Part shown: positions 1-32,000 of the stretch, in pieces
Layout: each line of letters begins with the position of its first letter
How positions within the stretch are numbered: position 1 is the stretch's first letter
From: Pseudomonadota bacterium
Lineage (GTDB): Bacteria; Pseudomonadota; Gammaproteobacteria; Burkholderiales; Thiobacillaceae
Assembly (NCBI GenBank): GCA_021847835.1
Contig: JAJZPR010000010.1
Location: 63,718 to 95,717, forward strand
Direction of reading: 5' to 3'
DNA: 32,000 nt
The notes under the pieces: generated by a model
The model's database searches: none
What the model was told of the DNA's origin: nothing
What the model saw: only the letters and a program-made list of their open reading frames with translations
Translations under genes and position numbers: made by a program

Positions 1-383
1 GACAAGTGGTCGCAGTTGCCGATCAGGCTATCGATGCAGGCAAGTCCGCTGCGGATACCCGGGATGCGCTCAATACCTTTCAGCAAGGAGCTGAGCAGGA
101 CAAACGCGATGGCGAAGCTCGTGCCCAGGGTTCTGCTGAGGGTTCCGGCAGCGGCACGGGTTCCGGCAGCATGGGTTCCGGCAGCGGCATGGGTTCCGGC
201 GGCGGTATGGGTTCCGGCGGCGGCATGGGTTCCGGCGGCGGCATGGGTTCCGGCGGCGGCATGGGTTCCGGCGGCGGTATGGGTTCCGGCGGCGGTATGG
301 GTTCCGGCGGCGGTATGGGTTCCGGCAGCGGTATGGGTTCCGGCAGCGGTATGGGTTCCGGCAGCGGCAGCTTCAGTCGCTAA
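1..383 (+). CDS. Gly/Ser/Met-rich repeat protein, C-terminal part (5' end lies upstream of the window)
   Basis: The frame is open from the window edge to TAA at 381-383. The tail is 11 in-frame 18-nt units encoding MGSG(G/S)G, and a strong intrinsic terminator follows. No family recognised. Confidence 0.5.
   Translation, partial: QVVAVADQAIDAGKSAADTRDALNTFQQGAEQDKRDGEARAQGSAEGSGSGTGSGSMGSGSGMGSGGGMGSGGGMGSGGGMGSGGGMGSGGGMGSGGGMGSGGGMGSGSGMGSGSGMGSGSGSFSR
171..368 (+). repeat. 11 tandem 18-bp units ATGGGTTCCGGC(G/A)GCGG(C/T), coding
   Basis: Unit starts were read at 171, 189, 207 ... 351. The peptide is MGSGSG x1, MGSGGG x7, MGSGSG x3. Confidence 0.9.
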
Positions 384-407
384 TCGTTGCGATTGCCGTC
401 AAACGAA

Positions 408-439
408 GCGGGCGGGCATTGTGCCCGCCCGTTTTGTTT
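408..439 (+). terminator. Rho-independent terminator
   Basis: GC-rich stem CGGGCGGGCA / TGCCCGCCCG (409-418 / 422-431) with a 3-nt loop, followed by TTTTGTTT. Confidence 0.8.
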
Positions 440-605
440 CAACAGGGAGGAAGGCGCCGGCCACAGCGACATGTCGGCGCTGATCGATTTGGTGGCGAGA
501 AAACCCGCCTAGTCGCAGGTAAAAAATTCACAAAGAGGATATGAGGACAAGGGGAAACAAAATTAAAAGATTTACTCCTGTCCTCTTGTCCTCCCTGTTC
601 AATCT

Positions 606-1403
606 TTATTGATTCTTCGCGCAGCGTATCTGGCTGTCCAGCTTCATCCACTTCGCCAGCCACTCCCTGGCGCGCTGGCGCGCATGGCGGGCAGCGGTCT
701 TTTCCTCGGGACCCTGGTCGGCGCGGAAGTCGAAGGCGCGGCGGGCAAAGGGATAGACCTGGTATTCCACCGGCACGCCGCGTTCCCACAGCGCATAGAA
801 GGCACGCCCGCCGACGAAGCGGCGCAGTTCGAAATCCTCCTCGCCGATCAGGAACAGCATGGGCGTGTTGATCTGCATGATTTCCGGCGCCACGCGGAAC
901 AGCTGGTCGGGCTCGGGCGCGTTCGGATTCTGCATGTGGCCGTAGTAGCTGACGATGGCGGCGATGTCCTTGCCGCGTTTGGCGGCCAGGCGGATCGCAT
1001 AATACGGCCCGCGCGATTTGCCGACGATGCCCACCGGCCCCTTGCAGGCATTGGGCAGCTTCATCAGGTAATCCATGCCGGCCTCGACGTCCATTTCGGT
1101 TTCCGGATTGTGCTCCGACGGCCAGCGCTCGATCATGCGTCCGCTTTGCCAGTCCGGCATCACCACCAGAAAACCCTGGGCCGCGAGATCGGCGATGTAC
1201 TTCTGCTCGTTTTCGTCGATGCCGCGCTTGGCATGGATGAACAGCACCGGCGGGAAGGGCCCCTTGCCGGGCGGCGTGGCCACGCTCACCGGCACTTCGG
1301 TGCCGTCGGCGGACTTGATCGTGGTCTGGGTGACGCTGGGCTTGTCCGCGGCCTGGGCGGCGCCGGCGGCGAGTGCTGCCAGAAGAATCCATGTGATGCG
1401 CAT
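606..1403 (-). CDS. Secreted alpha/beta hydrolase, dienelactone hydrolase-like
   Basis: 265-aa ORF with the N-terminal signal peptide MRITWILLAALAAGAAQA, a GxSxG-type nucleophile elbow (VGKSRGP) and an overall DLH-family look. The overlapping ORFs in other frames are Arg/Ala-rich shadow ORFs. Confidence 0.7.
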   Translation of the reverse strand: MRITWILLAALAAGAAQAADKPSVTQTTIKSADGTEVPVSVATPPGKGPFPPVLFIHAKRGIDENEQKYIADLAAQGFLVVMPDWQSGRMIERWPSEHNPETEMDVEAGMDYLMKLPNACKGPVGIVGKSRGPYYAIRLAAKRGKDIAAIVSYYGHMQNPNAPEPDQLFRVAPEIMQINTPMLFLIGEEDFELRRFVGGRAFYALWERGVPVEYQVYPFARRAFDFRADQGPEEKTAARHARQRAREWLAKWMKLDSQIRCAKNQ

Positions 1404-1475
1404 AGAGTGGCCGTTTGCAGATATGGGAAAATACGAATTTTAATGCAACACCCCTTCCCCCTTGTCTGGTAATCA

Positions 1476-2213
1476 ATGACCAGTCTGTCCTTGCAGTCGG
1501 CGCGCCGCCGCTTTCTCGCCATACTCTGGCTGTCGCTTGCGCTGCATGCGGCGGTGATCGGTCTCACGCGCCTGCCGCCAAAGGTGGCGCTTCCCCTGCC
1601 GTCCGAGCTTCAGGTCGAGCTTCAGGTCGAGCTTGCGCCGCCCGCACCCGCCGCGCCGCCTGCGCCCGCCGTGCCCGAACCGAAACCGGTGGACAAGCCG
1701 GCAGCCAGGCCGGCGGACAGACCGCCGCGTCCGCCGCTGCCGCAGCCCTTGCTGCAATCCCTTGCGCCGCTCCAGCCGCCTTCGCCGCCCGCACTTGCCG
1801 CGGAACCTTCGCCCCCGGCCGTGCCTGCGCCGCCGGCATCGGCGGCCACACCCGGCCGCGATGCGCCCGGCCCCGCGCTCGATGTCCCGCTGCTGGCCGA
1901 TACGCGCTACTACACCGCGAAGGAACTGGACGTGCAGCCATCCGCCCTGCGCCGCCCGGAGCCCGTCTATCCGGCCCGCGCGGAAGAGCAGGGCGTGGCC
2001 GGGCGCGTGGTCATCCGCCTGCATCTGGAAGCCGACGGCGGCATCGGCAGGGTGGAAGTGGTGTCAGTCACGCCGGGCGGCGCGTTTGGCGAGATGTTCA
2101 GAAAGGCGACGCTGGATTCGCTGAAAGGCGTCCGCTTCCGCCCCGCGCAGCGCAACGGCCGGCCCGTGCGCGCAGTGGTGGAAATCCCGGTGGTGTTCGA
2201 ACCTGAAAATTAG
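1476..2213 (+). CDS. TonB-family energy transducer (N-terminal anchor, Pro-rich spacer, TonB C-terminal domain)
   Basis: TM segment FLAILWLSLALHAAVIGL, a long Pro/Ala-rich linker, and a C-terminus (YPARAEEQGVAGRVVIRLHL...GRVEVVSV...FRPAQRNGRPV) typical of TonB_C. Confidence 0.75.
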   Translation: MTSLSLQSARRRFLAILWLSLALHAAVIGLTRLPPKVALPLPSELQVELQVELAPPAPAAPPAPAVPEPKPVDKPAARPADRPPRPPLPQPLLQSLAPLQPPSPPALAAEPSPPAVPAPPASAATPGRDAPGPALDVPLLADTRYYTAKELDVQPSALRRPEPVYPARAEEQGVAGRVVIRLHLEADGGIGRVEVVSVTPGGAFGEMFRKATLDSLKGVRFRPAQRNGRPVRAVVEIPVVFEPEN

Positions 2214-2278
2214 TTATCAGTTGTCAGTTTTCAGTTTGATAAAGCGCGCGAAGCGCGTCTGCTTTTGCTGACAAGCGA

Positions 2279-3529
2279 TTACTTGCTGTTCGCTGCCAGC
2301 GGCTGCGCGGCATAGCCCTTGGGCAGCAGTACCCACATGCGGCCTTTCTGCTTCATTTTGCCGGCCTGTTCGCCCGCCGCGGCGCCGAATCCCCAGTAGA
2401 AGTCCGCGCGCACCGCGCCGCGGATGGCGCCGCCGGTGTCCTGCGCCATCATCAGGCGGTTCAAGGGCTGCGGGGAATTGGGCCAGGTGGTGGACAGGAA
2501 CACCGGCGCGCCCAGCGGGATGAATTTCGGGTCGACGGCGATGGAGCGGCCGGCGGTGAGCGGTACGCCCAGCGCGCCCAGCGGGCCCGACAGGCCATTG
2601 GGCAGTTCCTTGAAGAACACGTAGCTCGGATTGCTGTGCAGCAGTTCAGTCAGCTTGTCCGGGTTGGCCTGCCCCCAGGCCTTGATGCCCTGCATGGAGG
2701 CTTCTTCCAGCTTCAGTTCGCCGCGTTCGACCAGCAGCTTGCCGATGGATTTGTACGGATGGCCGTTCTGGTCGGCGTAGCCGATGCGCAGGTGCGTGCC
2801 GTCGGGCAGCTCGATGCGGCCCGAGCCCTGGATCTGCATGAAGAAAAGCTCCACCGGGTCTTCCGCCCAGGCGATCGGCCTGGCGCGGAACGTGCCGTTG
2901 CCGTTTTCGATTTCGCTGCGCGTGGCATAGGGCACGACCTTGTTGCCCTGCAGCCGGCCTCTCAGGCGCATGCTTTTCAATTCCGGATACACGCTGGTGA
3001 GATCCACCACGATGAGGTCGTCCGGCGCCGCGTAGATCGGAAAACGCGCCTTCATGGTACGCACGCGGTCGCCCTTGATGAGCGGCTCGTAATAGCCGGT
3101 CACCGTGCCTTCCAGGGTGTTGTCGACGTTGAACACCTCGTGTGGCTGGAAGCGCTGCTCGAAAAAGGCGCGCACGGCGGCTTCGTTGGCGCCATTCATG
3201 GCCTGCGCCTCGCCGCACACGGTCTGCCAGGCCGGCTGATTCTTCAGGCCGGCGCAGGACTGCAGGAAGGCAGGCCAGATGTCGGTCAGCGTGTCGTCCT
3301 TCCAGTTGAGGACGGCATTCCAGTCCACCGGCCGCAGTTGCGCCAGCGGCGCAGGCGGGGCCGGCGGCGCGACGGGAGGGGCGGGCGGAACCGGAGCGGG
3401 CGTCGGCGTCGGCACCGCAACCGGCGGCGAGGGCTTCGGTGCGGGCTCGGGCGTGGCGCAGCCCCCCAGCATCGCGGCGGCGATCAGGCTTGCGTAAAAT
3501 GCGTAGAGGGGAAAGACGAAACGTTTCAT
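2279..3529 (-). CDS. mltA: Membrane-bound lytic murein transglycosylase A (lipoprotein)
   Basis: Lipobox AAMLGGC, a Pro-rich linker, then MltA/3D-domain motifs (VTGYYEP, GSGRIELPDG, YADQNGHPY, SIAVDP, AQDTGGAIRG). Confidence 0.85.
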   Translation of the reverse strand: MKRFVFPLYAFYASLIAAAMLGGCATPEPAPKPSPPVAVPTPTPAPVPPAPPVAPPAPPAPLAQLRPVDWNAVLNWKDDTLTDIWPAFLQSCAGLKNQPAWQTVCGEAQAMNGANEAAVRAFFEQRFQPHEVFNVDNTLEGTVTGYYEPLIKGDRVRTMKARFPIYAAPDDLIVVDLTSVYPELKSMRLRGRLQGNKVVPYATRSEIENGNGTFRARPIAWAEDPVELFFMQIQGSGRIELPDGTHLRIGYADQNGHPYKSIGKLLVERGELKLEEASMQGIKAWGQANPDKLTELLHSNPSYVFFKELPNGLSGPLGALGVPLTAGRSIAVDPKFIPLGAPVFLSTTWPNSPQPLNRLMMAQDTGGAIRGAVRADFYWGFGAAAGEQAGKMKQKGRMWVLLPKGYAAQPLAANSK

Positions 3530-3634
3530 TGACCGGAGATTATAAACCGTGGATCAGGGAAGCCTCTGGCTGCTGCTCGAAGCCGCGCTCGCATTGGGGA
3601 TATTGCTGTTCATCGTGTGGTGGACGATGAAAAA

Positions 3635-3724
3635 GTAGGAGCACCCTTGGGTGCGATCAGGAATTATCGCAGGCAAGCCTGCTCCTACATAACAATTCGT
3701 GGGAGCCCCCCTAGGTGCGAAAGG
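3635..3724. repeat. REP-like palindromic element cluster
   Basis: GTAGGAGCA (3635-3643) pairs with TGCTCCTAC (3680-3688), with a nested hairpin TGCGAT/ATCGCA. A third related unit, GTGGGAGCCCCCCTAGGTGCGA, lies at 3699-3720. The minus-strand reading GTAGGAGCAGGCTTGCCTGCGAT resembles pseudomonad-type REP sequences. Confidence 0.6.
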
Positions 3725-3731
3725 TCATTTC

Positions 3732-4115
3732 CTAGTGCAGTACCCGCGGCATCGACAGGGTGAATTCGGGAATCTCGGCTTCGAATTTCTGGCCATCCTC
3801 CGCCACCATCTGGTAGCTGCCGCGCATGGTGCCGACCGGGGTGCCGAGCGAGGTGCCGCTGGTGTACTCGAAACTTTCGCCCGGTCGCAAAAACGGCTGC
3901 TCGCCCACCACGCCCAGCCCGCGCACTTCCTGCACCTGGTTCTCGGCGTCGGTGATGATCCAGTGGCGCGAAATCAGCTGTGCCGAAGCCGTACCCTCGT
4001 TGGCGATGGTGATGGTGTAGGCGAACACGTAGCGGTCGGCGTCGGGATCGCTTTGCTCGGGGATGTAGGTCGTGTGTACCCGGATGCTGATGTCGTATTT
4101 CTTGCTTTCGGCCAT
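3732..4115 (-). CDS. apaG: ApaG (DUF525) protein
   Basis: The sequence MAESKKYDISIRVHTTYIPEQSDPDADRYVFAYTITIANEG...FEYTSG is the classic ApaG signature. The start was chosen at the internal ATG (4115) of the 160-aa track ORF; the ATG at 4145 is an alternative. Confidence 0.8.
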   Translation of the reverse strand: MAESKKYDISIRVHTTYIPEQSDPDADRYVFAYTITIANEGTASAQLISRHWIITDAENQVQEVRGLGVVGEQPFLRPGESFEYTSGTSLGTPVGTMRGSYQMVAEDGQKFEAEIPEFTLSMPRVLH

Positions 4116-4212
4116 GGGTCTTCGGAAATGAGGGGTTTTCGGCATTGTATCCAAAGGCGGCAAGCGGATGAATGTTAAAATCACGGCTTTGCAAAATTTA
4201 CCGGAGCAAGCC

Positions 4213-4896
4213 ATGGCCTACCGTATCGCCCCCTCCATCCTGTCGGCCAACTTCGCCAAGCTGGGCGAGGAAGTGGACAACGTCATCAAAGCCGGTGCGG
4301 ACATTGTCCACTTCGACGTGATGGACAACCATTATGTGCCCAACCTCACCATCGGCCCGCTGGTGTGCGAGGCGCTGAGGAAGCACGGCGTCACCGCGCC
4401 CATCGATGTGCACCTGATGGTGAAGCCGGTGGACCGCATCATTCCCGATTTTGCCAAAGCCGGCGCCACCTACATCACCTTCCACCCGGAAGCCTCCGAG
4501 CACATCGACCGCACCATCAGCCTGATCCGCGAAAACGGCTGCAAGCCCGGCCTGGTGTTCAACCCCGCCACGCCGCTGGACGTGCTGGAATACACCCTGG
4601 ACAAGATCGACATGGTGCTCTTGATGAGCGTCAACCCCGGCTTCGGCGGCCAGAAGTTCATCCCCTACGTGCTCGACAAGGCGAAGAAGGTGCGCAGGAT
4701 GATCGACGAGCGCGGCCTCGACGTCAGCCTGGAAATCGACGGCGGCGTCGGCCCCGCCAACATCAGGGAAGTGGCCCAGGCCGGCGTGGACACCTTCGTG
4801 GCCGGCTCCGCCGTGTTCGGCGCCGCCAAGGACTCTGATCCGCACCGCTACGACAGCGTCATCGCCGCCATGCGCGCGGAATTGGCGAAGGTTTAA
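4213..4896 (+). CDS. rpe: Ribulose-phosphate 3-epimerase
   Basis: [21 protein letters not shown]...[17 protein letters not shown]...[12 protein letters not shown]...DGGV. The start is at 4213, preceded by GGAG at 4203-4206. Confidence 0.9.
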
Positions 4897-4911
4897 AACA
4901 GGCACAAGGGG

Positions 4912-4963
4912 CAAGTTGCAAGAAACAAGCAGTTCCTTGCAACTTGAAACTTGCAACTTGAAA
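4912..4963. repeat. Inverted plus tandem repeat in the rpe-gph spacer
   Basis: CAAGTTGCAAG (4912-4922) is complementary to CTTGCAACTTG, which occurs twice within a 14-bp tandem unit CTTGCAACTTGAAA (4936-4949 and 4950-4963). Confidence 0.7.
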
Positions 4964-4972
4964 CTCCCGAAA

Positions 4973-5653
4973 ATGAATTTTCCGCTCAATATCAAAGCCG
5001 TTGTCATCGACCTCGACGGCACCCTGCTGCACACCGCGCCGGACCTGGCGGATGCCGCGCAGCGCATGGCCGCGGAGCTGGACCTGCCGCCGATCGACGA
5101 GGCCACGGTCAAGACCTACATCGGCAACGGCGTCTCGCGCCTGGTCAAGCGCGTGCTCACCCGCGACATGCAGGCCGAGCCCGATGCCGCCCTGTTCGCA
5201 AAGGCGCTGCCTGTGTTCGAGAAGCATTATCTCGAAGGCGTGAGCCGCCAGAGCCATCCCTTCCACGGCGTGCCCGAAGGTCTGGTGGCGCTCAAGGCGG
5301 CAGGCTTTCGCCTGGGCTGCATCACCAACAAGGCCGAGAAGTTCACCCTGCCCTTGCTCGATGACACCGGGCTCGCCGGCTTCTTCGAACTGATCCTCTC
5401 AGGCGATCTGCTGCCGAAGAAAAAGCCCGACCCCATGCCGCTCCTGCACGCCTGCGAGAAGTTCGGCATCGGGCCTGCCGAGATGCTGCTGATCGGCGAT
5501 TCGCTCAACGACGTCCAGGCCGCGCGCGCCGCAGGCTGCCACGTGTTCGTCGTGCCCTACGGCTACAACCGCGGCCGCCCGGTGGAGGAGCTGGACGCCG
5601 ATGCCGTGGTGGAAAGCCTGATCGAGGCGGTGAAGCTGGTGAAGAAGGCATGA
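4973..5653 (+). CDS. gph: Phosphoglycolate phosphatase (HAD superfamily)
   Basis: HAD motif I VIDLDGTLLHT, then ITNK, then GDSLNDVQAARAAG. Sits in the conserved rpe-gph-trpE arrangement. The start was chosen at the internal ATG 4973 (MNFPLNIKAVV). Confidence 0.85.
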   Translation: MNFPLNIKAVVIDLDGTLLHTAPDLADAAQRMAAELDLPPIDEATVKTYIGNGVSRLVKRVLTRDMQAEPDAALFAKALPVFEKHYLEGVSRQSHPFHGVPEGLVALKAAGFRLGCITNKAEKFTLPLLDDTGLAGFFELILSGDLLPKKKPDPMPLLHACEKFGIGPAEMLLIGDSLNDVQAARAAGCHVFVVPYGYNRGRPVEELDADAVVESLIEAVKLVKKA

Positions 5654-5657
5654 TCCC

Positions 5658-5765
5658 CAGGGATCAGGATTCAGGGGTCAGGATTCAGAGGATGTGCCGC
5701 CGATGGCGGCGCATGTTCTCAAAGAGCGCCTAGCGCTTTCCCTGATTCCTGAATCCTGATCCCTG
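5658..5765. repeat. 18-bp perfect inverted repeat bracketing the gph-trpE spacer
   Basis: CAGGGATCAGGATTCAGG (5658-5675) pairs with CCTGAATCCTGATCCCTG (5748-5765). Inner hairpins are GCCGCC-GAT-GGCGGC and AGCGC-CTA-GCGCT. Confidence 0.75.
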
Positions 5766-5775
5766 ACCCCTGAAC

Positions 5776-7224
<1,449 letters not shown>

Positions 7225-7276
7225 CGCAGCTTGATCGTGGCGAGGCTGCCGCCACAACCCCTCACGCCTTACGCTT

Positions 7277-8599
7277 CTATTTCAGCCCATGCTGCTTGAG
7301 CTTGCGGTACAGGGTGCGTTCGGTGATGCCGAGCAGGTCGGCGACCGTGCGCCGGTGGCCGCCGTGCTTGCCCAGCAAAACCCGTATGTAGTCTTTCTCC
7401 AGATCGCTTAGCGAGCCGTCGGGGCGCCCGGCGAGCGCTTCTTTCCTGGCGGCTGTGGTGGCGGCGGGCGGAATTTCCAGGTTCAGGTCTTCCGCGCGGA
7501 TGACGCCATCGCTGCAGCGCACCATGGCGCGCTGCAGCAGGTTGCGCAGTTCCCGTACATTGCCGGGAAAATCGTAGTGCTTGAGCGCGTTGAGGGCCTC
7601 CTTGTCCAGACGGCAGCGCATTCGAGCGCCGCCGGACAAGCGCGACAACAGGGCCTCGGCCAGGGCGCCAATGTCATCGCGCCGTTCGCGCAAGGGTGGC
7701 AGCACGACATCGATCCCCGCCAGGCGGTAATAGAGGTCGAGGCGAAACAGCTTCTGGTCGACCCAGTCGAGCAGGTTGCGGTTGGTGGCGGATACCAGCC
7801 TGACGTCGGCTTTCAGGGTTTTGGTGCCGCCCACGCGCCGGAATTCGCCCGTTTCGAGAACGCGCAGCAACTTGGCCTGCAGGGCGAGGGGGATTTCCGA
7901 AATTTCATCCAGGAACAGCGTGCCGCCATCGGCCAGTTCATACAGGCCTTTTTTCTGACCGGTGCTGCCGGTGAAGGCGCCGCGCTCATGGCCGAACAGT
8001 TCGCTCTCGAACATGTTTTCCGGCACGGCCGCGCAGTTGATGGCGATAAACGGCCCGCTCGAACGGGGCGAACGATCATGGACGAAGCGTGCGGCCAGTT
8101 CCTTGCCAACGCCGCTCTCGCCAAACAGCAGGATGGAGGCCTCGCTTTCCGCCACGCGCGCCAGGTTGTCCACGCACGCCAGGAAGGCGGGAGAGTGGCC
8201 CACCATGCGCATGTCCTTGCAGTCCAGTTCGCTGCTGGCCTCGAGCGGGTGGAGGATCTCGCCCAGGTACAGGCGCCCGTCCAAGCCGCGGATGGCGTGG
8301 CCACGTATGCGCGTGCGTTCGGGCGCGTTGTCGGCGTGGTAATGGGTGTGCAGCGCCACCACCGTGGATTGGCCGCCCTTGAACAGGGCTTGGTGCGGGC
8401 ATTGCTCGCCGTTCTCATGGCAGGGGCGGGGCGAGTGATGCGAAATTTCGTGGCAGCGCCGGTTCAGGATGGTCTCCAGGCTGGCGCCGTAGGAGTCGCA
8501 ATAGCGCCGGTTGGCGGCGACGATGCGGTACTGCTCGTCGATCACCACGAATGGCTGATCATGGGCCTCGATGATTTCCTGCAATTTCACGCCGGGCAT
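7277..8599 (-). CDS. Sigma-54-dependent Fis-family transcriptional activator with a Cys-rich PAS-like sensor (FisR-like sulfide/polysulfide regulator)
   Basis: AAA+ core ([28 protein letters not shown]), a C-terminal Fis-type HTH ([21 protein letters not shown]) and an N-terminal domain with Cys49/Cys60/Cys67. It is divergent from sqr. Confidence 0.85.
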
Positions 8600-8615
8600 C
8601 GTTTGCTTGTTTGAT

Positions 8616-8646
8616 TGTCATGACAAACCAGAACGTTGTCATGACA
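8616..8646. promoter_or_regulatory. Two perfect 10-bp palindromes TGTCATGACA, candidate enhancer (UAS) sites for the adjacent sigma-54 activator
   Basis: TGTCATGACA occurs at 8616-8625 and 8637-8646, 21 bp centre to centre, about 80-100 bp upstream of the -24 element. A further half-site, ACATGTCA, lies at 8653-8660. Confidence 0.5.
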
Positions 8647-8717
8647 GGAATAACATGTCAAGCTTGGGTGCAAGAGGCGCCCCCTCTATTGTTCGTGCAT
8701 GAACGTCCTGTTCAGAC

Positions 8718-8732
8718 TGGCATGGTAATTGC
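8718..8732 (+). promoter_or_regulatory. Sigma-54 (-24/-12) promoter for sqr
   Basis: TGGCATGGTAATTGC matches TGGCAC-N5-TTGC (GG at 8719-8720, GC at 8731-8732). It lies about 65 bp upstream of the sqr ATG and next to a sigma-54 activator gene. Confidence 0.65.
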
Positions 8733-8796
8733 CCTCAAGTATGCACGCCTGCCAGGCAGGCGCATTCCGACAAACAAAACACGGAGACAAACTGAT

Positions 8797-10065
8797 ATGG
8801 CACACATCGTTATTCTGGGCGCGGGCATCGGCGGCATGACCATGGCCTACGAGATGCGCGAAAACGCCCGCTCGCAGGACAAGGTAACCGTCATTTCCAA
8901 CCTTCCCTACTTCCAGTTCACCCCGTCGAATCCCTGGGTGGCGGTCAACTGGCGCAGCCAGCCCGACATCACCCTGCCGGCGGGGTACTATCTCAACAAG
9001 AAGGGCATTGATTTCATCCCGGTCGGCGCCAAGCGCGTGCACCCCGAAAAAAACCAGATCGAACTGACCGACGGCCGCACGGTGGACTACGATTTCCTGG
9101 TCATCGCCACCGGCCCCAAACTGGCTTTCGACGAAGTGGAGGGCCTGGGCCCGGAAGGACATACCCATTCGATCTGCCAGGTGGAACATGCGGTCAAGGC
9201 CGGCAAAGCCTGGGACGAGTTCGTCAAGGACCCGGGGCACATCGTGGTCGGCGCGGTGCAGGGCGCATCCTGCTACGGCCCGGCCTACGAGTTCGCCATG
9301 ATCATGGACACCGATCTCAAGCGCCGGAAAATCCGCGACAAGGTGCCGATGACCTTCGTTACCGCCGAACCCTACATCGGCCATCTCGGCCTGGGCGGGG
9401 TGGGCGATTCCAAAGGGCTGCTGGAATCGGCCATGCGCGATCGCCACATCAAGTGGATCTGCAACGCCAAGGTGACGAAAGTCGAAGCCGGCAAGATGTT
9501 CGTCGCCGAGCACAACGACAAGGGCGAGGTCATCAAGGAACACGTGCTGGACTTCAAGTACTCCATGATGCTGCCCGCGTTCAAGGGCATCGACGCGGTG
9601 TTCGGCATCGAGGGACTGACCAATCCGCGCGGCTTCATCAGCATCGACCCCTACCAGCGCAATCCCAAGTTCCGGAACATATTTTCCGTCGGCGTCTGCG
9701 TCGCCATCCCGCCGGTCGAAGCCACGCCCGTGCCCACCGGCACGCCCAAGACCGGCTACATGATCGAATCCATGGTGACCGCGACCGCGCACAATATTCG
9801 CGCCATGCTCGACGGCAGGGAACCGGCGGAAAAGGCCACCTGGAATGCGGTCTGCCTGGCCGATTTCGGCGATGGCGGCGCGGCGTTCGTGGCGTTGCCG
9901 CAGATCCCCCCGCGCAACGTCAACTGGTTCAAGGAAGGCAAGTGGGTGCACCTGGCCAAGGTGGCCTTCGAGAAATACTTCATGCGCAAGATGAAGAAAG
10001 GCAGCACCGAGCCGCTGTACGAAAAGTACGTGTTGAGCCTGATGGGGGTGAAAAAGCTCAAATAA
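8797..10065 (+). CDS. sqr: Sulfide:quinone oxidoreductase, type I
   Basis: MAHIVILGAGIGGM (FAD GxGxxG); near-colinear with my recollection of Acidithiobacillus-type SQR. All three conserved Cys contexts are present (HSICQVEH, GASCYGPAYEF, GVCVAIPP), plus the C-terminal WVHLAKVAFEKYF. The start is at 8797, preceded by GGAGA at 8783-8787. Confidence 0.9.
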   Translation: MAHIVILGAGIGGMTMAYEMRENARSQDKVTVISNLPYFQFTPSNPWVAVNWRSQPDITLPAGYYLNKKGIDFIPVGAKRVHPEKNQIELTDGRTVDYDFLVIATGPKLAFDEVEGLGPEGHTHSICQVEHAVKAGKAWDEFVKDPGHIVVGAVQGASCYGPAYEFAMIMDTDLKRRKIRDKVPMTFVTAEPYIGHLGLGGVGDSKGLLESAMRDRHIKWICNAKVTKVEAGKMFVAEHNDKGEVIKEHVLDFKYSMMLPAFKGIDAVFGIEGLTNPRGFISIDPYQRNPKFRNIFSVGVCVAIPPVEATPVPTGTPKTGYMIESMVTATAHNIRAMLDGREPAEKATWNAVCLADFGDGGAAFVALPQIPPRNVNWFKEGKWVHLAKVAFEKYFMRKMKKGSTEPLYEKYVLSLMGVKKLK

Positions 10066-10083
10066 GCCCCCTCGCAACAGGGT

Positions 10084-10111
10084 AAAAACGGCGCCCGCAG
10101 GCGCCGTTTTT
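10084..10111 (+). terminator. Rho-independent terminator after sqr
   Basis: AAAAACGGCGCC-CGCA-GGCGCCGTTTTT, a perfect stem (10088-10095 / 10100-10107) with a T-run. Confidence 0.85.
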
Positions 10112-10205
10112 ATTTGCCGGTTTCCCTTCGGCGCGCAATTGGGCGAAAATTCATATTTCGGCCGGGCATCGGTGTCCGGGCAAGTTTTCAGGAGATGCAG
10201 CCGCC

Positions 10206-10222
10206 ATGCTGCTCATGATCGA
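10206..10222 (+). repeat. attL core (native first 17 nt of trpG)
   Basis: ATGCTGCTCATGATCGA. It is preceded by the native SD AGGAGA (10190-10195) and differs from the other two cores only at position 9 (C versus A, a synonymous Leu change). Confidence 0.85.
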
Positions 10223-10274
10223 AAAGCATGATGCAAATCCGGCAACGTCCTTTCTGATCCGATACCCCATATAA
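10206..10274 (+). pseudogene. Orphaned native trpG start fused to element DNA (22-codon chimeric ORF MLLMIEKHDANPATSFLIRYPI)
   Basis: The native RBS and ATG are followed by 17 nt of trpG and then element sequence, with a stop at 10272-10274. Confidence 0.6.
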
Positions 10275-10341
10275 AACCTAGTGTTTACGCGGAATAGAAG
10301 GCCGTAAACAACCGGCATCATCCGTTGCCATCCGGGAAAAA

Positions 10342-10381
10342 TGGGGGTATCTTTGGGGGTATCAATAGCCCGGTACCCCCA
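10342..10381. repeat. Arm-type repeats TGGGGGTA(T/C)C x3 (two direct, one inverted) abutting the int start
   Basis: Copies at 10342-10351 and 10355-10364, plus an inverted copy GGTACCCCCA at 10372-10381. The same motif recurs at the other end of the element. Confidence 0.6.
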
Positions 10382-10383
10382 TC

Positions 10384-11664
10384 ATGGCACTGACCGACGC
10401 GAGCATCCGCAACAAGAAACCCACAGAGAAGCAATACAAGGTTTCCGATGCTGGCGGGCTGTATCTGCTGGTAAAGCCGAGCGGCGCGAAGCTGTGGCGC
10501 TTGAAGTACCGCATAGATGGCAAGGAAAACGTTTTTGCCATCGGCGAGTATTGCGAAGCCCCGAGGGCTGAGACAGCCGCCGACGCCACCATCCGAAAAG
10601 CATCCGGGCGCTACACCTTGGCCGAAGCCCGGCAGGAACGCGAGCGCTGCAAAGGGCTAATCAGGCACGGCATACACCCGGCGCATAACCGGAAGGCCGA
10701 CGCGGCAAAACGATCCGCCGAAAACGCCAATACCTTCGAGGCCGTTGCGCGGGAATGGATAGCCAAGAAAACGCCCGGATGGACGGCGTACTACCTGCGG
10801 CAAGTCGAGCGATTCCTAGAGGCTGACGTTTTTCCCTATATCGGCAGCCTGCCGATTCGCAACGTGACGGCGGCGCACCTGCTGGAAATCGTGCGGCGTA
10901 TTGAGGGGCGCGGCGCTGCATCCGTGGCCTTGCTGGTGCGGCAATGGGCTTCGGCGATATTCCGCTATGCCGTGGCGACCTTGCGGGCGGATACCGATCC
11001 AGCATCGGCGTTGAAGGGCGCGATTCACCGGCCAAAGATTGAGCATCACAAGCCGCTATCCCGCGACCAAGTGGGCGACTTCGTGAAAGCGCTTGATTCC
11101 TATGGCGGGTATCGGACTACGGTAATCGCCCTGCGCCTGATGCTGCTGACCTTCGTTCGCACCGTGGAGCTGCGGGGAGCGCACTGGACGGAAATCGACC
11201 TTGACCGGGCGGAATGGCGCATCCCCGCTGAGCGCATGAAGATGCGGGAGCCGCACATTGTCCCCTTGTCCCGGCAAGCCGTGGAACTGCTGACGGAACT
11301 GAAAACGCACACCGGCGGGCGTAGTTTTCTGTTCCCCAACTACCGCAACCCGCAAACCTGCATGACGGCAACGACGTTGAATCGAGCGCTGGAACGCATG
11401 GGCTTCAACGGCAAAGACAGCATCGGCTTTTCGGCGCACGGATTCCGGGCAACGGCTTCAACCATGCTGAACGAATTGAGTTTTCGTTCCGAAGTGATCG
11501 AGCGCCAGCTAGCCCATGCCGAACGAAACAAGGTGCGGGCCACCTACAACCAAGGCGAATACATGGAAGAGCGGCGGGCCATGATGCAGCAATGGGCAAA
11601 CCTGACCGACGAAATGGCGAAGAGCGAAAACAAGGTGACACCGATTAAGCAGGCGGCGGCATAA
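10384..11664 (+). CDS. int: Tyrosine integrase, P4-like (N-terminal DUF4102 arm-binding domain)
   Basis: MALTDASIRNKKPTEKQYKVSDAGGLYLLVKPSGAKLWRLKYR is the classic P4-integrase N-terminus. The catalytic region has RTVELRGAHW, HGFRATAST and RATYNQGEY. Confidence 0.92.
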   Translation: MALTDASIRNKKPTEKQYKVSDAGGLYLLVKPSGAKLWRLKYRIDGKENVFAIGEYCEAPRAETAADATIRKASGRYTLAEARQERERCKGLIRHGIHPAHNRKADAAKRSAENANTFEAVAREWIAKKTPGWTAYYLRQVERFLEADVFPYIGSLPIRNVTAAHLLEIVRRIEGRGAASVALLVRQWASAIFRYAVATLRADTDPASALKGAIHRPKIEHHKPLSRDQVGDFVKALDSYGGYRTTVIALRLMLLTFVRTVELRGAHWTEIDLDRAEWRIPAERMKMREPHIVPLSRQAVELLTELKTHTGGRSFLFPNYRNPQTCMTATTLNRALERMGFNGKDSIGFSAHGFRATASTMLNELSFRSEVIERQLAHAERNKVRATYNQGEYMEERRAMMQQWANLTDEMAKSENKVTPIKQAAA

Positions 11665-11757
11665 AGGTTTGCCGCGCCTAGCCCGACGGGGCGAAAACCG
11701 GGACACCCTTGCCCGGCTGGCGTGGCACCCAATCAAGGGCGGCGCGAAAGGGGCGCG

Positions 11758-12717
11758 ATGAATATGGCAAAGGCCTACTCCTGGGGTGATCTGTCCTCAC
11801 AGGATTTAATCCAGCTTCTCGACTTGGTATCCGAGGAAAGGCTAAATGAGGTCTTTTATCCTGTATCAGAGACAAAGCCTGGTATGGGCCTATTCGGCGG
11901 CTGGAAGAATCATAGTTCGCATCCACTGCATCCCGACTATATCCAACCAGTCACTTGGGTTAACGAAGGTCGTGGCCTCCTCGAATTGATGGTGATTGAT
12001 CATGTGGCCGAACGCGAAAGACAAGCTGAACGCGAGAGACAAACCGAACGCGAAAAACAAGCTGAACGCGAGTTACAGGCCGAGCGTGTCAGCAAGCATT
12101 GGCAAGTGATCAAGACGAACAATGCTTTTCAGCTACTGGAGTCCGATGCGAATTTCAAGAAGGCTCATGCTGTCTTTGAGCAGAAGCAGAGAGCTGCGGT
12201 AGATGGCGACCTATACGCACATCCGTTTGCAGAATTTCGTTTTATTGATTCGGTTTCTTCAACTGCCGGATGGTTCCTTCTAACCGACGGCAAGGCTTTC
12301 AACTGGCCGATCCCTGACAAGAAGGCGATAGGCAAGGCGCGCGGCCATGCGTGGGCGATGCTGGATACCTTTGACAAGGATGGCGTCAAACTGCCCGGCT
12401 ATCAGAAACAATTTAGCCTCAAAGCCTTGCTTTCTGAATTGGCCGATCAACTCGATGTGCAATACAAATCAGGTCGCGCTGCATGGGGTGGAAAAAATCG
12501 GCCCTATCGGGTTTTAGTTCAGACCTTGGCTAATGCTTTGCGGCGGCATTTTGGTGAAGTGTCCCCTGAAATCGTGCTGTCGTTGGCTGCGATGGTTAGC
12601 TGCCCATTTACAGAAAAGACGATCAATAACCAGTTGAATGATTCAAAGGAAAAACATCGCCAAGCCTTAGCGAGAGCCTTATTAAGCCAAGGAAAAAATT
12701 CATCCAAATTCGGCTGA
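11758..12717 (+). CDS. Hypothetical protein, 319 aa, with an ERERQAERERQTEREKQAERELQAER charged repeat (element cargo)
   Basis: Long ORF with coding-like, non-shadow composition. GAAAGGGG lies 5-12 nt upstream of ATG 11758. The region is visibly more AT-rich than the neighbouring genes. No family recognised. Confidence 0.65.
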   Translation: MNMAKAYSWGDLSSQDLIQLLDLVSEERLNEVFYPVSETKPGMGLFGGWKNHSSHPLHPDYIQPVTWVNEGRGLLELMVIDHVAERERQAERERQTEREKQAERELQAERVSKHWQVIKTNNAFQLLESDANFKKAHAVFEQKQRAAVDGDLYAHPFAEFRFIDSVSSTAGWFLLTDGKAFNWPIPDKKAIGKARGHAWAMLDTFDKDGVKLPGYQKQFSLKALLSELADQLDVQYKSGRAAWGGKNRPYRVLVQTLANALRRHFGEVSPEIVLSLAAMVSCPFTEKTINNQLNDSKEKHRQALARALLSQGKNSSKFG

Positions 12718-12796
12718 TTTTTTACTTATAGCTGGTTCAATACCAGAAGGATGATGCATCTACCGGCCAGCAACGGCCATTTATGGATCATCCCGA

Positions 12797-13012
12797 ATGA
12801 AACAACTTCCCGAGACCGGTTTCCTGAGATTGCGCCAAATTATCGGCGACCCAAAAGCGGAACCGCCGATCCCCGCGATCATCCCCGTAAAAAAATCCTG
12901 CTGGTGGGAGGGCTGCCGATCCGGTCGTTTCCCCAAGCCTGTGAAACTCGGGCCGCGTGTGACGGCGTGGCCTGTTGAATCCATCCGCGCCCTAGTCGAG
13001 TCTTTGAAATAA
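12797..13012 (+). CDS. alpA: AlpA-family transcriptional regulator / excisionase
   Basis: 71 aa; the FLRLRQI...GRFPKPVKLGPRVTAWPVESIRALV pattern matches AlpA/Xis (FPKPVKLGPR..W). Its position between int and the primase is typical. Confidence 0.8.
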   Translation: MKQLPETGFLRLRQIIGDPKAEPPIPAIIPVKKSCWWEGCRSGRFPKPVKLGPRVTAWPVESIRALVESLK

Positions 13013-13023
13013 GGGGCGCGACC

Positions 13024-13266
13024 ATGACCACAAAAACAACGGGCCGCGCTGGCTGGCACCAGGCGACCCAAGAAACTACACACAAGCAAGATATTACCGC
13101 ACCGACGCGCCAGATAGCCATGCTGTCAGCGCTCAAGCGGCGCATTTGGCTGTTGGGCTATGAGCTTGAAGAGGCCCGCCAGCTTCATGCTGCCCGTGGG
13201 CATTTCTGGAAAGAGGCCGGGGCGTGCATCGCTTTGGCGTTTCTGCGGTTTGGGAGGCTGGTATGA
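13024..13266 (+). CDS. Hypothetical small protein (80 aa)
   Basis: Its stop overlaps the primase start in an ATGA arrangement at 13263-13266, consistent with translational coupling. No family recognised. Confidence 0.5.
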   Translation: MTTKTTGRAGWHQATQETTHKQDITAPTRQIAMLSALKRRIWLLGYELEEARQLHAARGHFWKEAGACIALAFLRFGRLV

Positions 13267-15812
13267 GCAACCGCATCCGTGAAGCGCTGCAATTCATCCC
13301 CGCCGTTGACCGCGAAACCTGGGTGAAGATGGGTATGGCCGTTAAATCCGAGCTTGGGGACGCTGGCTTTGGCTTGTGGGAAGGCTGGAGCCAGCAAGCC
13401 GACACCTTCAACGCCAAAGATGCGCGGGACGTGTGGAAGAGCATCCGCATCAATGGCAAGGTGACGGCGGGGACGCTGTTCCATGAGGCCAAGGCGAACG
13501 GCTGGCGCGACGATGGAACGCACCAGAGGCCGACGCCCGAAGAGCTTGCGGAGCGCCAACGCATCGAGAAATACGCGCGCGCGCGCGAGGAAGCCCGGAC
13601 AGCTTCGGAACGTGTCGAGGCCGCGAAGAAGTCGGCGGCTGTCTGGAAGGCGGCAGCGGAAGCGAAACCCGATCATCCCTATCTTGTCCGCAAGCGCGTT
13701 TCGCCGGTAGCAACCCTGCGCGAGATTGACGCGGGCGCTGCGGCTGCGATCCTGGGCTATGCGCCGAAGTCGAGCGGCGAACCTTTGGCCGGGCGCTTGC
13801 TGGTGGCACCCGTCAAAGTCGGGGACGGGCTTTCGACGCTGGAACTGATCGACCCGGGCGGGCGCAAATCCGCTGTCTATGGCGGCGCGAAGGCGGGCGG
13901 ATATTGGGCGGCGCAACCGCTACACGATGGCGACGGGCTGACCCTGCTTATCGGCGAAGGCGTGGCGACCGTGCTAACGGCGAAGGAATCCAGCGGACAC
14001 CCGACAATCGCGGCGCTGTCGGCTGGCAATCTGCCAGCTGTGGCGAAGGCGATGCGCGAACGCTACCCGTCGGCGGCGCTGGTGATTCTGGCCGATCTGG
14101 TGAAGGCGACCGGCGCACCCGATCCCCATGCAGTCGAGGCGGCGCAATCTGTCGGCGGAAAGCTGGCTATTCCTGACTTCGGTAATAAAGAACGGCCAAA
14201 TAATGCGACCGACTTTAACGACCTGGCGGCGCTATGCGGGACGGAAGCCGTAGGACGCGCCATAGCGAACGCAAGCGAACCGGATAAGGCTTTGCCTCAA
14301 ACCGACCAAGAAAACGCAACAGCGCCAATCCTGACCGGGCAGGTTTGGCCGGAGTCGCAACCGTTGACCGCGAAGGTGGCACCAGAGCCTTACCCAATCG
14401 ACGCGCTACCCAAAACCATCCGGGCGGCGGTGGAAGAGGTGGCGGGCTTCGTCAAGGCACCTTTGCCAATGGTGGCATCGTCGGCACTGGCCGCGCTTTC
14501 GTTGGCAACCCAAGCTCATATCGACGTGAAGCGGGCGGAACGGCTGCAAGGGCCAGTCGGGTTATTCCTGCTGACCATCGCCGATTCGGGCGAGCGGAAA
14601 TCAACCTGCGACGGCTTCTTTACGTCGGCAATCCGCCAGTATCAGGAAGAGCAAGCCGAGGCGATGAAACCGGCAATCAAGGAATATCAAGCCGAGATTG
14701 CCGCATGGGAAGCCGAGCGCGACGGGATATTGTCGGCGATAAAGTGCGCGGCTAAATCAGGCAAGGCGACCAACAATCTGCGGGTCGATCTTGCCGACCT
14801 TCAACGCGACAAGCCGGAAGCGCCGAGAGTGCCGAGGCTGCTGCTGGGCGACGAAACCCCTGAGAACCTTGCGTGGGGGCTTGCCAAGAATTGGCCGTCG
14901 GCGGGCGTGGTATCTGCCGAGGCCGGGATTGTTTTCGGGGCGCACGGCATGAGCAAGGATTCGGTTATGCGGAATCTTGGCCTGTTGAATGTCCTATGGG
15001 ATGGCGGTTCGCATTCCGTCGGGCGGCGGACTTCGGAATCCTTCACAGTCAAAGGGGCGCGGCTGACCGTGGCTTTGCAGATTCAGGAAATGACCCTGCG
15101 GAGTTTCTTCGACCGATCCGGCGGGCTGGCGCGTGGGACGGGCTTCCTTGCCCGGTTTCTGGTGGCGTGGCCTAAATCGACGCAAGGCTTTCGCCCCTTC
15201 ACCGAAGCCCCGCCGAACTGGCCGCACTTGGCCGCATTCCATCAACGCATCGCGGCGATTCTGGCGAACCCGGTTCCTATTGATGATGACGGGGCGCTAT
15301 CCCCCGCATTGATGATGCTGGCACCGGAAGCAAAGGCGGCATGGGTAGCCTTCCACGATGCAATCGAGAGCGAACTAGCCAGCGGTGGCGAGCTATACGA
15401 CGTGCGGGACGTGGCGAGTAAATCCGCCGACAACGCGGCACGGCTGGGGGCGTTGTTCCAGATATTCGAGCACGGCATGGGCGGCGCTGTCGGGCTGGAA
15501 TGTTTCGAGTCGGCAAGCCGGATTGCGGCATGGCACCTGAACGAATCACGGCGATTCTTTGGTGAGCTTGCGCTACCTGCTGAACTGGCGGACGCGGCGC
15601 GGCTGGATAGCTGGCTGGTCGATTATTGCCAGCGAGAGCAAAGGCATTCCGTTAGCAAGAATCACGTCCGCCAGCATGGGCCATTGCGGGACGGGGCGCG
15701 ACTTGATGCGGCGATCCGCGAGCTTGCCGAGCTTGAACGGCTGCGGCTGCTGAAGGAAGGAAAGCGTCTGACCATCCAACTCAATCCGGCATTAGCAGGG
15801 GTGACAGCATGA
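13263..15812 (+). CDS. Primase/helicase-type replication protein (PriCT-2 N-domain, Toprim, DUF3987 C-domain)
   Basis: ALQFIPAVDRETWVKMGMAVKSELGDAGFGLWEGWSQQ (PriCT-2-like); LLIGEGVATVLT...ALVILADL...TDFNDL (Toprim); YPIDALP...LFLLTIADSGERKST... (DUF3987). The start was chosen at 13263, after GGGAGG. Confidence 0.88.
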   Translation: MSNRIREALQFIPAVDRETWVKMGMAVKSELGDAGFGLWEGWSQQADTFNAKDARDVWKSIRINGKVTAGTLFHEAKANGWRDDGTHQRPTPEELAERQRIEKYARAREEARTASERVEAAKKSAAVWKAAAEAKPDHPYLVRKRVSPVATLREIDAGAAAAILGYAPKSSGEPLAGRLLVAPVKVGDGLSTLELIDPGGRKSAVYGGAKAGGYWAAQPLHDGDGLTLLIGEGVATVLTAKESSGHPTIAALSAGNLPAVAKAMRERYPSAALVILADLVKATGAPDPHAVEAAQSVGGKLAIPDFGNKERPNNATDFNDLAALCGTEAVGRAIANASEPDKALPQTDQENATAPILTGQVWPESQPLTAKVAPEPYPIDALPKTIRAAVEEVAGFVKAPLPMVASSALAALSLATQAHIDVKRAERLQGPVGLFLLTIADSGERKSTCDGFFTSAIRQYQEEQAEAMKPAIKEYQAEIAAWEAERDGILSAIKCAAKSGKATNNLRVDLADLQRDKPEAPRVPRLLLGDETPENLAWGLAKNWPSAGVVSAEAGIVFGAHGMSKDSVMRNLGLLNVLWDGGSHSVGRRTSESFTVKGARLTVALQIQEMTLRSFFDRSGGLARGTGFLARFLVAWPKSTQGFRPFTEAPPNWPHLAAFHQRIAAILANPVPIDDDGALSPALMMLAPEAKAAWVAFHDAIESELASGGELYDVRDVASKSADNAARLGALFQIFEHGMGGAVGLECFESASRIAAWHLNESRRFFGELALPAELADAARLDSWLVDYCQREQRHSVSKNHVRQHGPLRDGARLDAAIRELAELERLRLLKEGKRLTIQLNPALAGVTA

Positions 15813-16357
15813 GCCTGCTATCGGCGCTGATCCAAAAACGTGAAACCCGGAAGGCTGCTACTGCTATTCCTGCTATTTCTGCTACTCAACCGAAGGAAGG
15901 GGCGGCAACAGTAGCAAGAATAGCAACAGTAGCAGTAGCAAACCCCACGGATGCAAAAACGACCGATGCTGTGACTTCGTGGGGCTGGCTGTTGCACTTC
16001 GCCGACCGTGAGCCGCTGGAAGTCTATTGCAACCCGGACGCGACCCATGCCGAGATACTGGAACGCTATCCCGATGCACTGGCAGCGGAGCCGATACCGG
16101 AGCGCACCAGGCGAACGCCGACCGAAGCCGAGGCGGCGGAACTGCGGGCGCTGGTGCAAACCATTGGCGAGGCTGAGCAATGGACGGCTGACGAAATCGA
16201 ATGGGCAACGGCTGGGGCGCTGGCCGATCCTGACGGGGCGCTGATCTGCTTTCAAGATATAGCGAGAGGCTTCAATGCAGCCGTTGAGAACAACGATAGA
16301 ACAGTGAAGAGAGTCCTGAAAACAGGCATCAATCAGGAGGCAAATAATGACTGGTAA
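15809..16357 (+). CDS. Hypothetical protein (182 aa)
   Basis: Its ATG overlaps the primase stop (ATGA at 15809-15812). The 5' part contains the iteron-like inverted array. No family recognised. Confidence 0.6.
   Translation: MSLLSALIQKRETRKAATAIPAISATQPKEGAATVARIATVAVANPTDAKTTDAVTSWGWLLHFADREPLEVYCNPDATHAEILERYPDALAAEPIPERTRRTPTEAEAAELRALVQTIGEAEQWTADEIEWATAGALADPDGALICFQDIARGFNAAVENNDRTVKRVLKTGINQEANNDW
15854..15940. repeat. Imperfect ~33-bp inverted repeat built from CTGCTA/TAGCAG pentamer-hexamer iterations (candidate ori)
   Basis: Left arm GCTGCTACTGCTATTCCTGCTATTTCTGCTACT (15854-15886); right arm AGTAGCAAGAATAGCAACAGTAGCAGTAGCA (15910-15940); a 23-nt spacer separates them. Confidence 0.6.
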
Positions 16358-17039
16358 CAGTACCCAAACAGATAAACGGGCGACCAAACCGAAGAAACCG
16401 GCGGCACCGAAAGCGGAGGCATTCCCGCGAAAAGCGATCCCCCTAAAATCAGGCCCGAGCGCCGACGAGAAAGGGCGGGTCTATGCGAGCCTCATAACCT
16501 CCCCCGAGCTTGCCGCGCATCGTGTCATAGGGATGATGCAGCCGAAGAACATTGCGGATGAAATCGACACCCCCACGATGCTGGAAACCCTGCGCGATCA
16601 AGCGGCGGCGGTACAGCGTGGCGACCTGTCCCATGCCGAAGCGATGCTGATAAATCAGGCGTCGGCGCTGCAAGCCCTGTTTGTGCGGCTTTCTGAAAGA
16701 GCCATGGAGCAAGCCCATATGCCTAACCTTGAAGGCTTCATGCGGATGGCACTGCGGGCGCAATCGCAATGCCGGGCGACTTTGGAAACGCTGGCAACGA
16801 TCAAGAATCCGCCGATTGTTTACGCGAAGCAGGCCAACTTTGCGGCGGGTCATCAGCAAGTCAACAACGGCACACCTGACCCTACGCGGGCGCGAGAAAT
16901 CGAAAACGAGCAATCCCAACTATCAGGGGGAAACCATGAGCTATTATCGGACGCCCGAGCATCGGGCGAAGCAAGCCGAACGAATCCGACGCTGGAAACC
17001 CTGGGAGAAATCGACCGGGCCGAAATCCGAAGAGGGTAA
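16347..17039 (+). CDS. Hypothetical protein (230 aa), Lys/Pro-rich N-terminus
   Basis: AGGAGG at 16334-16339 precedes ATG 16347, which overlaps the end of the upstream ORF. Composition is coding-like. Confidence 0.6.
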   Translation: MTGNSTQTDKRATKPKKPAAPKAEAFPRKAIPLKSGPSADEKGRVYASLITSPELAAHRVIGMMQPKNIADEIDTPTMLETLRDQAAAVQRGDLSHAEAMLINQASALQALFVRLSERAMEQAHMPNLEGFMRMALRAQSQCRATLETLATIKNPPIVYAKQANFAAGHQQVNNGTPDPTRAREIENEQSQLSGGNHELLSDARASGEASRTNPTLETLGEIDRAEIRRG

Positions 17040-17139
17040 GCGGCGATCCGCGATGCGCGGGTATAAGGGCGGAACCCGTAAGCTGTTGCGTGAACTGGCG
17101 CGGCTGTTACGGGAGCAAGCCGAAGCATTTAGGCGCTAA
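16936..17139 (+). CDS. Hypothetical small basic protein (67 aa, MSYYRTPEHRAKQAERIRRWKPWEKSTGPKSEEGK...)
   Basis: Internal start of the 152-aa track ORF, with AGGGGGA at 16925-16931 5 nt upstream. It overlaps the 3' end of the 230-aa ORF by 104 nt in another frame. Confidence 0.5.
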   Translation: MSYYRTPEHRAKQAERIRRWKPWEKSTGPKSEEGKRRSAMRGYKGGTRKLLRELARLLREQAEAFRR

Positions 17140-17145
17140 CGACGG

Positions 17146-17397
17146 TTAGCGGTTATTTTTCCAGGAAGCGCCATTAGCCCCGCAATTCCGCTCTAGGCCG
17201 TTCATCACCGCGCTGGCATCGTATTCGCCGCTTCTGAAGCCATCTACTGATGCTTGAACGTAGGCCCTGCAATTTATTGGTGCGCCGAAGTCCTCGCCAT
17301 ACTCGGCTTCCTTGTTGTCGTCAAAAGCGGAACCCCAATGGGCAACAGCAAAGATAATTCCCGCGACGATCCATCCAGCGCTGCAATCGCTTTCCAT
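17146..17397 (-). CDS. Small membrane-anchored or secreted Cys-containing protein (83 aa)
   Basis: The only minus-strand gene in the element. A strong SD (GGGAAAGAGGG) lies just upstream of the ATG. Hydrophobic N-terminus GWIVAGIIFAVAHW, with Cys at positions 5, 43 and 72. Confidence 0.55.
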   Translation of the reverse strand: MESDCSAGWIVAGIIFAVAHWGSAFDDNKEAEYGEDFGAPINCRAYVQASVDGFRSGEYDASAVMNGLERNCGANGASWKNNR

Positions 17398-17552
17398 TCC
17401 CTCTTTCCCTTCCGTTTTGTTTTTTTGTGAGCTTCCTGTCGGCTGTTTTTAGTTGCATCTTCAAGCTACGGCTTGGTGGGCGACGGTTTGAGGCGCAGCC
17501 GATATGGGGGACAATAACCGCTTTTCCTGGATTCGGTTTCGACTCGCCCGGC

Positions 17553-17592
17553 TTGGGTATCAATCGAAAAAGGGGGTATTCATGGGGGTATC
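17553..17592. repeat. Arm-type repeats at the right end of the element (TTGGGTATCAAT, GGGGGTATT, TGGGGGTATC)
   Basis: Same motif family as 10342-10381. Lies 50-90 bp upstream of the core at 17645. Confidence 0.55.
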
Positions 17593-17644
17593 TGCGAGCA
17601 ATGTCTGGTCAGCGATCCATGTAAATCAATAGGATGCAAGCATT

Positions 17645-17661
17645 ATGCTGCTAATGATCGA
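17645..17661 (+). repeat. Inter-copy core (intact attP-type junction)
   Basis: ATGCTGCTAATGATCGA, flanked on the left by the element's right end and on the right by its left end. Confidence 0.85.
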
Positions 17662-17780
17662 AAAGCATGATGCAAATCCGGCAACGTCCTTTCTGATCCG
17701 ATACCCCATATAAAACCTAGTGTTTACGCGGAATAGAAGGCCGTAAACAACCGGCATCATCCGTTGCCATCCGGGAAAAA

Positions 17781-17820
17781 TGGGGGTATCTTTGGGGGTA
17801 TCAATAGCCCGGTACCCCCA
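17781..17820. repeat. Arm-type repeats TGGGGGTA(T/C)C x3, copy 2
   Basis: Same as 10342-10381, shifted by 7,439. Confidence 0.6.
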
Positions 17821-17822
17821 TC

Positions 17823-19103
17823 ATGGCACTGACCGACGCGAGCATCCGCAACAAGAAACCCACAGAGAAGCAATACAAGGTTTCCGATGCTGGCGGGCTG
17901 TATCTGCTGGTAAAGCCGAGCGGCGCGAAGCTGTGGCGCTTGAAGTACCGCATAGATGGCAAGGAAAACGTTTTTGCCATCGGCGAGTATTGCGAAGCCC
18001 CGAGGGCTGAGACAGCCGCCGACGCCACCATCCGAAAAGCATCCGGGCGCTACACCTTGGCCGAAGCCCGGCAGGAACGCGAGCGCTGCAAAGGGCTAAT
18101 CAGGCACGGCATACACCCGGCGCATAACCGGAAGGCCGACGCGGCAAAACGATCCGCCGAAAACGCCAATACCTTCGAGGCCGTTGCGCGGGAATGGATA
18201 GCCAAGAAAACGCCCGGATGGACGGCGTACTACCTGCGGCAAGTCGAGCGATTCCTAGAGGCTGACGTTTTTCCCTATATCGGCAGCCTGCCGATTCGCA
18301 ACGTGACGGCGGCGCACCTGCTGGAAATCGTGCGGCGTATTGAGGGGCGCGGCGCTGCATCCGTGGCCTTGCTGGTGCGGCAATGGGCTTCGGCGATATT
18401 CCGCTATGCCGTGGCGACCTTGCGGGCGGATACCGATCCAGCATCGGCGTTGAAGGGCGCGATTCACCGGCCAAAGATTGAGCATCACAAGCCGCTATCC
18501 CGCGACCAAGTGGGCGACTTCGTGAAAGCGCTTGATTCCTATGGCGGGTATCGGACTACGGTAATCGCCCTGCGCCTGATGCTGCTGACCTTCGTTCGCA
18601 CCGTGGAGCTGCGGGGAGCGCACTGGACGGAAATCGACCTTGACCGGGCGGAATGGCGCATCCCCGCTGAGCGCATGAAGATGCGGGAGCCGCACATTGT
18701 CCCCTTGTCCCGGCAAGCCGTGGAACTGCTGACGGAACTGAAAACGCACACCGGCGGGCGTAGTTTTCTGTTCCCCAACTACCGCAACCCGCAAACCTGC
18801 ATGACGGCAACGACGTTGAATCGAGCGCTGGAACGCATGGGCTTCAACGGCAAAGACAGCATCGGCTTTTCGGCGCACGGATTCCGGGCAACGGCTTCAA
18901 CCATGCTGAACGAATTGAGTTTTCGTTCCGAAGTGATCGAGCGCCAGCTAGCCCATGCCGAACGAAACAAGGTGCGGGCCACCTACAACCAAGGCGAATA
19001 CATGGAAGAGCGGCGGGCCATGATGCAGCAATGGGCAAACCTGACCGACGAAATGGCGAAGAGCGAAAACAAGGTGACACCGATTAAGCAGGCGGCGGCA
19101 TAA
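17823..19103 (+). CDS. int: Tyrosine integrase, P4-like (copy 2)
   Basis: Translation identical to 10384-11664. Confidence 0.92.
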   Translation: MALTDASIRNKKPTEKQYKVSDAGGLYLLVKPSGAKLWRLKYRIDGKENVFAIGEYCEAPRAETAADATIRKASGRYTLAEARQERERCKGLIRHGIHPAHNRKADAAKRSAENANTFEAVAREWIAKKTPGWTAYYLRQVERFLEADVFPYIGSLPIRNVTAAHLLEIVRRIEGRGAASVALLVRQWASAIFRYAVATLRADTDPASALKGAIHRPKIEHHKPLSRDQVGDFVKALDSYGGYRTTVIALRLMLLTFVRTVELRGAHWTEIDLDRAEWRIPAERMKMREPHIVPLSRQAVELLTELKTHTGGRSFLFPNYRNPQTCMTATTLNRALERMGFNGKDSIGFSAHGFRATASTMLNELSFRSEVIERQLAHAERNKVRATYNQGEYMEERRAMMQQWANLTDEMAKSENKVTPIKQAAA

Positions 19104-19196
19104 AGGTTTGCCGCGCCTAGCCCGACGGGGCGAAAACCGGGACACCCTTGCCCGGCTGGCGTGGCACCCAATCAAGGGCGGCGCGAAAGGGGCGCG

Positions 19197-20156
19197 ATGA
19201 ATATGGCAAAGGCCTACTCCTGGGGTGATCTGTCCTCACAGGATTTAATCCAGCTTCTCGACTTGGTATCCGAGGAAAGGCTAAATGAGGTCTTTTATCC
19301 TGTATCAGAGACAAAGCCTGGTATGGGCCTATTCGGCGGCTGGAAGAATCATAGTTCGCATCCACTGCATCCCGACTATATCCAACCAGTCACTTGGGTT
19401 AACGAAGGTCGTGGCCTCCTCGAATTGATGGTGATTGATCATGTGGCCGAACGCGAAAGACAAGCTGAACGCGAGAGACAAACCGAACGCGAAAAACAAG
19501 CTGAACGCGAGTTACAGGCCGAGCGTGTCAGCAAGCATTGGCAAGTGATCAAGACGAACAATGCTTTTCAGCTACTGGAGTCCGATGCGAATTTCAAGAA
19601 GGCTCATGCTGTCTTTGAGCAGAAGCAGAGAGCTGCGGTAGATGGCGACCTATACGCACATCCGTTTGCAGAATTTCGTTTTATTGATTCGGTTTCTTCA
19701 ACTGCCGGATGGTTCCTTCTAACCGACGGCAAGGCTTTCAACTGGCCGATCCCTGACAAGAAGGCGATAGGCAAGGCGCGCGGCCATGCGTGGGCGATGC
19801 TGGATACCTTTGACAAGGATGGCGTCAAACTGCCCGGCTATCAGAAACAATTTAGCCTCAAAGCCTTGCTTTCTGAATTGGCCGATCAACTCGATGTGCA
19901 ATACAAATCAGGTCGCGCTGCATGGGGTGGAAAAAATCGGCCCTATCGGGTTTTAGTTCAGACCTTGGCTAATGCTTTGCGGCGGCATTTTGGTGAAGTG
20001 TCCCCTGAAATCGTGCTGTCGTTGGCTGCGATGGTTAGCTGCCCATTTACAGAAAAGACGATCAATAACCAGTTGAATGATTCAAAGGAAAAACATCGCC
20101 AAGCCTTAGCGAGAGCCTTATTAAGCCAAGGAAAAAATTCATCCAAATTCGGCTGA
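19197..20156 (+). CDS. Hypothetical 319-aa coiled-coil cargo protein (copy 2)
   Basis: Identical to 11758-12717. Confidence 0.65.
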   Translation: MNMAKAYSWGDLSSQDLIQLLDLVSEERLNEVFYPVSETKPGMGLFGGWKNHSSHPLHPDYIQPVTWVNEGRGLLELMVIDHVAERERQAERERQTEREKQAERELQAERVSKHWQVIKTNNAFQLLESDANFKKAHAVFEQKQRAAVDGDLYAHPFAEFRFIDSVSSTAGWFLLTDGKAFNWPIPDKKAIGKARGHAWAMLDTFDKDGVKLPGYQKQFSLKALLSELADQLDVQYKSGRAAWGGKNRPYRVLVQTLANALRRHFGEVSPEIVLSLAAMVSCPFTEKTINNQLNDSKEKHRQALARALLSQGKNSSKFG

Positions 20157-20235
20157 TTTTTTACTTATAGCTGGTTCAATACCAGAAGGATGATGCATCT
20201 ACCGGCCAGCAACGGCCATTTATGGATCATCCCGA

Positions 20236-20451
20236 ATGAAACAACTTCCCGAGACCGGTTTCCTGAGATTGCGCCAAATTATCGGCGACCCAAAAGCGGA
20301 ACCGCCGATCCCCGCGATCATCCCCGTAAAAAAATCCTGCTGGTGGGAGGGCTGCCGATCCGGTCGTTTCCCCAAGCCTGTGAAACTCGGGCCGCGTGTG
20401 ACGGCGTGGCCTGTTGAATCCATCCGCGCCCTAGTCGAGTCTTTGAAATAA
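20236..20451 (+). CDS. alpA: AlpA-family regulator / excisionase (copy 2)
   Basis: Identical to 12797-13012. Confidence 0.8.
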   Translation: MKQLPETGFLRLRQIIGDPKAEPPIPAIIPVKKSCWWEGCRSGRFPKPVKLGPRVTAWPVESIRALVESLK

Positions 20452-20462
20452 GGGGCGCGACC

Positions 20463-20705
20463 ATGACCACAAAAACAACGGGCCGCGCTGGCTGGCACCA
20501 GGCGACCCAAGAAACTACACACAAGCAAGATATTACCGCACCGACGCGCCAGATAGCCATGCTGTCAGCGCTCAAGCGGCGCATTTGGCTGTTGGGCTAT
20601 GAGCTTGAAGAGGCCCGCCAGCTTCATGCTGCCCGTGGGCATTTCTGGAAAGAGGCCGGGGCGTGCATCGCTTTGGCGTTTCTGCGGTTTGGGAGGCTGG
20701 TATGA
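20463..20705 (+). CDS. Hypothetical small protein, 80 aa (copy 2)
   Basis: Identical to 13024-13266. Confidence 0.5.
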   Translation: MTTKTTGRAGWHQATQETTHKQDITAPTRQIAMLSALKRRIWLLGYELEEARQLHAARGHFWKEAGACIALAFLRFGRLV

Positions 20706-23251
20706 GCAACCGCATCCGTGAAGCGCTGCAATTCATCCCCGCCGTTGACCGCGAAACCTGGGTGAAGATGGGTATGGCCGTTAAATCCGAGCTTGGGGAC
20801 GCTGGCTTTGGCTTGTGGGAAGGCTGGAGCCAGCAAGCCGACACCTTCAACGCCAAAGATGCGCGGGACGTGTGGAAGAGCATCCGCATCAATGGCAAGG
20901 TGACGGCGGGGACGCTGTTCCATGAGGCCAAGGCGAACGGCTGGCGCGACGATGGAACGCACCAGAGGCCGACGCCCGAAGAGCTTGCGGAGCGCCAACG
21001 CATCGAGAAATACGCGCGCGCGCGCGAGGAAGCCCGGACAGCTTCGGAACGTGTCGAGGCCGCGAAGAAGTCGGCGGCTGTCTGGAAGGCGGCAGCGGAA
21101 GCGAAACCCGATCATCCCTATCTTGTCCGCAAGCGCGTTTCGCCGGTAGCAACCCTGCGCGAGATTGACGCGGGCGCTGCGGCTGCGATCCTGGGCTATG
21201 CGCCGAAGTCGAGCGGCGAACCTTTGGCCGGGCGCTTGCTGGTGGCACCCGTCAAAGTCGGGGACGGGCTTTCGACGCTGGAACTGATCGACCCGGGCGG
21301 GCGCAAATCCGCTGTCTATGGCGGCGCGAAGGCGGGCGGATATTGGGCGGCGCAACCGCTACACGATGGCGACGGGCTGACCCTGCTTATCGGCGAAGGC
21401 GTGGCGACCGTGCTAACGGCGAAGGAATCCAGCGGACACCCGACAATCGCGGCGCTGTCGGCTGGCAATCTGCCAGCTGTGGCGAAGGCGATGCGCGAAC
21501 GCTACCCGTCGGCGGCGCTGGTGATTCTGGCCGATCTGGTGAAGGCGACCGGCGCACCCGATCCCCATGCAGTCGAGGCGGCGCAATCTGTCGGCGGAAA
21601 GCTGGCTATTCCTGACTTCGGTAATAAAGAACGGCCAAATAATGCGACCGACTTTAACGACCTGGCGGCGCTATGCGGGACGGAAGCCGTAGGACGCGCC
21701 ATAGCGAACGCAAGCGAACCGGATAAGGCTTTGCCTCAAACCGACCAAGAAAACGCAACAGCGCCAATCCTGACCGGGCAGGTTTGGCCGGAGTCGCAAC
21801 CGTTGACCGCGAAGGTGGCACCAGAGCCTTACCCAATCGACGCGCTACCCAAAACCATCCGGGCGGCGGTGGAAGAGGTGGCGGGCTTCGTCAAGGCACC
21901 TTTGCCAATGGTGGCATCGTCGGCACTGGCCGCGCTTTCGTTGGCAACCCAAGCTCATATCGACGTGAAGCGGGCGGAACGGCTGCAAGGGCCAGTCGGG
22001 TTATTCCTGCTGACCATCGCCGATTCGGGCGAGCGGAAATCAACCTGCGACGGCTTCTTTACGTCGGCAATCCGCCAGTATCAGGAAGAGCAAGCCGAGG
22101 CGATGAAACCGGCAATCAAGGAATATCAAGCCGAGATTGCCGCATGGGAAGCCGAGCGCGACGGGATATTGTCGGCGATAAAGTGCGCGGCTAAATCAGG
22201 CAAGGCGACCAACAATCTGCGGGTCGATCTTGCCGACCTTCAACGCGACAAGCCGGAAGCGCCGAGAGTGCCGAGGCTGCTGCTGGGCGACGAAACCCCT
22301 GAGAACCTTGCGTGGGGGCTTGCCAAGAATTGGCCGTCGGCGGGCGTGGTATCTGCCGAGGCCGGGATTGTTTTCGGGGCGCACGGCATGAGCAAGGATT
22401 CGGTTATGCGGAATCTTGGCCTGTTGAATGTCCTATGGGATGGCGGTTCGCATTCCGTCGGGCGGCGGACTTCGGAATCCTTCACAGTCAAAGGGGCGCG
22501 GCTGACCGTGGCTTTGCAGATTCAGGAAATGACCCTGCGGAGTTTCTTCGACCGATCCGGCGGGCTGGCGCGTGGGACGGGCTTCCTTGCCCGGTTTCTG
22601 GTGGCGTGGCCTAAATCGACGCAAGGCTTTCGCCCCTTCACCGAAGCCCCGCCGAACTGGCCGCACTTGGCCGCATTCCATCAACGCATCGCGGCGATTC
22701 TGGCGAACCCGGTTCCTATTGATGATGACGGGGCGCTATCCCCCGCATTGATGATGCTGGCACCGGAAGCAAAGGCGGCATGGGTAGCCTTCCACGATGC
22801 AATCGAGAGCGAACTAGCCAGCGGTGGCGAGCTATACGACGTGCGGGACGTGGCGAGTAAATCCGCCGACAACGCGGCACGGCTGGGGGCGTTGTTCCAG
22901 ATATTCGAGCACGGCATGGGCGGCGCTGTCGGGCTGGAATGTTTCGAGTCGGCAAGCCGGATTGCGGCATGGCACCTGAACGAATCACGGCGATTCTTTG
23001 GTGAGCTTGCGCTACCTGCTGAACTGGCGGACGCGGCGCGGCTGGATAGCTGGCTGGTCGATTATTGCCAGCGAGAGCAAAGGCATTCCGTTAGCAAGAA
23101 TCACGTCCGCCAGCATGGGCCATTGCGGGACGGGGCGCGACTTGATGCGGCGATCCGCGAGCTTGCCGAGCTTGAACGGCTGCGGCTGCTGAAGGAAGGA
23201 AAGCGTCTGACCATCCAACTCAATCCGGCATTAGCAGGGGTGACAGCATGA
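20702..23251 (+). CDS. Primase/helicase-type replication protein (copy 2)
   Basis: Identical to 13263-15812. Confidence 0.88.
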   Translation: MSNRIREALQFIPAVDRETWVKMGMAVKSELGDAGFGLWEGWSQQADTFNAKDARDVWKSIRINGKVTAGTLFHEAKANGWRDDGTHQRPTPEELAERQRIEKYARAREEARTASERVEAAKKSAAVWKAAAEAKPDHPYLVRKRVSPVATLREIDAGAAAAILGYAPKSSGEPLAGRLLVAPVKVGDGLSTLELIDPGGRKSAVYGGAKAGGYWAAQPLHDGDGLTLLIGEGVATVLTAKESSGHPTIAALSAGNLPAVAKAMRERYPSAALVILADLVKATGAPDPHAVEAAQSVGGKLAIPDFGNKERPNNATDFNDLAALCGTEAVGRAIANASEPDKALPQTDQENATAPILTGQVWPESQPLTAKVAPEPYPIDALPKTIRAAVEEVAGFVKAPLPMVASSALAALSLATQAHIDVKRAERLQGPVGLFLLTIADSGERKSTCDGFFTSAIRQYQEEQAEAMKPAIKEYQAEIAAWEAERDGILSAIKCAAKSGKATNNLRVDLADLQRDKPEAPRVPRLLLGDETPENLAWGLAKNWPSAGVVSAEAGIVFGAHGMSKDSVMRNLGLLNVLWDGGSHSVGRRTSESFTVKGARLTVALQIQEMTLRSFFDRSGGLARGTGFLARFLVAWPKSTQGFRPFTEAPPNWPHLAAFHQRIAAILANPVPIDDDGALSPALMMLAPEAKAAWVAFHDAIESELASGGELYDVRDVASKSADNAARLGALFQIFEHGMGGAVGLECFESASRIAAWHLNESRRFFGELALPAELADAARLDSWLVDYCQREQRHSVSKNHVRQHGPLRDGARLDAAIRELAELERLRLLKEGKRLTIQLNPALAGVTA

Positions 23252-23796
23252 GCCTGCTATCGGCGCTGATCCAAAAACGTGAAACCCGGAAGGCTGCTAC
23301 TGCTATTCCTGCTATTTCTGCTACTCAACCGAAGGAAGGGGCGGCAACAGTAGCAAGAATAGCAACAGTAGCAGTAGCAAACCCCACGGATGCAAAAACG
23401 ACCGATGCTGTGACTTCGTGGGGCTGGCTGTTGCACTTCGCCGACCGTGAGCCGCTGGAAGTCTATTGCAACCCGGACGCGACCCATGCCGAGATACTGG
23501 AACGCTATCCCGATGCACTGGCAGCGGAGCCGATACCGGAGCGCACCAGGCGAACGCCGACCGAAGCCGAGGCGGCGGAACTGCGGGCGCTGGTGCAAAC
23601 CATTGGCGAGGCTGAGCAATGGACGGCTGACGAAATCGAATGGGCAACGGCTGGGGCGCTGGCCGATCCTGACGGGGCGCTGATCTGCTTTCAAGATATA
23701 GCGAGAGGCTTCAATGCAGCCGTTGAGAACAACGATAGAACAGTGAAGAGAGTCCTGAAAACAGGCATCAATCAGGAGGCAAATAATGACTGGTAA
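23248..23796 (+). CDS. Hypothetical protein, 182 aa (copy 2)
   Basis: Identical to 15809-16357. Confidence 0.6.
   Translation: MSLLSALIQKRETRKAATAIPAISATQPKEGAATVARIATVAVANPTDAKTTDAVTSWGWLLHFADREPLEVYCNPDATHAEILERYPDALAAEPIPERTRRTPTEAEAAELRALVQTIGEAEQWTADEIEWATAGALADPDGALICFQDIARGFNAAVENNDRTVKRVLKTGINQEANNDW
23293..23379. repeat. Iteron-like inverted array (copy 2)
   Basis: Same as 15854-15940, shifted by 7,439. Confidence 0.6.
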
Positions 23797-24478
23797 CAGT
23801 ACCCAAACAGATAAACGGGCGACCAAACCGAAGAAACCGGCGGCACCGAAAGCGGAGGCATTCCCGCGAAAAGCGATCCCCCTAAAATCAGGCCCGAGCG
23901 CCGACGAGAAAGGGCGGGTCTATGCGAGCCTCATAACCTCCCCCGAGCTTGCCGCGCATCGTGTCATAGGGATGATGCAGCCGAAGAACATTGCGGATGA
24001 AATCGACACCCCCACGATGCTGGAAACCCTGCGCGATCAAGCGGCGGCGGTACAGCGTGGCGACCTGTCCCATGCCGAAGCGATGCTGATAAATCAGGCG
24101 TCGGCGCTGCAAGCCCTGTTTGTGCGGCTTTCTGAAAGAGCCATGGAGCAAGCCCATATGCCTAACCTTGAAGGCTTCATGCGGATGGCACTGCGGGCGC
24201 AATCGCAATGCCGGGCGACTTTGGAAACGCTGGCAACGATCAAGAATCCGCCGATTGTTTACGCGAAGCAGGCCAACTTTGCGGCGGGTCATCAGCAAGT
24301 CAACAACGGCACACCTGACCCTACGCGGGCGCGAGAAATCGAAAACGAGCAATCCCAACTATCAGGGGGAAACCATGAGCTATTATCGGACGCCCGAGCA
24401 TCGGGCGAAGCAAGCCGAACGAATCCGACGCTGGAAACCCTGGGAGAAATCGACCGGGCCGAAATCCGAAGAGGGTAA
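23786..24478 (+). CDS. Hypothetical protein, 230 aa (copy 2)
   Basis: Identical to 16347-17039. Confidence 0.6.
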   Translation: MTGNSTQTDKRATKPKKPAAPKAEAFPRKAIPLKSGPSADEKGRVYASLITSPELAAHRVIGMMQPKNIADEIDTPTMLETLRDQAAAVQRGDLSHAEAMLINQASALQALFVRLSERAMEQAHMPNLEGFMRMALRAQSQCRATLETLATIKNPPIVYAKQANFAAGHQQVNNGTPDPTRAREIENEQSQLSGGNHELLSDARASGEASRTNPTLETLGEIDRAEIRRG

Positions 24479-24578
24479 GCGGCGATCCGCGATGCGCGGG
24501 TATAAGGGCGGAACCCGTAAGCTGTTGCGTGAACTGGCGCGGCTGTTACGGGAGCAAGCCGAAGCATTTAGGCGCTAA
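24375..24578 (+). CDS. Hypothetical small basic protein, 67 aa (copy 2)
   Basis: Identical to 16936-17139. Confidence 0.5.
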   Translation: MSYYRTPEHRAKQAERIRRWKPWEKSTGPKSEEGKRRSAMRGYKGGTRKLLRELARLLREQAEAFRR

Positions 24579-24584
24579 CGACGG

Positions 24585-24836
24585 TTAGCGGTTATTTTTC
24601 CAGGAAGCGCCATTAGCCCCGCAATTCCGCTCTAGGCCGTTCATCACCGCGCTGGCATCGTATTCGCCGCTTCTGAAGCCATCTACTGATGCTTGAACGT
24701 AGGCCCTGCAATTTATTGGTGCGCCGAAGTCCTCGCCATACTCGGCTTCCTTGTTGTCGTCAAAAGCGGAACCCCAATGGGCAACAGCAAAGATAATTCC
24801 CGCGACGATCCATCCAGCGCTGCAATCGCTTTCCAT
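24585..24836 (-). CDS. Small membrane-anchored or secreted protein, 83 aa (copy 2)
   Basis: Identical to 17146-17397. Confidence 0.55.
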   Translation of the reverse strand: MESDCSAGWIVAGIIFAVAHWGSAFDDNKEAEYGEDFGAPINCRAYVQASVDGFRSGEYDASAVMNGLERNCGANGASWKNNR

Positions 24837-24991
24837 TCCCTCTTTCCCTTCCGTTTTGTTTTTTTGTGAGCTTCCTGTCGGCTGTTTTTAGTTGCATCTT
24901 CAAGCTACGGCTTGGTGGGCGACGGTTTGAGGCGCAGCCGATATGGGGGACAATAACCGCTTTTCCTGGATTCGGTTTCGACTCGCCCGGC

Positions 24992-25031
24992 TTGGGTATC
25001 AATCGAAAAAGGGGGTATTCATGGGGGTATC
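24992..25031. repeat. Right-end arm-type repeats (copy 2)
   Basis: Same as 17553-17592, shifted by 7,439. Confidence 0.55.
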
Positions 25032-25083
25032 TGCGAGCAATGTCTGGTCAGCGATCCATGTAAATCAATAGGATGCAAGCATT

Positions 25084-25100
25084 ATGCTGCTAATGATCGA
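25084..25100 (+). repeat. attR core = the functional start of trpG
   Basis: ATGCTGCTAATGATCGA, followed by native trpG sequence (CAACTACGAC...). Confidence 0.85.
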
Positions 25101-25653
25101 CAACTACGACAGCTTCACCTACAACCTCGTGCAGTATTTCGGCGAGCTGGGCGAAGACGTGAAGGTGATGCGCAACGACGAGATCGACCTTGCCGGCGTG
25201 GCGGCCTTGAAGCCCGATCACATCGTCATCTCGCCGGGGCCCTGCACGCCCACCGAGGCGGGCATTTCCGTGCCCTTGATCCGCGAATTCGCCGGCAAGG
25301 TGCCCATCCTCGGCGTGTGCCTCGGCCACCAGAGCATCGGCCAGGCCTTCGGCGGCAGGATCGTGCACGCGAAAGCGCTCATGCACGGCAAGACCTCCAT
25401 GATCCGCCACAAGGACGTGGGCGTGTTCCGCGGCCTGCCCAATCCTTTCCGCGCCACGCGCTACCACTCGCTGGTGATCGAGCGCGAGTCGCTGCCCGAT
25501 TGCCTGGAAATCACCGCCTGGACCGACGACGGCGAGATCATGGGCGTGCGCCACAAAACGCTGGCGGTGGAAGGCGTGCAGTTCCACCCCGAGTCCATCC
25601 TCACCGAACACGGCCACGCCATGCTGGCCAACTTCCTCAAGGGGCATGCTTGA
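25084..25653 (+). CDS. trpG: Anthranilate synthase component II (glutamine amidotransferase)
   Basis: [26 protein letters not shown] (catalytic Cys) and GVQFHPES. The first 17 nt and all upstream DNA are element-derived. Confidence 0.92.
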
Positions 25654-26669
25654 TGCAGTACAAGGACATTCTCAGCCGCTTGCTCGACCGCCATGATCTG
25701 CCGCGCGAAACCATGCTGTCCGCCATGCATGCGCTCATGGGGGGGGAATGGACGCCTGCCCAGATAGCGGGATTCCTGATCGCGTTGCGCATGAAGGAAG
25801 AAAGCGTTACTGAAATCGCGGCGGGTGCCCAGGTGATGCGCGAACTGTCGCTCAAGGTGCCCCTGGCTGGCGTCGAGCATCTGGTCGATACCTGCGGCAC
25901 CGGCGGCGATGGCGCGCATACCTTCAATATCTCGACTGCAGCCGCTTTCGTGGCGGCAGCCTGCGGCGCGCATGTTGCCAAGCATGGCGGGCGTTCTGTG
26001 TCATCCACATCAGGCAGCGCCGACGTGCTGGAAGCGCTCGGCGTCAACGTCAACCTGACGCCGGAGCAGGTCGCCCGGGCAGTCAGGGAAATCGGCGTCG
26101 GCTTCATGTTCGCGCCCAACTACCATGCTGCCATGAAGCATGCCGCGCCGGTGCGGCGCGAACTGGGCGTGCGCACCTTGTTCAACATGCTGGGGCCGCT
26201 GACCAACCCCGCTGCCGCACCCAACCAGGTGCTGGGCGTGTTCAGCAAAAACCTGACCGGCACGCTGGCCGAAGTGCTGAAGGAACTGGGCAGCCAGCAT
26301 GTGCTGGTCGTCAATGCCGAGGAAGGGCTGGACGAAATCAGCCTGGCCAGCCCCACCTACGTTGCCGAATTGAAGGAAGGGCGGGTATTCGAATACCTCC
26401 TCGAACCCGGGGCCTTCGGCCTGCCACAAGTCGCCGCCACCGAACTGGTGGTCAACGGCAAGGATGAAGCCGTCGCCATGCTCAAGGCCGCGCTGGAAAA
26501 CCGCCATCCCGGCGCCTCTGCCATCGTCACGCTCAACGCTGGCGCAGCCGTGTATGTCTCCGGACGGGCGGACAGCCTGGCCGACGGCGTCGCCCAGGCC
26601 CGGGCCGCCATCGAGTCCGGCGAGGCGAGCGCCAAGTTGGCCGCCTACACGGCCTTTACGCAAGCATGA
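25653..26669 (+). CDS. trpD: Anthranilate phosphoribosyltransferase
   Basis: Its ATG overlaps the trpG stop (TGATG at 25651-25655). Motifs: [36 protein letters not shown]. The start was chosen inside the 450-aa track ORF. Confidence 0.92.
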
Positions 26670-27454
26670 GCGACATTCTCACCAAAATCCTGGCCACCAA
26701 GCGCGAAGAAATCGCCGCCGGACTGAAACAGGTTTCGCTTGCCGAAATGCAGGCGCGCGCCGCCGTGCAGGAGCCGCCGCGCGATTTCGTCGGCGCCATC
26801 CGCGCCAAAATCGCCGCCGGCAAGCCGGCGGTCATCGCCGAGATCAAGAAGGCCAGCCCCAGCAGGGGCGTGCTGCGCGCGGACTTCCATCCGGCCGCGA
26901 TCGCCGCCAGCTATGAAGCGGGCGGCGCGGCCTGTCTGTCGGTGCTGACCGACCGGCAGTATTTCCAGGGCAGCCCCGAGTATCTCGAAGAGGCGCGCGC
27001 CGCCTGTTCGCTGCCGGTGCTGCGCAAGGATTTCATCATCGACGCCTACCAGGTGTACGAGGCGCGCGCCATGGGGGCGGACTGCATCCTGCTCATCGTG
27101 GCGGCGCTGAAGCTGGACGAGATGCAGGCGCTCGAAGCGCTGGCGCACGAACTCGGCATGGCCGTGCTGGTGGAGTCGCACGACGCCGAAGAACTCGACG
27201 CCGCCCTGCAGCTGAAAACCCCGCTGCAAGGCATCAACAACCGCAACCTGCGCACCTTCGAGGTCAGCCTCGACACGACGCTGGGACTTTTGTCCAAAAT
27301 CGGCCGCGACCGCGTCGTCATCACCGAATCGGGCATCCTGGCCCCGGCCGACGTCGCCCGCATGCGCGCCCACGACGTCCATGCCTTCCTGGTCGGCGAA
27401 GCCTTCATGCGTGCAGACAACCCTGGCGCGGAGCTTGCCCGGCTGTTCGCCTGA
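26666..27454 (+). CDS. trpC: Indole-3-glycerol phosphate synthase
   Basis: [53 protein letters not shown]. Its ATG overlaps the trpD stop. Confidence 0.92.
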
Positions 27455-27482
27455 GGCGCGTCCGCTGCCTGCCGCGGCCTGA

Positions 27483-29033
27483 TCAGGTGCCGCCGCCGTG
27501 GAATTCCACGCCGGGCTGGCGTTCCGGCAGTTCTTCCACCAGCAGTTCGCGCCTCGCGCGTTCCAGGGCGTCCACGCCCGCTTCGCTCAAATAGGACTTG
27601 GCATCGGCTATCGCGGCCGACAGCAGGCCCGCCGCGAGGGACGCAGGCTCTCTTCCCACGGCACGGGCCAGTGCGCGCAGCTCGAAATACGCATCGCGCC
27701 CGAGCTGGGCTTCCACGGGTTTCGCGCCGGGCGCTGCGGCCGGGGCATGCATCGCCCCTTCCAGTTTTTCGGCCAGCGCCTGGCTCATCACGCCCGCGAC
27801 CCTGGATGCGGCGGAAGGCGCCGGGCCGGCGGGCTTGAGGCGAACCTTGTTCATGAAGTATTTCTCGAAATCCACCTTGGCCAGATGCACCCAGCGTCCC
27901 TGGCGCATCCAGTTGATGTCGCGCAAAGGCACCTGCGGTCCCGACAGGTAGGCGGCGCCGGTTTCGCCCATGTCGGACAGCCATCTGGCCCGCTGGGGCG
28001 TGCTGCTCGACAGCGGCTCGCCGCGCATGGAAGCGAGAATGTTGCCCACGGCGGTTTCGGCTTCCTGCTGGATGGAATAGACCGAATCCGGCGCGCCGAC
28101 GTTGAGCGGCGTCCTGTCCGCCGGCCTGTGCGCGATGCACACGCCGGCGGCGAATATGTTCGGGCTGGCGGGGGTTCTCAGGAATTCGTCCACCACCACC
28201 AGGCCGCGCTCGTTGACCAGGCCGGGCGTGGCGCGTATGCCGGACACGCCGCGGAAAGCGGGCCAGTATACCGAGTAGGCGAAGGGCAGCGCGTGGGACT
28301 GCCTGTCCTTTCCCGCTTCATCGAGCTCGACGATGTGTATGGCGCCGGCTTCCACGCGCTCGGTGCGGGCGTTGCAGATGATCCGGATATGGGTATCGGC
28401 GAGCACGGCTTTGATGGCTTCGCGGCTGTCGTTGTCGATGCCCAGGCCGAGGTGGCCGGGCCAGGGCTCGGGCGTGACCAGGGTGATGGGCACGCGCTCG
28501 CGAATGTTGCGGCGCTTGAGGTCGGCATCCGCCAGCAGGGCGAATTCATACACCGGGCCCAGGATGCTGGCCCCCTGCACGGCGCCGACCACGATGGGGC
28601 CGGGATGCCTGGCAAATTCCCGGTAGGCAGCGTGCGCGCGTTCGGCCTGCTCGATGTGCAGCACCGAATGGGTGTGCTCGGCCAGGCCGGGAATTTCGTC
28701 GAACGCGCCTTCCATGCCGGTGGCGATCAGCAGGTAGTCGTAGGACAGCGTGTTGCCGTTTTCCAGTTCGATCCGGTTCAGGTCAGGGCGAACATGCCCC
28801 ACCTTGCCGTGCACGAAGCGGATGCCGCGCGCCTCCAGATAGGGCGCGAGGGGAAAGGCGATGTCGCTGCGCTCGCGCCAGCCCATGGCGATCCACGGGT
28901 TGGAGGGCACGAAGTGGAAGTAGTCCTTGTCCGACACCACGGACACCTCGTCACGCGAGCCGAGCCTGGATCTGAGCGCATAGGCGGCGGGGATGCCCGC
29001 GATGCCTGCGCCGAGTACGACGACGTGTGCCAT
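27483..29033 (-). CDS. SQR-like flavoprotein (pyridine nucleotide-disulfide oxidoreductase fold) lacking two conserved SQR cysteines, with a ~100-aa C-terminal extension
   Basis: 516 aa, colinear with the sqr product at 8797-10065 (MAHVVVLGAGIAG, FVPSNPW, YLLIATG, GVCIAH, WVHLAKVDFEKYF). However, HSICQ becomes HSVLH and GASCYGP becomes GASILGP, and an Ala-rich tail follows the SQR core. Confidence 0.8.
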   Translation of the reverse strand: MAHVVVLGAGIAGIPAAYALRSRLGSRDEVSVVSDKDYFHFVPSNPWIAMGWRERSDIAFPLAPYLEARGIRFVHGKVGHVRPDLNRIELENGNTLSYDYLLIATGMEGAFDEIPGLAEHTHSVLHIEQAERAHAAYREFARHPGPIVVGAVQGASILGPVYEFALLADADLKRRNIRERVPITLVTPEPWPGHLGLGIDNDSREAIKAVLADTHIRIICNARTERVEAGAIHIVELDEAGKDRQSHALPFAYSVYWPAFRGVSGIRATPGLVNERGLVVVDEFLRTPASPNIFAAGVCIAHRPADRTPLNVGAPDSVYSIQQEAETAVGNILASMRGEPLSSSTPQRARWLSDMGETGAAYLSGPQVPLRDINWMRQGRWVHLAKVDFEKYFMNKVRLKPAGPAPSAASRVAGVMSQALAEKLEGAMHAPAAAPGAKPVEAQLGRDAYFELRALARAVGREPASLAAGLLSAAIADAKSYLSEAGVDALERARRELLVEELPERQPGVEFHGGGT

Positions 29034-29045
29034 GTCAGCCTCCTA

Positions 29046-29735
29046 TCATCCGCGCGGCCGCACCAGCTGCCATGCGCGCGCCAGGTAAGTCGTTGCGGCG
29101 AACCCGCTCCACACGTGCACCAGGCGGGTGAAGGGAAAGACCAGGAAGATGGTCATGCCCAGGAAAAGGTGGGCCTGGAAGATCCAGCCCACGCCCTCCA
29201 TCAGCTCGGCCGCGCCGCCGCGGAAGGTGACGATGCGCTGCGCCCATTCCGCCAGCCGCACCATCATGCCGCCGTCCAGGTGCTGGGCCGACAGCGGGAT
29301 GGTGGCGAGCCCCAGCAGCAGTTGCAGCCACAGCAGCAGCACGATCACGATGTCGCCGGCCCTGGTGACGGCGCGGATGCGCGGCTCGGTGAGACGCCGG
29401 TGCAGCAGCAGGCTGAGGCCGATGAAGGCCGCCAGGCCGGCGATGCCGCCCGTGACCATGGCGAGGATCTGCTTGGCGCCGGAACTGATGAAGGGCTCGT
29501 ACACGAAATGCGGCGTCAGCATGCCGACGAAGTGGCCGAAGAACAGGAACAGCACGCCGGCGTGGAACAGGTTGCTGCCCAGGCGCAGTTGCCCGCGTTT
29601 CAGCAATTGCGACGAGTCGCTTTTCCACGTGTACTGCTCGCGGTCGAAACGGATCAGGCTGCCGAGCAGGAAGACCGTCAACGCGATGTAGGGGTAGATC
29701 CCGAACAGGAAAAACTGCGTGTAGGACATTTTCAA
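29046..29735 (-). CDS. narI: Respiratory nitrate reductase gamma subunit (cytochrome b)
   Basis: 229 aa, multi-TM. FFLFGIYPYIALTVFLLGSLIRFDREQYTWKS.SSQLL and the conserved His positions are typical of NarI. Lies downstream of narJ. Confidence 0.88.
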   Translation of the reverse strand: MKMSYTQFFLFGIYPYIALTVFLLGSLIRFDREQYTWKSDSSQLLKRGQLRLGSNLFHAGVLFLFFGHFVGMLTPHFVYEPFISSGAKQILAMVTGGIAGLAAFIGLSLLLHRRLTEPRIRAVTRAGDIVIVLLLWLQLLLGLATIPLSAQHLDGGMMVRLAEWAQRIVTFRGGAAELMEGVGWIFQAHLFLGMTIFLVFPFTRLVHVWSGFAATTYLARAWQLVRPRG

Positions 29736-29753
29736 GCCCTCCTGAACTGAGTG

Positions 29754-30410
29754 TCAGACCGCCGCCCGCCGGCGCGAGGGCGGCATTTGCACCACTGCGA
29801 TTTGCGGAGCGGGTTTCAGCAGCGGCTCGACGCCTTCGGCCGAAGGGCCGAACATTTCCATGGCCTCGTCCATGTCGCGCACCGGCGGCGCGGCGAGTTC
29901 CTGCGCCGCCACCGGCGACAGCGCTTCCAGCGTCTGGAAGGCCGCGGCGTAGGGGCTGCCGTTGGCGGCGAGTTTTTTGCCGATGAGGGCGAGCACGTGC
30001 ACGGCATCGCCCAGCAGTTCGAGGGCCTCGCCGTCCGGCAGGAGCGACAGGAATTCGAGGAACAGCGGTACATAGTCGGGCAGTTCGGAGGCGGAGGCGT
30101 CGAAGCCGTGTTTCCAGTATTCCTCGAGCAGGTCGATCATGGCGGGGCCGCGGTCGCGCGATTCGCCGTGGATGTGCTCGAAGAGATGCAGCGAGTGCGA
30201 AGGGTTGCGGTCGAAGGTGGCGACGTAGTTTTCCTGCAGTTCGATGAGCTTGCCGTCGCTCAGCAGCTCGAACAGTGGCGCCATGCGCCTGGCGGCGTTG
30301 CCGTTGAGGGCGGATTCCTCCACCAGCGCGGCATGCATCTCGGGCAGGGCCGCGAGCCGTTCCGGCTCGGGATACATCAGCAACAGGGACAGGACTTTGA
30401 AGGTTTTCAT
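29754..30410 (-). CDS. narJ: Nitrate reductase molybdenum-cofactor assembly chaperone
   Basis: 218 aa. MKTFKVLSLLLMYPE...LQENYVATFDRNPSHSLHLFEHIHGESRDRG is the NarJ/TorD-family signature. Located between narH and narI. Confidence 0.85.
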   Translation of the reverse strand: MKTFKVLSLLLMYPEPERLAALPEMHAALVEESALNGNAARRMAPLFELLSDGKLIELQENYVATFDRNPSHSLHLFEHIHGESRDRGPAMIDLLEEYWKHGFDASASELPDYVPLFLEFLSLLPDGEALELLGDAVHVLALIGKKLAANGSPYAAAFQTLEALSPVAAQELAAPPVRDMDEAMEMFGPSAEGVEPLLKPAPQIAVVQMPPSRRRAAV

Positions 30411-30427
30411 TCTTTAAACCTCACTTC

Positions 30428-30538
30428 CAGCCACAGAGGGCACAGAGAAATCCTCACTTCGAGGGGGCGCGGGCATCAACAGCGGGGAAGCGCCGGTATG
30501 CAAGCACTTGTTTTTTCCCTCTGTGTTCTCTGTGGCTG
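30428..30538. repeat. Inverted repeat in the narH-narJ spacer
   Basis: CAGCCACAGAG (30428-30438) pairs with CTCTGTGGCTG (30528-30538), an 11-bp perfect stem that extends imperfectly through repeated CACAGAG/CTCTGTG motifs. Confidence 0.7.
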
Positions 30539-30569
30539 ACGGTCTTTTGGTGTTCATGCTGTTCTCTCC

Positions 30570-32000
30570 TTAGCCGGTTTTCTTCCTGGCGTGCAGCTGC
30601 GAAAGATCGACCGGCACGGCATTCTTGCGGTTGCCGAACAGGCTGGGCTTGGAAACGCCGTCGGAGCAGCCGTTGCCGAAGCTGAAGCCGCAGCTCGATT
30701 TTTCCTCGAAGGTGTTGATCGCCTCCTCGCGGTGGGCGGTGGGGACGACGAAGCGGTCCTCGTAGTTGGCGATGGCGAGATAACGGTACATCTCGTCGGC
30801 CTGCGCGGAGGTGAGCCCCACCTGGTCGAGCGCGGCGGTGTTGGGCTTGCCGTCCACCGACTTGCCGCGCATGTAGGCGCGCATCGCCAGCAGGCGGTCG
30901 AGCGCGGAGACCACCGGCTGCTCCTTGCCGCCGGTCAGGAGGTTGGCGAGATAGGTGATCGGGATGCGCAAGCTGCCGGTGTCGGGGATGATGCCGTTCA
31001 TGCCCATCCTGCCGGACTCGGCGGCGGCCTGGATCGGCGACAGCGGCGGCACGTACCACACCATGGGCAGGGTGCGATACTCGGGATGCAGCGGGAAGGC
31101 GATCTTCCAATCGATCGCCATCTTGTACACCGGCGACTTCACCGCGGCGTCGAGCCAGGCTTCGGGGATGCCTTCGGCACGCGCGGCATTGATGACTTCG
31201 GGGTCGCAGGGGTCGAGGAAAATCTTCAGCTGCGCTTCGTAAAGTTCCTTCTCGTCACTGACGCTGGCGGCTTCCTCGATGCGGTCGGCGTCATACAGGA
31301 TCACGCCCAGGTAGCGGATGCGGCCCACGCAGGATTCCGAACACACCGTGGGCTGGCCCGCCTCGATGCGCGGATAGCAGAAGATGCACTTCTCGGCCTT
31401 GCCGGTCTTCCAGTTGTAGTAGATCTTCTTGTACGGGCAGCCGGAGACGCACATCCTCCAGCCGCGGCACTTGTCCTGGTCGACCAGCACGATGCCGTCT
31501 TCCTCGCGCTTGTAGATCGAGCCCGAGGGACAGGAGGCCACGCAGGTCGGATTGAGGCAGTGCTCGCACAGCCTCGGCAGGTACATCAGGAAAGTGTTTT
31601 CGAAGGTGGCATGCATTTCCTTCTGCACGTTGTCGAAATTCTTGTCGCGCCCGCGCGAGGAGAATTCGCCGCCGAGGTCGTCCTCCCAGTTGGGACCCCA
31701 GTCGATCTTGTCCATCTTCCTGCCAGTGATGGCGGAAATGGGGCGTGCGGTGGGCGGCGTCTGCGACAGCGGAGCCTTCTGCAGGTGCTGGTAGTCGTAG
31801 GTGAAAGGTTCGTAGTAGTCGTCGATCTCGGGCAGATTGGGGTTGCCGAAGATGTTGGCGAGTATCCTGGTGCGGCTGCCCTGGCGCGGCTCGATCCTGC
31901 CGTCATCCTTGCGCTTCCAGCCGCCGTTCCAGACGTCCTGGTTTTCCCACTGCTTGGGATAGCCGATGCCCGGCTTGGATTCGACGTTGTTGAACCACGC
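30570..32000 (-). CDS. narH: Respiratory nitrate reductase beta subunit (Fe-S), 5' end outside the window
   Basis: YLPRLCEHCLNPTCVASCPSGSIYKREEDGIVLVDQDKCRGWRMCVSGCPYKKIYYNW, CIFCYPRIEAGQPTVCSESCVGRIRYLG. The same frame stays open upstream of the track start (31715) to the window edge (AWFNNVESKPG...), so the CDS is truncated by the window. Confidence 0.92.
   Translation of the reverse strand, partial: AWFNNVESKPGIGYPKQWENQDVWNGGWKRKDDGRIEPRQGSRTRILANIFGNPNLPEIDDYYEPFTYDYQHLQKAPLSQTPPTARPISAITGRKMDKIDWGPNWEDDLGGEFSSRGRDKNFDNVQKEMHATFENTFLMYLPRLCEHCLNPTCVASCPSGSIYKREEDGIVLVDQDKCRGWRMCVSGCPYKKIYYNWKTGKAEKCIFCYPRIEAGQPTVCSESCVGRIRYLGVILYDADRIEEAASVSDEKELYEAQLKIFLDPCDPEVINAARAEGIPEAWLDAAVKSPVYKMAIDWKIAFPLHPEYRTLPMVWYVPPLSPIQAAAESGRMGMNGIIPDTGSLRIPITYLANLLTGGKEQPVVSALDRLLAMRAYMRGKSVDGKPNTAALDQVGLTSAQADEMYRYLAIANYEDRFVVPTAHREEAINTFEEKSSCGFSFGNGCSDGVSKPSLFGNRKNAVPVDLSQLHARKKTG

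Follow-up and report, generated by a model that had tools for sequence, protein, structure and literature searches.

The window, a 32,000-nt stretch of a Thiobacillus-like betaproteobacterial genome, contains as assembled two head-to-tail units of an integrative element that targets the first 17 nt of trpG. On the left, attL is preceded by sqr (8611-10065), with trpE (5776-7224) and a sigma-54 activator gene further upstream; on the right, an intact trpG (GATase class I; 25084-25653, forward strand) has its first 17 nt re-supplied by the element. Gene calls bear out the flanks named in the original prediction, sqr on one side and trpG-trpD-trpC on the other. A tRNA or tmRNA gene was discarded as the target, there being none within the window.

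Three forward-strand cores delimit the units. The attL core, ATGCTGCTCATGATCGA (10206-10222), has C at its ninth position (10214), whereas the central attP-type core (17645-17661), in which the right end of unit 1 meets the left end of unit 2, and the attR core (25084-25100), which forms codons 1 to 6 of trpG, both read ATGCTGCTAATGATCGA, with A at that position (17653 and 25092). Positions 10215-17661 and 17654-25100 are the same letter for letter, an exact run of 7,447 nt at a period of 7,439 with no N, and unit 2 (17662-25083) repeats 10223-17644 base for base, its genes shifted by +7,439. When the 7,439-nt units are compared in full (10206-17644 against 17645-25083), the sole mismatch falls at offset 8, that is, at core position 9. 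The original prediction of two matching copies and three 17-bp cores is therefore right as to the copies and the core positions (10206, 17645, and 25084), but the cores are not identical, the first agreeing at 16 of 17 positions, and complete identity between units fails at that one base. The exact match across 7,447 nt rules out a chance or low-complexity repeat, and no further long repeats occur elsewhere in the window. The sequence has the form of a tandem array, with units in head-to-tail order between attL and attR, and the middle junction is, as had been predicted, an intact attP-type site (right end, core, and left end), with conserved candidate arm-type repeats in the P and P' arms on either side.

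Gene content of the repeated unit

All features of the unit lie on the forward strand except for one short gene near its right end. The putative P' arm of unit 1 (10223-10383) contains GGGGGTATC-type repeats (copy 2 equivalents at 17700-17821) and, inside this left end and upstream of int, a promoter-like site (10325-10353). The int gene (10384-11664; copy 2 at 17823-19103) encodes a P4/CP4-57-type tyrosine integrase with Arm-DNA-bind_3, Phage_int_M, and Phage_integrase domains, and its score against NF007246 (258 bits, under the 434-bit cutoff) marks it as a relative rather than an equivalog. It is followed by an int-alpA RNA motif (Rfam RF02996, 76.5 bits against a cutoff of 35.8; 11671-11739, copy 2 at 19110-19178) and by the gene for a 319-aa unannotated protein (11758-12717, the open reading frame running from 11722), whose ER(E/Q)RQ coiled-coil is encoded by an 18-nt repeat (12010-12071) and whose slot is variable among related elements. 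The next gene encodes an AlpA-like regulator or excisionase candidate (12797-13012), assigned to PF05930 at a marginal score (21.2 bits against a cutoff of 21) and present as exact copies on 7 other contigs.

An 80-aa unannotated protein that is kept in relatives (13024-13266) precedes the primase-helicase (13263-15812, open from 13224), which has PriCT_2, Toprim_3, and DUF3987 domains and is matched in PHROG by DNA primase and DNA helicase. To its right are genes for a 182-aa unannotated protein (15809-16357), for p230, an all-helical protein of 230 aa whose family is very large and unannotated (16347-17039), and for p67, a 67-aa basic protein beginning MSYYRTPEHRAKQ (16936-17139) that is found with p230 in relatives and plasmids. 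A terminator-like hairpin (17134-17151) follows p67, and the reverse-strand gene, for an 83-aa unannotated protein, is at 17146-17397. The unit closes with the putative P arm (17500-17644), which holds conserved GGGGTATC repeats and a near-invariant TGTAAATCAATAGGATGCAAGC that provides AGGA upstream of the core ATG.

Domain matches confirm both the integrase and the primase-helicase with which the element had been credited, and the element is probably self-replicating. The five unannotated open reading frames had no match in Pfam, PHROG, NCBIfam, or PADLOC, and defence cargo was rejected, PADLOC having returned no hits. Homologues of p230 are all annotated “hypothetical,” and homologues of p230 and p67 are carried on small plasmids of cultured Polaromonas. 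The AlphaFold model of p230 is a helical hairpin bundle (pLDDT of 79.6) with no Foldseek match at E<0.1 in PDB or BFVD; a profile search against PDB sequences returned nothing significant, and p230 had no match in phage genomes.

The attachment site in trpG and related elements

An empty attB (sqr-core-trpG) with C at core position 9 is present in another assembly (L002), which matches the window flanks up to the core, and the C of the attL core is inherited from such a host attB. This C in the empty site would place strand exchange within the invariant ATGATCGA. During integration, the element attP would recombine with the first 17 nt of trpG, such that the native leader and start are swapped for a synonymous copy from the right end of the element and TrpG stays intact. 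The unit has what characterizes a site-specific element, namely, its own integrase, a direct-repeat core in common with the empty attB, and precise boundaries. Integrases of this clade use the same site at 32 of the 40 closest genome loci, and occupied and empty sites occur side by side in other sequencing runs (L002 and L006-L008). We found no description of a trpG-5' attachment site in the literature.

Every related locus in which both cores are visible (10 of 10) holds a single copy, of 5.5 to 8.7 kb, and none holds a homologous tandem. One relative of 6,938 bp, which shares the core, is a closed, unbranched circle in at least 5 datasets, represented by three 6,993-nt SPAdes contigs from three samples (whose ends overlap exactly over 55 nt and whose permutations differ), a 6,968-nt Logan contig with a 30-nt overlap, and a JGI contig of 6,938 nt. 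These closed cycles suggest that the extrachromosomal abundance of the family is well above that of its integrated junctions. A closer relative (roughly 82-95% nucleotide identity in conserved segments) is integrated in one locus (L089) and crosses attP in two contigs (L090 and L091), which, along with L095-L101, are independent assemblies of right end-core-left end junctions from relatives. No attP- or attL-spanning contigs are on record from searches via small junction ORFs, and IMG/VR contained neither a relative of the element primase nor a match to the attP pattern.

Possible origins of the assembled tandem

The attP-type junction is probably real, and the placement of two units on one chromosome comes from the assembly. 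We lean towards a single integrated copy accompanied by extrachromosomal circles, with the loop unrolled during assembly, over a true dimer. The population would then carry the element integrated, in one copy, and also outside the chromosome, as circular, replicating, or packaged copies; during assembly, the resulting loop would have been unrolled once and printed as a perfect dimer. Assemblers can unroll loops, and zero divergence across the 7,447-nt repeat is what a collapsed or unrolled loop yields; a literature search on long-read duplication artefacts produced no directly citable statement. Closed circles are known for relatives, and homologous tandems are absent from all ten two-ended loci; this tilts the balance toward an artefact, an option that the original prediction had itself listed. 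Further support comes from the encoded primase-helicase, the plasmid-borne p230 and p67 homologues, and the coexistence of empty and occupied sites. Against a single integrated copy is the output of two, which a long-read assembler with reads of >15 kb would give only for a true dimer, as is the well-documented tandem integration of other integrative elements (PMC2297512).

A genuine and very recent chromosomal dimer, with attL-unit-attP-unit-attR on one molecule, is a possibility to which we give real but lesser weight. It could arise if Int integrated a second circle at the attL or attR of the resident copy or if a replicative dimer integrated in a single step, and it may later resolve to a monomer and a circle via Int/AlpA or RecA. 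The window as assembled shows two units, and its C/A/A core pattern is exactly what either route predicts; the pattern locates the crossover yet fits second integration and dimer integration alike, and we dropped it as a means of choosing between them. Sites in which other elements of the family already reside are used again: in L110/L111, lambda-like tail genes end in right-end-like sequence and a trpG-type core, after which a second int element begins, and in L089, AbiEi/AbiEii and right-end-like sequence lie upstream of attL. There is also precedent in SXT arrays and in those of SGI1, which occur in 43% of wild-type transconjugants (PMC2297512). None of the 10 related integrated loci is a homologous tandem, however, and free circles, abundant in relatives, would account more simply for attP reads. 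A perfect direct repeat of this length (7.4 kb) is unstable to recombination, such that dominance of a dimer in a natural population would be unusual.

An independent MEGAHIT assembly (k=141) of a near-identical strain, ERZ27237050, differs by 1 SNP per flank and is broken at the repeat boundaries: its left-flank contig stops at window position 10355 (10215+140), its element is one 7,447-nt contig corresponding exactly to 10215-17661, and its right-flank contig begins at 24960 (25100-140). Such breaks are expected where attL, attP, and attR junctions coexist, and the topology, that of a loop, fits a tandem and an integrated copy with circles equally well. It has an attP-type branch and no attB branch at 10222 or 25093, for which a true tandem (attL:attP:attR of 1:1:1) is at least as simple an explanation as replicating circles.

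The same breakpoints could form without any attP if an identical element were present in a second host strain that differed at core position 9 and the next base; hosts with both differences do exist (L010 and L012), and strain mixtures are evident from SNPs and from runs with mixed attB and attL. (A remnant element suspected upstream of attL in L010 was dismissed, the gap there consisting of host flavocytochrome-c sulfide dehydrogenase genes.) A scaffolding or consensus error of this type, in which no natural attP exists and, for example, the element of two co-assembled strains was stitched head to tail, is nevertheless highly improbable: right end, core, and left end are joined precisely at the middle junction, stitching would not yield an attP that is exact and carries the element-type A at the ninth core position, and similar junctions of relatives were assembled independently.

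A broader scenario, which we consider unlikely, is that the element belongs to an undescribed, very abundant group of ~7-kb betaproteobacterial hitch-hiker replicons that alternate between a trpG-integrated form and a multicopy circle, the window holding a genuine integrated dimer derived from a replicative multimer. Reading of the first int copy would come from the native trpG leader, that of the second, as on the circle, from the conserved right end across attP (a Pcirc-like switch), and trpG would depend on the right end of the element.

Real double insertion and assembler merging are both ordinary events, and tandem arrays of integrative elements (SGI1, SXT, and lambda) are already known. 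If true, the dimer captures in nature what has been described from matings in the laboratory and from lysogeny (SGI1, SXT, and lambda), and it would double gene dosage, keep a complete attP in the chromosome, and permit release of a circle while a copy stays. If the dimer is an artefact, it warns that integrated elements that are also episomal can come out of assembly as perfect tandems, which inflates copy numbers and calls of “recent duplication.” The more useful by-products are the conserved trpG-5' attachment site and an abundant, unannotated element family. Either way, the analysis defines an att site within the initial 17 nt of trpG, at the pyocin gap, served by an integrase clade spanning Beta- and Gammaproteobacteria; a compact int-alpA-primase family with conserved proteins that are related to thousands of unannotated ones; and, in several metagenomes, closed circles of this family.

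Comparison with known integrative elements

The P4-type integrase, the AlpA-like protein (at its marginal score), and the int-alpA RNA make up an int-alpA module of the P4/CP4-57 type, and the unit also has the PICI combination of int, alpA/regulator, and pri-rep. With the left module of CP4-57 (intA-alpA-yfjI) and with Gram-negative PICIs and P4-like satellites, it shares a P4-type integrase with an Arm-DNA-binding domain, AlpA (PF05930), a DUF3987/Toprim primase-helicase, the int-first layout, and the int-alpA RNA motif, but it is, at 7.4 kb, smaller than typical PICIs and targets trpG, not a tRNA or tmRNA gene. In CP4-57, AlpA increases int expression and triggers excision, and by analogy, the AlpA-like protein would do likewise here. 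Domain, PHROG, and PADLOC searches of the unit ORFs recovered no packaging or capsid gene (no homologue of sid, psu, delta, terS, ppi, or rpp). A relaxase, an oriT, or an autonomous circular form would mark an integrative mobilizable element or integrative plasmid; domain searches found no relaxase domain, and the circles seen are those of relatives. Assignment as a P4-like satellite, which calls for sid, psu, delta, and epsilon plus the alpha primase, was rejected, the PHROG and Pfam matches being to integrase and primase/helicase only.

Integration at the 5' end of a protein-coding gene is known from dusA-specific integrases (PMC4482086), which, as here, insert into the opening codons of a housekeeping gene that is conserved and whose 5' coding sequence is restored by the element end, one site serving a clade over many genera; the gene (trpG) and the integrase clade are different here. 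The chromosomal gap itself is the one that in Pseudomonas aeruginosa holds the R/F-type pyocin locus, between trpE and trpG (PMC7344871). The pyocin clusters have become domesticated and no longer have the phage functions for genome packaging (PMC13624779), whereas the present element is small, intact, and apparently mobile.

The arrangement in the window most directly recalls the arrays of SGI1 (at trmE/thdF) and SXT/R391 (at prfC) and lambda polylysogens, in which the copies likewise stand head to tail between attL and attR and are separated by a reconstituted attP. Such arrays arise when an element integrates beside a resident copy or when multimers integrate, and a one-base att polymorphism reports the side of the crossover (PMC2297512). 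Those arrays were proven physically by Southern blotting, PFGE, or PCR in clonal isolates, whereas ours is known from assembled sequence, probably metagenomic, and the element described here is six- to fourteen-fold smaller and has no recognisable transfer functions.

The direct repeat and its att site at the start of trpG

The assembled sequence contains a duplication far beyond chance: full pairwise comparison of 10206-17644 with 17645-25083 (7,439 nt each) reveals a single differing base, and every ORF recurs 7,439 nt downstream, confirming the original prediction of a 7,439-bp direct duplication of an integrative element. The differing base is position 9 of the 17-nt core (C at 10214, A at 17653), and exact identity at this period extends over 7,447 nt, from 10215-17661 to 17654-25100, with no N. 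The prediction of three identical cores stands for those at 17645 (the central junction) and 25084 (attR), which both read ATGCTGCTAATGATCGA, but the attL core at 10206 (ATGCTGCTCATGATCGA) matches them at only 16 of 17 positions. No further long repeats exist across the window.

Based on Pfam assignments, the element is preceded by trpE (5776-7224), a sigma-54 activator (7277-8599, minus strand) and a sulfide:quinone-reductase-like flavoprotein (sqr; 8611-10065, plus strand) and is followed by trpG (25084-25653), trpD and then trpC; the window contains no tRNA genes. The core constitutes the first 17 nt of trpG (protein start MLLMID...). Exact-protein look-up of TrpG and Sqr located an empty site in a contig of another assembly (L002, GCA_040960215.1), where trpG directly follows sqr without the element. 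The junction reads ...GGAGATGCAGCCGCC-ATGCTGCTCATGATCGA-CAACTACGAC..., with 100% identity to the window up to 10222 and the match resuming at 25084, and is the empty attB, with C at core position 9. Because attL retains the host C and the element's A is present in both the central junction and attR, strand exchange is placed to the right of position 9, in ATGATCGA. Among nine relatives with both cores, differences between attL and attR are confined to core positions 6-9, except in one locus (L028) whose attR has one substitution (ATGATTGA); ATGATCGA is otherwise invariant in these nine. About seven GGGGGTATC-type repeats occur on both arms of the attP region (17505-17821), and we infer that these are candidate arm-type Int sites, consistent with the Arm-DNA-bind_3 domain of Int. 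The P arm (17500-17644) is strongly conserved in relatives, including the ...TGTAAATCAATAGGATGCAAGC directly 5' of the core ATG, which provides trpG with a ribosome-binding site of the AGGA type in place of its own.

Over 2,838 nt of the left flank, the empty-site contig matches the window at 100% identity, but against 25084-32000 identity is only 99.6% (24 mismatches, 2 gaps), suggesting that strains have recombined or are mixed around the site. Two sqr-like flavoprotein genes, at 8611-10065 (plus) and 27483-29033 (minus), bracket the element and trpGDC and contain inverted segments of 72-90% similarity (9217-9396 with 28440-28619, and 9943-9990 with 27846-27893). In an ORF at the left edge of the window, an 18-nt tandem repeat (GGTTCCGGCGGCGGCATG-like; 128-405), present about 15 times, encodes a Gly/Ser/Met-rich repeat.

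Gene content and distribution of the element family

The first gene of the unit, int (10384-11664), has Arm-DNA-bind_3, Phage_int_M and Phage_integrase domains; it scores 258 bits against NCBIfam PRK09692, under that model's own cutoff, and is therefore classed as a P4/CP4-57-type relative. Immediately 3' of its stop codon sits an int-alpA RNA motif (Rfam RF02996, 76.5 bits versus a gathering score of 35.8; 11671-11739, copy 2 at 19110-19178), followed by a 319-aa coiled-coil protein in a slot that is variable between relatives, a marginal AlpA (12797-13012; PF05930, 21.2 bits versus a cutoff of 21) and an 80-aa ORF. The primase-helicase anticipated in the original prediction was found at 13263-15812, where Pfam recognizes PriCT_2, Toprim_3 and DUF3987 (E = 2e-95) and PHROGs assigns the label DNA primase and DNA helicase. 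Proteins of 182, 230 (p230; 16347-17039, copy 2 at 23786-24478) and 67 aa come next, in that order, with a terminator-like hairpin after the 67-aa gene (17134-17151) and an 83-aa gene, on the opposite strand, last in the unit. The unannotated proteins have no match in Pfam, PHROGs, NCBIfam or PADLOC, and searches of phage genomes and IMG/VR with the primase, p230 and the attP pattern returned none.

The p230 family is very large, with 4,276 matches, of which clustering at 50% leaves 3,962 representatives; none of these is annotated or assigned to a Pfam family. The AlphaFold model of p230 is a helical hairpin bundle (pLDDT 79.6) for which Foldseek returned no significant structural match. Its sole annotated neighbors are on the small plasmids pW9NP1 and pH8NP1 of cultured Polaromonas, which carry the 67-aa partner alongside the p230 homologues.

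An integrase scan of one genome per species yielded 80 loci, onto which the window proteins were mapped and which were scanned for the core. The best integrase matches are in Thiobacillus MAGs (95% identity), which suggests the host. A trpG-type core lies about 178 nt upstream of int in 32 of the 40 closest loci (L009-L048), all with integrase identity of at least 67%; their hosts are Beta- and Gammaproteobacteria that include Thiobacillus, Methyloversatilis, Azoarcus, Thauera, Accumulibacter, Pseudomonas, Rhodanobacter, Dyella and Pseudoxanthomonas, among others. The genes upstream of related elements are usually trpE or sqr, and trpG is downstream in every locus whose element is short enough to show the far end.

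The R/F pyocins of P. aeruginosa occupy the same trpE-trpG gap (PMC7344871). In an IMG/VR provirus (L110/L111, 1-9839), lambda-like tail genes J, L and I and fibers end in right-end-like sequence and a trpG-type core, after which there is a second int-bearing element; this is heterologous stacking in the trpE-trpG gap, and such stacking occurs. In another locus (L089, 5326-7297), an AbiEi/AbiEii abortive-infection pair, then right-end-like sequence (atcaataggata...), lies between trpE and the attL of a related element and may be the remnant of an earlier one.

Circular forms of relatives and assembly evidence on a possible tandem

Both the tandem arraying of integrative elements and their excision as circles are textbook phenomena, and the physical reality of this duplication is unproven. 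The strongest prior on the question comes from the circular forms of relatives. One relative, of 6,938 bp and with core ATGCTGCTGATGATCGA, yields a closed, unbranched cycle in several independent datasets: three samples each gave a 6,993-nt SPAdes contig (L096, L097 and L098), all differently permuted and with exact terminal overlaps of 55 nt, and there are also a 6,968-nt Logan contig with a 30-nt overlap (L099) and a JGI contig of 6,938 nt (L100). The lack of branching in these cycles means that the circle junction greatly outnumbered the chromosomal junctions. A closer relative (~82-95% nucleotide identity over conserved segments) is integrated in one sample (L089) and in two further datasets is represented by contigs that read across attP (L090 and L091). 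Closed circles and attP-crossing contigs together indicate that the family has an abundant extrachromosomal state, which is consistent with the element's primase-helicase. One attP-crossing contig (L090 1-9133; ERZ534010, SPAdes) spans 1.15 units, and the alpA modules at its two ends differ, having only 91 nt in common (96% identity); it is either a mosaic of coexisting variants or a heterogeneous array.

The same strain is present in ERZ27237050, a metagenome assembly generated with MEGAHIT (k=141), and differs from the window by a single SNP in each flank (10,355 nt on the left and 6,474 nt on the right) and by none in the element. Its left-flank contig stops at 10355 (10215+140), its element contig is exactly 10215-17661 (7,447 nt) and its right-flank contig starts at 24960 (25100-140). 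Unitigs should end at exactly these positions if the k-mer entering the element is preceded by both attL and attP and the k-mer leaving it is followed by both attP and attR. Breaks at 10222 and 25093, expected with only attL, attR and attB, are not seen, so the attB path did not survive in this graph, and the pattern speaks for the existence of attP junction reads, in excess over attB. An attP-free route to these breakpoints would be an identical element residing in a second host strain that differs at core position 9 and the first post-core base, and hosts with these differences exist (L010 and L012). Elsewhere, a Logan contig (L006) ends exactly at 10222, the attL/attB fork, two attB contigs (L007 and L008) end at the 25122 equivalent, the point at which k=31 paths through attB and attR join, and another contig (L115) passes through attR without a fork; these mixed states across runs show that occupancy is polymorphic and that the element is, or recently was, mobile.

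The attP-type breaks without an attB path fit a true dimer on the chromosome of very recent origin, arising either from a second circle entering attL or attR or from a replicative dimer that integrated in one step, and they fit a single integrated copy with replicating or packaged post-excision circles equally well. Both dimer routes predict C/A/A cores, so the core polymorphism cannot separate one from the other. All ten relatives with both ends visible (L009-L014, L028, L048, L089 and L117) are single copies of 5.5-8.7 kb, with no homologous tandem among them, and we regard a true dimer as possible but somewhat doubtful. A mixture of an integrated copy and circles can be printed as flank-unit-junction-unit-flank by assemblers that use coverage or best overlap to resolve simple loops, and we lean toward this reading, in which the assembler would have unrolled such a mixture into the printed dimer. 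A stitching error, with no attP in nature, is very improbable: the central junction matches attP precisely and has the element-type base, bearing out its predicted attP character, and equivalent junctions were assembled independently for relatives.

Were the dimer real, gene dosage would be doubled, and either Int/AlpA, acting between attL and the central site, or RecA could resolve the array. Its two int copies would differ in upstream context, with the conserved right end before the second and the native trpG leader before the first; the proximal promoter-like site is the same for both (10325-10353 and 17764-17792).

Relationship to known systems

A real dimer would behave like SGI1/SXT arrays and lambda dilysogens (PMC2297512). 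The element's module most closely resembles the intA-alpA-yfjI region of CP4-57 and the int-alpA-pri core of Gram-negative PICIs; the P4/PICI satellite hallmarks sid, psu, delta, terS and ppi were looked for in the element and not found. On this basis we describe it as a small self-replicating, integrative element functioning in the manner of a P4/PICI-type island, with its membership in P4/PICI unproven. More than the duplication, it is the by-products that deserve follow-up: the conservation of an attachment site at trpG-5', in the same hotspot as the pyocins; an abundant family of compact elements, with its large family of unannotated proteins; and the closed-circle forms in metagenomes. 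We found no paper describing a trpG-5' att site in the searchable literature; the dusA-5' integrase family (PMC4482086) offers the closest parallel.

Follow-up and report, generated by a model that had tools for sequence, protein, structure and literature searches.

An integrative 7.4-kb element with a predicted iteron-based replicon at the trpG start codon of a probable Thiobacillus

Introduction

How does a mobile element that encodes an integrase, an AlpA-type regulator, and a replication protein, and no recognizable virion or transfer machinery, get from one cell to the next? This question is raised by a 7.4-kb unit found at positions 10206-17644 of the 32,000-nucleotide stretch of DNA analysed here (the window), which an earlier note had put forward as a candidate for an uncharacterised kind of satellite or hitchhiker. 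Features that came to light beyond that note include the perfect tandem arrangement, the site at the trpG start codon, an RNA of the Rfam family RF02996, an iteron origin in the 5' part of orf182, and integrase arm repeats flanking the core.

Boundaries and tandem copies of the element

The nine-gene unit described in the earlier note coincides exactly with a single 7,439-bp repeat, and all nine ORFs are in place. Its boundary is a 17-bp direct-repeat core (ATGCTGCTnATGATCGA), which is present in three copies in the window, all on the forward strand: the attL core (ATGCTGCTCATGATCGA, 10206..10222), which keeps a C at position 9, as in the host; a middle core (ATGCTGCTAATGATCGA, 17645..17661), which forms an attP-type junction between the right end of copy A and the left end of copy B; and the attR core (ATGCTGCTAATGATCGA, 25084..25100), which comprises the trpG start codon and codons 2-6. 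The two head-to-tail copies (10223-17661 and 17662-25100) are 100% identical, with zero mismatches; copy B as a whole element (17662..25083, forward strand) repeats copy A base for base, with all features shifted by +7439, and the ORFs are all intact in both. In a near-identical genome (locus L092), the site is empty and the element is precisely absent; the flanks of this empty site are 100% (left) and 99.97% (right) identical to those in the window, and it holds the same 17-mer, with C. The 17-bp repeat bounds, the precise empty site, and the recurrence of the backbone in dozens of genomes place the unit well beyond chance, and it is a discrete integrative mobile element. Its host is probably a member of Thiobacillus.

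In an independent short-read assembly (sample ERZ27237050), an identical element is collapsed to a single core-bounded unitig (L091) that spans exactly 10215-17661. Because these boundaries require two predecessors and two successors, the attP-type junction must be present in the reads of that sample, and this junction co-exists with attL and attR. The copy number of the tandem in the window may nevertheless be an inference of the assembler: a single integrated copy accompanied by free circles, or a mixed population, could have produced a cycle in the assembly graph that was then unrolled. The 100% identity of the copies, the single unitig obtained for the identical element from short reads, and the absence of a tandem from all 80 genome loci (0/80) are in line with such an artifact, which would leave the attP-type junction in the reads either way. 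On the other hand, attL, the middle junction, and attR all lie on one contig in the window, and a related element of 5.86 kb occurs as a tandem pair on an independent IMG/VR contig (L087). A nonphysical duplication is a substantial possibility, though somewhat less likely than not.

Integration site and host operon

The insertion falls exactly on the start codon of trpG, the core being this codon and the five that follow. At attR, the Leu3 codon of trpG is changed from CTC to CTA, which is synonymous; strand exchange took place within the invariant right half of the core (ATGATCGA), and TrpG was left intact. The core and its crossover half are identical in five other trpG-integrated relatives, and every locus with an Int at least 76% identical and the right flank present is found at trpG. 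Judging by these comparisons, the Int lineage of the element is specific for the trpG start site. The host trpG-trpD-trpC operon (25084..27454, forward strand; TIGR00566 match of TrpG, 283 bits; TrpD and TrpC domains) has the same gene order as at the empty site. The native trpG leader (10066-10205) is now split from trpG by 14.9 kb of element and drives a 22-codon remnant ORF (MLLMIEKHDANPATSFLIRYPI) that opens at the attL core. At the other end, the AGGA ribosome-binding site of trpG is supplied by the element's right end, within 17555..17644, and a sigma-70-like promoter reading outward into trpG was not detected there.

Both ends carry candidate arm-type sites for Int. On the P' side (10262..10380), these are GGGGTAT at 10344 and 10356, the inverted ATACCCC at 10262, and GGTACCCCC at 10372; a sigma-70-like promoter of int (10325-10353) overlaps these sites. 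The P-side repeats (17555..17644) comprise GGGGTAT at 17573 and 17585 and GGGTATC at 17555. Across the 32-kb window, the 7-mer GGGGTAT is confined to the att arms.

Gene content

The 426-aa tyrosine integrase (10384..11664, forward strand) contains the Arm-DNA-bind_3, Phage_int_M, and Phage_integrase (77 bits) domains, an architecture of the P4/CP4-57 type. The predicted AlpA-family protein, a small DNA-binding regulator or excisionase (12797..13012, forward strand), matches PF05930 with a marginal 21.2 bits against a cut-off of 21; its orthologues in related elements have precomputed PF05930 or HTH_17 matches. An inverted repeat (CTGGTTCAATACCAG) lies upstream of alpA, at 12732, and alpA is the first gene of an operon that runs to orf67. 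Next come orf80 (13024..13266, forward strand), a small ORF conserved in 11 loci, and the gene for an 849-aa replication protein (13263..15812, forward strand) with PriCT_2 (71 bits), Toprim_3 (30 bits), and YfjI-type, helicase-like DUF3987 (320 bits) domains. The translational coupling proposed earlier for the replication genes is borne out by ATGA overlaps between orf80 and the primase gene and between the latter and orf182, and by an 11-nt overlap between orf182 and orf230.

The earlier note had also recognized no virion or transfer genes, and searches of Pfam, PHROGs, NCBIfam, and PADLOC agree: no ORF matched capsid, terminase, tail, relaxase, type IV secretion, or defence families, and TraJ-like, coupling-protein, Trb, partition, and copy-control genes were likewise not recognized in the element. 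Genes for packaging or capsid redirection (terS, ppi, rpp, cpm) were not found with the four HMM libraries, PDB profiles, or a Foldseek search of orf319; the element likewise showed no recognizable pac or cos site and no TerS or Rpp-like gene, and the window holds no capsid, protease, or head-completion genes of the element's own. Capsid, packaging, or relaxase domains in the uncharacterized ORFs, which would have spoken against a satellite, were looked for and not found. Among deposited phage and satellite genomes, similarity to the element is limited to int and fragments of the primase gene.

Replication origin and the primase tail

The predicted replication origin (15856..15940) consists of two inverted arrays of four hexamer iterons each, TGCTA(C/T), at 15856-15886 and 15910-15940, which flank a 23-bp G/A-rich spacer and lie 44-128 nt past the stop codon of the primase gene. 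In the window, 8 matches were counted where 0 would be expected, and the iterons recur at the same place in about 60 relatives. Covariation links the two arms, with 86.5% of cells paired, compared to 74.7% in shuffles, and 81 double changes versus 36, values attained in 0/500 shuffles.

The C-terminal 79 residues of the primase track the iteron type independently of the remaining protein. In relatives with TGCTAA iterons, residues 771-849 are 56-58% identical to those of the window protein, whereas residues 1-770 are mostly 84-99% identical. In most relatives that share TGCTAC/TGCTAT iterons, the same tail is 75-95% identical; in a few, including those with iterons extended to TGCTACA, it is 63-68% identical. 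Residues ~771-849 are therefore predicted to form an origin-specificity domain. As far as can be told from sequence, the element carries its own replicon, made up of the PriCT-2/Toprim/DUF3987 protein and the 4+4 inverted iterons.

The int-alpA RNA and the cargo slot

Directly 3' of the int stop codon, between int and orf319, lies a three-helix int-alpA RNA (Rfam RF02996; 11671..11739, forward strand) that scores 76.5 bits (gathering score, 35.8) and is matched over its full length (1-71). The RNA is also present in related loci (L002, L003, L005, L009, and L038); across family members, 97% of cells are paired, and helix 1 shows three compensatory pairs. It is followed by a GGCGCG-AAAGGGG-CGCG element with a Shine-Dalgarno-like loop (11741..11757, forward strand), immediately 5' of the ATG of the cargo ORF. 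This element is kept ahead of unrelated downstream ORFs; it is 88% paired with no covariation, so it is treated as a sequence feature only. Rfam classifies RF02996 as an sRNA, but here it serves in every case as 5' leader to a variable ORF. This points to a role in cis, as a conserved leader of a swappable cargo ORF. In the window, the slot is occupied by orf319 (11758..12717, forward strand), an all-helical orphan with a low G+C content of 49% and an internal region of 18-bp repeats. Only 15 homologues of orf319 were found, the same slot is occupied in L005, L006, and L009, and a Foldseek search with its predicted structure (pLDDT 73) gave no fold match.

Accessory ORFs and their occurrence on plasmids

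The origin lies within orf182 (15809..16357, forward strand), whose codons 16-44 are the iterons; its product has a conserved domain at about residues 50-150, belongs to a family of 718 representative clusters, is encoded in 44 of 84 loci, and has no match among PDB profiles. The product of orf230 (16347..17039, forward strand), with a helical-hairpin core and disordered tails (pLDDT 51), belongs to a large unnamed family of 4,276 homologues, to which profile searches assigned no family. The small basic orf67 (16936..17139, forward strand), read in a different frame, overlaps orf230 at the latter's 3' end and is conserved with it (16 loci). A terminator-like hairpin (17134..17151) separates orf67 from the convergent orf83 (17146..17397, reverse strand), which encodes a small protein with a hydrophobic N-terminus and occupies the right-end variable slot; L005 and L038 have copies 80-81% identical at their right ends. 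Structure and profile searches returned no function for any of the uncharacterized ORFs, none of which matched a PHROG or Pfam model.

A phage-like element and plasmids of Polaromonas also carry orf230 homologues, and the orf230/orf67 pair is present on the RepA/ParA plasmids pW9NP1 and pH8NP1 of cultured Polaromonas. Judging by this distribution, orf230/orf67 is a portable module. No homologue of orf182, orf230, or orf67 was found in 50,697 deposited phage genomes, and a search of IMG/VR for the orf230 family was negative. The idea that the uncharacterized ORFs serve to hijack a helper has accordingly to be narrowed, as not all of them are good candidates: orf182 carries the origin and travels with the primase, orf230/orf67 is shared with plasmids, and orf319 sits in a swappable cargo slot.

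Relatives and proposed lifestyle

Relatives of the element number in the thousands in Betaproteobacteria, and the elements fall in a narrow size range of 6.8-8.7 kb. In five samples (L095-L099), a close relative was recovered as a closed 6,938-bp circle without host flanks; the five sequences are circularly permuted versions of one another at 100% identity, with terminal overlaps that equal the assemblers' k-mer sizes. Another relative (L003) closes on itself, with the frames of orf230 and orf67 both continuing across the junction. The absence of structural genes and the presence of several ORFs without known function would fit the relic of a decayed prophage or island that can no longer excise, replicate, or move; such an inert remnant is nevertheless highly improbable, given the empty site in a near-identical genome, the attP-type junction required by the assembly graph, the intact ORFs in both copies, a backbone conserved over thousands of homologues, a circular relative, and the co-evolution of the primase C-terminus with the iterons.

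In two relatives (L085 and L130), the same module of DUF3987, orf182-like gene, and iterons is accompanied by genes for an HK97 capsid, a prohead protease, and HNH. The satellite logic of int, AlpA, and self-replication that had been recognized in the unit is upheld by these capsid-encoding relatives with the same primase and origin, along with the domain calls, the empty site, the attP-type junction, and the circular relative. As the element appears to excise and copy itself and has no genes for cell-to-cell transfer, it most likely hitch-hikes on a phage; by analogy, it would depend on a helper. The integrase lineage inserts the 7,439-bp circle at the 17-bp trpG core. In the mechanism envisaged, a helper signal would cause AlpA to turn on int and the alpA-orf80-pri-orf182-orf230-orf67 operon, the primase-helicase would bind the iterons through its C-terminal domain, and the excised circle would be amplified into concatemers. 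Since the element has no capsid, packaging, or conjugation genes, these concatemers would be packaged by the helper phage, in full-size capsids, and then transduced. The tandem dimer could reflect delivery in more than one copy, or else a further integration event at attL or attR, while the int-alpA RNA and the Shine-Dalgarno element may form a leader that expresses the cargo ORF of the slot (here orf319) during the integrated state. Confidence that the unit is an integrative, self-replicating "hitcher" of the minimal-satellite type, working as PICMIs do, is evenly balanced.

The occurrence of orf230 homologues on Polaromonas plasmids makes an integrative plasmid (episome) a serious rival, if an unlikely one: the element would alternate between the chromosome and an autonomous 7-kb circle and spread vertically and by non-specific means (transformation, vesicles, generalised transduction), with no dedicated helper. 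The closed 6,938-bp circles come from unselected metagenomes and are explained by a plasmid-like steady state no less well than by satellite replication upon induction. The complete replicon with its iteron origin, the orf230/orf67 module shared with pW9NP1 and pH8NP1, the absence of the family from phage genome collections, and the finding of VEIME-like concatemers in vesicle fractions too (PMC9618062) point the same way. However, no partition or copy-control genes were recognized in the element, the AlpA-led operon and the 6.8-8.7-kb range match helper-induced satellites, and capsid-encoding satellite-like elements use the same primase and origin module.

A further alternative is an integrative mobilizable element in which the relaxase of a plasmid or ICE in the same cell would nick an unrecognized oriT, located in the non-coding right end or the iteron region. 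The core of int, alpA, and a replicase is also that of PIMEs and other IMEs, plasmid pH8NP1, which bears the orf230 module, is typed MOBV, and more distant DUF3987/YfjI proteins (34-39% identical) are encoded on conjugative Legionella plasmids; plasmid homologues of the primase are annotated as "YfjI family protein". PIMEs, however, are about 20 kb long and have tra/trb genes and an IncP-like oriT, whereas here relaxase, TraJ-like, coupling-protein, and Trb genes are absent, no oriT-like feature was identified, recognition of an oriT depending on a known helper, and the extra genes of the nearest relatives are for a capsid, not for transfer. Mobilization of this kind therefore appears quite improbable.

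Taken jointly, and tentatively, as something rather less than an even proposition, the observations would describe a very large, previously undescribed PICMI-like satellite family of environmental Betaproteobacteria, spanning Thiobacillus, Rhodocyclaceae, Accumulibacter, and Nitrosomonadaceae. Its members would be transduced as concatemers, a mode of delivery whose mark would be the tandem arrays in chromosomes; swapping the ~80-residue primase tail together with the iterons would reprogram replication specificity; an exchangeable cargo cassette would have the orphan Rfam int-alpA RNA as the leader for its expression; and orf230/orf67 would be a new establishment or helper-exploitation module, common to plasmids.

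Comparison with known systems

Like satellite phage P4, the element has an AlpA-type regulator and one multifunctional primase-helicase, and the two integrases are of the same broad type. In P4, the C-terminal domain of the alpha protein binds the origin iterons. The two replication proteins differ in their domains (PriCT-2/Toprim/DUF3987 in the element), and, consistent with the earlier note, none of the P4 features psu, delta, sid, epsilon, and cos was recognized, PHROG and Pfam searches giving no match to P4 late genes. The cryptic prophage CP4-57 of E. coli K-12 has the gene order intA, alpA, yfjI. By description, the trio of integrase, AlpA, and DUF3987 (YfjI) is common to CP4-57 and the element, but CP4-57 is much larger and its site is the tmRNA gene (ssrA). 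Gram-negative PICIs share the order int, alpA, pri-rep and an origin that adjoins the replication gene (PMC6092414), which is also the arrangement found here; the element is smaller than typical PICIs and is without terS, ppi, rpp, cpm, and a capsid gene. The HK97 capsid, prohead protease, and HNH genes of L085 and L130 are reminiscent of cf-PICIs (10.1101/2022.09.08.507074).

Minimal satellites with an integrase, AlpA, and a DUF3987 primase have already been described, as PICMIs (PMC10803314) and VEIMEs (PMC9618062), so the suggestion that the unit represents an uncharacterised kind does not stand. VEIMEs, recovered from virions of marine plankton, are small, integrative, and concatemeric, have no major capsid gene, and in many cases carry integrase, AlpA, and primase/helicase genes (PMC9618062); they have marine hosts and are defined by virion recovery, whereas the present element is known from sequence and is compared by description. 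PICMIs of Vibrionaceae, about 6 kb long, carry int, AlpA, and a DUF3987 or DUF5906 primase between 17-bp repeats, lack capsid-remodelling genes, and are packaged as concatemers (PMC10803314). The PICMI search model makes a match to Fis mandatory and then applies an identity filter (PMC10803314); here, the hosts are Betaproteobacteria, attB is the trpG start codon instead of the end of fis, and PF02954 is matched nearby by one domain only, HTH_8 in a sigma-54 activator (7277-8599). The int-overlapping gene iolg, needed for excision and present in 21/35 PICMI subfamilies (PMC10803314), is replaced here by a 93-nt gap between int and orf319 that holds the int-alpA RNA; some relatives (L004), unlike the window element, do have a 4-nt overlap. 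The additional conserved genes past the primase (orf182, orf230, and orf67) and the two tandem copies also set the element apart, PICMI authors having never found more than one PICMI per genome (PMC10803314). Against these differences stand matches to the PICMI marker profiles (PF00589 or serine recombinase models for the integrase, here Phage_integrase, 77 bits; PF05930 or PF12728 for AlpA, here PF05930, 21.2 bits with a cut-off of 21; PF13148, which is DUF3987, or DUF5906 for the primase, here DUF3987, 320 bits), the small size (6.1 kb there, 7.4 kb here), the 17-bp direct repeats in both, the shared tyrosine integrase, AlpA, and DUF3987-type primase, orf80 as the positional counterpart of up1, variable accessory slots, circular or concatemeric forms, and a gene set free of capsid, packaging, and remodelling functions. 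The closest known kind of element is the minimal phage satellite of the PICMI/VEIME type.

Insertion at the trpG Start Codon

The insertion of the element at the start codon of trpG is integrase mediated, precise, and polymorphic. Two head-to-tail units, the first at 10206-17644, are bounded by three copies of a 17-bp core (10206-10222, 17645-17661, and 25084-25100), and the sequence at 10215-17661 is base-for-base identical to the one found 7,439 positions further on. The third core comprises the ATG and the next five codons of a TrpG/PabA ORF (TIGR00566, 283 bits), with TrpD and TrpC encoded downstream; no tRNA gene that could have been the target was found in the window. The empty site is seen in a MAG contig from GCA_040960215.1 (L092) that encodes an identical TrpG protein and has a Pyr_redox_2 gene directly 5' of trpG. 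The left flank of this contig is 100% identical to that of the window over 600 nt and the right flank is 99.97% identical over 3 kb. As these near-identical flanks hold a single core, ATGCTGCTCATGATCGA, the insertion is precise and the site is polymorphic. At core position 9, attL has the C of the host and the other two cores have the A of the element, which places the strand exchange within the last 8 bp of the core and leaves a synonymous Leu codon as the sole alteration of TrpG.

In five other relatives integrated into trpG (element lengths, 6,755 to 8,658 bp), core differences occur only within the left 9 nt, no change is seen in the right half (ATGATCGA), and the element's right end brings an AGGA-type ribosome-binding site in every case. 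The choice of this site tracks the integrase lineage: all loci with an integrase at least 76% identical and with the right flank present are in trpG. Relatives with other integrases occupy other sites, such as next to tRNA-Sec (L005) or after mnmE (L004). In L005 (4642-4733), an integrase that is 45% identical lies beside the tRNA-Sec gene; the primase is 92% identical, and homologs of orf319, orf230, orf67, and orf83 are present. This locus shows the swapping of integrase modules on a constant backbone. Within the 32-kb window, the 7-mer GGGGTAT is confined to the arms flanking the cores, with two copies per arm and one inverted copy per element, and these repeats qualify well as candidate arm-type integrase sites.

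It is unusual for an insertion to lie on the start codon of a biosynthetic operon that is essential, and this one has rewired both sides. Expression of trpGDC after insertion rests on the element's right end, which has to supply it; a consensus scan of the right end for an outward promoter gave no sigma-70-like match. On the left side (10066-10383), the leader and ribosome-binding site native to trpG now drive a 22-codon remnant ORF and are directed into int.

Tandem Copies and Free Forms

In the short-read assembly (k = 141) of sample ERZ27237050, the element forms its own contig of 7,447 bp, which corresponds exactly to positions 10215-17661 of the window, and the trpG flank is found on a different contig that starts one k-mer ahead of the divergence point. 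The element unitig begins at the position following the variable core base and runs to the last base of the core. Such boundaries require two predecessors and two successors in the de Bruijn graph and, therefore, the existence of reads that span the right end, core, and left end (the attP-type junction) beside those for attL and attR. The attP-type junction is real, and its source is either a dimer in the chromosome or a single integrated copy accompanied by circles, as the sequence fits both. That the two-copy arrangement in the window is an assembler product is the lesser possibility, albeit a substantial one, and it is independent of how the element is transferred.

A close relative (with orf230 83% identical) does exist in circular form: a 6,938-bp circle was recovered from five samples as five contigs, which are circular permutations of one another at 100% identity, with varying start points, no host flank, and terminal overlaps (55, 55, 55, 30, and 0) equal to the k-mer sizes of the assemblers. 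Another relative, L003, is self-closing in two overlapping reading frames. A tandem pair of a related 5,858-bp int/alpA/DUF3987-primase element is present at positions 1-11715 of the contig IMGVR_UViG_3300044940_000479 (L087); its copies are identical over about 5.4 kb and then diverge. The sequence retrieved covers all but 3.6 kb of this contig. No further tandem was found among 80 genome loci. Three more contigs of ~7 kb (P0002, P0003, and P0013) turned out to be mere fragments with uninformative ends.

Gene Content

The nine ORFs that the earlier note placed in the element (int, orf319, alpA, orf80, the gene for the 849-aa primase, orf182, orf230, orf67, and the divergent orf83) are all found in position, and the stop/start overlaps that it described are present as ATGA at the orf80/primase and primase/orf182 junctions and as an 11-nt overlap at orf182/orf230. 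In line with the note, which recognized no capsid, terminase, tail, relaxase, or type IV secretion genes, no structural, packaging, relaxase, or secretion family was matched in Pfam, PHROGs, NCBIfam, or PADLOC. Conjugative mobilization, on which the lack of relaxase and secretion matches bears directly, appears to be quite improbable. The integrase combines the Pfam domains Arm-DNA-bind_3, Phage_int_M, and Phage_integrase, and AlpA is a marginal Pfam match (21.2 bits versus the cutoff of 21). The primase has the PriCT_2, Toprim_3, and DUF3987 domains (320 bits for the last of these), and its halves are recognized in PHROGs as DNA primase and DNA helicase. The products of orf319, orf80, orf182, orf230, orf67, and orf83 had zero matches in Pfam, PHROGs, NCBIfam, and PADLOC. 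In phage and plasmid collections, matches were restricted to integrase and primase fragments, with no near relative of the whole element.

Predicted Replication Origin and the Primase Tail

The predicted origin consists of two inverted arrays (15856-15886 and 15910-15940) of four TGCTA(C/T) hexamers each, located in the 5' part of orf182, directly past the primase stop codon. The two-hexamer pattern has 8 matches in the window, all within the arrays, with 0 expected. About 60 relatives share this iteron architecture, with unchanged spacing to the primase stop, and in them the hexamer reads TGCTAC/T, TGCTAA, TGCGAC, or TGCTACA, depending on the lineage. In a 24-sequence alignment of the iteron arms, 86.5% of cells are complementary versus 74.7% in shuffles, double changes number 81 versus 36, and the covariation score is 0.296 versus 0.098; none of the 500 shuffles scored as high, and the signal was lost on sliding the partners. 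At hexamer position 4, T changes to G in all eight hexamers together, and the trinucleotide spacers are unpaired. The unpaired spacers and the concerted change of the eight hexamers disfavor a plain hairpin; such a change is what protein-recognized iterons, rather than a simple stem, would be expected to show.

The hexamer word varies together with the C-terminal part of the primase. In four relatives with TGCTAA iterons (L007, L009, L011, and L038), primase residues 1-770 are mostly 84 to 99% identical to those of the window primase (71% for residues 1-120 of L011), and residues 771-849 are only 56 to 58% identical. In relatives with TGCTAC or TGCTAT iterons, including distant ones, residues 771-849 are mostly 75 to 95% identical, and a few relatives, among them those with TGCTACA-extended iterons, are at 63 to 68%. 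This distribution suggests that the last ~80 residues constitute the origin-binding domain and the seat of replicon specificity, in which case the primase would act as a combined initiator, primase, and helicase. Combined proteins of this kind include P4 alpha and SaPI Rep. Searches of PDB with the sequence and profile of the primase C terminus gave noise only. The iterons and the primase together make up a self-contained replicon. With four iteron variants and matching primase tails, the element represents a compact model for a joint change of origin and initiator specificity.

The int-alpA RNA and the Cargo Genes

The int-alpA RNA (RF02996), which did not figure in the earlier note, is found at 11671-11739 and again at 19110-19178 in the second copy, with 76.5 bits versus the Rfam gathering score of 35.8. 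Matches to it are also present in the relatives L002, L003, L005, L009, and L038, and in 15 relatives its core is located, without exception, on the int strand and between int and the ORF that follows. All three Rfam helices are maintained in the family members, with 97% of cells paired and three compensatory pairs in helix 1. The RNA is followed on its 3' side by a conserved, Shine-Dalgarno-bearing GGCGCG-AAAGGG(G)-CGCG element, in which no covariation was detected, and, 0 to 6 nt further, by the ATG of a locus-specific ORF, which belongs to the orf319 family, the MMDFPAYVPAA family (L003, L019, L021, and L038), or one of several others. The simplest reading is that the int-alpA RNA serves as a cis-acting 5' leader of an exchangeable cargo gene rather than as a free sRNA. 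This would give an Rfam motif without an assigned function a concrete, testable role.

The orf319 product has only 15 homologs among 5.8 billion proteins and occupies this slot again in L005, L006, and L009. The G+C content of orf319 is 49%, that of the element is 58%, and that of the flanks is 64 to 65%. Its AlphaFold model is all-helical and acceptable (pLDDT, 73; pTM, 0.66), with no Foldseek match in PDB or BFVD (best E value, 0.27); PDB sequence and profile searches with orf319 and orf230 gave noise only. An 18-bp in-frame repeat in orf319 (12008-12086 and 7,439 positions further on) encodes ERERQAERERQTEREKQAERELQAER, and the 16-member family alignment varies most in this stretch. Outside the element, positions 128-405 hold, within an ORF, at least 11 tandem repeats of 18 bp (GGTTCCGGCGGCGGCATG-like), which encode a Gly/Ser/Met-rich repeat protein.

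Slot ORFs of the relatives include an SNase homolog, a Schlafen/AlbA_2 ATPase, and PEP-CTERM, Rap1a-type, and Adhesin_E-like proteins. The right-end cargo differs among relatives, such as a Rap1a-type protein (type VI immunity family) in L160 (5545-5880), a secreted SNase homolog in L008 (15272-15841), and a Schlafen/AlbA_2 ATPase in L010 (14025-15317). No recognized defense system was found in these slots, the PADLOC match of the Schlafen/AlbA_2 ATPase being weak. In L007 (12940-15009), L158 (2977-4869), and L159 (4322-6088), an extra ORF of 588 to 689 aa, with no Pfam match, lies between the orf182-like and orf230-like genes. The orf182 family has 718 representative clusters, many of which align only at residues ~50 to 150, past the iteron-encoded stretch; orf182 is a real gene despite carrying iterons. 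No PDB or Pfam relative of it was found.

The orf230 family comprises 4,276 unnamed proteins; the AlphaFold model of orf230 is too poor for a fold search (pLDDT, 51) and consists of a helical hairpin with disordered tails. The sole hit in a scan of 38 family members, a weak match to NGO1945_C in 6 of them (E value, 0.009), was dismissed. The orf67 frame, which differs from that of orf230, overlaps the 3' end of orf230 and is conserved together with it, and the two form a portable pair. In an IMG/VR provirus (L103; IMGVR_UViG_2528768215_000001, 6634-9236), the pair immediately follows head-morphogenesis genes of the Mu F-like and DUF2213 types; this provirus carries the int-alpA RNA and, in place of the DUF3987 primase, a DnaB/HTH_36 replicon. 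Cultured Arctic Polaromonas carry homologs of orf230 (38% identical) on small plasmids of the RepA/ParA type, pW9NP1 (L156, 4047-4655) and pH8NP1 (L157, 7883-8700), and in pH8NP1 an overlapping 68-aa ORF follows. The pair was not found in deposited phage genomes, and the orf230 profile had no match in IMG/VR. A scaffold-like head protein, suggested by the L103 neighbors, was down-weighted after the plasmid homologs were found. Because the pair occurs in L103 and on plasmids and is absent from phage genomes, its role is more likely to be general to mobile elements (e.g., establishment or maintenance) than capsid specific. The plasmid homologs, as well as the predicted origin and the circular relative, also speak for the idea that the element is a helper-independent integrative plasmid, a less probable but serious alternative.

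Relation to Known Elements

Among the candidates scored, 2,759 primase homologs were found at E values of ≤1e-20, the closest ones in Thiobacillus, Rhodocyclaceae, and Accumulibacter. A search of IMG/VR with a single primase sequence gave no match. The iteron pattern had 47 matches there; the one inspected, L130, has the inverted arrangement, and the others are assumed to be unrelated coding repeats. Two IMG/VR loci, L085 (4446-9544) and L130 (3493-7303), combine the DUF3987, orf182-like, and inverted-iteron module with an HK97 capsid gene, accompanied by HNH and gp10-like genes in L085 and by a prohead protease (S78) in L130. Both are capsid-forming, PICI-like relatives; sharing the module and encoding the capsid, they link this replication module with genuine elements of the satellite type. 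In the satellite mechanism, the favored reading though held at about even odds, the element would be induced via AlpA, form concatemers upon excision, and be transferred in the capsid of a helper phage.

Should the element be helper dependent, minimal satellites would extend from marine Vibrio to the dominant members of wastewater, groundwater, and sulfur- or nitrogen-cycling communities. The family has thousands of members. The literature searched contained no description of this element family in Betaproteobacteria. Neither PIMEs nor the tmRNA-site islands that jumbo phages move were accepted as the family; both are of a different kind. This extension of minimal satellites to environmental Betaproteobacteria, the origin/initiator co-switching, and the proposed role of RF02996 are the best assets of the finding.

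A sigma-54 activator (PAS and Sigma54_activat domains) with a C-terminal Fis-type HTH_8 domain (PF02954) is encoded on the reverse strand at 7277-8599, 1.6 kb from attL. The PICMI search model uses PF02954 as the "fis" marker (PMC10803314), and an automated scan could, owing to this neighbor, classify the element as a PICMI on false grounds.

PICMIs are nevertheless the best functional match for the element, and VEIMEs (PMC9618062) are the broader class. PICMIs are 6.1 kb in length, have 17-bp repeats, int, AlpA, a small ORF, a DUF3987 or DUF5906 primase, and variable accessory genes, lack capsid-remodeling genes, and replicate in the form of concatemers, with packaging as 8-mers (PMC10803314). 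The tandem copy in the window touches on the question, raised by the authors of that work, of how elements delivered as concatemers become single copies. Unlike PICMIs, the window element is neither at a fis-adjacent site nor in the PICMI host family, and it has the int-alpA RNA in the place of the PICMI gene that overlaps int.

Follow-up and report, generated by a model that had tools for sequence, protein, structure and literature searches.

We propose, at a probability of roughly 0.87, that a 7.4-kb P4-type element, present as two identical head-to-tail copies, has integrated site-specifically into the first 17 bp of trpG and rebuilt the start of that gene. In the window—the whole 32,000-nucleotide stretch of DNA that was analysed—a 17-bp core, ATGCTGCT[C/A]ATGATCGA, occurs at three forward-strand sites (Table 1), the first reading ATGCTGCTCATGATCGA and the other two ATGCTGCTAATGATCGA, and a search allowing up to 2 mismatches found no further site in the window, against a chance expectation of 0. 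The cores delimit two identical 7,439-bp units: comparison at that offset gives 0 mismatches between 10215–17661 and 17654–25100, and the sole difference within the repeat is C versus A at position 10214. The original prediction that the core is the start of trpG, with the codon CTC in attL and CTA in both attR and the inter-copy junction, is borne out at every site. No tRNA gene, a possible integration target, was found in the window.

The trpG gene at the right-hand core is intact. Its 189-aa open reading frame (ORF) matches Pfam GATase (4e-64) and passes the NCBIfam model TIGR00566 (trpG_papA) with residue 1 on model position 1; the first start codon of the ORF is at 25084, with an in-frame TAG at 25069–25071, which together with the model alignment places the trpG start at 25084 and not past 25100. 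The switch between CTC and CTA is synonymous; TrpG as encoded in the window is identical to that of a related contig, L081, which has the exact empty site: the flavoprotein gene, the native leader, ATGCTGCTCATGATCGA and trpG, with precisely the two units missing. L081 corresponds to window positions 7385–10222 at 100%, joined directly to 25084–31653 at 99.7%, and its core carries CTC, providing the reconstruction of attB for which related genomes had been sought. The public data represent a mixed population in which L081 is empty and a second contig, L082, is occupied. The 5′ end of the ORF is overlapped by attB and is made whole again by the end of the element; with the start codon inside the identity segment, the host TrpG protein is entirely unchanged. 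Upstream of the site, the proposal of an sqr gene followed by a terminator held in part: a hairpin with a T-run was recognized by eye, but the identity of the gene product as SQR is only weakly indicated, at 113.8 bits against a cut-off of 525.

Table 1 Features of the two-copy element and of the flanking host genes, in window coordinates.
Feature	Position	Strand	Basis or remark
Upstream host gene, Pyr_redox_2 flavoprotein, weakly SQR-like	8611–10065	+	Pfam; NCBIfam SQR_III
Hairpin GGCGCC-CGCA-GGCGCC and T-run, after flavoprotein gene	10090–10111		By eye
attL core (B-O-P′)	10206–10222	+	Native CTC at codon 3; preceded by native leader and Shine–Dalgarno sequence AGGAGA (10190–10195)
Remnant 22-codon ORF (MLLMIEKHDANPATSFLIRYPI, then stop)	10206–10274	+	Putative; displaced native trpG Shine–Dalgarno sequence and ATG, running into P′ arm
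P′ arm	10223–10383	+	
Promoter-like site TTGCCA-N17-TATCTT	10325–10353		Overlaps first P′-arm repeat
P′-arm tandem arm-type repeats GGGGGTAT	10343–10350, 10355–10362		12-bp period
P′-arm inverted repeat copy	10371–10379		
int, copy 1, P4-type tyrosine integrase	10384–11664	+	Pfam Arm-DNA-bind_3, Phage_int_M, Phage_integrase
int-alpA RNA motif, copy 1	11671–11739	+	Rfam RF02996, 76.5 bits (gathering score 35.8)
ORF without family match, 331 aa maximum	11722–12717	+	Internal 18-bp repeats; 319 aa in L129
AlpA-like small DNA-binding protein, candidate excisionase or regulator	12797–13012	+	Pfam PF05930, borderline
Primase-helicase (PriCT_2, Toprim_3, DUF3987)	13224–15812	+	Pfam; PHROG DNA primase and DNA helicase
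Two ORFs without family match, 182 aa and 230 aa	15809–17039	+	
83-aa ORF without assigned function	17146–17397	−	Convergent with rightward genes
Inter-copy junction core (P-O-P′)	17645–17661	+	Equivalent to attP; element version CTA
Second identical element copy	17662–25083	+	
Second copy, int	17823–19103		
Second copy, int-alpA RNA	19110–19178		
Second copy, primase-helicase	20663–23251		
Terminator-like hairpin and T-run between convergent last genes	24573–24600	+	Consensus scan only
Second copy, reverse ORF	24585–24836		
Candidate outward promoter TTGAGG-N16-GACAAT	24927–24954	+	Conserved P-arm block (alignment A1)
P-arm arm-type repeats	24994–25030	+	GGGTAT at −90, −71 and −59 from trpG ATG
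IHF-consensus-like motif AATCAATAGGATG (WATCAANNNNTTR, 1 mismatch)	25063–25075	+	At −21; overlaps Shine–Dalgarno AGGA
attR core (P-O-B′), trpG codons 1–6	25084–25100	+	Start codon and codons 1–3 element-derived
trpG, anthranilate/aminodeoxychorismate synthase component II, intact, 189 aa	25084–25653	+	Pfam, NCBIfam
Crossover segment ATGATCGA	25093–25100		Within attR core
trpD and trpC, same operon, downstream of trpG	25650–27454	+	Pfam; gene calls in L081

Ten attL/attR pairs differ only at core positions 1, 6, 7 and 9 and at positions of at least 18, bar one difference at position 15 in the pair L020. With that exception, the pairs agree with the earlier placement of strand exchange to the right of core position 9 and place the crossover within ATGATCGA, at core positions 10–17 (codons 4–6). 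The integrase probably recognizes the dyad ATGCTGC-N13-GCAGCAT, which is perfect in five related elements (L004, L011, L016, L019 and L021) and matches at 5/7 in the window; core variants in the integrase lineage are ATGATCGA, ATGTTGGA and ATCCTCATCGA.

The integrase comprises, as P4 Int does, an N-terminal arm-binding domain (PF13356, 4e-21), a central core-binding domain (PF22022, 9e-32) and a C-terminal catalytic domain (PF00589, 2e-21), matches the PHROG_1 integrase family and is 40% identical to P4 Int by BLASTP (E 7e-97, 96% of length). Its R...K...HxxR...H...Y residues are conserved and alignable to those of P4 Int, within the motifs (window/P4) TFVRTVELR/TFVRSSELR, MKMREPHIVPLS/MKMKEEHIVPLS, HGFRATA/HGFRTMA, LAHAERN/LSHSERN and RATY/RAAY. 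The attP architecture is also alike, in keeping with the predicted P4-family membership. The core lies 178 bp before int and attP is next to int with arm repeats on both sides; GGGGGTAT occurs 8 times against 0.45 expected, in the arms only, including positions 25011 and 25023 of the P arm, where GGGTAT at −71 and −59 is invariant in 10/10 element attR arms and that at −90 is present in 8/10. The plan shared with P4 places the core about 171–178 bp upstream of int and a tandem pair of 12-bp arm repeats 54–77 bp to its left; a second tandem pair directly precedes int, an inverted repeat stands where int starts, and the −10 of Pint falls inside the repeats, which are alike and G5-rich in both systems ((A/T)GGGGGCAT in P4 and (A/T)GGGGGTAT in the trpG element). 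The two differ in target: P4 uses the 3′ end of a tRNA-Leu gene, whereas the trpG element enters the 5′ end of a protein-coding gene, and its P arm must for that reason carry translation and transcription signals. No P4 capsid-size or helper-control genes were detected among the cargo with PHROG and NCBIfam, and no deposited phage has an integrase more than 60% identical, the best being Yersinia phages YeP4-6 at 49.5%.

Targeting of trpG extends across the integrase clade. Of 40 genomic loci whose integrase is at least 67% identical, 39 have the trpG-start core 174–179 bp upstream of int, an affirmative answer to whether homologues of this integrase sit beside trpG, and trpG itself is downstream in the 9 of these loci where the element fits the 10-kb flank. 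Hosts include Thiobacillus, Thauera, Azoarcus, Pseudomonas, Rhodanobacter and Xanthomonas, and the 17-bp target is conserved across Beta- and Gammaproteobacteria. The core stands directly after trpE in 8 loci, where the element therefore splits the trpE–trpGDC cluster. More distant lineages, with integrases 53% and 45–48% identical, have the same geometry; one element (L032) is at a secondary site and an alphaproteobacterial metagenome-assembled genome (L055) has a variant core. A further locus (L039; integrase 50% identical, trpG 5.5 kb downstream) was not counted, as its int-upstream region and trpG start share no repeat.

Insertions of many kinds carry short direct repeats at their edges, and the repeat could be imagined as a transposon target-site duplication, or as a by-product of homologous recombination or duplication, that matches trpG incidentally. 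This account is refuted by the 17 identical base pairs in which only the allele at position 9 switches, by the exact empty site, by the P4-type integrase that begins 178 bp from the core and has P4-like arm repeats, and by the recurrence of this core, equally spaced from int, in 39/40 related loci from many genera; no transposase was found. We consider it rather unlikely, although less remote, that the tandem pair is an assembly artefact and the genome has one copy, with the junction arising from excised circles or repeat mis-joining. Identity between the copies is 100% across 7,447 bp, as would be the case with collapsed or duplicated repeats, and a circular attP and a tandem junction are the same sequence. 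Against this, an independent short-read assembly (k=141) has unitig ends exactly at 10215, 17661 and 24960 (L129, L082); because such ends require reads spanning the junction, the P-O-P′ junction molecule exists, a result that fits tandem and circle alike, and heterologous tandem arrays occupy the trpG site in four other loci (L012, L022, L040 and L085). Contigs of about 7.1–7.7 kb among the integrase matches were considered as excised circles and rejected: L083 and L084 are ordinary linear contigs whose ends do not overlap and which hold integrated elements, and L129 has an overlap of only 8 bp, as expected of a unitig.

After integration, the P arm abuts trpG because int is on the P′ side, and the right arm of the element supplies the trpG start codon, codons 1–3, an AGGAT box for ribosome binding and all upstream DNA. 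The element-derived start and ribosome-binding site had been foreseen, and AGGA is seen at 25070–25073, 10 nt before the trpG ATG, where the native leader has AGGAGA. An AGGAT-type box at the same spacing is conserved in 10 right arms in which the flanking bases vary, suggesting that the element supplies the translation signals for trpG. By contrast, the proposed resemblance to the native leader beyond the core did not survive comparison: only GATGCA and one C are shared (7/12 positions), and GATGCA was rejected from the att identity as coincidental because leaders are unrelated in L001 and L003, the hosts of near-identical elements. At −21, the WATCAANNNNTTR-like motif, present in 6/10 element attR leaders, 14/17 provirus-side leaders and 0/39 native-side sequences, may be an IHF site.

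We propose that trpGDC would be transcribed from the candidate outward P-arm promoter when the element is integrated, and that, with the element circular or in tandem, transcription from it would cross attP into int. In 7/10 right arms, the top-scoring sigma-70-like site aligns with the candidate, whose weighted-scan score is 8.8 compared with a shuffled median best of 8.6 and a 95th percentile of 12.2; a consensus scan of 24400–25200 returned no sigma-70 promoter. A conserved non-coding block with this promoter-like site recurs at −157/−130 in divergent elements. A block involved in recombination could, however, recur simply because it is homologous. In elements of the ICEclc type, an outward promoter at one element end, Pcirc, drives int only after circularization. 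The candidate here would fit that arrangement, with the difference that it would additionally express host trpGDC in the integrated state.

Read-through, either from the rightward genes of the element or, across about 15 kb of element DNA, from a host promoter upstream of attL, is an alternative under which tryptophan synthesis would depend on element gene expression. The empty consensus scan and a candidate promoter scoring no better than shuffled sequence speak for it; a terminator-like hairpin, which would limit read-through from the element operon to trpG, and the reverse ORF both stand between the rightward genes and trpG, and these, the block conserved in divergent elements and the experimentally studied dusA and prfC analogues, which do supply promoters (PMC8409611), lead us to regard it as unlikely. 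We think it very improbable that integration inactivates or down-regulates trpG, leaving the rebuilt start functionless and the host a tryptophan auxotroph or reliant on PabA. TrpG and PabA are interchangeable in some bacteria, which makes such a loss conceivable, but the ORF is intact with a synonymous change only, the AGGAT box keeps a fixed spacing in divergent right arms while its flanks vary, and elements persist at trpG in many free-living genera, also where trpE and trpG are split. The conserved box and this persistence argue for selection keeping trpG expressed.

The island resembles Gram-negative PICIs and P4-like satellites in its small size and in its order of int, int-alpA RNA, alpA-like gene and primase-helicase, and thus combines int, alpA and a replication module, the AlpA match being borderline (21.2 bits against a PF05930 cut-off of 21). 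It differs in having no recognizable capsid-redirecting, packaging or helper-interference genes; genes of the kind of sid/psu/delta, ppi, small terminase or capsid were absent from the family matches, which is weak evidence. No relaxase, oriT or type IV secretion genes were detected in any element ORF with Pfam, PHROG or NCBIfam. For four cargo ORFs, PHROG, NCBIfam and PADLOC gave nothing and Pfam gave no match that exceeded its curated cut-off, and because of them the element could be a satellite, an integrative mobilizable element (IME) or another type. The element may be a replicative, satellite-like island, and the AlpA-like protein may be its excision factor.

Insertion at trpG belongs to a known kind of 5′-end integration, exemplified by dusA and prfC. 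Elements specific for dusA, such as IMEVchUSA3, integrate at the 5′ end, restore the reading frame and bring a new promoter; the N-terminus is altered and expression drops (PMC8409611). Both dusA and prfC elements supply a promoter and an N-terminus, upholding dusA islands and SXT/R391 at prfC as the precedents previously named (PMC8409611). The trpG element is like the dusA elements in entering the 5′ end of a conserved housekeeping gene and restoring its frame, but the N-terminus of dusA is changed whereas TrpG, with its start codon inside the identity segment, is not, and promoter supply is known there whereas here the promoter is a candidate. SXT/R391 elements are large and conjugative and alter the N-terminus, in contrast to a 7.4-kb element that preserves the TrpG sequence and in which no conjugation genes were detected. 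The target is trpG rather than dusA or prfC in the window as in 39/40 related loci. The supposition that trpG had not been described as a target of a P4-family integrase agrees with a full-text literature search, which turned up neither a paper that gives trpG as an att site nor trpG or pabA in integrase-target surveys and their supplements; large island databases may still list such islands.

The same interval is known from tailocins, for which the trpE–trpG hotspot in Pseudomonas has been described as unexplained (PMC4542187). The Pseudomonas R/F tailocin (pyocin, syringacin) loci share this chromosomal address, and tail-only clusters in IMG/VR end at the trpG start with a leader that carries the element-type AATCAAnAGG(T/A)T at −21. 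Unlike the element, the tail clusters have no integrase and no arm repeats at −71/−59. In five proviruses that include trpE (L130–L133 and L137), the 600 bp following that gene held no fossil attL or core, and the tailocin link is therefore unproven; the tail module of L085 shares only about 75% identity with P. aeruginosa phages. We offer as a possible, tentative reading that the trpG 5′ end is a widely used att site, that tailocins there derive from phages that lost int, and that integration swaps promoters.

With this element, trpG joins a short list of protein-coding genes with a conserved 5′-end att site and offers an example from nature of mobile DNA that takes charge of an operon in an essential pathway. 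Because the target is at the trpE–trpG junction in many bacteria, such elements come to lie inside an amino-acid biosynthesis cluster and must replace its expression signals; the widespread integrase clade and the conserved 17-bp target could suit targeted insertion. If the wider reading is true, the trpG 5′ end would be comparable to a tRNA gene for a broad P4-type lineage, in which integrases 45–53% identical share the target and which serves full prophages as well as islands that are satellite-like or carry defence or metal-resistance genes. Transcription from host trpE/trpG signals would enter the P′ arm and int, so that tryptophan regulation could influence how the element behaves. The P. 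aeruginosa R/F pyocins and the P. syringae R-syringacin, independently derived tailocins whose position between trpE and trpG has long been noted, would descend from ancestral phages at trpG that lost int and the arm sites, and a degenerate ATGCTGCTGATGATCGA and a P′-like GCAGCAT after trpE would be the expected signature of such a fossil-phage origin: a concrete, testable explanation for the Pseudomonas trpE–trpG tailocin hotspot.

The 17-bp core (ATGCTGCT[C/A]ATGATCGA) occurs at three plus-strand sites in the window, 10206 (attL), 17645 (inter-copy junction) and 25084 (attR), with no further copy at ≤2 mismatches elsewhere in the window, where none is expected by chance. When the window was compared with itself after a shift of 7,439 bp, 10215–17661 and 17654–25100 showed zero mismatches, the sole difference within the repeat being position 10214 (C on the left, A in both other copies); two identical head-to-tail units are therefore bounded by three cores. 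The core at 25084 opens a 189-aa ORF that matches Pfam GATase and scores above the cut-off of NCBIfam TIGR00566 (trpG_papA), its residue 1 aligning with model position 1; trpD and trpC lie downstream, and translation cannot begin further upstream because of an in-frame TAG five codons before the ATG. The three cores are thus confirmed, and their interpretation in the original prediction as codons 1–6 of trpG is supported.

An exact-sequence look-up of the window TrpG returned two contigs. In L081 (GCA_040960215.1), an upstream flavoprotein gene directly adjoins trpG, and the alignment covers window 7385–10222 at 100% and 25084–31653 at 99.7%, such that exactly the two units are missing. Its junction (...caggagatgcagccgccATGCTGCTCATGATCGAcaactacgac) is the reconstructed attB and carries CTC, establishing this as the native third codon of trpG, as foreseen for an empty site. 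The other contig, L082, is an occupied site from a different sample; public data hold the same element population in both occupied and empty states. The four junctions follow the textbook pattern, with attB as B-O-B′, attL as B-O-P′, the inter-copy junction as P-O-P′ and attR as P-O-B′.

L082 belongs to an independent assembly of short reads built at k=141 (ERZ27237050, ENA), as does L129 (k141_491890) from the same sample, which is exactly window 10215–17661 with an 8-bp terminal repeat (ATGATCGA). L082 starts at 24960, 141 nt before the first trpG-specific base. Unitig ends at 10215, 17661 and 24960 are expected only if reads across the P-O-P′ junction exist in the sample. The junction molecule is real, and a tandem array and a free circle both fit it; heterologous tandem arrays occupy the trpG site in four other loci (L012, L022, L040 and L085).

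Both junctions are available for ten elements; differences between their attL and attR are confined to core positions 1, 6, 7, 9 and ≥18, with a single exception at position 15 in L020. Because the differences otherwise skip positions 10–17, strand exchange is placed within ATGATCGA, in agreement with its proposed location to the right of core position 9. On the P′ side, an inverted copy of the first seven core bases creates an ATGCTGC-N13-GCAGCAT dyad centred on position 14, perfect in five loci and matching at 5/7 in the window, the halves of which plausibly represent core-type binding sites.

A tyrosine integrase with Arm-DNA-bind_3, Phage_int_M and Phage_integrase domains is encoded 178 bp to the right of attL. 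It shares 40% identity with P4 Int across 96% of its length, and the catalytic motifs (R, K, HxxR, H and Y) align, in keeping with the P4-family assignment proposed originally. The att architecture likewise copies the annotated P4 layout. The core-to-int distance is 171 bp in P4; two tandem 12-bp arm repeats lie 54–77 bp to the left of the P4 core, where the element has two GGGGGTAT (a 24-bp tandem unit, 54–77 bp away) and a third GGGTAT at −90; and before int both carry two tandem repeats and one inverted repeat at the int start. The −10 of P4 Pint lies inside the arm repeats and has a promoter-like counterpart in the element (Table). The repeats are similar in sequence, (A/T)GGGGGCAT in P4 and (A/T)GGGGGTAT in the element; the window holds eight copies of GGGGGTAT (0.45 expected), all of them in the arms. 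In L122 (IMG/VR 2713896847_000009), the inverted repeat before int consists of about six tandem CATACCCG units, about 190–230 bp after the core at 2381, an expansion that may reflect slippage in an arm-type site.

Once integrated, the right arm provides the trpG start codon, codons 1–3 and all upstream DNA, and the TrpG protein is the same at occupied and empty sites. Experiments on dusA-specific elements and on SXT at prfC have demonstrated integration at the 5′ end of a housekeeping gene with the frame restored and a promoter provided (PMC8409611), precedents that the original prediction had rightly cited; the N-terminus changes in those cases, whereas that of TrpG does not. The predicted element-side AGGA is present at 25070–25073, 10 nt before the ATG. 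Across ten right arms from elements with integrases 71–95% identical to that of the window, an AGGAT-type box at −14 to −10 is kept while adjacent bases vary, as is a block (GCCGATATgGGgGACAAT) near −140, and GGGTAT keeps fixed positions at −71 and −59 in every arm, with eight arms also having it at −90. At −21, 6/10 element attR leaders carry a motif that fits the IHF consensus WATCAANNNNTTR with ≤1 mismatch, compared with 0/39 sequences on the left side of attL. The suggested resemblance between native and element leaders beyond the core did not hold: it amounts to GATGCA and one C, is not shared by hosts of near-identical elements and is regarded as coincidental.

With regard to transcription, a consensus scan found no promoter in 24400–25200, and a terminator-like hairpin disfavours simple read-through into trpG. 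In a weighted scan, the best sigma-70-like site fell at the same aligned position in 7/10 right arms (the counterpart in L020 and L040 is TTTATA-N17-GAAAAT with a TG extension). This P-arm site is a candidate outward promoter only, with scores (8.8–10.5) no better than the best of shuffled sequence (median 8.6); if real, it would read into trpG in the integrated element and through attP into int when the element is circular or in tandem. The native SD and ATG, now displaced, open a 22-codon ORF (10206–10274) that runs into the P′ arm.

Table. Regulatory features of the element and its junctions (window coordinates)
Feature	Position	Strand	Context and basis
Promoter-like TTGCCA-N17-TATCTT	10325–10353		−10 overlaps first arm repeat; element counterpart of P4 Pint
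int-alpA RNA motif (Rfam RF02996)	11671–11739; 19110–19178	+	76.5 bits versus gathering score 35.8
Terminator-like hairpin	24573–24590		Between convergent last genes; consensus scan
Candidate promoter TTGAGG-N16-GACAAT	24927–24954		Weighted sigma-70-like scan

The gene order (int, int-alpA RNA, a borderline AlpA-like protein and a PriCT/Toprim/DUF3987 primase-helicase) is similar to that of Gram-negative phage satellites. In both copies the int-alpA RNA immediately follows the stop codon of int and overlaps the start of the next ORF as read at its maximum length (331 aa); this ORF therefore probably starts later (319 aa, the L129 gene call). Imperfect 18-bp repeats inside the 331-aa ORF (12008–12086 and 19447–19525) encode an ERERQAE-type charged repeat. 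The four other ORFs, this one included, have no PHROGs, NCBIfam or PADLOC match and no Pfam match above the curated cut-off, and no packaging or conjugation genes were detected in the element, which we provisionally call a satellite-like replicative island. Cargo varies widely: the window's element has a primase-helicase, whereas islands of the same integrase clade bear defence or resistance genes, in L016 (Pseudomonas, 11300–19000) for YagK/YfjJ and type I restriction-modification and in L024 (Rhodanobacter, 11900–20900) for a large methyltransferase and efflux pumps (CDF transporter, RND pump). Five predicted proviruses of 20–54 kb bear the same P-arm repeats.

The region downstream of trpC (window 27483–31715, minus strand; L081 5221–9391) holds another Pyr_redox_2 gene and genes for respiratory nitrate reductase (narI, narJ and narH-like). 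Together with integrases 95% identical to that of the window in Thiobacillus MAGs, this gene content suggests that the host is a Thiobacillus-like denitrifier. At 128–405 (plus strand), well away from the element and without bearing on the trpG insertion, an 18-bp unit (GGTTCCGGCGGCGGCATG-like) is repeated in tandem about 14 times and would encode a Gly/Ser-rich stretch.

An integrase scan of one genome per species yielded 80 loci. Of the 39 loci initially scored at ≥67% identity, 38 have a trpG-start core 174–179 bp upstream of int; L055, from an alphaproteobacterial MAG, has a variant core (ATGCTCATCCTCATCGA) at 179 bp. The sole exception among 40 loci, L032 (75%-identical integrase), keeps only GATCGA and the P′ arm, which is joined to the interior of an unrelated ORF (9800–10010) in an apparent secondary-site insertion. 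Where the element fits the flank, in nine core-bearing loci, trpG and trpD follow 5.5–8.7 kb downstream. Hosts include Thiobacillus, Methyloversatilis, Tepidiphilus, Azoarcus, Thauera, Accumulibacter, Pseudomonas, Rhodanobacter, Dyella, Xanthomonas and Pseudoxanthomonas. The core is absent upstream of 38–48%-identical integrases in the genome scan; in IMG/VR, lineages at 53% (L134–L136, directly after the trpE stop codon) and at 45–48% (L094, L101, L119 and L122) keep the order core, arm repeats, int. An adapted core (ATGTTGGA) in one group of these lineages and different arm-like repeats (CCGGATA) in L095 and L113 suggest several specificity variants at one target.

A P4-type integrase lineage is thus dedicated to the trpG 5′ end, the core preceding int in nearly all loci with an integrase at ≥67% identity, as the original prediction had proposed to ask of its homologues. 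Its view of trpG as an undescribed target also stands, in that full-text searches and look-ups turned up no paper naming trpG as an attachment site, although large island databases may contain such islands. In 24 loci a same-strand trpE lies ≤10 kb upstream of attL; in eight it directly adjoins attL (stop codon 0–13 bp from the core), and in these eight hosts the element splits trpE from trpGDC.

The trpE–trpG interval is well known to house the P. aeruginosa R/F pyocins and an independently derived P. syringae tailocin, for a reason described as unclear (PMC4542187; PMC13624779). In some strains, integrase and inovirus-Gp2 genes that resemble the L016 cargo lie between the pyocin endolysin and trpG (PMC13624779). 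A pattern scan of IMG/VR returned 38 proviruses ending at the trpG start, several of them tail-only modules (sheath, baseplate, fibres, endolysin/spanin), and the element-type −21 motif is present in 14 of 17 unique leaders; arm repeats are absent from the tail modules, and none of the five loci examined has a fossil core after trpE. Three such tail-only phage modules with an element-type leader encode lambda-like J and fibres (L085, 1–9840), sheath, fibre and tape measure (L114) and baseplate, fibres and endolysin-spanin (L098); in L085 the core and then an island with a 75%-identical integrase follow. A link between tailocins and trpG-targeting integrases is plausible but unproven, a lead rather than a finding, and these modules may bear on the Pseudomonas trpE–trpG tailocin hotspot.
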